Source: Acaryochloris marina S15 (GTDB taxonomy: Bacteria > Cyanobacteriota > Cyanobacteriia > Thermosynechococcales > Thermosynechococcaceae). From it: DNA of 32,000 bases. The first letter of the stretch is position 1; every line of letters starts with the position of its first letter. The translations under genes were made by a program, and so were the position numbers. This document shows positions 1-32,000 of the stretch, in pieces. A model generated the notes under the pieces. It did not search any database. It saw nothing but the letters and a program-made list of their open reading frames with translations, and was not told the origin of the DNA. Location of the stretch: positions 5,610,001 to 5,642,000 of the forward strand of contig NZ_CP064923.1 of NCBI RefSeq assembly GCF_018336915.1, in the 5' to 3' direction.

Positions 1-1474
1 AGGCATATTCCCATTCAGCTTCGCTGGGTAATCGATACTCACGACCGGCTTTTTGAGACAGGCGAGCACAAAACTCGATGGCTTCTCGCCAGGAGATTTG
101 CTCGACGGGGTAGGTGGCTCCCTTAAATTTGGAGGGATCGTAATGGATATCTTGGGACACTTTCGGCAAAGCTGCAATCGCCCGCCACTGCAGTTGGGTA
201 ATTACAAACTTACCCATAAAAAACGGGGCAATCTTGACGGAATGGTACGGCCCTTCATGGGTATCCCGCTTCAGTTCATGGTTCGGGGAGCCCATCATAA
301 ACTGTCCCCCTGGAAGTGCCACCATTTCCAGCTTGACGCCATTACCCAGAGTTTCTTGAAAAAACTCTGCATCTCGCTGCCGACGTTGGGCGACTTCGCC
401 TTTACTGTTAACGGTCACCACTTCAAACTGAAACGTTTTCAGCAATGGATGCTCTACTGAGAGGATCGTTTGGGGCGGAATGGGGACTGGCTTGTTATGG
501 GGCTGGCTAGTCACCAGCTTAGTGGGAGCGACAGACAGCTGGGAAAAGGTCTTAGTGGGGGCTGACGATGGCAATTGGATCACATGTTGCGCTTGCAGGT
601 CCGCGAGGACGGCGGCGGCAGAACCGTAGCGCTGGCGCAAATCATTTTGCAAAAGTTTATCCAAAATCGTCCGAAATCGCGAACTCAGAGGAATCTGAAC
701 ATACTGCTGCCACTGACTGATCCAGCTATAGCCGTACTGCAAGAAAAAGGTATAGGGAACCTTATTGGTCATCAACTGAAAGCAAGACACCCCCAGACTA
801 AACAGATCGCTGGCGGGGATGGACTTCCCTTCCTGCATTTGTTCTAAGGCTGCATAACCTTGGGAACCCAAAGTCGTGCCCGTTTTCATCAGCATCGACT
901 CTGTAAAGCGTCGAGAAACCCCAAAATCGATTAGGACGAGTTTGCCATCATCATCCCGTCGCATGATGTTTTCGGGCTTCAGATCTCGGTGAATCACCCC
1001 CTGAACATGAATATCTCGCAAGACGGGCAAAATATTCAGGAGCAATTCACGAATTTTAGGTTCGCCAAACACGCCAGTGGTTTGGAGTTCTTTGAGCAGC
1101 GTATGGCCTTTGACAAATTCCTGAGCCAGGTAGAGATTGACTCCTTCTGTAAAGTAGGCATATAAGGTTGGAATCTGAGGATTTTGGCCTAGTTGCTGCA
1201 GTTGTTGGGCTTCTTGAGCAAATAGCTCCTCTGCACGCTGAACGGCCCAGGTACCTTGAGACTGATAAGCCAGCTGCTTGACCACACAGGGCTGATGGTG
1301 GTTGTGGGTATCTTCTGCCAAATAGATTTTGCCAAATCCGCCCCGGTCCAAGGGATGAAGAATCTTAAATCGATCGCTTAATAATGAAACTAAGCGCAGA
1401 CCACATTGCTGACAATGCTTATGCGTGTCAGGATTTAGCGGCTTTTCACAATCTGGATTGAGGCAGCAGAGCAT
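1..1474 (-). CDS. Serine/threonine protein kinase with an N-terminal 4-Cys prefix and a C-terminal FGE-sulfatase (SUMF1-like) domain. It is partial: the C-terminus runs off the left edge of the window.
   Basis: Hand translation of the minus strand from the ATG at 1474..1472 gives MLCCLNPDCEKPLNPDTHKHCQQCG (4-Cys). Kinase motifs follow: GGFGKIY, HRDLKPEN and DFGVS. Later comes GGQFMMGSP...EGPYHSVKIAPFFMGKFVITQLQW...ISWREAIEFCARLS...YRLPSEAEWEYA, typical of the FGE-sulfatase fold. The frame is open to position 1. It is absent from the ORF track because it has no stop inside the window. Confidence 0.9.
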   Translation of the reverse strand, partial: MLCCLNPDCEKPLNPDTHKHCQQCGLRLVSLLSDRFKILHPLDRGGFGKIYLAEDTHNHHQPCVVKQLAYQSQGTWAVQRAEELFAQEAQQLQQLGQNPQIPTLYAYFTEGVNLYLAQEFVKGHTLLKELQTTGVFGEPKIRELLLNILPVLRDIHVQGVIHRDLKPENIMRRDDDGKLVLIDFGVSRRFTESMLMKTGTTLGSQGYAALEQMQEGKSIPASDLFSLGVSCFQLMTNKVPYTFFLQYGYSWISQWQQYVQIPLSSRFRTILDKLLQNDLRQRYGSAAAVLADLQAQHVIQLPSSAPTKTFSQLSVAPTKLVTSQPHNKPVPIPPQTILSVEHPLLKTFQFEVVTVNSKGEVAQRRQRDAEFFQETLGNGVKLEMVALPGGQFMMGSPNHELKRDTHEGPYHSVKIAPFFMGKFVITQLQWRAIAALPKVSQDIHYDPSKFKGATYPVEQISWREAIEFCARLSQKAGREYRLPSEAEWEYA

Positions 1475-1686
1475 TATGGGATCAGCAAGGAAGGAGAAAA
1501 AGCCTTCTCTAGCCCACTTTAGCCTTGAATCATAAAAATTGAGAGGAGGGTCTTAATGTTTTTTATCTGACGACAAAAACAAATGACAAGGGGGCATCAC
1601 GGGCGCAGACAATGCTGACTCGTAGTGGGTGGGGCAATGTCTACTATTCTAGAGGGAAGTCTGACCCACTAAACTGATTGCCGAGT

Positions 1687-2604
1687 ATGCCTATGTCCAA
1701 CCTCAAAACGGTTCGAGATCGGGAGAAACTGACGGGTTGGTTGCTGATTACCCCTGCTTTGCTCCTATTGCTGCTGGTCTTTGCCTATCCAATTGGTCGG
1801 GCTTTTTGGTTGAGTTTATTTACCAAAAACCTAGGCACAAACTTACAGCCTGTATTTACGGGTATCGGCAACTATAGCCGCATGATGGGCGACGGACGAT
1901 TCTGGCAAAGTATTGGCAACACCACGATCTTTACTGCGATCGCAGTCAGTATCGAACTGATTTTGGGCATGGGGGTGGCCCTGGTTCTCAACCAGAGCTT
2001 TCGCGGTCGGGGACTGGCCAGAACCATTGCTATCTTGCCCTGGGCCTTACCCACTGCCCTAATTGGCTTGACCTGGACCTGGATTTTTAACGACCAGTAC
2101 GGGGTGTTGAACGATATATTGCTGCGGCTACATCTGATCCCAGAAGCCATTAACTGGTTAGGGGATCCGACCCTGGCCTTGTTCGCCACCATCGCCGCCG
2201 ATATTTGGAAAACCACCTCTTTCGTTGCCATTTTGCTGCTGGCGGGATTACAGTCCATCTCAGAAGATCTGTACGAAGCCCATGCCATTGATGGGGCATC
2301 GCCTTGGCAGAGCTTTCGTCAAATCACCCTGCCCCTGTTGATGCCGCAAATCTTGATTGCCGTCTTGTTCCGGTTTGCCCAGTCCTTTGGGGTCTTTGAC
2401 CTGATTAAGGTAATGACGGAAGGGGGACCCGCTGGGGCTACGGAAATGGTGTCTATTTACATCTATGCCACGGTGATGCGCTACCTCGACTTTGGCTATG
2501 GAGCAGCGCTCGTAGTCGTCACCTTTTTAGTCTTGATTGTGGCCGTTGCTATCTCCACCTTTATCCTCTCCAAACTCCGCACCAATATCTCGGGAGCCCA
2601 ATAA
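1687..2604 (+). CDS. Carbohydrate-type ABC transporter permease (MalF/UgpA-like)
   Basis: A 6-TM hydrophobic profile. The EAA-loop region reads SISEDLYEAHAIDGASPWQSFRQITLPLL. It is followed 4 nt later by a MalG-like partner. The ORF opens at a TTG at 1678; the first ATGs are at 1687 and 1693. Confidence 0.85.
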   Translation: MPMSNLKTVRDREKLTGWLLITPALLLLLLVFAYPIGRAFWLSLFTKNLGTNLQPVFTGIGNYSRMMGDGRFWQSIGNTTIFTAIAVSIELILGMGVALVLNQSFRGRGLARTIAILPWALPTALIGLTWTWIFNDQYGVLNDILLRLHLIPEAINWLGDPTLALFATIAADIWKTTSFVAILLLAGLQSISEDLYEAHAIDGASPWQSFRQITLPLLMPQILIAVLFRFAQSFGVFDLIKVMTEGGPAGATEMVSIYIYATVMRYLDFGYGAALVVVTFLVLIVAVAISTFILSKLRTNISGAQ

Positions 2605-2607
2605 CCC

Positions 2608-3465
2608 ATGACGACCGACTCACCTTCCAAGCCGTCCGGCTCCCTTAAAGGGCTACTGTTAACGGGCTCCGTTATTTTGGTGGTCCTGTTTAGTTTGGCC
2701 CCAGTGCTGTGGCAGCTCTTGACCTCAATAAAGGTGAATGAGGATATTTCACAAGTTCCCAATATCTATATCCCTCTGCGGTATACCTTGGAGCACTATA
2801 TAGAACTGCTCAGTCGTCGCCCCTTTGCCAGCTATCTGTTTAACAGCAGTTTAGTTGCGATTACCTCAACCTTTTTATGTTTAGGCATTGGCTCTCCCGC
2901 CGCCTATGCCCTAGCCCGCTTGCGATTACCCGGAGAGCAGATCCTCCTCTCCGCCGTCTTAATTGTCACCCTATTTCCCTACATTTTGCTGTTTCTCGGG
3001 CTCTTAGAGATTGTCCAAGTCTTGCACTTGGCGAATAACTATTTAGCCCTGATTATTCCTTACACCGCCATCAATTTACCCTTGACGATTCTGGTGATGC
3101 GTAGCTTCTTCCAACAGTTGCCCAGGGACCTAGAAGATGCCGCCAAAGTCGATGGCTACAATACGGTGCAAATGCTCTGGCAAATTGTTCTCCCTACTAC
3201 ATTGCCAGCCCTCGTGACGACTGGCATTCTGACCTTTATTTTTGCCTGGAATGAGTTCATTTTCGCCCTGACCTTTATTACCCGGGAAAGTATGAAAACC
3301 ATTCCTGTAGCGGCGGCTCAAATTGGCGGATCATCTATCTTTGAGATCCCCTATGGTCCTATTGCTGCCGCCACCGTGTTAGGAACCATTCCCTTAGTAC
3401 TGCTGGTTCTATTTTTCCAACGCAAAATTATTCAAGGGCTCACAGCCGGAGCCGTCAAAGGGTAA
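2608..3465 (+). CDS. Carbohydrate-type ABC transporter permease (MalG/UgpE-like)
   Basis: EAA loop LPRDLEDAAKVDGYNTVQMLWQIVLP. Multiple TM helices. Tightly linked to the upstream permease. No binding-protein or ATPase gene is present in the window. Confidence 0.85.
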   Translation: MTTDSPSKPSGSLKGLLLTGSVILVVLFSLAPVLWQLLTSIKVNEDISQVPNIYIPLRYTLEHYIELLSRRPFASYLFNSSLVAITSTFLCLGIGSPAAYALARLRLPGEQILLSAVLIVTLFPYILLFLGLLEIVQVLHLANNYLALIIPYTAINLPLTILVMRSFFQQLPRDLEDAAKVDGYNTVQMLWQIVLPTTLPALVTTGILTFIFAWNEFIFALTFITRESMKTIPVAAAQIGGSSIFEIPYGPIAAATVLGTIPLVLLVLFFQRKIIQGLTAGAVKG

Positions 3466-3631
3466 TGGACTTAAAAGATTCGCAGCCTCCAATGACGGCA
3501 ATATTTTTTTCATTATGCATAAGAAAATCTGATCGTAATTTCCGCTGAGATACTGCTAAAAAAAGGAGTAGTCCCCGGCTACCGCTATCTGATTTAATGC
3601 AAGAATTGAGGACTTTTTTGGGTGAACGTTT

Positions 3632-4378
3632 ATGCGGTTTCGATTCTCCAATACGCTTCTGGTTATTGCCATGTTTGTCAGCGTGGTGACATGGAATGTC
3701 ATTCAACCCGCCCAAGCGGTTACAGACATTCCATCTAGCACTCTCATTGCCCAAGCTGATGCCGGTGAAGGATTTACAGTGCCACCGCTTCCCTATAGCT
3801 ACTTTGCACTGGAAAAGTACATCGACACCAAAACCATGAAAATCCATCATGATAAGCATCATGCTGGGTATGTCAACAATTTGAATGCTGCCATCGCCAA
3901 GCACCCCAACTTAGCGGGTAAATCTGTAGAAGATCTATTAAACAATCTCAATGCCGTGCCCGAAGATATTCGCACTGCGGTCCGCAATAATGGTGGCGGC
4001 CATGCTAATCACACCCTATTTTGGGCCAGCATGACACCGAATGCTGAAGGCAAACCAACAGGCCAACTCGCAGACGCCATTGAAGACAGCTTCGGCAGTT
4101 TTGTAGCCTTCCAATCTGAATTCAAAAAAGCGGGCTTAACTCGATTCGGTAGCGGCTGGGCTTGGCTGGTGCTAACAAAAGATGGCAAGCTAGACGTCAC
4201 TAGTACTCCCAACCAAGACAGCCCCCTGTTAGAGGGCAATATCCCTCTGCTCGGCAATGACGTCTGGGAACATGCCTACTATCTGAAATATCAAAACCGC
4301 CGTGGTGACTATCTAGATGCTTGGTGGAATGTCGTTAATTGGGCAGAAGTAGACGCTCGCTATCAGGCGGCAACCTAA
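3632..4378 (+). CDS. sodA: Manganese superoxide dismutase with an N-terminal hydrophobic anchor or signal
   Basis: [27 protein letters not shown] (Mn-type GGGHxNH) and [15 protein letters not shown] metal-ligand motifs. The N-terminus [23 protein letters not shown] is a TM or signal segment, as in the membrane-anchored cyanobacterial MnSODs. Confidence 0.9.
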
Positions 4379-4779
4379 ACCGTCTCTGGGCCATCTAGTT
4401 CATTGGGGTCCGTCGAAAAATGAATATGTCGAATTTTCCAGTCCTGTTGATCTCGCTCTAGGAAAAAAGTCGATCGCACTCCGGGTTGCGGCTGATTGCT
4501 GTATCTGACTTTGGCAATGACACAAGCCGCATCCTGGGTTTGGAAAACGTGCATTCCTTCTATTGATAACTCGACGATGGTACCCGTTAAAAAAAATTGG
4601 TGAATCTGCTGTAGGTGATGGTCTAAATCCGTTGAGTCACAACCTGCATGGTTATCGAAATAAGTGATTTTGCCATCGTCAACATACAGATTGCGCAGTG
4701 CTGCAAGGTTGCGATCGCAAAAGCACTGGTTATACCGCTGTAGGAACTGCTCAAATTCTTCTAAGTTGGTAGGGGGCAT
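4375..4779 (-). CDS. NTF2-like / SnoaL-like (DUF4440-type) small protein
   Basis: A 134-aa ORF with the NTF2-fold pattern: [28 protein letters not shown]...[18 protein letters not shown]. It is convergent with sodA and overlaps it by 4 nt. The family call comes from sequence pattern only. Confidence 0.55.
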
Positions 4780-4913
4780 AGGTCTAGATTACGGAGATGC
4801 GATGGCCGTTGTTTGCTGTCCATAGGACATAGGCCGGTCGGAGACCATCACAAGTTTCACCCTATTGCACATCCAACAAATGAGCCATTGAATCCACTCA
4901 TTGGGAGGCGAAT

Positions 4914-6647
4914 ATGACCCAGCTCACTCAGTGTGACAGTTCTCAGGACTATGACGTAATTGTAGTGGGTTCAGGGAATGGGGCTTGTGCTTTCCTGAGG
5001 CAATATCTCGCTGCTTCAACGAACGAAAAAATTTTGGTACTGGAGGAGGGAGACAACTTCTTCGAAACCAGCGATATTACCCACCAGCGGAACTGGACTC
5101 AATCCTTTGCGGAAGGGAATATCTTTAAGCTGCACAATGCTCACACGCCAGACAATCGACCTATTTTATCGGGCAGAGCCTGCACGATGGGTGGGGGCAG
5201 CTCCATCAACTACTCCATGATCTTTGAGTCTTCAGCTTGGTTGGTGCAGCACTTCGGCCATGATCAAGGTTACTGGGATACCCAAAAAGAAAAACTCGCA
5301 GTCTCATTTCAGCGCAGTGATCCAAAGCAAAGCCTCACTCCAGTTGCTATCCATGTGCGAACAGCTTTAGAAAGACGAGGGTTTGTCGTCAACGAAAAGA
5401 CGGAAGGTAATATTCCCGTCTATTCAGATACCCAATCCAACCAAATTCATATTTTTCCCACACAGTTCAACGAATTTGGCCAGAGAATAGCCAGTGGCGT
5501 GTCCTTGCTGGATTGGCATACCCATGATCATCTAGATTTCATGTCTCGACATCGGGTGCTCAAACTCCACTTGACTGATGGTGATGGAGAGAAACAACGA
5601 TGTCATGCAATCACAGTGCTGAATTTAGAAACTAAAGAAGCTATAACCCATGGTGTCGGAGCACAAACGAAGATCATCCTCTGTGCTGGAGCAGCCACAC
5701 CCCAATTGCTATACGAACATCGGGCCAAGCTCCAGAATATGGAGATTGGCCAGCACGTCAACGATCACATTCTGCTGCCGTTTGGTATTTATTTACTGCA
5801 TCAATCCTTGCAACCCACCCTGAAAGATCAATATATCTCGCTATTTGCAACGACAAAAATCAACCCTGATACAAAAGGGGAAGCAACGGTTTGTACCTTT
5901 GATTTCTTTGCCGGGAAGTTAGAGGTACTGCTGTATTTAATCTCTCATTTATTTTTGGCATTTTGGGTGCCCAATGGCATCAAGCGCTGGATGATTCAGA
6001 GTCCAAATGTGTTTAGTTTTCTCAAGTGGTTCAGCCGCTTGCTAGTCAGTATCTGGAACGCGGTGGATGATGTGCTGTGGTGCATTCTCAATCCCAAAAA
6101 TATGGGAAAAAATGAGTGGAAGTTGATTTCTGCAATCGTGAAGTTCAATATTGCGCGGGAAGGATACTACACGCCCTCTGCTAGCCCACTGTTGTCTACA
6201 CAAACAAACCATTCATCCTATGACATCATTCTTCGATGTTTTGAACAGAGCACTCCAGAGAAGGATCGAGACTTTAAAGTTGCAGAGAAGGCTATTACAG
6301 ATCAACTCTGTCTGATGGAGAGATTGGGGACACCACCTCACCCGATCTTCCAATTTCTCATTCGGTTATTCACCAGAATGCCTTACAACAAAGACCAAGT
6401 GGAGCAATATATTCGCCATTACAGTCACAATGATCTATTGACAGAGCAGCATTTGTCAGGAGGCTGTATTTTCGGCAAGGCAATTGATATGGGACTAGAA
6501 TCTCCCCAAGATACAGGTAAAGTCCTGGGGAGTCAGAATATCTATGTGGCCGATCTGTCTGCGGCCCCCCTCCCGAGGGTCAGTCCACAAATGACGGCCT
6601 ATTTGATTGGGCATCATGTGGCTACACAGCTTTGCCGAGAACTTTAG
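4914..6647 (+). CDS. GMC-family FAD-dependent oxidoreductase
   Basis: N-terminal Rossmann motif DVIVVGSGNGACAF...LVLEEG. GMC signature-like GRACTMGGGSSINYSMIF. C-terminal EQHLSGGCIFGKAID...NIYVADLSAAPLPRVSPQMT resembles the GMC C-terminal catalytic region. Confidence 0.75.
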   Translation: MTQLTQCDSSQDYDVIVVGSGNGACAFLRQYLAASTNEKILVLEEGDNFFETSDITHQRNWTQSFAEGNIFKLHNAHTPDNRPILSGRACTMGGGSSINYSMIFESSAWLVQHFGHDQGYWDTQKEKLAVSFQRSDPKQSLTPVAIHVRTALERRGFVVNEKTEGNIPVYSDTQSNQIHIFPTQFNEFGQRIASGVSLLDWHTHDHLDFMSRHRVLKLHLTDGDGEKQRCHAITVLNLETKEAITHGVGAQTKIILCAGAATPQLLYEHRAKLQNMEIGQHVNDHILLPFGIYLLHQSLQPTLKDQYISLFATTKINPDTKGEATVCTFDFFAGKLEVLLYLISHLFLAFWVPNGIKRWMIQSPNVFSFLKWFSRLLVSIWNAVDDVLWCILNPKNMGKNEWKLISAIVKFNIAREGYYTPSASPLLSTQTNHSSYDIILRCFEQSTPEKDRDFKVAEKAITDQLCLMERLGTPPHPIFQFLIRLFTRMPYNKDQVEQYIRHYSHNDLLTEQHLSGGCIFGKAIDMGLESPQDTGKVLGSQNIYVADLSAAPLPRVSPQMTAYLIGHHVATQLCREL

Positions 6648-6652
6648 GCGAT

Positions 6653-7108
6653 TCAAGCTGCTTTAGCCATCATTTGATTGAAGATTGCGATCGCATCCTG
6701 GGGCGGAACTTCTTTCACTTGAGTGGCAAGGGTCCAGGCATAGCCAAAGGGGTCTGCGACAGTTGCCGTGCGATCCCCCCAGAACATATCTTCTGGCTCA
6801 CTAACACTCGTCAGTCCAGCATCTATCGCCTGCTGATAGCTAGCATCTACATCAGGCAAATAGAGGTAAAAAGCCACCGGTGACTGAGGATCAGGGGCTT
6901 GTCGGGGCGAGCCTTCAAATTCATCACTCATAAACAAATGGGAATCTCCAATGGTTGCGGATACATGCATCACTGTGCCATCTGGAGTTTCAAGCAAAGC
7001 ATCTACTACTAACCCAAAAGCCCGTTTATACAATTCAATAGCTGCTTTGGTATCGCGATACGTAGCATTCGGCGTCATCGTATGAAAACCGACAGGCTTG
7101 TAATCCAT
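6653..7108 (-). CDS. VOC (glyoxalase/bleomycin-resistance fold, PhnB-like) family protein
   Basis: MDYKPVGFHTMTPNATYRDTKAAIELYKRAFG...HVSATIGDSHLFMSDEF...MFWGDRTATVADPFGYAWTLAT is the typical PhnB-like VOC pattern. The ORF extends to 7150, but the ATG at 7108 fits family N-termini better. Confidence 0.75.
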   Translation of the reverse strand: MDYKPVGFHTMTPNATYRDTKAAIELYKRAFGLVVDALLETPDGTVMHVSATIGDSHLFMSDEFEGSPRQAPDPQSPVAFYLYLPDVDASYQQAIDAGLTSVSEPEDMFWGDRTATVADPFGYAWTLATQVKEVPPQDAIAIFNQMMAKAA

Positions 7109-7463
7109 GGGACATTTCTCCAACACAAAGGTGAATATTTTATAGTACAAATGTACTTTTATAATATCAGGTCTTTTGCTCAGTGCATGTCATCTGAACA
7201 ACAATCAAAAGGCCATTGGACGGCCAATATTGCTGCGTGCCTTGCAACACTAATCAGGCAAGATGATCAAGGTACAGTCTTTTGGAGCAGTTAGCTGCAT
7301 TCATATGCCGACCGACAACCCTCTTTTGGTGGTCCAGAAATGACAGCCACTGCCTCCAAGCAAAAATGACCACACACCTCAAATCAGCTCAAATTATCTG
7401 CAGTAGCACACTATTTAAGCCTGATGGTCTTAGTGCTGCTCCATAGATCTTTAGCCACAGATC

Positions 7464-8144
7464 TTACTGAGGCACTTGTGGTGGCGATAGAGGAATCGAG
7501 GGTCCAGGATCAATAGAAGGTGGAGGAGGCGAAGCCGGAGCTGTAGGTTGTTTAGGTTTAGTTTGGGCCTGCCATTCCGTTAATGGTCGATCGATCGCAC
7601 CCACAAAAGCAGTCGGGACAAGAATAACTTGTAAATTCTTACCCGAGTCTACTTCAGGATCTACCTGAGCATAAATAAAACTTTCCGTTGGATCTTGACC
7701 ACCCAAAACTAGAGTGTGAGTTTGCTCATTTTTGAGAACGACCTTGACATTACCTGGAGATTTCTCAAAACCAAATTCTTTTTGGCGCGTAGGTTCTACA
7801 GATAAGGTTCTAGGACTCTTGGCCGTGGCCAGGAGGTTGAGCAAAAAGGCAATCGCTGCTTCATCAGCCGGCTTATCTTGGGGCTTCTTCATTCGCCACG
7901 TATGGGGGAAACTCTGTTTCGACCGCTCAAACACCAGCGTTAGTTTAGGCGTCTTGACCGTTAAAGCGGCAACCTGATCTTCATTGAACTGAAATAGTTT
8001 GAGGACCTGCTCTTGCTGCTCTGTAATTTCTTCTGGGGTATCTTGAGAGCTGATCCACAGAAATACACCCGCTCCGCCGACAATAGCAGTACTGAGCAAA
8101 ATCATCGTTGTAGATTTAAGCTTCATCCCTTTATTCACAGTCAA
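7464..8144 (-). CDS. DUF4340-like membrane-anchored protein, last gene of the ABC-2/GldG operon
   Basis: An N-terminal TM segment (TTMILLSTAIVGGAGVFLWI) followed by a soluble domain. The C-terminus is Pro-rich (PTAPASPPPPSIDPGPSIPLSPPQVPQ). It sits 24 nt downstream of the GldG-like gene, which is the usual position of DUF4340 proteins. Confidence 0.6.
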   Translation of the reverse strand: MTVNKGMKLKSTTMILLSTAIVGGAGVFLWISSQDTPEEITEQQEQVLKLFQFNEDQVAALTVKTPKLTLVFERSKQSFPHTWRMKKPQDKPADEAAIAFLLNLLATAKSPRTLSVEPTRQKEFGFEKSPGNVKVVLKNEQTHTLVLGGQDPTESFIYAQVDPEVDSGKNLQVILVPTAFVGAIDRPLTEWQAQTKPKQPTAPASPPPPSIDPGPSIPLSPPQVPQ

Positions 8145-8168
8145 AATTGGTTTGTTTTCCTCTTTTTC

Positions 8169-9980
8169 TTATCTTCGTTGCCACCATAGAGCTGCCGCTG
8201 TCGCCAAGGCAGTCAATGGCAATAGCACAATCCCAAACACACTCAGCAACATCCTCATTTGGTCAGAAATGTCTAGGGTTCTTTGAATCACGCGCTTAGG
8301 ACGAATAGACAATGTCGGATCATCGCCATCCATAATCAGCCAGGACACCGCATTCACGAAAATATCGCGATTCACAGTCTGCTCAAAGTAGGGGTCATCT
8401 TTGGCAAAATCAGAGTCTCCGATAATCACAACCCGAGCAGCCTCACCTTGAATTTCAGGTTGAAGAGATTCACCCGTTGGGGGGGGTACCGATTCCGTCG
8501 ATAGGGGAGGGGTAGGTGCTAAGGACGGACTAGGAACAGATTCAGAATTAGGTGCAGTTGGAGAAGCGCTAGGAACAGCCTCACCTGTAGGAGACGCTGT
8601 TGGACTAGGGGAGGAGTTTGGACTAGGCGGAGAAAGGGAGGGTTTTGGTGGAGGCGAAGGCTTTTCTTTAGGAGCGGGTGGAGGGGCAGAAATAGACCGT
8701 TTAATCGCCACCCCAATGGTTAATGGACCTTTGCGATCGCGTCCTTGATCCAACTGAATTTGCTGGCCCGTCAGATCCGTTTCCGCCCATGACGCTTCAC
8801 TCGTTTGCAAGAGTGGCGTCACTTGTTGACCGGGCTGTTCTTGTACATCCACCGCTTGGGCAAAGGGAAAGAAGGACAGCTTTTGGCTAAAGCTCTCGGT
8901 AATGGGATGCTCACCATAGGTCAAGGCAGCGGGCCAAGCCAAGCGGGCATGTTTTGGATCCACAATCAACCGACCATCCAATTTGGCACTCATGGCTTCC
9001 AGAATGGGCTTTAAGCCTACATCCACCTCAGGATCCAGCATCAAGAATAAATTGCCGCCCTTTTTGAGGAAATCACGAATTAAGGTCACTTCAGCTTCTA
9101 GCAACGGTAACTTTGGCCCAGCAATCACCAACACATCCGCATCATCTGGAATCTGTTGCTGTAGGGATAGATTCAAGGGTTCGACGGTAATTCCTTCCAT
9201 TTTCAGCTGATTAACCGCCCCCGCCAAACTCTCTGTAAACCCCGATAAGGGTACTTCATTATGGCCTTGAATCATGTAAGCCGTGGCTTTTCGCTCATTC
9301 GTCAATAGTGCGATCGCAGGGGTTAACGTTACTTCTGATAACCCCGAAGACAGCAGCTTCATGCGCTGGTCATATACCAAGCTAATATCACCCAAATTAC
9401 GAATGTTATGCTTGCGGGCTAAGCCGGGTTCCGCCTGGGGATCGATAAAGCGGAATTTGAATTTATTGGGCTGCTGTCGTTGGTATTCCTTCAGCAATAA
9501 CTGATTCTGCAACACAATCTGACTTTGAGAATCCGAAGCAGACGGATCATTGCCAATAAAAACCAACACTTCCACGGGGTTGGGGAGGGCCGACAACACA
9601 TTCAGAGTTTGGGGAGCGAGGGAGTAGGTTTTCTGTTCCGTGAAATCTGCCCGATAGGGGTACCGCACGACAATAAAGTTCACCAAGCCCAAAATCACCA
9701 GCACCGCTAGAGTTGCCACTAAGGCATTGGTACCCGATTGGGTCGATCGCCACTGCCACCATGGGTTGGAGGGCGATAGTCTTTGCCACCGCCACACCAA
9801 AGAGATACCCAACAGCACCACCCCACTCAGCATCACGCCCAGGGGTAGCGAAAACCACTGACCAGATACAAACCCAGCCGAGAAGCCAGCAACCATTAAG
9901 GCCACACTAAACCAGCTCAGGAAATTGATGACTTTAGAACCCACCCTTGTCACATCTGCCCTTCCATTCTCAAACTTCAA
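8169..9980 (-). CDS. GldG-like auxiliary component of an ABC-type uncharacterized transport system
   Basis: 603 aa with N-terminal TM helices, a large extracytoplasmic domain and a C-terminal TM (LLSVFGIVLLPLTALATAAALWW). It immediately follows an ABC-2 permease. The start appears to be TTG at 9980. It contains a Pro/Ser-rich low-complexity insert of about 75 aa. Confidence 0.7.
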   Translation of the reverse strand: MKFENGRADVTRVGSKVINFLSWFSVALMVAGFSAGFVSGQWFSLPLGVMLSGVVLLGISLVWRWQRLSPSNPWWQWRSTQSGTNALVATLAVLVILGLVNFIVVRYPYRADFTEQKTYSLAPQTLNVLSALPNPVEVLVFIGNDPSASDSQSQIVLQNQLLLKEYQRQQPNKFKFRFIDPQAEPGLARKHNIRNLGDISLVYDQRMKLLSSGLSEVTLTPAIALLTNERKATAYMIQGHNEVPLSGFTESLAGAVNQLKMEGITVEPLNLSLQQQIPDDADVLVIAGPKLPLLEAEVTLIRDFLKKGGNLFLMLDPEVDVGLKPILEAMSAKLDGRLIVDPKHARLAWPAALTYGEHPITESFSQKLSFFPFAQAVDVQEQPGQQVTPLLQTSEASWAETDLTGQQIQLDQGRDRKGPLTIGVAIKRSISAPPPAPKEKPSPPPKPSLSPPSPNSSPSPTASPTGEAVPSASPTAPNSESVPSPSLAPTPPLSTESVPPPTGESLQPEIQGEAARVVIIGDSDFAKDDPYFEQTVNRDIFVNAVSWLIMDGDDPTLSIRPKRVIQRTLDISDQMRMLLSVFGIVLLPLTALATAAALWWQRR

Positions 9981-9997
9981 CTCCCATTAGCCGCGAT

Positions 9998-10768
9998 CTA
10001 GCGTCGCTGGAACCGCAATAAATCAATTGACTGGGCTGTGAGAAATAAGCCCAAGACAATGTAACTCACAAACAGAATCACGCTGCTCATATCCAAAACC
10101 CCTTGGGTTAAGGTGACGTAGTGTTTCACCAAAGACAACTGATCAAAAATAGCCACCCAAGGTTCTCCCCAGCGCTCTCCCAGCAAAAACAGCAGTGATA
10201 AGATCAAAATCAGGGCATAGGTGAGGATAATGGCCAAAATAGAGCTATCAGCCAGGGACGAAATAAACAGTCCCAAGGACAAAATGGCCGCCGCCAACAA
10301 AAAGAGTCCCAGATGGCCCACAACAAAAACTCCTGCGGTAATGGGCGGATCAGCATGGCTCAAAAACAAAATCTCCAGCACCCCCACCGGCAGCATCAAG
10401 GTCACAAATAGGGTCCACACGGCTAGGAGTTTTCCCAACGCCACAGCCCAATTCGTAATAGGAGAGGTAGCCAACAGCTCTAACGTCCGATGACGACGTT
10501 CTTCGGCATAGAGGCCCATGGATAAACTGGGCATCAGGAACATCACCAACCACCACATGCCGGACAAAAAGGATTTAAGGCTTTCTTGGGGCACATCCAC
10601 CACCTGGCCAGCTGTTTTTTGGGCGGTCCATAGCTGGACTTCACTCACAAATAAACTACAGGCCAACAGCCAAAAGACTCCAGCAATCACATAGGCCAAG
10701 GAGGATTTAAAGTACCCCTGCAGTTCCTTGCGAAAGATAGCCATGACATTGTTAAAAATCAAAATCAT
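9998..10768 (-). CDS. ABC-2 type transporter permease
   Basis: A 256-aa polytopic membrane protein. Its ATG overlaps the upstream ATPase stop in an ATGA (10765..10768), implying translational coupling. Confidence 0.8.
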   Translation of the reverse strand: MILIFNNVMAIFRKELQGYFKSSLAYVIAGVFWLLACSLFVSEVQLWTAQKTAGQVVDVPQESLKSFLSGMWWLVMFLMPSLSMGLYAEERRHRTLELLATSPITNWAVALGKLLAVWTLFVTLMLPVGVLEILFLSHADPPITAGVFVVGHLGLFLLAAAILSLGLFISSLADSSILAIILTYALILILSLLFLLGERWGEPWVAIFDQLSLVKHYVTLTQGVLDMSSVILFVSYIVLGLFLTAQSIDLLRFQRR

Positions 10769-11832
10769 GGCTTGTCCTCAGCATTAGATGGATCGGTCTC
10801 TTGCTCAGATGAATCAGGGCTATTCTCACTAACATCAGTCTTAGGCAGAGGCGGTTCAGACACATCTACCTCGGTTTCAACAGAAGTATCTAATTCTTCC
10901 TGTGTCGTGAGCTCTAAATAAATTTCTTCCAAACTAGTTCCTAACCGTCGCATCTCATACATGGCCACCCCGGCATGCACTAGGTTATGGGTCAGTTGCT
11001 GTCCCACTTGAGGATCCGGGTTACAGGTGACTCGGACTTTACGACGTTCTGAGGACTGAACTGGCGGTAACCATCGCCAAGTCAGTGCCCCTTCTAAGGA
11101 CTGTAAACAGTGCTCAACACTATCTATGGTCCCCTGTACATCCAATTCGTAGATTAACTGGTCTGTTTGTTGAGCCTTCAGATCAGCCAGGGTACTCGTC
11201 GCCACTACTTTACCGTTGTTGATGATTGCCACGCGCTGGCAGGTCATATTGACTTCTGGCAAAATATGGGTCGATAAAATGACGGTTTTATCGGCGGCCA
11301 AGGATTTAATCAAATTACGCACGTCAATAATTTGGCGAGGATCCAGACCAATGGTGGGCTCATCCAAAATAATTGCTGGAGGATTATGGACAATCGCTTG
11401 GGCAATCCCCACCCGCTGACGAAAGCCCTTGGAGAGTTTATGAATGAGGGTCTTTTGTACTTCTTGCAAATTGCACTGTTCAATGGCCCACTGCACCCGC
11501 TGGGGGCGATCGCCTGCAGATAGTCCTTTCAGACGTCCCACAAAATGTAGATAGCCCTCCACTGTCATATTGGGATAGAGGGGTGGCACTTCTGGCAAGT
11601 AGCCAATCCGCTGTCGGACGGCCATGGGATGCTCATGAACTTCAAACCCCGCAACAGAAGCTGTGCCTTTGGTTGCGGGTAAATAACCTGCCAGAATACG
11701 CATGGTGGTGGTTTTCCCTGCACCATTGGGTCCCAGTAGCCCTAGAATCTCTCCAGGCTGGGCGACGAAGCTGACATCTTGCAGGGCTGTTGTTGAGCCG
11801 TACACTTTACTGAGGTGTTCAACCTCAATCAT
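10765..11832 (-). CDS. ABC transporter ATP-binding protein with an acidic C-terminal tail
   Basis: Walker A GPNGAGKTT, signature LSKGFRQRV, Walker B AIILDEPTIGLD and H-loop STHIL. The C-terminal ~50 aa are rich in Glu, Asp, Ser and Pro. Confidence 0.92.
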   Translation of the reverse strand: MIEVEHLSKVYGSTTALQDVSFVAQPGEILGLLGPNGAGKTTTMRILAGYLPATKGTASVAGFEVHEHPMAVRQRIGYLPEVPPLYPNMTVEGYLHFVGRLKGLSAGDRPQRVQWAIEQCNLQEVQKTLIHKLSKGFRQRVGIAQAIVHNPPAIILDEPTIGLDPRQIIDVRNLIKSLAADKTVILSTHILPEVNMTCQRVAIINNGKVVATSTLADLKAQQTDQLIYELDVQGTIDSVEHCLQSLEGALTWRWLPPVQSSERRKVRVTCNPDPQVGQQLTHNLVHAGVAMYEMRRLGTSLEEIYLELTTQEELDTSVETEVDVSEPPLPKTDVSENSPDSSEQETDPSNAEDKP

Positions 11833-11950
11833 GGCGTTTTTGCACTGAGTTACGATAATCGAAATTCCCCCACCAACCTAGCTTATCGCCCGTTTGCATT
11901 CCCTGACACTCCTCAGTGTGACCCAGGCAATATTCTTTCGTTCCCAGATT

Positions 11951-12781
11951 ATGCAAAATACCCATCAGCCCATCTGGCAACTTTCCCAAGGTCATCTCAA
12001 TCTGTTGGAATCTTGTCCCCGTAAGTTTCAGCATCGCTATCTGGATCGGCTTGACACATCCGTAGGCATCGATGCCCATCCCCACCAGCAGCTCGGCTCC
12101 CAATTTCACCAACTGATGCAACAGCAGTCCTTGGGACTCCCCATTGAACCCTTGCTAGCTACAGATGATCGCTTGCAGGCGTGGTTCGAGGCTTTTCTAC
12201 AGCATCCACCCCAGATGATCGAGGGAGCACAGGACAGTGAGCATCAGCGCTTGTACTGGCAAGATGGGTTTGTGCTGGTAGCTATTTACGATTTACTGAT
12301 CCAAAATTCTAATCAGGCTCAAATTGTGGATTGGAAAACCTACGCCCTCCCCAAACAGGCCGATCGCCTGCGCAACCATTGGCAAACCCAGCTTTATCTT
12401 TATGTATTGGCAGAAACCAGTGAATATCAGCCTGACCAACTTTCTATGACCTACTGGTTTGCTGAAGCCTCGGCGCAATCCGATGGCAAAACCAATTTCC
12501 TAACCTTCCCCTACTCAGAAGCCCAGCACCAAAAAACCCAGCAATCTTTGACTGATCTACTAGCTAAGTTACGGCAGGAATTGACGGACTACGAAACGGG
12601 TGAGGCGATGCCACAAGTGGCTTTGAAAGATGGCAAATGCGTTTCCCCTAAGCACCAATGCGAGTTTGCGGAGCGATGCCAAAGACGACTGGAAGAAGAG
12701 GCAGCTATTGCGTTGCAGGAGTCATTAGCGGATATTGAGGCGATGCCAGAACTTCCTGTCGCGGATACTCTATCGGATTAG
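11951..12781 (+). CDS. PD-(D/E)XK nuclease family protein with Cas4/AddB-like 1+3 cysteine spacing
   Basis: N-terminal LSQGHLNLLESCPRKFQHRYL. Catalytic-type motifs IYDLL...IVDWKT (D...DxK). C-terminal CVSPKHQCEFAERC. The ORF opens at 11894, but ATG 11951 (MQNTHQPIW) is the more likely start. Confidence 0.7.
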   Translation: MQNTHQPIWQLSQGHLNLLESCPRKFQHRYLDRLDTSVGIDAHPHQQLGSQFHQLMQQQSLGLPIEPLLATDDRLQAWFEAFLQHPPQMIEGAQDSEHQRLYWQDGFVLVAIYDLLIQNSNQAQIVDWKTYALPKQADRLRNHWQTQLYLYVLAETSEYQPDQLSMTYWFAEASAQSDGKTNFLTFPYSEAQHQKTQQSLTDLLAKLRQELTDYETGEAMPQVALKDGKCVSPKHQCEFAERCQRRLEEEAAIALQESLADIEAMPELPVADTLSD

Positions 12782-12817
12782 AGTCTTGCCAGTTGTGGAT
12801 GGCGGGTTTACTCCGGC

Positions 12818-13426
12818 TTAAACCCATGCAAAGACATTCATTAGCAACCAGTTCTGAATTTGGGGCAGGTAATAGGCACAGAGGCCACCGGTAAGGACAC
12901 CAAATAAATGGCCCTGCCAAGAGACACCTCGTTGTAATGGCAGAATACCCCAGAGGGTGCTGCCGTACAGTAAGCCGACTAGGATTGTGGTTGCGATCGC
13001 AACCAAGCTTTGCTCTACATAGCCATTGGTCAGCAAGAACCCCAGATAGCCAAACACCAATCCACTCGCCCCAATGTGATTCGATTTAGCCCCCGCGAAC
13101 AGCCAGACGCCTAGACCTCCGATTAGCCACACTGCAGCGGTGACTATCACAAACACTTGGGTCGAGCGCACCAAGATCAGCCAGCCCAGCACCACGAGGG
13201 GCACGGTATTCATTGACAGATGACGAAGATTGCCATGGAGCAGCGGGGCCAGCAAAATTCCTCGCAAGCCCAGCCATCGGCGAGGCAAAATGCCAAATCG
13301 ATTCAGCCAGCCTTTAAATATCAAAGTATCTGCAATCTCTAGAACCCAGAGCACGCTTATAAAACCGCCCAAAATGCGACCATGTAGTGCCCATTCTGGA
13401 TAAGTCACGAAGGCATCGAAGTGCAT
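12818..13426 (-). CDS. Rhomboid family intramembrane serine protease
   Basis: A polytopic membrane protein with the catalytic GxSG motif (HIGASGLVFGYLG) and a downstream catalytic His context (WQGHLFGVLTGG). Confidence 0.8.
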   Translation of the reverse strand: MHFDAFVTYPEWALHGRILGGFISVLWVLEIADTLIFKGWLNRFGILPRRWLGLRGILLAPLLHGNLRHLSMNTVPLVVLGWLILVRSTQVFVIVTAAVWLIGGLGVWLFAGAKSNHIGASGLVFGYLGFLLTNGYVEQSLVAIATTILVGLLYGSTLWGILPLQRGVSWQGHLFGVLTGGLCAYYLPQIQNWLLMNVFAWV

Positions 13427-13509
13427 AAACGTTTCAACCCAACCCTATTGATTCAGTGAGGGGGTTCAACAGACCCTCCAACAACCTAGCAATCCTTAGG
13501 AGAAACATC

Positions 13510-13989
13510 ATGAAAAAGCAACTTTTACTGGCCTTAGCCCTGAGCGGTACCGTGACCGGAGCCATCACCACCCTGCAAGCGCCAGCCAAAGCCCAATCCC
13601 TCAATTGTGCTCAAGTTCAGAATCTAGGCACTCGCTACAACGATCAGTTACTGAATGCCGTCAATGGCAAAGTGGCCGGTAAAACCCATCGCATTAATAG
13701 ACGCAAAAAGCTGCGGATTAATCGAGTAGATGCTGTGCAGTTTAATGGCTGTCGCATGAACGTCAGAGCCAATGTCACCCTCAAACGCAAGATTCGCCGG
13801 GATGCTCATGGCACAGTCAAAATGCGGGCTAGAGTGTCTTCTTTAGATTTGGCCCAACGGAAAATCTGCTACGACAGTGCCCGAGTGACCGATGTAAACC
13901 TCAGCCGTACCCTGGGCATTGGGGAAAGAGTCTACAAGTGGGTTGCCAATATCGTCCTCCCTAACCGTGGCTGTTACACCCTCCGTTAA
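13510..13989 (+). CDS. Secreted basic hypothetical protein
   Basis: ATG 13510 is preceded by AGGAGA. A Sec-type signal peptide is present (MKKQLLLALALSGTVTGAITTLQAPAKAQ). The mature part is Arg/Lys-rich and has 4 Cys. I recognise no family. Confidence 0.55.
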   Translation: MKKQLLLALALSGTVTGAITTLQAPAKAQSLNCAQVQNLGTRYNDQLLNAVNGKVAGKTHRINRRKKLRINRVDAVQFNGCRMNVRANVTLKRKIRRDAHGTVKMRARVSSLDLAQRKICYDSARVTDVNLSRTLGIGERVYKWVANIVLPNRGCYTLR

Positions 13990-14148
13990 GGAGAACACTA
14001 TGCCGCAGGATAACTTCTCAAGAGTTGGCTCATTATCGAACAAGGCTAACTCTTGAAAGAAGGGGGTGACCAACGGTAACTGAGTATCTTTGACTCACTC
14101 AACTCTTCAGGCAGCACTTCTCTATAAATTAGAGTCAGATTTCAGTCG

Positions 14149-14529
14149 CTAGGGTAAAAGAAACTCAGGAATCTCCAAAACATGCCAATAGACCAGGCCA
14201 ACAATGACGATGGTATAGAGGGTTGAACTGCCCAGTCCTATCCAGAGTTCTCGTTGCCAGGATCGGGGTTGTTCAGCCATCACCATATCCAAAGCGCCGG
14301 ATTGCATCATCAATATCCCCAAAACATTAGAGAGCCAATATCCTGCAATGGTTGCTGGCAAAAAGGCATCAGGATAAGCCCAGCCCACGGCATAACCCAA
14401 GACATACGCAATGGGCAAATTGAAAAATAGATCGTTCCACCAAGACAGAGGCGAGAGCATATAGCCCACACCAATCAGCAGAGTATTTTTGACCGTCTTA
14501 CCGTTGAACAGTTGGGTGAGAAAAGGCAT
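14149..14529 (-). CDS. Hypothetical integral membrane protein
   Basis: A 126-aa ORF with 3-4 predicted TM helices (LLIGVGYMLSPLSWW, IAYVLGYAVGWAY, IAGYWLSNVLGILMM, LYTIVIVGLVYW). Codon usage looks like that of neighbouring genes. Confidence 0.5.
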   Translation of the reverse strand: MPFLTQLFNGKTVKNTLLIGVGYMLSPLSWWNDLFFNLPIAYVLGYAVGWAYPDAFLPATIAGYWLSNVLGILMMQSGALDMVMAEQPRSWQRELWIGLGSSTLYTIVIVGLVYWHVLEIPEFLLP

Positions 14530-14936
14530 AAAACAGATGAAACGCCGCTCAAATACGATATCAAATCAACTCAGACTGAGCTGAAACTTCACAGCCTGCC
14601 CCGTAGATGGGCTCACCCTAGATCCTGAGTTATGTGCGGAAGTCTCTTCAGTCCGCTCTAGACCTATAAAATCTTCTCTAGCAGTGAAAGCTAGATAATA
14701 TGCAAAATCTGCGTCGTATCGATGCCAAAATCGAATATTAATGAGCAGAATGTTCACATAGAACAGCTACAGTAAGGCTCGGCATGGGATTTTAACCCCT
14801 GCAATAGGTATCGCACAGCACTTTCGGTTCAACACTCCTACCCAACGTCATATCTATTGCTCATGACTCTGACGCAATTTTTCTTACCGCACTAGAGCGT
14901 CGAGTTCATTCCATCTAGAGGATTCTAGGACAACTC

Positions 14937-15164
14937 ATGAGCTATATCCATGTTCTACTAGAGTATTTAATCGGCCAGTTCCCCTGCTTGCAAGGGTGTC
15001 GATTGGTATACGATCCTGGCTCCAAAACACTTTACGTAGACTGTCAGCATCTCAACATTCACGAATTTATGGTGAAGGAAATAGAAACGATTTCCCTACT
15101 CGATATTGGGGTTGCCCATTTCATCATCACCGTCCCTAACGCAACCGATATTGTTCGAGACTAA
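14937..15164 (+). CDS. Hypothetical small protein (75 aa)
   Basis: An ATG-initiated ORF in an otherwise empty interval. I recognise no motif. Confidence 0.3.
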   Translation: MSYIHVLLEYLIGQFPCLQGCRLVYDPGSKTLYVDCQHLNIHEFMVKEIETISLLDIGVAHFIITVPNATDIVRD

Positions 15165-15260
15165 AATTTCAGCGTCTTTGCCAAAACGTTTCAATCCAGC
15201 ACCCCCCTAGGGGAAATGATCTACAGAAGATACCCCCAGAGGGTTTATTTGGACTGGATA

Positions 15261-15554
15261 TTATGCGAGTGATTCAGTGTTTTGCTCCGCCAGGAAGCAT
15301 AAGGCTTGAAATCTTAAAAATGTGAGCTGCTCATAGAACGGATTCAGCTTACACAGGGGCGGAATGCGCATCACCGGATGTCCAAACACTGCAATGGTTC
15401 GCGCAAACGGGCACTGGGCAGGTATAAATCGACAAAGCCAATTGGCTTGGCGACGATCATCAACATGAATCGTTTCCAGCCAGTGGCGTATGCCATCTAG
15501 AAGGTGGATATTGAATTTGATCACGACTGTAGGCTCCTGGTCACAGAGCAACAA
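15261..15554 (-). CDS. Mo-dependent nitrogenase C-terminal domain (Mo-nitro_C) family protein
   Basis: IRHWLETIHVDDRRQANWLCRFIPAQCPFARTIAVFGHPVMRIPPLCKLNPFYEQLTFLRFQALCFLAE matches the conserved IPAQCPF...IPPLCKLNP core of this cyanobacterial family. The start is non-ATG, either TTG at 15554 or a downstream GTG. Confidence 0.7.
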   Translation of the reverse strand: MLLCDQEPTVVIKFNIHLLDGIRHWLETIHVDDRRQANWLCRFIPAQCPFARTIAVFGHPVMRIPPLCKLNPFYEQLTFLRFQALCFLAEQNTESLA

Positions 15555-16001
15555 TGGTTACTTCTGTGAAAATTGAGAATAAATAATGAGGCTTGGTATT
15601 GGCCTGAAGCGTTTTGCTCAGAGAATAGCGTGACTGACTAATCGCTATCATCACGTTCGTTTGTTGCCACAGGAAATATTGCCACTCTTCATCCTATAAT
15701 TAAGCCCAAAAAATTCAGTATTCGTCACTACAGAGTGCAAAAGAATTTTTTGTGACAGCATTGGCTCAGGTTTCTCTAGCCATGCTCAGGTGTACTGCCT
15801 TATGAGGGTATGACCACCTGTCTTGTACATGTAGATTCTGCATGAAATGCATGTAGCTCTTGCTAGCACACTGCCGTCTTGGTGTGTATAGATACGAAAG
15901 TCAAGGGAAATTCTCCGTAATCTGCCTAAATACCCTTCAAATGCAAGGCAATTGTTTTGGCAGTCGATGACTGCCAATCGGTAGATGGAGATTGAGCATT
16001 G

Positions 16002-17411
16002 ATGACACAGACCCTAGCCAGTGGCCCAGACGAACAACATCCACTTTCGGTCCCGTCCACATCCCCTGAAGCGGTAGAAAAACGCGAACTGACCTACTCT
16101 CAATTGGTCATGTATGCCGCTCTCATTGGTGTATTTGGGGGACTGGTTGCCACAGCGTATTACTTTGTTTTAGAAACCCTGATGCATGGCGTTTGGCATA
16201 CCATACCCGATCGGGTAGTACCCTATTTTCCCAGTTGGCTCCCTCAAAAACACTACGTTTGGATTGCCTCTACCATCGGTGGCTTCTGCGTCGGGCTTGT
16301 TCTGTTCTTTATGGGCCTGCCAGGAGAGATGGCCCAAGTCGTCGATAAAATTCACAGCCCTGGCAAAATTGATATCCGCAAAACCCCAGCTATGATTATT
16401 GCGTCTTTGGTGGCAATTACCTCAGGGGGTAGTGCTGGGCCAGAAGCACCTTTGGTTCAGGTGAATGGTAGCTTTGGTAGCTGGCTGGGAGAAAAATTGC
16501 AGCTCACTACCACTTCGGTACGGGTGCTGACTTTTTGTGGCATGAGTGCAGCCTTGGGTGCTTTTTTTGGAGCGCCCATTGGTGCCGCCCTATTCGCTTT
16601 AGAAATTCCCCATCGTAAGGGTCTGGAATATTACGAAGCGATTGCCCCAGCCGTCGTTTCCGCGATTTTTTCCTTTGCTGTCTTTCGCATCAATACTGGC
16701 ATGACCATCGGCGGTTTCTATCATTTCGAAACAGTGCCACCTTTAACACCCATCAACTTACTGGAAGGATTAGTGCTGGGAGTGATTGGTGCTGGTGTTG
16801 CAGTGATGTTTATCGGCATATTTCGCTTGGTGGGCCATTTGCTCGCTCCCCTAGAACATTCTCGAATTCTCTTAGCCACCCTGGGAGGTCTAACCATTGG
16901 TTTAATTGCCTTGGCCTTTCCCCAAACGCTATTTTTCAGCGAAGAGCAGATTCATACAGTGATTGAAACGGGCGCAACCTTAGGGATTAGCTTTTTGCTA
17001 ATGATCGCAGTAGCCAAGATGTTTGCCATTAGCGTGACGCTCCATTCTGGCTTTTTAGGTGGATTTATTTTTCCTCTATTTTTCATTGGTGCAAATGTCG
17101 GTCTAGCGATTTCCCTGATGGTGCCTCAGGTTCATCCCACATTGGGCATGGTCTGCTTAATGGCTGCGGTGAATGTGGCGGTGACGAAAACTCCCGTGAG
17201 CACTAGCATTATTCTCAGTGTGTTGTCTGGTACGGCGATGCTGCCCGTCATTGTGATTGCTAGCTTTGTGAGCTTTTTACTGACAAGCCAAATTGCCATG
17301 ATCAAAACCCAACGGTCCCGAGAGTTAGAAGGATTTCCAACACCTGCTCTGTCAACCTCTGAATTGACTCCTAGCTTGACGTCTAGTCCCGCATCTCTAG
17401 CAATCGAGTAG
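16002..17411 (+). CDS. ClC-family voltage-gated chloride channel/antiporter homologue
   Basis: About 10-12 TM helices. ClC selectivity-filter-like motifs GGSAGPEAP (GxEGP-type, Glu present) and GFLGGFIFPLFFIGA (GxFxP). ATG at 16002, with an in-frame TTG at 15999. Confidence 0.85.
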   Translation: MTQTLASGPDEQHPLSVPSTSPEAVEKRELTYSQLVMYAALIGVFGGLVATAYYFVLETLMHGVWHTIPDRVVPYFPSWLPQKHYVWIASTIGGFCVGLVLFFMGLPGEMAQVVDKIHSPGKIDIRKTPAMIIASLVAITSGGSAGPEAPLVQVNGSFGSWLGEKLQLTTTSVRVLTFCGMSAALGAFFGAPIGAALFALEIPHRKGLEYYEAIAPAVVSAIFSFAVFRINTGMTIGGFYHFETVPPLTPINLLEGLVLGVIGAGVAVMFIGIFRLVGHLLAPLEHSRILLATLGGLTIGLIALAFPQTLFFSEEQIHTVIETGATLGISFLLMIAVAKMFAISVTLHSGFLGGFIFPLFFIGANVGLAISLMVPQVHPTLGMVCLMAAVNVAVTKTPVSTSIILSVLSGTAMLPVIVIASFVSFLLTSQIAMIKTQRSRELEGFPTPALSTSELTPSLTSSPASLAIE

Positions 17412-17562
17412 GGCTGCTCAAGCCTGCCATCCTATCGTTCTGACAAAATTTGGGAGTTCCAACCATTGCGTTAAGCAATATCCATTTCTGAACGACTCAG
17501 TCAAGCTTGGTCATAATGGTTGTATTCTCTCAAGTGGTTTATAACTAACCATTAGACACATA

Positions 17563-17766
17563 ATGTCGGATTCCATTTTTGCGCTGTTTCTGGGATTTGG
17601 ATTTATCTGGATCATGATGGGTGTGGGAGGTATGGTTTTGCTAATGAAGTCTCAAAACCAACCTCTCCGCTTTAACCGGGATGGCATACTCGTCTTCCTG
17701 CCCATTGTTTTAGTATTTCTGATTGCCCTCAGCTTTGGGGCAGTAGTATTAGCCAAAAGTGGCTAG
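17563..17766 (+). CDS. Small two-TM membrane protein (67 aa)
   Basis: Two clear hydrophobic helices (IFALFLGFGFIWIMMGVGGMVLLM and ILVFLPIVLVFLIALSFGAVVLA). ATG start. No family recognised. Confidence 0.4.
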   Translation: MSDSIFALFLGFGFIWIMMGVGGMVLLMKSQNQPLRFNRDGILVFLPIVLVFLIALSFGAVVLAKSG

Positions 17767-17807
17767 AAAGTAGCATTCTTCCTGAAGGCATGACCTTGGT
17801 GTTACTC

Positions 17808-18479
17808 ATGAAACGTCATATAGATGCTGTGATCTTTGACCTCGATCAAACGCTGCTGGATCGTGAACGGTCTTTACGAGACTTCATCAGTTGGCAATGT
17901 CACAGCATGCTAAGTCCATACCTTGAGAATAAATTGGATTTCATTGCTCGCTTTATCGAGCTAGATGCAAATGGCACCCTTTGGAAAGATAAAGTCTACG
18001 CTGCTCTCATTGATGAGTTCACTTTGACAGAGTGGTCTGTTAATGAGTTGCTGGGCGTCTATGAAACCTGTTTTTGTGCTTTTGCTGTTCCAAGAGAGGG
18101 GGGAATTGAGGCTATTCAACAACTCTCGAAGAAATACAAACTTGGTGTAATCTCCAATGAGATGTCACCCTTTCAGGAACGCAATTTCACAGCGTTGGGA
18201 ATAGCATCATTATTCAAGAGCGTCATCATTTCCCAAGCAGTTGGCCTCCGCAAGCCAGACCCTAAAATCTTTCTGCTTGGGTGCCAAGAACTCGGGGTAT
18301 CTCCGCAAAGAACGATTTACGTTGGAGACAATCCGATCTCGGATATCAACGGTGCAATCAACGCGGGCTTGCATACCATTTTTGTGACAACCGCCTTATA
18401 CCCTGAGTGTAGAAGTGCCCATGGGATTTGTTCAGATCTAAGAAGCCTGCCATCTATTGTGGAAACGCTTGCCGGTTGA
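17808..18479 (+). CDS. HAD-superfamily hydrolase (subfamily IA-like)
   Basis: Motif I VIFDLDQTLLD (DxDxT), motif II GVISNE, motif III RKPDPKIF and motif IV YVGDNPISDINGA. The ORF opens at 17790; ATG 17808 is equally possible. Confidence 0.85.
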   Translation: MKRHIDAVIFDLDQTLLDRERSLRDFISWQCHSMLSPYLENKLDFIARFIELDANGTLWKDKVYAALIDEFTLTEWSVNELLGVYETCFCAFAVPREGGIEAIQQLSKKYKLGVISNEMSPFQERNFTALGIASLFKSVIISQAVGLRKPDPKIFLLGCQELGVSPQRTIYVGDNPISDINGAINAGLHTIFVTTALYPECRSAHGICSDLRSLPSIVETLAG

Positions 18480-18533
18480 AGAATCGGGTAGAACGGTTAC
18501 CAATACAGGTGTGGGTATGAGTTCTGTGCCAAC

Positions 18534-18995
18534 TTAGAAGGTAGATTTCAACATGAAGTCAGCATTGATCTCAAGTTTGGCATCTGGTTTACTGCCGTCA
18601 TAGAAATTGACATCTTGTGTACGGGCCATCCAACAAATTTTGAAGATATTGCTGGATTGAGACAATATCGACACGAGATTATCACGCAAAGGTTGATGTT
18701 CGTAATAGTAGAACAGCGCAGAGCATGCATCTTCGTCATCGTTTGATGTTCCAGGATGCTTGAACTTTTGTCCTACAAGCTTTGAGGCATCAAATTGGGC
18801 CAATTTGATGCCAAGCTCAGCACTGGGCCGGGCCGGGTATACCGATGTATCTGCATTGAAGTGAGCCCCCTCTTCTGTGGCTTCAATTTCAAACCAGAGT
18901 GTGAGATTGTCACTTTCTCTAACCGTGAATAAATGGGCAGATTCAATCGGAAATACTTCAGTACCGTTAAAACGAGTGATGGTTAACTGATTCAT
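18534..18995 (-). CDS. Hypothetical protein (153 aa), unknown family
   Basis: ATG at 18995 (MNQLTITRFNG...); the ORF opens at 19034. It is acidic and soluble, and lies in an AT-rich stretch next to a gene remnant and mazEF. No motif recognised. Confidence 0.5.
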   Translation of the reverse strand: MNQLTITRFNGTEVFPIESAHLFTVRESDNLTLWFEIEATEEGAHFNADTSVYPARPSAELGIKLAQFDASKLVGQKFKHPGTSNDDEDACSALFYYYEHQPLRDNLVSILSQSSNIFKICWMARTQDVNFYDGSKPDAKLEINADFMLKSTF

Positions 18996-19058
18996 GTTCG
19001 TTCTGTAATCTTGACGACCTACTGAAAAGCCCAACTAAACCTGGGTAGAAAGAACACT

Positions 19059-19220
19059 CTAATCAAATAGATGTCTTGCTTCATCAAAAATTGGCAGTTC
19101 ATTGAACCACTTCAAATTTGCGGCCAAACTATGAGGAACTTCAATATCGATACTTTTACTGTCCTGGCCAACTTCACATCTAATTCCCAAAAAGATTTTC
19201 TTCTCGGTTTTATCCTTCTT
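19059..19220 (-). pseudogene. Possible gene remnant: a 53-codon open frame with no ATG
   Basis: Hand translation of the minus strand gives KKDKTEKKIFLGIRCEVGQDSKSIDIEVPHSLAANLKWFNELPIFDEARHLFD*. It is bounded upstream by TAA/TGA stops. The only candidate start is a TTG at 19190. It looks protein-like but truncated. Confidence 0.25.
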
Positions 19221-19313
19221 TTATCACTTTAGATAACTGAAAAATAGAATATTCTGAGTTTTTATGTTTCTGATGAGTGATGTCAAATTCAAGCTGTACT
19301 GGCTATATCCAGT

Positions 19314-19643
19314 CTATTCAGCAAACATTTCAGTCAAGATCGATAAGAGCATTTGCTGCTCATCTTGATTGATCTGACCTAGCTTTTTGACTAATCGTTT
19401 TTTATCAACTGTGCGAATTTTATCCAAAACAATTTGTCCATCTTTTCCCTGAAATTGGCAAGCAACACGCGTTGGATATTGCCTTCCTTTTGTGGTCATG
19501 GGAGCGATGATCACTGTGGCAATGTATTGGTTCATCTCGTTAGGAGAGATCACAATACACGGTCGCGTCTTCTGAATTTCACTCTCTACTGTCGGATCGA
19601 GGTTAACTAGAAACACATCAAAACGCTTGACTACCACTCCCAT
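19314..19643 (-). CDS. mazF: Type II toxin-antitoxin system toxin, PemK/MazF family endoribonuclease
   Basis: FDVFLVNLDPTVESEIQKTRPCIVISPNEMN...VIIAPMTTKGRQYPTRV is the canonical PemK/MazF pattern. It overlaps the upstream antitoxin gene by 13 nt. Confidence 0.9.
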   Translation of the reverse strand: MGVVVKRFDVFLVNLDPTVESEIQKTRPCIVISPNEMNQYIATVIIAPMTTKGRQYPTRVACQFQGKDGQIVLDKIRTVDKKRLVKKLGQINQDEQQMLLSILTEMFAE

Positions 19644-19891
19644 TCAGTATCATCCCAGTCGGTAGTGTTGACTTCATCTAAAAACACATCGTCATGATGT
19701 TGGGCCATGGAAGCAAAAGCTGCATCCCACCCAGCACGAGAACATTCAGCAGTACGAATGGTTAAGCAGTCTCCTTGCACGGTAATCTCAACCTCTCCAT
19801 TGAGACCACTTTGCTCTAATAAAAGCTTGGGAATGCGAATACCCTGGGAGTTGCCAATTTTAACGATGCGGGTCCTAATAGCTGTATCCAT
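19631..19891 (-). CDS. mazE: Type II antitoxin, AbrB/MazE/SpoVT family
   Basis: N-terminal swapped-hairpin motif VKIGNSQGIRIPKLLLEQSGL. The C-terminus is acidic and Trp-rich (DEVNTTDWDDTEWEW). It lies upstream of and overlaps mazF. Confidence 0.88.
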   Translation of the reverse strand: MDTAIRTRIVKIGNSQGIRIPKLLLEQSGLNGEVEITVQGDCLTIRTAECSRAGWDAAFASMAQHHDDVFLDEVNTTDWDDTEWEW

Positions 19892-20010
19892 CTTGGAATG
19901 CTTACAATCATCAACGTGATTACATTGTAGCTACCTAGAAAATTGCTGTCCAGTGACGTGCAAAACGGGCTAAGAGGAATTGGTTTGAGTGTAATCTCAG
20001 CTAAATCTAC

Positions 20011-21219
20011 TCACCATTCTTGGAGTGCGATCGCAACTCCGTCTCGCACATCTTTTTCCACCGTATCGTCTTCTGCTAAAGCCTGGAGCTTAGTGTAGGC
20101 AAGCTCTGAAGAGATTTGTTTGAGGGCTGCGATCGCATGGAGTCTCACCCCCATATCCGCAATCCCTAATAGCCGTATCAATTCTGGTATCGCTGTCGTA
20201 TCACCTAATTGCCCCAGGGCACTGGCAATCGTTTTATTTAAGGTCAGATCCGCACCGGGGTGATGATGCAAACAATAGATCAAAGCCTGAGTAGACACCC
20301 CTTGCAATTCTGGTTGGCGATGGAGGGTTAACGCTTTAATAATCGCTTCTGCTAGGGTCAAATTCTCATCATCAATCACCTGCAGGGCAGACGTTGTATG
20401 GGGCCAAAGCTTCTGTAAAAACCGCACAGACTGGTCATTACCAATCTGGCCCAGGGCCTGAATAATCGTTAGCTTGAAGGGGGCAGGGATATTGTCAGCA
20501 CTAGCCGTCATCCGTAACGCCTGAGCAGCCGTATCAGTACCCAACCGTCCCAGGGCCAACGCCGCCCCTTGGCAGACTTGGACATCCACATCAGTGAGAA
20601 ACGGCTGAATCAACGCCACCGGATCATGATCATGCTCATAGAAGAGGTGAGCACGATAACTAATACTTGCGATCGCAACTTGGCGAACCTGGGCACTTAA
20701 ATCAGCTAATCCCTGGAGTAAGACTGGGATAATTTGTGGATCATGAAATCGGCCAAGCGTTTCGATCACCTGCAGGCGAACCGATGCATCTTCGTCAGCA
20801 ACCGCCTTGATTAAGATCGGCACAATCACTGCATCTTGCATTTGCGACAACGCAGAGACCACCAGCCCCCGAGCAGGGGATGATTCCAGTAATGTGGCTA
20901 ATGCATCTATAGATTGTGGGCCAATTTGGGCCAGCATTTGGGCGGCGATTTCAGCAACATCATCATCATCCGCTTCTTGCAATAGCTGCGTTAATGCCAT
21001 CACGGCATCCGCATGATTAAACTCGCCTAAGATTCGGGCCACAAACCATTGCAGCTCAGGATCATCGGCGTTGTTCTGGAGAAGATCAACCAAAAACGTG
21101 ATTGCTGGTTCTCCAAAGTCAGGAATTTGCTTAGCCGTTTCCCAACGAGATGCGAAATCTCCTTGTTCTAGCTTCGTTAAAACGGATATGAGTTCACTCA
21201 CAGCGGTTGGTGATTGCAT
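20011..21219 (-). CDS. HEAT-repeat (PBS-lyase HEAT-like) protein, divergent from nirA
   Basis: Repeated ~31-aa units of the form D..VR..A..ALG.(I/L)G....(I/V)..L...L throughout, for example DASVRLQVIETLGRF, SAQVRQVAIASI and DMGVRLHAIAALKQI. ATG at 21219, with an alternative TTG at 21252. Confidence 0.8.
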   Translation of the reverse strand: MQSPTAVSELISVLTKLEQGDFASRWETAKQIPDFGEPAITFLVDLLQNNADDPELQWFVARILGEFNHADAVMALTQLLQEADDDDVAEIAAQMLAQIGPQSIDALATLLESSPARGLVVSALSQMQDAVIVPILIKAVADEDASVRLQVIETLGRFHDPQIIPVLLQGLADLSAQVRQVAIASISYRAHLFYEHDHDPVALIQPFLTDVDVQVCQGAALALGRLGTDTAAQALRMTASADNIPAPFKLTIIQALGQIGNDQSVRFLQKLWPHTTSALQVIDDENLTLAEAIIKALTLHRQPELQGVSTQALIYCLHHHPGADLTLNKTIASALGQLGDTTAIPELIRLLGIADMGVRLHAIAALKQISSELAYTKLQALAEDDTVEKDVRDGVAIALQEW

Positions 21220-21262
21220 GCCACTGCTATTCTCTCCAAACTGATTAAACAATTTGTCGATA

Positions 21263-21283
21263 GATATGCAATTTCAGCATATC
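21263..21283. promoter_or_regulatory. Perfect 7-N7-7 palindrome GATATGC-AATTTCA-GCATATC in the nirA/HEAT intergenic region. It is a candidate LysR-type (T-N11-A) operator.
   Basis: Read directly. The arms are exact reverse complements. The core ATATGC-N7-GCATAT recurs at 25267..25289 upstream of the porin gene, with the same distance to an NtcA box. Confidence 0.55.
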
Positions 21284-21318
21284 TGATTTGCAGAAACTAC
21301 ATATAGGCTATCACTTTC

Positions 21319-21360
21319 GTAACGACGGATACGAACGATCGCCATTGGAGTCGCTAAGTT
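21319..21360 (+). promoter_or_regulatory. NtcA-activated (class II-like) nirA promoter: NtcA box GTAACGACGGATAC plus a -10 element TAAGTT
   Basis: A GTA-N8-TAC consensus at 21319..21332, followed after exactly 22 nt by a TAN3T hexamer at 21355..21360. This is the canonical geometry, with the NtcA box centred near -41.5. Confidence 0.75.
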
Positions 21361-21432
21361 AGTATCCCAATCGCAGAAATTGATGATGTTCAATTTTTGA
21401 TTGGTAATGACGCGAGTTCAAAAGGATCAAAC

Positions 21433-23379
21433 GTGAGTAATACCGCCCCAGCCGCGCCCAAAATGAATAAATTTGAGCGCTTCAAAGCGGAAAAAGATGG
21501 TTTGGCAATTCTGCCTGAACTGTCCCACTTTGCCCAGATCGGTTGGGAAGCCATGGATGACACCGACCTCACCCAACGCCTCAAATGGGTTGGATTATTC
21601 TTCCGCCCCGTCACCCCTGGCAAGTTCATGCTGCGGATGCGGATGCCCAACGGTATTCTCAGCGGCGGCCAAATGCGCGTCTTGGCTGAAGTGATTCAGC
21701 AGTATGGCGAAGATGGCTATGCCGATATTACCACTCGCCAAAATATCCAGTTGCGCGGTATTCACATCGAAGATATCCCCGATATTTTTAATCGATTCCA
21801 GCAGGCGGGTTTGACCAGCATGCAATCGGGAATGGACAACGTCCGCAACATTACCGGATCCCCCGTCGCTGGCCTGGATGCCAATGAACTGATTGATACC
21901 CGCGGTCTGGTCCGCAAAGTCCAGGACATGATCACCAATAACAGTCAGGGCAACCCCGCCTTCACCAATCTGCCTCGGAAATTCAACATTGCGATCGCAG
22001 GTGGTCGCGACAACTCCGTCCATGCCGAAATCAATGATATTGCCTTTGTTCCGGCTTACAAAGACGAAAAACTAGGCTTCAACGTTGTCGTCGGTGGCTT
22101 CTTTTCGGCTAAGCGCTGTGCCCCCGCTATTTCAATGAATGTTTGGGTCGATCACACCCAAGTAGTCGATATCAGCGAAGCCATTCTGATTGTTTACCGC
22201 GACAATGGTTCACGGGCCAATCGCCACCAATCTCGGATGATGTGGCTCATCGAAGAATGGGGCGTCGAACGCTTCCGAGCGGCTGTAGAAACCCAGATGG
22301 GTGTCACCCTCCAATCCGAAGCCGACAAAGATGAATTTGACTGGGACAAACGGGACCATATTGGCGTCCATGTCCAGCAACAACCTGGCTTGAACTTTGT
22401 GGGCATGCACGTCCCCGTGGGTCGTCTCTATGCCAACGATATGTTCGAGTTTGCCCGGATGGCCGAAGTCTACGGCAGTGGTGAAATTCGGCTCACCGTT
22501 GAGCAAAATGTCCTCATTCCCAATATTCCCGATTCTCGTCTTGACTCCTTTTTACAAGAGCCTTTGTTAGAGGTCTTCTCCATCAACCCCGATCCCCTCA
22601 CACGGGCCTTGGTGTCCTGTACCGGCAGCCAGTTTTGTAAGTTTGCTCTGATAGAAACCAAAAACCAAGCCGTAGCGGTGATTAATGACCTAGCAGATGA
22701 GCTAGAAGTCCCTAAACCCGTGCGTTTTCACTGGACTGGATGCCCGAATTCCTGTGGTCAACCCCAAGTCGCAGATATTGGCTTAATGGGCACCAAAACC
22801 CGCAAGGATGGCAAGACCGTCGAAGCCGTGGACTTATTCATGGGAGGCAAAGTCGGTAAAGATGCCGTACTCGGTGAAAAAGTCCAGAAAGCCATTCCCT
22901 GTGACGAGCTCAGAGGCGTCTTAAAAGATATTCTCATTCAACAGTTTGACGCTCAACCCCGATCCACTCCCCGCCCATCCCAAGGGATGGCCGGACTTTC
23001 ACGTCAACGCAGTTTGCACGGCACGGTGAGCCAGAACGGTTCTGCGCCCCCTGCTGCTGTCGTTCCGGCAGTAGCGCCTCCTGCACCAGTGGCTACACCC
23101 GCTTCGGCGGCCCAGCCCGCTGTGGTTCAGTTTGCAGCATCTGGCAAGGAGGTCAACTGTGATGACAGCCAATCCATATTAGAAATTGCGGAGGCTGCCG
23201 GAGTTGAGATTGAAAGCAGTTGCCAGTCTGGCAGTTGTGGCACCTGCGTCGCCAAGCTCGTTGAGGGTGAATTCCGATACGAAGCCGATCCAGACGGCTT
23301 AGGAGAAGATGATGCCGCATCAGGGCATATCTTGACCTGTATTGCCTACCCAGTCGGCAAAGTAGTCTTGGATGCCTAG
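21433..23379 (+). CDS. nirA: Ferredoxin-nitrite reductase fused to a C-terminal plant-type [2Fe-2S] ferredoxin domain
   Basis: NKFERFKAEKDGLA N-terminus. Siroheme/4Fe-4S cysteines SCTGSQFC and TGCPNSCGQ. A C-terminal Ala/Pro linker is followed by SSCQSGSCGTC...LTC (C-x4-C-x2-C-x~30-C). The start is ambiguous: GTG 21433 with AAGGA 6 nt upstream, ATG 21463, or the ORF opening at 21397. Confidence 0.93.
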   Translation: MSNTAPAAPKMNKFERFKAEKDGLAILPELSHFAQIGWEAMDDTDLTQRLKWVGLFFRPVTPGKFMLRMRMPNGILSGGQMRVLAEVIQQYGEDGYADITTRQNIQLRGIHIEDIPDIFNRFQQAGLTSMQSGMDNVRNITGSPVAGLDANELIDTRGLVRKVQDMITNNSQGNPAFTNLPRKFNIAIAGGRDNSVHAEINDIAFVPAYKDEKLGFNVVVGGFFSAKRCAPAISMNVWVDHTQVVDISEAILIVYRDNGSRANRHQSRMMWLIEEWGVERFRAAVETQMGVTLQSEADKDEFDWDKRDHIGVHVQQQPGLNFVGMHVPVGRLYANDMFEFARMAEVYGSGEIRLTVEQNVLIPNIPDSRLDSFLQEPLLEVFSINPDPLTRALVSCTGSQFCKFALIETKNQAVAVINDLADELEVPKPVRFHWTGCPNSCGQPQVADIGLMGTKTRKDGKTVEAVDLFMGGKVGKDAVLGEKVQKAIPCDELRGVLKDILIQQFDAQPRSTPRPSQGMAGLSRQRSLHGTVSQNGSAPPAAVVPAVAPPAPVATPASAAQPAVVQFAASGKEVNCDDSQSILEIAEAAGVEIESSCQSGSCGTCVAKLVEGEFRYEADPDGLGEDDAASGHILTCIAYPVGKVVLDA

Positions 23380-23454
23380 TTTAAGTTTGTTTTTGGCTTA
23401 TCGCGTCGTTTTTAGCTGATTTAGTTTTTTCATTCCTGTTTTGGAGAAGAATGC

Positions 23455-25047
23455 ATGTTGACAGAAATGTGGTCGTTTAAGGGCCGCTACAAAATCCTAC
23501 ACATGACTTGGTTTGCGTTTTTCCTGTCCTTCGTGGTCTGGTTTAACTTCCCACCTTTTGCTACCACGATTGGCCAAGAATTTGGGCTCACAAAGCCACA
23601 GCTTGGAACCATTGGTCTATGTAATGTTGCCCTCACGGTCCCTGCCCGCATCATCATTGGCATGGTGTTAGACCGTTATGGACCGCGTTTGACCTACTCT
23701 CTGCTGTTAATGTATGCAGCCATTCCTTGTTTAATTTTTGCTACCGCCCAAGGCTTTACTCAATTGGTGATTGGCCGATTGCTCATGGGTATTGTGGGGG
23801 CAGGATTTGTGATTGGCATCCGCATGACTGCCGAGTGGTTTCCCCCCAAAGAAGTGGGAACAGCAGAAGGCATTTATGGAGGATGGGGTAACTTTGGTTC
23901 TGCCTTCTCCGCCTTTACCATGGTTCTGGTTGCAACTGCCTTAAGCTTCATTCCAGGTGCTTTCAACTTTGGCGAAGCTCAAACCTTTACTGTTTTGGGT
24001 TTATCTTTCTCTAGCTCAGTGTTGAACTGGAGAGCAGCCATTGGCGGCTCGGGTATCATCGCTGCGATTTATGGCTTCATCTACTATGCCAATGTCCAAA
24101 ATACCCCTCCTGGAAAAGTTTATCAACGTCCTAAAAGTGCTCGAGGTCTAGAAGTCACTTCTGTCAGAGACTTCTACTTCCTGATGGTGATGAACATTCC
24201 TTTAACTGCCATTTTGATGGTACTGGCTTGGCGATTAAATAAAGTCAATTTCTTGACCCCATCCGCCATGTACATTACCTGGGTAGCTCTCTTTGGTCTC
24301 TATGCTTTCCAGTCTTACAACTGCTGGAGTGCCAATAAAGACTTGCTCTCAGGCCGGAAGCGCTATGCTCCTGAAGACCGCTATAAGTTTAAGCAAGTTG
24401 CCATCTTAGAACTGACTTACATTGTTAATTTTGGTTCTGAACTAGCTGTTGTAACTATGCTCCCTGCTTTCTTTGAAGGAACCTTTGGCCTCGACAAAGC
24501 CATGGCCGGTATTATTGCTTCTAGCTATGCCTTTATGAACCTGGTTTCCCGACCTGGTGGCGGTATTATCTCTGACAAAATGGGTAGCCGAAAGTGGACG
24601 ATGGTTATTCTCACGGGCGGCATGGGCATTGGTTATCTACTCATGAGCCAAGTCACCAGCAATTGGTGGCTACCCGCAGCCGTACTATTGACAATGGCCT
24701 GTTCCTTCTTCGTCCAAGCCTCCGAAGGATCTACCTTCGCGATTGTGCCTTTAGTTAAGCGCAGAGTCACAGGTCAAATCGCTGGCAACGTCGGCGCTTA
24801 CGGTAATGTTGGCGCTGTTGCCTACCTCACCACTCGCCTGCTATTCGTAGATGGAGCTGGTGCAACTCCCAATATGGCTGCTGTGAACTCTAGCTTTTTC
24901 CAGGTTCTAGGAACTACCGGTTTGATTGTCGCTTTCCTCTGTATCTTTTTCCTAGAAGAGCCTCAAGGCTCTTTTGCTGAAAGTCATGAAGGGGAAGAAA
25001 CATCAACTAATAGCCCTGTAGGGATCAAATATCCAACTACTCCATAG
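23455..25047 (+). CDS. nrtP: MFS nitrate/nitrite permease (NrtP/NapA, NarK family)
   Basis: A 12-TM MFS profile with NarK-type conserved segments (GGWGNFG and GNVGAYGNVGA). It sits between nirA and narB, 75 nt after nirA. Confidence 0.88.
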   Translation: MLTEMWSFKGRYKILHMTWFAFFLSFVVWFNFPPFATTIGQEFGLTKPQLGTIGLCNVALTVPARIIIGMVLDRYGPRLTYSLLLMYAAIPCLIFATAQGFTQLVIGRLLMGIVGAGFVIGIRMTAEWFPPKEVGTAEGIYGGWGNFGSAFSAFTMVLVATALSFIPGAFNFGEAQTFTVLGLSFSSSVLNWRAAIGGSGIIAAIYGFIYYANVQNTPPGKVYQRPKSARGLEVTSVRDFYFLMVMNIPLTAILMVLAWRLNKVNFLTPSAMYITWVALFGLYAFQSYNCWSANKDLLSGRKRYAPEDRYKFKQVAILELTYIVNFGSELAVVTMLPAFFEGTFGLDKAMAGIIASSYAFMNLVSRPGGGIISDKMGSRKWTMVILTGGMGIGYLLMSQVTSNWWLPAAVLLTMACSFFVQASEGSTFAIVPLVKRRVTGQIAGNVGAYGNVGAVAYLTTRLLFVDGAGATPNMAAVNSSFFQVLGTTGLIVAFLCIFFLEEPQGSFAESHEGEETSTNSPVGIKYPTTP

Positions 25048-25094
25048 ATAGATATCCATCTTTAACGGATATCAAAATTCAGGTTACTCTTGGC

Positions 25095-25137
25095 AAAAAC
25101 GAGAGATTTGTACAATCTACAAATCTCTCGTTTTTTG
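25095..25137 (+). terminator. Rho-independent terminator after nrtP
   Basis: A perfect 13-bp stem CGAGAGATTTGTA / TACAAATCTCTCG (25100..25130) with a 5-nt loop, followed by TTTTTT. An A-tract upstream makes it potentially bidirectional. Confidence 0.8.
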
Positions 25138-25266
25138 TTGGCAAAAATCTTGTTCATTCATTGAACTAAAGGCTGATAGTAACTCAATAGACTCATAATT
25201 TAGACATCAATTATTTTTAGAGAAAGATTGTTATCTTTACCTCAAGATTTATAAATATGTCCATTT

Positions 25267-25289
25267 TTATATGCGAAAAATGCATATAA
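25267..25289. promoter_or_regulatory. Palindrome TTATATGC-GAAAAAT-GCATATAA upstream of the porin gene. It shares the core of the nirA-upstream palindrome.
   Basis: Read directly: 8-bp perfect arms with a 7-nt spacer. The core ATATGC-N7-GCATAT is identical to that at 21264..21282. Confidence 0.55.
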
Positions 25290-25323
25290 TTTGTGCGAAT
25301 TATTCATATCTTTATCCTTATTT

Positions 25324-25365
25324 GTTCGAAGAGATACAAATCGGGATAGAGGTATTCATTACACT
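25324..25365 (+). promoter_or_regulatory. Putative NtcA-type promoter of the porin gene: GTTCGAAGAGATAC plus -10 TACACT
   Basis: A GTT-N8-TAC box at 25324..25337, one mismatch from GTA-N8-TAC. After exactly 22 nt there is a TAN3T hexamer at 25360..25365. The box centre lies 52.5 bp from the palindrome centre, the same distance as at nirA. Confidence 0.55.
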
Positions 25366-25437
25366 TAGCGGACGCTGAACTTAATTAATATTCTTCAAGT
25401 TCCGCTCAATAATTCGGTGTGAGGTTACTGAAACAAC

Positions 25438-27246
25438 ATGTCAAAACGTTTGTCCTGGTATCGGCTACTTTTTAATACCAGCGTTTTAGGAATTGCAATG
25501 GTCAATTGCATTCCTGCCCAAGCAGCACCCGAGACATCTAATCTTGATGTTACGGCTGAACAATTGGACATCGCTCCCAGTGAGGAAGTCATCCCTACAA
25601 CACTACCGTCTGTAGATGAGGCCCTGGAACTCGCGCAAGCAGTGGAAACACCCACTCTAGCCAGTCCCCCTACTTCTATTGCAGACATCGCTGGCAATCA
25701 AAACGATCCGTATTTTCCTTCGGATCCGAGTTTGCATGCCTCTGACGCCTCTCTTGGTCAGGTAACGTCTGTCTCCCAACTGTCTGATGTACAGCCTGAT
25801 GACTGGGCTTTCCAAGCCATTCAGTCTTTGGTGGAACGCTATGGATGTGTGGCTGGTTACCCCAACGGTACATTTCGTCCCAGTCGAGCCATGTCGCGAC
25901 GTGAAGCTGCGGCGTTGGTCAATGCTTGCTTAGATAACTTGAGCAATCGGTTTGCCACGAAAGAAGATTTGGATGCCCTCAAAGCGTTGCAAGATGAATT
26001 TGCCGCTGAACTCGCTACCCTTAGAGGCCGCGTCGATGGTTTAGAAGCGAGAGTCGCAACCGTAGAATCCCAACAATTCTCTACCACCACTAAATTAAAC
26101 GGGGAAGCTATTTTTGCTTTCAGTGGTGTTGCTGGCGATAACGCCACTACTGGTGCTGATATTAGTGGGCGAGTCTCTCTAAACCAGAGAACCCGTTTAA
26201 ATTTCATCACCAGCTTTACCGGTAAAGATCGGTTATATACCCGACTACAAACCTCTAATCGTCCTGTCAACTTTAGCGACGGTGCTATCCCTGGAATTAT
26301 TGACAATACAGGGACTCTGCAAACTCGGGTTGCCTTTGACACCGGCAACACCAACAACAGCGTTATCCTCGATCGCTTAGACTACAAATTCCCCATTGGT
26401 GACAAACTCAATGTTACGGTCTTTGCCAATGCGGCCTTCCACCATTACTACGCCACCACCGTCAACCCTTACTTTGAAGGATTTGGTGGTGGTAAAGGTG
26501 CCCTCTCATTCTTTGGTGAGCGCAACCCCATCTATCGAATTGGTACGGTTGCTATTCCCAATGTTGCGGGCGTCGGCACCTCTTACATGTTCAACAAAGA
26601 AAATGATTTTCGCCTTGACTTAGGCTACTTAGCGGGTCGTGCTAACCAAGCAACAACCACGGCCTTGGCCAATGGCGAAAATGAAGGTGGGTTATTTGGT
26701 GGGACCTATAGCGCTTTAGCTCAACTCAGCATTAAACCCACAGAAGGGTCTCAGGTTGGCTTAACCTATGTCCGTAATGAAGCCCCTGATGGCTTAATGA
26801 GGTTTGGCACAGGAACCGTCTTTTCCAATAATCCTTTTGGCGGTGCTAATAATATTACTGGTGATTCCTTCGGCTTTGAAGGAACCCTCAAATTAGCAGA
26901 TTGGGTCGCTGTAGGCGGTTGGTTTGGCTATACGATTGCCCGCGAAGACAATACCACCAATAAAGCAGACATTATCAATGCTGCCATTAACTTTGCCTTT
27001 CCTGATCTCGGGATGGAAGGAGCCACCGGTGGCTTAATTGTTGGAGTACCGCCAACAGTAATTAATAATGATGTCGCTGCTAGGGAGAACCCCGATCAAA
27101 CCTTCCATTTGGAAGCTTTATATTCCTTCCCTGTTAATGACTTCATCACCATTACGCCTGGCGTGATTTATCTCATTAATCCTGAAGGCAACTCCGCCAA
27201 CAGTGACATCTTAGTTGGTGTCATTCGGACGACATTTAAGTTCTAA
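25438..27246 (+). CDS. Cyanobacterial outer-membrane porin: signal peptide, SLH domain, coiled coil and an OprB-like beta-barrel
   Basis: Signal peptide ...AMVNCIPAQAAP. SLH motif DVQPDDWAFQAIQSLVERYGCVAGYPNGTFRPSRAMSRREAAALV. Coiled coil LDALKALQDEFAAELATLRGRVDGLEARV. Alternating beta-strand pattern ending in a C-terminal aromatic (...RTTFKF). Confidence 0.88.
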   Translation: MSKRLSWYRLLFNTSVLGIAMVNCIPAQAAPETSNLDVTAEQLDIAPSEEVIPTTLPSVDEALELAQAVETPTLASPPTSIADIAGNQNDPYFPSDPSLHASDASLGQVTSVSQLSDVQPDDWAFQAIQSLVERYGCVAGYPNGTFRPSRAMSRREAAALVNACLDNLSNRFATKEDLDALKALQDEFAAELATLRGRVDGLEARVATVESQQFSTTTKLNGEAIFAFSGVAGDNATTGADISGRVSLNQRTRLNFITSFTGKDRLYTRLQTSNRPVNFSDGAIPGIIDNTGTLQTRVAFDTGNTNNSVILDRLDYKFPIGDKLNVTVFANAAFHHYYATTVNPYFEGFGGGKGALSFFGERNPIYRIGTVAIPNVAGVGTSYMFNKENDFRLDLGYLAGRANQATTTALANGENEGGLFGGTYSALAQLSIKPTEGSQVGLTYVRNEAPDGLMRFGTGTVFSNNPFGGANNITGDSFGFEGTLKLADWVAVGGWFGYTIAREDNTTNKADIINAAINFAFPDLGMEGATGGLIVGVPPTVINNDVAARENPDQTFHLEALYSFPVNDFITITPGVIYLINPEGNSANSDILVGVIRTTFKF

Positions 27247-27279
27247 ACGCCTCCTCAGAATAGATAGAAGTTGATGACC

Positions 27280-27314
27280 TAGGGAACGAAAAATTTTCGT
27301 TCCCTAATTTTTTT
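27280..27314 (+). terminator. Rho-independent terminator after the porin gene
   Basis: A 13-bp palindromic stem TAGGGAACGAAAA / TTTTCGTTCCCTA (27280..27306) followed by A plus a T7 run (27308..27314). Confidence 0.8.
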
Positions 27315-27474
27315 ACCTTCTCTAATTTTTGGGATAGTTTTTCTAACTCCACAACACGGTCTCCAGGCTTGAAGATCGATCACATGGGCTTTATTGCAAA
27401 ATTAGTGCATTTACAGGGGCATGATTAAAGTGCATACAAACAATGTTGAGAACGCATTACGCAGATCAGGAACC

Positions 27475-27516
27475 GTAGCTAATCTTACAATTTTTGCCTG
27501 AAATGTTGATGATAAT
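27475..27516 (+). promoter_or_regulatory. NtcA-activated narB promoter: GTAGCTAATCTTAC plus -10 GATAAT
   Basis: A perfect GTA-N8-TAC at 27475..27488. After exactly 22 nt there is a -10-like GATAAT at 27511..27516. It lies ~60 nt upstream of the narB ATG. Confidence 0.7.
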
Positions 27517-27573
27517 GATGTTGGATTGCTATTTCAATTTTTTTCTCTGATCCTTGATTAATACAAAACAGTT

Positions 27574-29799
27574 ATGACTGAACCTGTCAAAACTTTATGT
27601 CCTTACTGTGGTGTGGGCTGTGGATTAGAAGTACTGCCTCCGGCTTTGCCAGGTAAGCCTGTCAATCGAGATAGCGCGGGAACCCCCATCTGGCGAGTGC
27701 GGGGCGATCAAGCCCACCCTTCCAGCAAGGGCCAAGTTTGTGTCAAAGGAGCAACGGTTGCCGGCGCATTAGATAAAGATCGGCTGCGCTACCCGATGAT
27801 GCGGGATTCTCTAGACCAACCGTTTCGGCAGGTCACATGGGACGAAGCTTTAGAGCGGGTGGTGAGTGAACTTAAAACCGTTCATGCCAACCAAGGTCCA
27901 GACGCCATTTGCATGTATGGCTCCGGGCAGTTTCAAACCGAAGATTATTACATCGCTCAAAAGTTATTGAAAGGTTGTCTAGGCACTAATAATTTTGATG
28001 CCAATTCTCGTCTTTGCATGTCTTCTGCAGTGGCAGGGTATATCCAAAGTTTTGGCTCTGATGGCCCACCTCCTTGCTATGACGACTTGGAGCTGACGGA
28101 CTGTGCTTTTTTAATCGGGACTAATACAGCAGAATGTCATCCGATCGTTTTTAATCGGTTGCTCAAGCATCACAAGAAAAACCGCCACGTCAAAATGATT
28201 GTGGTTGACCCTAGACGTACCAAAACAGCAGAGAAAGCCGATCTGCATCTGGCCATTAAGCCTGGCACAGATATTAATTTGCTCAACGGCATTGCCCACT
28301 TGCTGATGCGTTGGGGGAAGTTTGACTCTCTTTTTATTGATGAATGTACTTCTGGTTTCGCCAGCTTTGCTAGTGTTATCAGTCAATATCCACCGGAATT
28401 AGTCGCCAGAGACTGTGGCATTCGTGTCGATGAACTCGAAAAAGCAGCCCAATACTGGAGCGAATCCCAGCGAGTGCTATCCCTGTGGTCCATGGGGGTC
28501 AATCAATCAACGGAAGGGACTGCCAAATGCCGCACCATCATTAATTTGCACTTGATGACGGGCACCATCGGTAAACCTGGTTCAGGCCCCTTTTCCTTAA
28601 CCGGGCAGCCGAATGCCATGGGAGGCCGTGAAGCGGGTGGATTATCTCATATTCTGCCCGGGTACCGGGTCGTCAAGAATCCTCAGCATCGTCAGGATGT
28701 AGAAAAAGCTTGGCAACTACCAGAAGGTAGTATTTCTCCTCAGCCCGGTTTAACAGCTTGGGATATGATTCTAGGTCTAGAAAACCAAAGCGTCGGTTTT
28801 TTCTGGGTAGCTGCAACCAATCCCGCTGTTAGTATGCCAGATATTAAACGCACCAAAGCGGCGTTATTGAAATCTCGGTTTACGATCTGTCAGGATGCTT
28901 ACTATCCCACAGAAATGGCCGATTATGCCCATGTGTTGCTACCGGCAGCCCAGTGGAGCGAGAAAACGGGCATCATGACGAATTCCGAACGCGTAGTCAC
29001 CTATTGTCCTACTTTTCGAGAGCCCGTAGGAGAAGCCCGAGCTGATTGGGACATTTTTGCTGAAGTCGGACGTCGCTTAGGGTTTGAGCGGGAGTTTGCC
29101 TTTGCCAATTCTGCAGAGGTGTATACCGAGTTTGTGAAACTAACCCGCGATCGCATCTGCGATATGAGCGGCCTCAGCCATGATCTCCTGAAAAATGGCC
29201 CCATTCAATGGCCCTTTCCCGCCTGTGCTCTAGGCGATACCATCGATGCCACCGCAACCGGCAAACGACTCTATACCAATCATCGATTTCCCACAGAAGA
29301 TGGCCGGGCCCGGTTCTCATCCTTTCATGCCAAAGGATTGGCTGAACCCCCCGACCCTGATTATCCTTTTGTACTAACGACGGGCCGCCTCTACGGTCAT
29401 TGGCATACCCAAAGCCGCACGGGACGGATTGAGAAGGTGGCCGGGATGTATCCCAATCCCTTCGTTGAGATCCATCCTCGGGATGCCGCCCGTATTGGCA
29501 TTCAGGAGGGGGAAGTATTGGAAGTGCGATCGCGTCGTGGCTTTGCTCGCGTTCCCACCAAAATTACCAAAGCCATTGCCCCTGGCACCGTCTTCATTCC
29601 CATGCATTGGGGAGCTTTATGGGCCAAACATGCTGAGGTGAATGCCTTAACCCATCCTGAAGCCTGTCCCATCTCTCTAGAACCAGAGCTGAAAGCCTGT
29701 GCCGTTCAGCTTATCCCCGCTAGCGCTTTACCTGCAGATTCTGAAGAAAATGCTGTGGAGCGACCTGCTGCATCCCTCGTCGCTCCTTCCCATTCTTAA
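27574..29799 (+). CDS. narB: Assimilatory ferredoxin-nitrate reductase (molybdopterin oxidoreductase)
   Basis: N-terminal 4Fe-4S motif CPYCGVGCG...C(VKG). MopB-family domains along the full length. C-terminal molybdopterin dinucleotide-binding region ([26 protein letters not shown]). Confidence 0.93.
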
Positions 29800-29861
29800 A
29801 GCGATCTATAGCAATGGCCTGTATCTCGGCGACTAGAAGTCTGCCAGGAGAATTCCCTAAA

Positions 29862-29894
29862 ATGACTGCCCTCAAAAAATCTTAGGGCAGTCAT
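29862..29894. other. Stem-loop downstream of narB, possibly a weak or bidirectional terminator
   Basis: An 11-bp perfect stem ATGACTGCCCT / AGGGCAGTCAT with an 11-nt A-rich loop. There is no clear U-tract on the plus strand. Confidence 0.4.
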
Positions 29895-30113
29895 CTCAGC
29901 CCAGTCAGGCTTGGGGGAACCCAAAACTCCGATCAATTCAGACGGGTGATGCAACATCCTTCAGAGCTGCTTATCTATCTAGCCAGACAGACATGTGTTC
30001 TCGACGGAACTGATTGCTATGATCAGAACTACGGCTTGGCTTTTGGGAGGAAAATCTCGCAAAGTCAACCACTTACGGTTTGAACATTCAGCGTTGAAGG
30101 ATATGGGTTGAGG

Positions 30114-31592
30114 ATGAAGATTCAGGCAATTGATACAGTAGCTGCAGACTGGTCAGGCGATTATTTAGGCATTGGTTTTTTTGAAGATTCCACAACAATA
30201 GAGGCTTATTTAACTCAGCTAAACCAACCCCTCAGGGACGTCCTACAAGATCTAGTGAGTGAAACTGAATTTCAAGGCAAGGCTGGGGAACAGCCCTGGA
30301 CCCGAATTGCAGGAAAAGGCTCTATCCGCAAAGTCATGCTCATTGGCCTTGGCTCCCAAGAAACGTTCACATTAGATAGTCTTCGCCAAGCCGCCGCCAC
30401 CTTTGCCAAAGCAGCCCAAAAGCAAAAAGCGGCCTCTGCAGGCTTGCAGTTACCCCTTTGGAACGACGATGCTGCAGCCTCGACCCAAGCCACGGCAGAA
30501 GGCATTGAACTTGCGTTGCATCAAGATATTCGCTTTAAGTCTGATCCAGAAGCCCAAAAGTCTGGGGAATACCCTCACGACATCAACCTGTTAGGTTTGG
30601 CCAATCAAGCTGCCGCCATTGAGACAGCCCAGCAGATTTGTACAGGGGTCCTGCTGACCCGTGAACTCGTGGCAGCCCCAGCCAATGTCGTCACCCCCAG
30701 TGCTTTAGCAGAAACCGCAGCCCAAATCGCCGCCGACCACGGCCTGACCCTAGAGGTTTTAGAACGAGAAGAATGCGAAGCTCAGGGCATGGGAGCTTTT
30801 CTGGGTGTTTCTCTCGCTTCTGACTTGCCGCCCAAATTCATCCACCTGACCTACAAGCCCAGTGGCACCCCTCGCCGCAAGCTGGCAATTGTGGGTAAAG
30901 GCGTCACCTTTGACTCCGGCGGCCTCAATCTCAAGGTCGGGGGCAGCGGCATTGAAACTATGAAAATGGATATGGCGGGTTCTGGTGCTACTTTGGGAGC
31001 TGCCAAAGCGATTGGCCAACTAAAACCCGATGTTGAAGTTCATTTCATCGTCGCAGCTGCCGAAAACATGATTAGTGGTCATGCCCTCCGTCCCGGCGAT
31101 ATTTTGACGGCATCTAATGGCAAAACCATCGAGATCAACAATACAGATGCTGAAGGACGGCTCACCCTAGCCGATGCCTTGGTCTTTGCCGAAAAACAAG
31201 GCGTCGATGCCATCGTTGACTTGGCCACCTTGACCGGAGCCTGTATCGTCGCCTTAGGCCATGACATTGCCGGCATGTGGACCCCAGAAGACAGCTTGGC
31301 AGAAGAGCTGACCCAAGCATCTGACCAGGCAGGAGAGAAGTTTTGGCGAATGCCCCTAGAGGAAAAGTACTTTGAGGGACTAAAATCTCCCATCGCCGAT
31401 ATGAAAAACACGGGTCCTCGTCCTGGTGGCTCGATTACAGCCGCTTTATTCCTCAAACAATATATTGAGAAAACCCCTTGGGCGCACTTAGATGTGGCAG
31501 GCCCAGTCTGGACTGAGAAAGAAAATGGCTATCTCAATGTGGGTGCTACGGGTTTTGCCGTGCGAACCCTGGTCAATTGGGTAATGGGGTAA
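30114..31592 (+). CDS. pepA: Leucyl aminopeptidase (M17 family)
   Basis: [15 protein letters not shown] and [14 protein letters not shown] signature motifs, plus the M17 N-terminal domain. ATG at 30114, with an in-frame TTG at 30108. Confidence 0.92.
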
Positions 31593-31657
31593 TCAGTGGA
31601 TTGTCCTATGGATTGATGCCTACTAAGGCAGCATCAATACCCGCCTGAAGCAGCATC

Positions 31658-31735
31658 CTGGACAGGTTTCATCAGCTGACGCATCCTAGATCTAAAATAT
31701 CGACTGATGAGGGTTAGCGAATGCAACCTGTCCAG
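31658..31735. other. Nested inverted repeats forming a potential ~78-nt structured element in the pepA-downstream intergenic region
   Basis: The outer 11-bp perfect pairing is CTGGACAGGTT (31658..31668) with AACCTGTCCAG (31725..31735). The inner 7-bp pairing is TCATCAG (31669..31675) with CTGATGA (31704..31710). No ORF of 60 aa or more covers it. Confidence 0.3.
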
Positions 31736-32000
31736 CGTAAAAATCACGATACAGCTTGTGCCTGTCAGGCGCCATAACGCCCTGTATAGAAGGAGTGTTG
31801 ACATGAGATACATCCAACCATAGCCTAGATATTTCTCTGATAAAGACGGCCTGTAAAGGCTCTCAGCGCGCTCTGAATGATGAGCAAACTTTTCACAGCG
31901 TACAACTATGTAATGCTCTTAGCGTCTACCCATCTCTAACCTATTTTTTTATGAGTGATTCCATCCTTACCCCAGAACAGCTCCTTCACCAACTGAAATG

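Follow-up and report, generated by a model that had tools for sequence, protein, structure and literature searches.

The perfect inverted repeat that precedes nirA in the window analysed here (the whole 32-kb stretch of Acaryochloris marina S15 DNA) is very probably the promoter-distal half of a canonical, predicted NtcB box at 21266-21302. Its motif, its two-palindrome architecture and its predicted position all match the NtcB box of the Anabaena nirA promoter, which has been defined both experimentally and structurally. The first-pass annotation of this region had rightly put NtcB forward as the candidate regulator, but in light of this match neither the operator nor its binding protein should be regarded as unassigned, which is how that annotation had left them. 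The kind of site, its position and its target gene, nirA, are all already known, and NtcB regulons have reportedly been predicted earlier by comparative genomics (Lopatovskaya et al. 2011; RegPrecise). The site can be annotated as a predicted NtcB box in a nirA promoter that NtcA and NtcB would co-activate. Only three aspects of our findings are mildly new: in Acaryochloris, predicted regulation of a porin and a CLC channel by NtcB/NtcA; in a Rivularia/Calothrix lineage, a spacer one turn longer; and the probable assignment as nirB of the HEAT-repeat gene that diverges from nirA.

The palindrome, AGATATGC-AATTTCA-GCATATCT, lies in the intergenic interval 21253-21432 between the leftward HEAT-repeat gene and the rightward nirA (Table 1). 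An inverted repeat had been correctly recognized at this place, but its arms are 8 bp long around a 7-nt spacer rather than 6 or 7 bp, and a second, degenerate palindrome had been missed. The ATATGC-N7-GCATAT core of the distal palindrome occupies 21264-21282. The proximal palindrome starts 7 bp 3' of the distal one, retains 6 of the 8 core bases, and is covered by a match with two mismatches at 21286-21304. Together the two palindromes read ATGC-N7-GCAT-N7-TTGC-N7-ACAT, which preserves 14 of the 16 core bases of the NtcB box with identical 7/7/7 spacing. The exact string ATATGC-N7-GCATAT occurs twice in the window, the second time in the promoter of the porin gene, and was absent from 100 dinucleotide-preserving shuffles. 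Likewise, the 37-bp box was found at 14/16 or better in four places (eight strand hits), compared to 0.02 strand hits in shuffled sequence. These counts rule out a chance palindrome.

The elements downstream of the palindrome fit the definition of a class-II NtcA promoter, in which GTA-N8-TAC lies approximately 22 nt 5' of a TAN3T -10 element and a good -35 is lacking (PMC3898017). Upstream of nirA, GTAACGACGGATAC is followed after 22 nt by TAAGTT, in agreement with the original assignment to this class, and a search of both strands of the nirA upstream region revealed no -35/-10 consensus promoter for sigma-70, as is expected of an activator-dependent promoter. The NtcA box and the -10 element predict that nirA transcription starts near 21367, which puts the center of the palindrome (21273) at -94, just where it had been placed before.

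The reference for this architecture is the nirA promoter of Anabaena PCC 7120, where the NtcB box, ATGC-N7-GCAT-N7-ATGC-N7-GCAT, runs from -100 to -64 with its center at -82, and a 15-bp spacer separates it from an NtcA box at -48 to -35 (bioRxiv 10.1101/2022.10.10.511513). That box was defined by EMSA, mutagenesis and a cryo-EM structure at 4.5 A, with one dimer of NtcB DNA-binding domains on each palindrome (bioRxiv 10.1101/2022.10.10.511513). The conserved DNA-contact residues of NtcB are Arg34 and His53 in Anabaena numbering. The window shares with Anabaena the two ATGC-N7-GCAT-type palindromes 7 bp apart, the 37-bp length and, relative to the predicted start, a center near -82/-83, the GTA-N8-TAC NtcA box centered at -41.5, the TAN3T -10 element and nirA itself downstream. 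The two promoters differ in the spacer to the NtcA box, which is 16 bp in the window and 15 bp in Anabaena, and in the proximal palindrome, which is degenerate in the window (TTGC...ACAT) whereas that of Anabaena is full (ATGC...GCAT). The operons differ as well, comprising nirA-nrtP in the window and nirA-nrtABCD-narB in Anabaena, and the porin gene and narB of the window have copies of the composite promoter of their own, unlike in Anabaena. The palindrome had been thought to sit further upstream than expected. With the full element at -101 to -65 relative to the predicted start, the geometry is normal when set against that of Anabaena, and the apparent anomaly of distance disappears.

Table 1. 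Features of the window that bear on the predicted NtcB box and on the related composite promoters.
Feature	Position	Strand	Details
CLC composite (weaker), predicted	15829-15895	+	box 15829-15865, 12/16; spacer 16 bp; GTGTGTATAGATAC 15882-15895; TAATCT 15918-15923
CLC-family channel gene	15999-17411	+	downstream of the weaker composite promoter
HEAT-repeat gene, probable nirB by conserved position	20011-21219	-	ATG at 21219; ORF extendable to 21252
Predicted NtcB box, distal palindrome	21262-21284	.	conserved core ATGC-N7-GCAT 21266-21280; center ~-94
Predicted NtcB box, proximal degenerate palindrome	21288-21302	.	TTGC-N7-ACAT; center ~-72
nirA composite, predicted	box 21266-21302	+	14/16; spacer 16 bp; GTAACGACGGATAC 21319-21332; TAAGTT 21355-21360
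NtcA box GTAACGACGGATAC (GTA-N8-TAC)	21319-21332	+	GTA and TAC invariant in the alignment of relatives
-10 element TAAGTT (TAN3T)	21355-21360	+	22 nt 3' of the NtcA box
nirA, ferredoxin-nitrite reductase	21433-23379	+	likely GTG start at 21433 behind an AAGGA ribosome-binding site
nrtP, NarK-family nitrate/nitrite MFS permease	23455-25047	+	co-transcribed with nirA
Porin composite, predicted	25271-25337	+	box 25271-25307, 14/16; spacer 16 bp; GTTCGAAGAGATAC 25324-25337; TACACT 25360-25365
OprB/SLH porin gene ('por_somb')	25438-27246	+	between nrtP and narB; own composite promoter
narB composite, predicted	27421-27488	+	box 27421-27457, 14/16; spacer 17 bp; GTAGCTAATCTTAC 27475-27488; GATAAT 27511-27516
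narB	27574-29799	+	downstream of the third composite promoter

The same arrangement recurs widely in front of cyanobacterial nirA genes. Our comparison set comprised 80 loci encoding NirA relatives, which gave 79 usable nirA upstream regions. A position weight matrix is circular for this purpose, since scores are taken from whichever site fits a consensus best, but the test of the spacing between the two boxes is not. When the best match to the 37-bp box (12/16 or better) was required to lie exactly 15 or 16 bp 5' of GTN10AC, 52 of the 79 regions had this arrangement, compared to a mean of 0.005 in shuffled upstream regions. A composite NtcB+NtcA element is found 5' of nirA in 68 loci, and occasionally 5' of nrtP or another gene just 3' of nirA. 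The first-pass annotation had named absence of the palindrome from orthologous nirA promoters among the results that would count against it; its core is conserved instead. When the window was aligned with six Acaryochloris-type promoters (seven nirA upstream regions in all), the invariant columns were ATGC, GCAT, TGC, CAT, GTA and TAC, together with part of the -10 element. The N7 spacers vary freely, as do the AG/AT bases by which the distal arms are extended in the window. Invariant cores set among variable spacers and flanks point to base-specific protein contacts and not to a hairpin. The closest relatives in these comparisons are Acaryochloris, and not the Leptolyngbya-like organisms suggested at first: proteins are 89-95% identical, with NirA sharing 89% identity with its A. 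marina MBIC11017 counterpart and the NrtP, narB, porin and CLC products at 92-95%.

A variation on this spacing was seen in 16 further loci of the Rivularia/Calothrix type (including L030, L037, L040, L041, L043, L044, L046, L051, L052 and L054-L058), in which 25-26 bp separate the NtcB box from GTN10AC. The additional length equals one helical turn, so that the two proteins would still sit on one side of the DNA.

The nirA promoter is one of several such promoters in the window. Both strands were scanned for an NtcB-like box of 12/16 or better followed, after 14-17 bp, by GTN10AC, and this returned four matches, each on the coding strand of the downstream gene, where 0.043 were expected. In addition to nirA, the matches precede the porin gene, with a box that reads ATGC-N7-GCAT-N7-GTGC-N7-TCAT; narB, with ATGA-N7-GCAT-N7-ATGT-N7-GCAT; and, more weakly, the CLC-family channel gene, whose class-II NtcA promoter consists of GTG-N8-TAC, 22 nt and TAATCT. 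The transcription starts predicted for these three promoters are near 25372 (porin), 27523 (narB) and 15930 (CLC). A strong intrinsic terminator lies 3' of nrtP at approximately 25093-25136 (-25 kcal/mol, z = -7.4) and a second lies at 27280-27306, between the porin gene and the narB promoter. These terminators divide the cluster into nirA-nrtP, porin and narB units, and a predicted NtcB+NtcA promoter precedes each of them. Four Acaryochloris-type genomes retain the porin and narB promoters, again with the same footprint; in one of them (locus L004) nrtP is missing between nirA and the porin gene. The CLC arrangement recurs in A. marina MBIC11017 (L002, 3261-3297). The sequence and geometry of the NtcB element, its conservation and its repetition are direct observations. 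With spacers of 16-17 bp, four promoters in a single 32-kb window provide a clean natural replicate of the geometry of the looping model considered below.

Composite promoters were also seen inside the nitrate clusters of other lineages (L007 7806, L008 2121, L010 8188, L070 1587, and L015-L025 at approximately 9900-10000), some 5' of nrtP and some directly 3' of nirA, which suggests that several NtcB-dependent units per cluster are common.

Among the loci compared, the porin and CLC cases occur only in Acaryochloris. The literature searched contained no report of a porin or a CLC channel as an NtcB target, and nothing on a porin in a nitrate cluster. We regard as evenly balanced the proposal that the NtcB/NtcA regulon of Acaryochloris extends beyond the nir, nrt and nar genes to a dedicated OprB/Som-type outer-membrane porin and possibly to a CLC-family channel. 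If this is true, these bacteria would have an outer-membrane and an inner-membrane anion pathway specialized for nitrate or nitrite. The prediction that follows is that the Acaryochloris porin, and perhaps the CLC channel, may switch on together with nitrate assimilation.

The gene that diverges from nirA raises the question of which transcription unit the box serves. The HEAT-repeat protein has full-length homologues (30-41% identity) encoded directly upstream of nirA, and divergently, in at least 45 loci, and in several of these (L007, L010, L014) an ntcB-type LysR gene comes after it. On the basis of this conserved divergent position and of the LysR gene that follows in some loci, the HEAT-repeat gene is probably nirB, and thus the gene beside nirA may be this poorly understood one. 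In Anabaena, nirB is all0605 and adjoins nirA, alr0607. The literature searched contained nothing on NirB as a HEAT-repeat protein. Identity of the protein with NblB or CpcE was considered and rejected, as its scores fell far below the curated cut-offs.

In Synechococcus elongatus PCC 7942, the nirA promoter has an NtcA site near -40 and, upstream of it, an inverted repeat with the LysR motif that is needed for nitrite-responsive, NtcB-dependent activation; the nirB-ntcB operon of this organism is nitrogen-regulated from the shared intergenic region. The window resembles that system in the NtcA site near -40, the LysR-type inverted repeat upstream and the presence of a gene divergent from nirA, and the gene order at L007, L010 and L014 reproduces its nirB-ntcB arrangement. 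The S. elongatus ntcB comes after the divergent gene, whereas in the window a mazEF pair is found there instead. The nirA / nirB-ntcB divergent region of this strain is reportedly the subject of work by Aichi and Omata in 1997 and by Maeda and colleagues in 1998.

An alternative view is that the palindrome is an operator for the divergent, nirB-like gene, instead of or besides its role in nirA activation, with NtcB or another regulator repressing or activating a leftward promoter. The nitrogen regulation of nirB-ntcB in S. elongatus and the conservation of the divergent neighbor in those 45 or more loci both speak for it, as does the short distance involved: only 47 bp separate the NtcB box from the HEAT-repeat start codon (ATG, 21219), so any leftward promoter must overlap the NtcB or NtcA boxes. 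The promoter elements themselves argue in the other direction. The window contains no NtcB+NtcA composite on the minus strand, and leftward of the NtcA box there is no TAN3T at 22 nt, with TAGTTT lying at 19 nt; for want of a properly spaced -10 and a minus-strand composite, bidirectional use of the NtcA box was rejected. A sigma-70 consensus promoter was found on neither strand, and the 15-16 bp to the rightward NtcA box are kept where the upstream neighbor differs, for example at L004. Control of the HEAT-repeat gene from the same site is unsupported, and we consider an operator function for this gene unlikely.

The identity of the regulator can be approached from the genes that surround nirA as well as from the site itself. 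As the first-pass annotation had noted, there is no ntcB in the window: Pfam and NCBIfam scans of all the larger ORFs revealed no LysR-family gene. The flanks of contigs carrying identical proteins extended this search, and showed no ntcB over approximately 7 kb on the left of the window or 3 kb on its right. Cyanobacteria commonly encode members of the NtcB family, for which 2605 matches were obtained at E <= 1e-40; one member is named by its source as 'nitrogen assimilation transcriptional activator', and another example is encoded at L027 3347-4294 on the minus strand. In 18 related loci, ntcB-type LysR genes adjoin nirA; no Acaryochloris-labelled homologue was present among the 120 matches listed of the 2605. 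A 302-aa ORF in locus L004 had no NCBIfam match at E <= 1e-5 and thus shows no sign of being a LysR regulator. We assume that ntcB is present in the source genome. The failure to find ntcB near the window, and the fact that T-N11-A is generic for LysR-type regulators, would fit a site bound by some other LysR-type or other dimeric regulator rather than by NtcB. We judge this very improbable, given that the tandem of ATGC-N7-GCAT palindromes, their 7-bp separation and the phasing of 15-16 bp to the NtcA box constitute the experimentally defined NtcB box, and given that the element tracks nitrate-assimilation promoters across the 68 nirA loci.

The chance that the inverted repeat is an RNA or DNA hairpin, for instance within the HEAT-repeat gene's 5' leader, and not a protein site is practically negligible. 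Its arms are perfect over 8 bp in the window, and RNA of the minus strand has a predicted folding energy of -22.9 kcal/mol across the region (z = -2.96). In relatives, however, the arms shrink to the 4-5 bp ATGC/GCAT core, and the flanks show no compensatory changes. The pairing of the two half-sites with each other in the predicted fold is a by-product of the tandem palindromes, and the absence of any Rfam match in the whole window speaks against a known RNA family.

An NtcB box that serves nirA also suggests how the promoter may work. We infer NtcB binding, the start sites, the response to nitrate or nitrite and the mechanism of activation at nirA by analogy with Anabaena. NtcB, a LysR-type protein, would bind as a tetramer, with its two dimers of DNA-binding domains on the two palindromes. 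The perfect distal palindrome would provide the high-affinity anchor, with the degenerate proximal palindrome serving as its partner site. NtcA with bound 2-oxoglutarate would occupy GTA-N8-TAC, 16 bp downstream and centered at -41.5, where it would serve as a class-II activator and bend the DNA. The two bends, by NtcA and by NtcB, would then loop the upstream DNA back, such that NtcB touches the N-terminal domain of the RNA polymerase alpha subunit, and this contact would boost transcription of nirA-nrtP when nitrate or nitrite is the nitrogen source. In the looping model on which this scheme is based, NtcA bends the DNA by approximately 50 degrees and NtcB by approximately 70 degrees, with NtcB contacting the same domain of the polymerase (bioRxiv 10.1101/2022.10.10.511513). 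Changing the Anabaena spacer by +/-5 bp abolishes co-activation; the effect of +/-1 bp is not reported (bioRxiv 10.1101/2022.10.10.511513). The arrangement is also reminiscent of the generic LysR pair of sites (RBS/ABS), in which a tetramer spans a strong palindromic T-N11-A site and, at a distance of one to two helical turns, a weaker site closer to the promoter. A classical LysR activation site adjoins the -35, whereas the element in the window is displaced 5' of a class-II activator and would act through a DNA loop.

Several further observations concern the genes and sites around these promoters. An orphan NtcB-like box, ATGCAAAATCTGCGTCGTATCGATGCCAAAATCGAAT, lies at 14700-14736 (14/16) and lacks an NtcA box at the customary distance. 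A palindrome, TGTTC-N5-GAACA, comes next at 14751-14765. The orphan box lies approximately 200 bp 5' of a conserved 75-aa ORF at 14937-15164 (88% identical at the amino-acid level in A. marina) and recurs in A. marina MBIC11017 (L002, 2206-2242). Just upstream of the CLC gene, a 97-aa ORF on the minus strand (15261-15554) belongs to the Mo-nitro_C family (PF06967, E = 5e-34), and we presume that it may be a narM-like nitrate-reductase accessory gene. On the same strand, the mazEF toxin-antitoxin pair at 19314-19891 sits where ntcB would be. At its C terminus, NirA has a 2Fe-2S ferredoxin domain of the plant type (Fer2; residues 582-652 in the 660-aa ORF counted from TTG 21397). This long form, matching over more or less all 638 query residues, is found in about 35 of the 80 related loci, and about 45 others match only to approximately residue 500. 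Finally, the 5' leader of the porin gene contains a hairpin, TGAACTTAA...AAGTTCC, at approximately 25385-25417 (coordinates converted from alignment columns), which is kept in relatives and in which two pairs show compensatory changes.

Follow-up and report, generated by a model that had tools for sequence, protein, structure and literature searches.

A porin gene in the nitrate-assimilation cluster of Acaryochloris marina S15 with a predicted NtcB- and NtcA-dependent promoter

Studies of nitrate assimilation have dealt mainly with the inner-membrane transporters (NrtABCD, NrtP) and both reductases and, to our knowledge, the passage of nitrate and nitrite across the cyanobacterial outer membrane remains largely unaddressed. 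In Acaryochloris marina S15, a porin gene is located between nirA-nrtP and narB. The original prediction for this DNA held that the porin promoter copies the nirA promoter architecture at identical spacing, and assigned the porin to the regulon of nitrite reductase, under the control of NtcA and a second factor. Does this porin belong to the nitrate regulon, which factor would act together with NtcA, and what could an outer-membrane channel contribute to the pathway?

Genes and promoters of the locus

The window, i.e. the whole 32-kb stretch of DNA that was analysed, contains the following genes and terminators of interest:

16002-17411, + strand: ClC-family channel/transporter gene (Voltage_CLC; Pfam PF00654, 1.6e-53)
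20011-21252, - strand: HEAT-repeat gene (NblB/CpcE-like), divergent from nirA
21433-23379, + strand: nirA, GTG start (NCBIfam PRK09566, 8.5e-266), with a C-terminal 2Fe-2S ferredoxin domain
23455-25047, + strand: nrtP/NarK-type nitrate/nitrite permease gene (TIGR00886, 6.2e-118)
25092-25139, + strand: intrinsic terminator hairpin after nrtP (fold -24.2 kcal/mol, z = -8.0, T-run)
25438-27246, + strand: porin gene, 602 aa (signal peptide, SLH domain, OprB-type barrel)
27280-27315, + strand: intrinsic terminator after the porin gene (-16.7 kcal/mol, z = -6.2, T-run)
27574-29799, + strand: narB, assimilatory nitrate reductase (NasC/NasA-type molybdopterin enzyme, E = 2e-149), followed by pepA as the next gene

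The post-nrtP terminator, whose equivalent is also found in relatives, sets the porin gene apart from the upstream nirA-nrtP operon. Because a terminator is present on each side, the porin gene forms its own transcription unit between nirA-nrtP and narB.

The surroundings of nirA display several features of their own. The divergent pairing of nirA with the HEAT gene is kept in L001, L003-L005, L007 and L090 and rearranged in L010. The annotated TTG start of the HEAT gene is just 14 bp from the nirA NtcB box described below, suggesting that the control region may be shared or that the true start is further downstream. NirA is a fusion with a plant-type 2Fe-2S ferredoxin domain, which covers about residues 577-659 of the listed ORF (TIGR02008 match at residues 582-658, 8.1e-16), and NirA forms of about 630-670 aa are also present among the metagenome matches (e.g. 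L098, L108). A MazF-type toxin gene (19314-19643, - strand; NF007386, 3.7e-13) is located between a HAD hydrolase gene and the HEAT/nirA cluster.

The elements of the nirA and porin promoters are:

21263-21283, + strand: nirA palindrome GATATGC-N7-GCATATC, centre 21273
21266-21302, + strand: nirA NtcB box ATGC-N7-GCAT-N7-TTGC-N7-ACAT, with the proximal, degenerate TTGC-N7-ACAT at 21288-21302
21319-21332, + strand: nirA NtcA box GTAACGACGGATAC, centre 21325.5, 16 bp after the NtcB box
21355-21360, + strand: nirA -10 element TAAGTT, 22 nt past the NtcA box
25267-25289, + strand: porin palindrome TTATATGC-N7-GCATATAA (also written as the TTATATGC-N7-GCATAATAA type), centre 25278
25271-25285, + strand: porin distal NtcB half-box ATGC-N7-GCAT, matching the published NtcB box
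25293-25307, + strand: porin proximal, degenerate NtcB half-box GTGC-N7-TCAT, 7 bp past the distal one, a spacing also seen in the Anabaena nirA promoter
25324-25337, + strand: porin NtcA-type box GTTCGAAGAGATAC, centre 25330.5, with 5/6 consensus bases, 16 bp after the NtcB box
25360-25365, + strand: porin -10 element TACACT (TAN3T), 22 nt past the NtcA box

A hand count on the raw sequence recovered every previously described element at its predicted position, and within the window the 52.5 bp from palindrome to NtcA box and the 22 nt from this box to the -10 element are confirmed at both promoters. Exactly two copies of ATATGC-N7-GCATAT occur in the 32 kb, compared with 0.0022 expected from the base composition, in agreement with the earlier view that chance is unlikely. 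The palindrome is only part of the element, however: at both promoters the original prediction had missed a second, degenerate palindrome 7 bp downstream, and the full box spans 37 bp in total.

This double palindrome resembles the NtcB box of the Anabaena nirA promoter, which was resolved by cryo-EM as ATGC-N7-GCAT-N7-ATGC-N7-GCAT at -100 to -64, with the NtcA box GTA-N8-TAC at -48 to -35, after a spacer of 15 bp (bioRxiv 10.1101/2022.10.10.511513). The two palindromes are read there by an NtcB tetramer, whose DNA contacts are Arg34 and His53, and looping of the DNA leads to contact with the alpha-NTD of RNA polymerase (bioRxiv 10.1101/2022.10.10.511513). Since the nirA and porin promoters fit this grammar, the second factor would be NtcB, bound as a tetramer to the two palindromes, and the claim of control by NtcA plus another regulator is supported. 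Taking two ATGC-N7-GCAT palindromes 7 bp apart as the standard, the porin NtcB box matches 14 of 16 half-site bases; its NtcA box reads GTT-N8-TAC, versus the canonical GTA, and the spacer between the two boxes is 16 bp, versus about 15 bp in the nirA-type definition. This definition comprises an NtcA box GTA-N8-TAC (GT-N10-AC as a minimum) with TAN3T about 22 nt on and no -35 element; the porin promoter has GTTCGAAGAGATAC and TACACT 22 nt later, and the same holds for all nine orthologs described below. Transcription of the porin gene is predicted to start near 25372. The nirA NtcB box has the same form in L001, L003, L004 and L090.

The ntcB gene is outside the 32-kb window. The same locus in the Acaryochloris MAG IP29b_bin.137 (L003) is accompanied in that genome by an NtcB, P0282 (E = 1.2e-133 to PDB 8h3v), which keeps R34 and H53 and has a recognition segment nearly identical to that of Anabaena NtcB (VTQSTVSRQIQ vs VTQSTISRQIQ). 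An NtcB with intact DNA-contact residues is present in the Acaryochloris lineage, and ntcB is found in close relatives, this MAG among them.

Two further promoters of the same layout were found in the window:

27421-27457, + strand: narB NtcB box ATGA-N7-GCAT-N7-ATGT-N7-GCAT, 14/16
27475-27488, + strand: narB NtcA box GTAGCTAATCTTAC, 17-bp spacer from the NtcB box
27511-27516, + strand: narB -10 element GATAAT, GATAAT-like rather than TAN3T
15829-15865, + strand: ClC gene NtcB box ATGT-N7-GCAT-N7-ATGT-N7-GCTA, 12/16
15882-15895, + strand: ClC gene NtcA box GTGTGTATAGATAC, 16-bp spacer from the NtcB box
15918-15923, + strand: ClC gene -10 element TAATCT

The window has four such promoters (ClC gene at 15882, nirA at 21319, porin at 25324, narB at 27475), compared with an expected 0.003 (mean of 300 Markov simulations). 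At narB, the left half-sites read ATGA/ATGT; this form is specific to the gene and recurs before narB in L003, L004, L006 and L007. The layout of the ClC promoter is kept in L090 (13/16) and is found in L091 with 12/16 and a perfect GTA-N8-TAC box in an unrelated context; in Synechococcus PCC 7335 (L135) it is weak (10/16, with GTA-N8-AAC and TAACTT at 22 nt).

The leader of the porin transcript was inspected as well. A GGTGTGAGGTT ribosome-binding region (GTGTGAGG core) at 25415-25425 is near-invariant upstream of the porin orthologs and is present in L001, L003, L004, L006 and L102 even with the remainder of the 5' UTR diverged. A hairpin in this 5' UTR (25376-25403) was considered as a structured RNA and rejected (fold z = -1.4, unfavourable covariation term), and no Rfam family was found anywhere in the window.

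Conservation and specificity of the promoter layout

The closest homologs of the porin are from MAGs named Acaryochloris sp., and an exact-sequence look-up found neither the window porin nor P0152 on record. Nine porins with at least 60% identity (L001, L003-L010) were taken as the ortholog group. The gene order nirA-nrtP-porin-narB is found in the Acaryochloris group (93-73% identity; L001, L003-L007), while the porin is followed by ntcB-cnaT-mobA-narM in Lyngbya confervoides (L008, 64% identity) and by ntcB-cnaT-mobA, without narM, in Altericista (L009, 60% identity); L010 (62% identity) presents the arrangement nirA<>HEAT-porin. The LysR gene downstream of the L008 and L009 porins is NtcB (E = 6.5e-124 to PDB 8h3v), and the genes after it in this context encode CnaT-like, MobA and NarM proteins. 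Three more distant porins (42-47% identity) adjoin nitrate genes too: L011 in a Thermosynechococcaceae MAG (porin-ntcB), L015 in Calothrix (nirA-nrtP-narB-narM-mobA-porin) and L033 in Zarconia (nrtP-narB-narM-porin-ntcB). No NtcB box was detected at the L011, L015 and L033 porins, the upstream region of L011 being incomplete, and the Zarconia promoter displays an NtcA-type box only.

For each promoter we counted how many of the 16 half-site bases match when the NtcB box is placed 15 or 16 bp from a GTN-N8-TAC-type box. A profile search of genome contigs with the porin ortholog alignment, which retrieved at least one ortholog and at least 79 paralogs, provided the control set. All nine ortholog promoters score 11-14/16, with TAN3T exactly 22 nt past the box (binomial tail P(X>=11) = 2.9e-4 per test). 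In contrast, the paralogs (about 76 among the matches listed; 40-47% identity) reach at most 10/16, none with TAN3T at 22 nt, and no nitrogen genes are located nearby among those same matches. The low-scoring paralogs include some from the same genomes as orthologs (L012 in the genome of L003, L027 in that of L009).

Within the ortholog group, the distal ATGC is kept in six of the nine promoters and differs by one or two bases in the others; relatives retain the ATGC/GCAT core of the longer window palindrome but not its flanking AT/AT. The NtcA boxes are GTA, GTG, GTC or GTT-N8-TAC at the same place, with GTA-N8-CAC in L010. The "identical spacing" originally proposed is true for nirA and the porin in the window but is no rule, as relatives have 15 or 16 bp at either promoter and narB in the window has 17. 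A co-variation of the nirA and porin spacers was also considered and rejected: the two are equal in the window (16/16), L001 (15/15) and L003 (15/15) and unequal in L004 (16/15) and L007 (15/16).

The NtcB box drops to 11/16 in L004 and L005, and the distal palindrome is lost in L004. Such degradation suggests that the NtcB contribution may vary between species, and it raises the alternative of a promoter driven by NtcA alone, in which the palindromes would be bound by another LysR-type or other regulator, or by nothing, and the porin would take part in a general nitrogen-stress response like slr1841. T-N11-A motifs are indeed generic for LysR-type regulators. The Zarconia promoter with its solitary NtcA-type box points in the same direction, and NtcA alone is known on porin promoters (PMC3898017, PMC5714215). 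Nevertheless, the promoter agrees with the cryo-EM NtcB box in its half-sites, in the 7-bp spacing within and between the palindromes and in the 15-17 bp that lie between the palindromes and the NtcA box; these features recur at nirA and narB of the same genomes, high scores are confined to 15-17-bp spacers, and the porin is directly beside ntcB in L008, L009 and L011. We therefore consider control by NtcA alone quite improbable and retain dual control by NtcA and NtcB as the preferred reading.

A different objection would be that the resemblance of the two promoters is due to chance or is the functionless remnant of a duplicated nirA promoter fragment. Partial palindromes are frequent in AT-rich intergenic DNA, and the bare ATGC-N7-GCAT core occurs 18 times in 1.08 Mb of control loci versus 14.9 expected, i.e. 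at chance level. As the bare core is at chance frequency, the specificity resides in the full layout. When both strands of the window and of all the loci collected at that stage (2.5 Mb) were scanned with spacers of 10-22 bp, 25 sites with at least 12/16 matches were recovered, 22 of them at 15-17-bp spacers and 3 stray sites across the other 10 spacers tested. Of these 22, 21 precede nirA, narB, an ortholog porin or the ClC gene of the window, with control locus L030 as the single exception. Chance would give 0.0022 copies of the 12-base palindrome and 0.003 of the full layout in the window, as stated above, whereas two and four were observed.

An in-register alignment of the nirA and porin promoters gives 88% identity at the 25 motif positions, 29% at the other 70 positions and 24% in the 100-bp upstream flank. 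This difference between motif and remaining positions indicates selection on the binding sites and excludes a recent duplication, so that the claim of a "copied" architecture stands for the grammar common to both promoters and not for the sequence between the motifs. Across the orthologs, too, the layout is kept and the intervening bases diverge. Chance or a remnant is effectively refuted by these observations, and we accord it next to no probability.

A metagenome scan with the strict pattern ATGC-N7-GCAT-N8-TGC-N8-CAT-N15/16-GT-N9-TAC retrieved 43 loci, in which the first downstream gene is nirA in 26, nrtP in one and a porin in one; the others have no ORF or unrelated ORFs, in about the number estimated for chance. 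The metagenome porin (L102) has the GGTGTGAGGTT ribosome-binding region in common with the window porin. At about 475-700 of L102, the porin gene follows a perfect NtcB box and meets a stop codon just past the SLH domain; the sequence beyond the stop is unrelated and GC-rich, suggesting an insertion, an intron or a mis-assembly.

Altogether, the motif match, its conservation, the controls, its specificity, the metagenome scan and the presence of NtcB support the assignment of the porin to the nitrite-reductase regulon. Judged by this comparative evidence, the porin gene is a new and conserved member of the known NtcA+NtcB regulon, and the small known NtcB regulon would be enlarged by it. Since nearly all high-scoring sites in 2.5 Mb precede nitrate-related genes, the structure-derived motif grammar appears to predict regulon members with very few false positives.

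Possible functions of the porin and the ClC-family protein

The OprB barrel (Pfam PF04966, 1.6e-47, 163.2 bits, cut-off 22.9) and the N-terminal SLH domain (PF00395, 4.3e-10, 39.8 bits, cut-off 20.8) both score above their curated cut-offs, which places the protein in the SLH-OprB class, in agreement with NCBIfam NF033921 por_somb (7.8e-151, 503 bits, cut-off 100). Seven residues are specific to the ortholog group (T302, R313, D315, F334, G348, T370, P450), with no basic enrichment among them (one Arg gained, one lost; R313 and the lost R358 are the arginines concerned). The net charge of the barrel does not differ significantly between orthologs and paralogs (-5.5 vs -9.1, p = 0.16), and no solved barrel structure was found, the structure matches covering the SLH domain only.

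The regulation could thus be real and the porin still be a general or cation/iron channel, serving the iron/molybdenum demand of the reductases or nutrient scavenging, and no nitrate/nitrite channel. The family-level label of this porin in NCBIfam is 'iron uptake porin', and neither the charge nor the residues carry a signature of anion selectivity. Both reductases are Fe-S enzymes, NirA with siroheme and NarB with molybdenum, and the L008 porin has mobA and narM in its neighbourhood. However, three independent arrangements place the porin beside nitrate/nitrite permease or reductase genes or beside ntcB, its promoter uses the box of a pathway-specific co-activator beyond a mere NtcA box, and 'iron uptake porin' is a subfamily-level name without a tested function for this group. 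A general or iron channel seems rather unlikely to us.

Given these three independent gene contexts and the pathway-specific promoter, we infer a role of the porin in nitrate/nitrite passage. We consider it highly probable that the porin is a separate unit in the NtcA+NtcB nitrate regulon, with nitrate/nitrite passage across the outer membrane as its likeliest role. We further infer protein binding and nitrogen-dependent expression at its promoter. When ammonium is scarce, 2-oxoglutarate-bound NtcA would occupy GTTCGAAGAGATAC, centred about 41.5 bp upstream of the start near 25372, and take the place of a -35 element. An NtcB tetramer would sit on ATGC-N7-GCAT and GTGC-N7-TCAT, 16 bp further upstream of the NtcA box. 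As described for the Anabaena nirA complex, bending of the DNA by NtcA and NtcB would form a loop that brings NtcB into contact with the alpha subunit of RNA polymerase. As nirA-nrtP, narB and the ClC gene have the promoter layout of the porin, all of them would be switched on together without ammonium; the outer-membrane channel would probably be co-induced in this way with nitrate uptake and reduction. The porin would then feed the NrtP permease with nitrate/nitrite or release excess nitrite.

The ClC-family gene has a promoter of this type as well, and its divergent product, which might act as a channel or exchanger for nitrate or nitrite, is a second candidate transporter of these ions. 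The filter motif GSGIP/GPGIP is absent from the window ClC protein and 120 homologs, and the anion preference is therefore not readable from the sequence. In Synechocystis, the transcription unit of nirP1, a nitrite-reductase regulator, overlaps the ClC gene sll1864 (PMC10907346), a link to the window gene that is circumstantial.

More tentatively, one could imagine a dedicated outer-membrane nitrate/nitrite gate, formed by this NtcA+NtcB-driven SLH-OprB subfamily and acting with the divergent ClC channel of the same promoter type, in Acaryochloris relatives, Altericista, Lyngbya confervoides and uncultured lineages. If so, regulation of the nitrate pathway would extend to both membranes, and the NtcB regulon would include more than the classical nirA/nrt/narB set. 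A porin subfamily located in nitrate clusters behind an NtcB+NtcA promoter provides, in any case, a concrete candidate for outer-membrane nitrate/nitrite passage.

Comparison with known systems

In the literature covered (subscription journals and RegPrecise being outside this coverage), no earlier description was found of a porin that carries an NtcB box or is located in a nitrate cluster. The nearest relatives by protein architecture are the SLH-OprB porins of the 'iron uptake porin' family NF033921 (SomA/SomB, Slr1908), which have in common with the porin described here the signal peptide, SLH domain, coiled coil and OprB barrel. In contrast to them, this porin belongs to a subfamily of at least 55-60% identity with the seven group-specific residues, its own promoter type and its own gene neighbourhood.

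The nearest promoter is that of nirA in Anabaena sp. PCC 7120 (PDB 8h3v). Both promoters have a double palindrome upstream of the NtcA box, TAN3T 22 nt past this box and no -35 element, and the distance from the distal palindrome to the centre of the NtcA box is 51.5 bp in Anabaena and 51.5-53.5 bp here. They differ in the spacer (16 bp at the porin promoter, 15 bp in Anabaena), in the proximal palindrome, which is degenerate at the porin promoter (GTGC/TCAT), in the NtcA box (GTT-N8-TAC instead of GTA-N8-TAC) and in the gene that is driven, an outer-membrane porin here and the nir operon in Anabaena.

A connection between outer-membrane permeability and nitrogen status has been described for other porins. 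NtcA binds in vivo, as seen by ChIP, to the promoters of the porin genes slr1841 in Synechocystis 6803 (PMC5714215) and all7614 in Anabaena 7120 (PMC3898017), which are likewise OprB/SLH-type porin genes with an NtcA site upstream. In these sources, as read here, no NtcB box and no position among nitrate-assimilation genes is described for the two promoters (PMC5714215, PMC3898017); those two sites were identified by ChIP, whereas the evidence for the porin promoter described here is comparative.

Finally, in Synechococcus sp. PCC 7002 the LysR-type regulator CcmR regulates the 'bicarbonate porin' porB together with sbtA/sbtB (PMC5062996). Both systems therefore present a porin in a pathway-specific LysR-type regulon with an inner-membrane transporter of the same nutrient, although that of Synechococcus belongs to the carbon pathway with another regulator and motif, whereas the porin of the nitrate cluster would depend on dual activation by a CRP-family and a LysR-family protein.

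Follow-up and report, generated by a model that had tools for sequence, protein, structure and literature searches.

An SLH-OprB porin lineage linked to nitrate-assimilation genes is a candidate outer-membrane channel for nitrate and nitrite in cyanobacteria

Nitrate passage over the cyanobacterial outer membrane is usually ignored or considered unspecific. We asked whether a porin gene located among the nitrate-assimilation genes of Acaryochloris marina S15 belongs to the nitrate regulon and could provide an outer-membrane route for nitrate or nitrite. The window we analyzed is a stretch of 32,000 nucleotides (contig NZ_CP064923.1, positions 5,610,001 to 5,642,000). ORF calls and family assignments gave the order nirA, nrtP, hairpin, SLH-OprB porin gene, hairpin, narB, all on the + strand. 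This order, with both hairpins, is the one given in a preliminary description of the DNA, whose porin coordinates (25438-27246) match the ORF exactly. The nirA gene (21397-23379) codes for a ferredoxin-nitrite reductase (NF007125, 882 bits) with a C-terminal Fer2 (2Fe-2S ferredoxin) domain; its true start is probably the GTG at 21434. Downstream, nrtP (23455-25047) codes for a NarK-family nitrate/nitrite MFS permease (TIGR00886, 394 bits; cutoff 311.7). The narB gene (27574-29799) codes for an assimilatory molybdopterin nitrate reductase with the Pfam domains Molybdop_Fe4S4, Molybdopterin, and Molydop_binding, and the closest NCBIfam models to its product are assimilatory nitrate reductases and Fdh-alpha. 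Both hairpins resemble intrinsic terminators. The one 3' of nrtP (25095-25135, + strand) combines a perfect 18-bp stem with a downstream T-run (dG -25 kcal/mol, z -7.5), and the one 3' of the porin gene (27280-27306, + strand) has a 12-bp stem and a T7 tail (dG -16.7, z -5.0). An Rfam search of the window and the porin leader identified no known RNA element; its hits were limited to trivial matches with the nrtP terminator hairpin. Generic scanning of the window for sigma-70 promoters and terminators stayed at background level and overlooked the nrtP hairpin, so we relied on motif-specific promoter tests.

The 602-aa product has the layout of a cyanobacterial SLH-OprB porin: signal peptide, disordered linker, SLH domain, coiled coil, and barrel. 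The signal peptide (aa 1-29, MSKRLSWYRLLFNTSVLGIAMVNCIPAQA, ending in AQA and followed by A) was read by eye without a signal-peptide predictor. The SLH domain spans aa 116-158 (nt 25783-25911; PF00395, 39.8 bits against a cutoff of 20.8), and this region matches the OmpM1 chains 8BYS and 8BYM. A long helix in the structure model corresponds to the coiled coil at about aa 175-212, and the barrel (aa 217-601) is modeled with 16 predicted strands at a pLDDT of about 90. PF04966 (OprB) is matched over the full length of the model with 163 bits, and NF033921 (por_somb) with 503 bits against a cutoff of 100. The sequence ends in ...RTTFKF, with a C-terminal Phe of the aromatic type typical of outer-membrane beta-barrels. 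The top PDB fold match is Pseudomonas putida OprB (4GEY, E 6.4e-12), followed by 16-strand porins that include OprP and OprO. Signal peptide and C-terminal aromatic residue, SLH domain and coiled coil, and 16-strand OprB barrel together meet the membership criteria for cyanobacterial SLH-OprB porins, and the SLH/OprB-type identity first given to the gene stands. The bulk charge of the barrel did not differ significantly between relatives in the porin's clade (described below) and paralogues, so there is no sequence-level argument for anion selectivity.

Cyanobacterial genomes carry many SLH-OprB porin genes, in multiple scattered copies, and the preliminary description had left open whether cluster-linked porins form a separate clade. 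In a neighbor-joining tree, the porin falls in a monophyletic clade of 59 tips with no paralogue inside, though the supporting branch is short (0.041) and carries no bootstrap value. The clade is also separated by a bit-score step after hit 46 of the homologue search and by an FHHYY signature, found in 41/47 clade members and 0/74 paralogues. Seven residues are clade-specific: T302, R313, F334, G348, T370, P450, and G493. Additional members were sought by pattern. Scanning genome contigs with the clade alignment relied on patterns common to all paralogues; the matches listed were mostly 38-47% paralogues, whose loci we reused as a negative control, and included one orthologue, L006. A metagenome scan with a degenerate clade-specific pattern (FHHYY..T.NP) gave 7 loci, of which L090 alone was real.

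Clade members adjoin nitrate-assimilation genes in 12 of 13 informative genomes, in four arrangements. The order nirA-nrtP-porin(-narB) occurs in the window and in two further Acaryochloris-lineage sequences (L004 and L090), whose porins are 87% and 78% identical to that of S15. Orthologues in other families, at 55-64% identity, adjoin ntcB-cnaT-mobA-narM, nrtP, or a nirA operon: porin-ntcB-cnaT-like-mobA(-narM) in L001, L002, L005, L087, L098, and L099; nrtP divergent from porin-ntcB in L096 and L097; and nirA-nrtBACD-narB divergent from HEAT-porin in L006. NCBIfam has no NtcB model, and we identified the LysR gene beside the porin as ntcB because its product matches the NtcB chain of PDB 8H3V (E 6.5e-124). 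The MobA and NarM neighbors were confirmed by NCBIfam. The neighbors of the clade porins are specifically nitrate genes (ntcB, cnaT-like, mobA, narM, nrtP, nirA, and narB), and not amt, urt, or gln. The one exception is the orthologue at L088, which is not near nitrate genes. Among the matches listed for the paralogue control, 2 of about 84 loci lie near nitrate genes, and a sister-clade member (P0047) is not linked to them. Clade counts here and below are not fully independent because the members are phylogenetically related. In L096, another porin adjoins a urt-like ABC transporter, a hint that nitrogen-linked porins are a broader theme.

The link between the porin and nitrate genes is not a strain oddity. 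Placement inside a nirA-narB cluster looks derived, however, since we saw it only in Acaryochloris-lineage sequences, while the porin-ntcB pairing is spread over several subclades. The synteny proposed at the outset therefore extends to other genomes as linkage to nitrate genes, but as in-cluster placement only within that lineage. Synteny unique to this strain, with signs of recent insertion, would have refuted the proposal; with linkage in 12/13 genomes, no flanking repeats found around the porin gene, and normal GC, this was not seen. A mobile-element or recent-insertion origin was rejected on the same absence of repeats and on normal GC and GC3.

We compared the promoters of the three transcription units with the Anabaena PnirA promoter resolved by cryo-EM (10.1101/2022.10.10.511513), which was also the source of our NtcB box consensus of two ATGC-N7-GCAT palindromes 7 bp apart. 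PnirA reads ATGC-N7-GCAT-N7-ATGC-N7-GCAT, about 15 bp, GTA-N8-TAC, about 22 bp, and -10, and the porin promoter reproduces this layout on the + strand. An NtcB-box-like element (25271-25307, ATGC-gaaaaat-GCAT-ataattt-GTGC-gaattat-TCAT) is followed after a 16-bp spacer by an NtcA-like box (GTTCGAAGAGATAC, 25324-25337) that has one mismatch to GTAN8TAC (GTT for GTA) and lies 114 nt upstream of the ATG. A predicted -10 hexamer of the TAN3T type (TACACT, 25360-25365) begins 22 nt after this box. Unlike PnirA, the promoter drives a porin gene and has a 16-bp spacer, two NtcB-box mismatches, and one NtcA-box mismatch, with no binding data. Upstream of nirA, an NtcB-box-like element (21266-21302, + strand, ATGC-n7-GCAT-n7-TTGC-n7-ACAT) lies 16 bp from a perfect GTAN8TAC NtcA box (GTAACGACGGATAC, 21319-21332), one of three such perfect boxes in the whole window. 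The narB promoter combines an NtcB-box-like element (27421-27457, + strand, ATGA-n7-GCAT-n7-ATGT-n7-GCAT) with a perfect NtcA box (GTAGCTAATCTTAC, 27475-27488) across a 17-bp spacer. The layout is common to all three promoters and their NtcB boxes score equally (14/16 matches).

These motifs are conserved in the clade. The NtcA-like box keeps its position (-107 to -117) in 10 orthologues and is perfect in 7 of them. Of the clade promoters, 13/14 show NtcA-type geometry, against 7/85 for the paralogues among the matches listed (Fisher p 1.6e-10, kinship ignored). In 11/14 clade promoters, an NtcB box scoring at least 12/16 precedes the NtcA-like box by 15-16 bp, and none of 4200 shuffles, the S15 porin promoter included, attained that score; in L096, L097, and L098, the NtcA box is present and the NtcB box is absent in the porin orientation. 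The composite of NtcB and NtcA sites is highly specific, with 23 occurrences in 1.68 Mb of loci, 13 of them preceding porins and 8 preceding nirA, narB, or nrtP. A search for shared pore residues in L077 and L081, the two non-clade porins with a composite promoter, gave only a partial and uninformative overlap. The composite promoter is kept even where upstream sequences are otherwise unalignable, and the unlinked orthologue L088 retains it. Because of the nirA-type promoter and the linkage of the clade to nitrate genes, membership of the porin in the nitrate regulon is strongly supported in silico; use of the promoter in vivo and binding by NtcA and NtcB are inferred. The earlier impression that the gene appears N-regulated thus gains a predicted NtcB box and an NtcA-like box in PnirA geometry, while in vivo use is still unshown. 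Our searches of the open-access literature turned up no data on expression, binding, or transport for members of the clade.

We compared the porin to characterized proteins of similar architecture. Slr1841, Slr1908, and Slr0042, major outer-membrane proteins of Synechocystis sp. PCC 6803, share the signal peptide, SLH anchor, coiled coil, and OprB barrel, but they fall outside the clade of the S15 porin, which is marked by the FHHYY signature, R313, T302, and T370. Slr1841-like SLH-OprB proteins are described as inorganic-ion channels that exclude organic solutes (10.1101/2020.03.24.006684). The literature discusses the three Synechocystis proteins in connection with iron uptake and envelope integrity, and we found no literature link between them and NtcB or nitrate gene clusters. 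Pseudomonas OprB (4GEY), the best structural match, after which the Pfam family is named, is carbohydrate-selective and lacks an SLH anchor, whereas the porin is SLH-anchored and has a nitrate rather than a sugar gene context, and cyanobacterial members of the family reportedly let no organic nutrients through. The Pho-regulon anion porins (Pseudomonas OprP/OprO, E. coli PhoE, and Prochlorococcus PMM0709) follow the same logic, in which a 16-strand porin sits within the uptake regulon of one oxyanion nutrient and is regulated along with it. PMM0709 ('PhoE', OprB domain) is strongly induced by P starvation (PMC5451487). For the S15 porin, nitrate/nitrite would be the nutrient, under the control of NtcA and NtcB. 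The fold comparison placed OprP and OprO high among the matches to the porin (ranks 3, 4, and 8), at about 11-13% identity; OprP is defined by an arginine/lysine ladder, and the likeness found here is one of fold class.

The porin could be a general N-stress porin, an unselective small-ion channel induced by NtcA under N scarcity with no particular relation to nitrate/nitrite. It would then make the outer membrane more permeable to every N source and to other ions. NtcA binds the promoters of other SLH-OprB porins, namely Synechocystis slr1841 by ChIP-seq (PMC5714215) and Anabaena all7614 (PMC3898017). Barrel charge equal to that of paralogues, the three promoters with an NtcA box alone, and the second L096 porin beside a urt-like transporter fit this explanation as well. 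It does not account for the NtcB box in PnirA geometry in most clade promoters, and NtcB is, to our knowledge, known solely as an activator of nitrate-assimilation genes. The neighbors, moreover, are nitrate genes specifically. We regard an N-stress porin as unlikely, while keeping it in consideration.

The porin might instead supply cofactors, admitting molybdate for the Mo-bis-MGD of NarB or iron for the Fe-S clusters and sirohaem of NirA/NarB rather than nitrate. In the commonest arrangement it heads a cluster with the nitrate-reductase maturation genes mobA and narM, and NCBI labels the entire subfamily 'iron uptake porin'. That label is uninformative on the clade, however, because all paralogues bear the same NF033921 name. 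We saw no mod or fut (iron-transport) genes beside any clade member examined, whereas the porin adjoins a nitrate permease in Acaryochloris, L096, and L097. Nitrate flux demand is also orders of magnitude above molybdate demand, an inference from established physiology. We consider cofactor supply very unlikely. Even less credible, and already disfavored, is a passenger gene, that is, an ordinary structural or major porin placed beside nitrate genes by accident and without functional link. The abundance and scatter of the family would allow this, and L088 illustrates that the gene can reside elsewhere. Four independent arrangements, all beside nitrate genes and spread over subclades at 55-93% identity, speak against it, as do paralogue controls that are nearly all unlinked among the matches listed and a nirA-type composite promoter that outlasts alignable upstream sequence.

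We therefore favor, with moderate confidence, the reading that the porin is a peptidoglycan-anchored (SLH), 16-strand OprB-type channel of a nitrate-regulon lineage, and we infer that nitrate/nitrite permeates it. The gene is a monocistronic unit bounded by the two terminators and is predicted to be transcribed from its own class-II NtcA-type promoter, in which 16 bp separate the NtcB box from the NtcA-like box downstream. Because this layout matches those of the nirA-nrtP and narB units, porin expression would be expected to rise with the 2-oxoglutarate N-demand signal (through NtcA) and with nitrite/nitrate availability (through NtcB). The porin would then increase the nitrate/nitrite permeability of an otherwise tight outer membrane. 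Nitrate and nitrite may reach the periplasm through it, pass to NrtP (NrtABCD in other genomes), and be reduced by NarB and NirA. A stronger version is possible, though we advance it only tentatively: a conserved, NtcB/NtcA-controlled lineage of nitrate/nitrite-selective channels that creates a regulated three-compartment pathway and carries the NtcB regulon beyond the classical nir operon, in A. marina S15 perhaps as far as a CLC-family anion channel. Of the original proposal of a candidate nitrate/nitrite outer-membrane channel tied to the cluster, synteny and predicted co-regulation are supported, while passage of nitrate/nitrite and the selectivity implied by 'dedicated' remain unshown.

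Nitrate uptake may thus have a dedicated, regulated, and uncharacterized outer-membrane step. We found no characterized nitrate-regulon outer-membrane porin in the open-access full-text literature, in agreement with the preliminary description, which knew of no example, and according to a 2026 preprint Synechococcus has no known porin dedicated to N compounds. A lineage of porins that combines nirA-type promoters with a lasting place beside nitrate genes would give the textbook pathway an outer-membrane component and widen the NtcB regulon as currently known. Work on why nitrate affinity differs among cyanobacteria, and efforts to engineer nutrient uptake, would gain a concrete target as well. 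Direct tests of the hypothesis can focus on a single gene (AM1_2986, the porin gene in A. marina MBIC11017, with its orthologues), a single promoter fragment, and a single phenotype.

The nitrate cluster in the window comprises nirA (21397-23379, +; NF007125, 882 bits), the NarK-family transporter gene nrtP (23455-25047, +; TIGR00886, 394 bits), a gene for a 602-aa SLH-OprB porin (25438-27246, +; PF00395, 39.8 bits; PF04966, 163 bits; NF033921, 503 bits) and narB (27574-29799, +). Hairpins follow nrtP (25095-25135; 18-bp perfect stem, then a T-run; -25 kcal/mol, z -7.5) and the porin gene (27280-27306; 12-bp, T7 tail). The genes, order, strand, hairpins and porin coordinates reported in a preliminary description match the ORFs and hairpins we found exactly. 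The C-terminus of NirA (aa 582-652) is a fused plant-type 2Fe-2S ferredoxin (Fer2) domain (PF00111, 56 bits; TIGR02008), and the same fusion occurs in Acaryochloris IP29b_bin.137 (locus L004). NirA from Plectonema boryanum is said to have a similar C-terminal extension.

The porin itself is an ordinary SLH-OprB protein that shares the architecture of its family. A signal peptide (…IPAQA/A) and a low-complexity linker precede a single SLH domain, which is followed by a long helix and then the barrel, whose last residue is Phe. An AlphaFold2 model based on an alignment of 41 orthologues has 16 strands and a barrel pLDDT of ~90. The top PDB fold match is P. putida OprB, and lower-ranked matches include other 16-strand porins such as OprP, OprO and the SLH-anchored OmpM1.

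We compared the window porin to related proteins. Its nearest relatives are Acaryochloris porins (93-73% identity), and the 93% protein cluster takes in AM1_2986 from A. marina MBIC11017 and several further A. marina strains. AM1_2984 is NirA of MBIC11017 (PMC4755962). The numbering is therefore compatible with a nirA-nrtP-porin order in the type strain, which we infer from locus tags and did not read from the genome. Bit scores drop stepwise after match 46 in a protein search with the window porin. An FHHYY motif (aa 334-338) is present in 41 of 47 proteins of the orthologue clade versus none of the 74 next-ranked matches. At seven positions (T302, R313, F334, G348, T370, P450 and G493), at least 90% of the clade share a residue that paralogues seldom have, and three of the seven are invariant within the clade. 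F334, G348 and T370 sit in the long strand 5-6 loop of the model (aa 332-376), which we infer may be the constriction loop. Phylogeny had been proposed as a test for a separate clade, and one was recovered: a neighbor-joining tree of 220 porins groups the FHHYY proteins in a single 59-tip clade with no paralogue inside it. The supporting branch is short and carries no bootstrap value.

Synteny had been proposed as a check on the link to nitrate assimilation, and it held for most of the 14 clade members with genomic context, each from a different genome. Nitrate genes adjoin the porin in four arrangements, in the window and at 11 further loci. The order nirA-nrtP-porin(-narB) occurs in the window, L004 (87% identity) and a metagenomic locus (L090, 78%). 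Six loci have porin, ntcB, a cnaT-like gene and mobA in series, in some cases followed by narM (L001 from Altericista, L002 from Lyngbya confervoides, L005, L087, L098 and L099). In L096 and L097, nrtP is divergent from porin-ntcB, and in L006 a narB-nrtDCAB-nirA group (nirA innermost) is divergent from a HEAT-repeat gene followed by the porin. The clade porin in L088 lacks nitrate genes within 10 kb, and the one in L086 lies at a contig end. The LysR neighbor is NtcB (E 6.5e-124 to the Anabaena NtcB chain, PDB 8H3V; next LysR protein, 5.6e-25). MobA (NF002741) and NarM (TIGR02664) score above curated cutoffs. The glycosyl-transferase-3 gene matches NF005635; we tentatively label it cnaT-like, following Frías et al. 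2003. In a genome scan of paralogues, a nitrate gene was found within ±10 kb only at L007 (47% identity; porin followed by ntcB) and L081 (43% identity; 3.6 kb from ntcB-cnaT) among the ~84 matches listed. The locus of a sister-clade porin (P0047) has no nitrate gene. Nitrate-linked loci occur throughout all subclades of the tree. Thus, the porin-ntcB order is probably ancestral, and the placement inside nirA-nrtP-narB in Acaryochloris is probably derived. A strong hairpin lies 3' of the porin in most orthologues, indicating that the gene is as a rule transcribed separately.

Clade porins share a promoter arrangement with nitrate genes. Ten orthologues have a GT-N9-TAC box 107-117 nt 5' of the start codon (perfect GTAN8TAC in seven), with a TAN3T hexamer 20-24 nt beyond it. 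This NtcA-type geometry was found in 13/14 clade promoters versus 7/85 paralogue promoters (Fisher p 1.6e-10). In the cryo-EM structure of the Anabaena NtcA-NtcB-RNAP complex, the NtcB box (ATGC-N7-GCAT-N7-ATGC-N7-GCAT) is 15 bp upstream of an NtcA box spanning -48 to -35 (10.1101/2022.10.10.511513). NtcB boxes matching at 14/16 positions precede the porin (25271-25307, spacer 16 bp), nirA (21266-21302, 16 bp) and narB (27421-27457, 17 bp). Eleven of 14 clade promoters have an NtcB box of at least 12/16 at a 15-16-bp spacer, and none of 4200 shuffled sequences reached a score of 12. Scanning both strands of 1.68 Mb of collected loci for the NtcB-NtcA composite returned 23 sites: 11 were 5' of clade porins, four of nirA, two of narB, two of the divergent nrtP genes in L096 and L097, two of non-clade porins (L077 and L081) and one of a CLC gene in the window, and one (L018) was in the wrong orientation. 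The L088 orthologue, unlinked to nitrate genes, retains the composite promoter. Together, these counts and L088 predict in silico that the porin belongs to the NtcA/NtcB nitrate regulon at whatever location. The nitrogen regulation suggested in the preliminary description gains a composite promoter like those of nirA and narB, and remains a prediction.

SLH-OprB proteins have been described as inorganic-ion channels that exclude organic solutes (10.1101/2020.03.24.006684). The clade-specific neighborhood and the nirA-type promoter agree with such a role. The best-supported reading is a nitrate/nitrite-demand channel feeding NrtP or NrtABCD. The porin would be produced in cells that both require and detect nitrate or nitrite, and would raise outer-membrane flux of these anions toward either transporter. 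Permeation is inferred and selectivity is not shown; barrel charge did not differ between clade and paralogues. The earlier suggestion of such a channel is supported as a candidate and strengthened by the four clade-wide arrangements and the composite promoters.

A general nitrogen-stress porin is a possible but unlikely alternative. NtcA ChIP peaks are reported at the promoters of other porins, slr1841 (PMC5714215) and all7614 (PMC3898017), but the NtcB boxes in clade promoters and the exclusively nitrate-related neighbors argue against so broad a role. These same two features leave scarcely any room for a mere passenger gene. Supply of molybdate or iron would account for mobA and narM as neighbors, but the porin also adjoins nrtP and cofactor supply differs from nitrate in flux demand, making this function improbable. 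A nitrate/nitrite channel remains our preferred reading.

We found no report in open-access full text that ties a cyanobacterial porin to nitrate uptake or to clusters with nrtP, narB, nirA or ntcB; subscription journals may hold an earlier account. An Anabaena all5191 porin mutant has a nitrogen-related growth phenotype, and a 2026 preprint states that a nitrogen-dedicated porin is not known in Synechococcus. In a computational list from 2009, AM1_2986 is given as a gene with a putative CRP site. This site is probably the NtcA-like box, since NtcA belongs to the CRP family. The novelty is an SLH-OprB lineage predicted to be wired into the nitrate regulon, not the protein family itself.

Additional features were observed around these genes. 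The two non-clade porins with composite promoters (43-44% identity) are from Symploca SIO3C6 (L077; box 8489, porin 8597-10384) and Moorena SIO3I8 (L081; box 9240, porin ~9605-11506), and the trait may be present in a second porin lineage. Porin leaders had no Rfam match and have GAACTTAA-like words in common. A GTGTGAGG(A) element is conserved 8-15 nt 5' of the porin start (window 25416-25424; equivalents in L001, L005, L006 and L086); it is Shine-Dalgarno-like yet longer than expected, and is found in distant orthologues.

A HEAT-repeat (PBS-lyase-like) gene is divergent from nirA in three genomes (window 20011-21252, -; L004 4573-5751, -; L006 8392-9576, +, with the porin immediately 3'). 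In Synechococcus elongatus, nirB holds this position. In one subclade, a ketoacyl-synthase gene and a gene for a 356-372-aa protein without Pfam or NCBIfam match form a conserved pair 5' of the porin (L088 7394-9833; L098 3762-6188; L099 7434-9833). Besides its clade porin, L096 encodes another SLH-OprB porin that is only distantly related to the one in the window (33% identity) and lies divergent from a urt-like ABC transporter (Peripla_BP_5/6, 2x BPD_transp_2, 2x ABC_tran; features 7780-12948, -, and 13398-15164, +). The pairing of porins with uptake systems may extend to further nitrogen sources, possibly urea.

The CLC-family (Voltage_CLC) channel gene (15999-17411, +) lies ~5 kb upstream of nirA. 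Its promoter (15829-15895) is a full nirA-type composite, with an NtcB-like box (ATGT-n7-GCAT-n7-ATGT-n7-GCTA, 12/16, spacer 16 bp) and an NtcA-like box, GTGTGTATAGATAC, followed after 22 nt by TAATCT. The product may be an NtcB/NtcA-controlled channel or antiporter for anions, perhaps nitrate or nitrite. One more perfect GTAN8TAC, GTATTCGTCACTAC (15718-15731), precedes the CLC gene by ~280 nt and has no NtcB box; it brings the window total to three, which equals the chance expectation for 32 kb.
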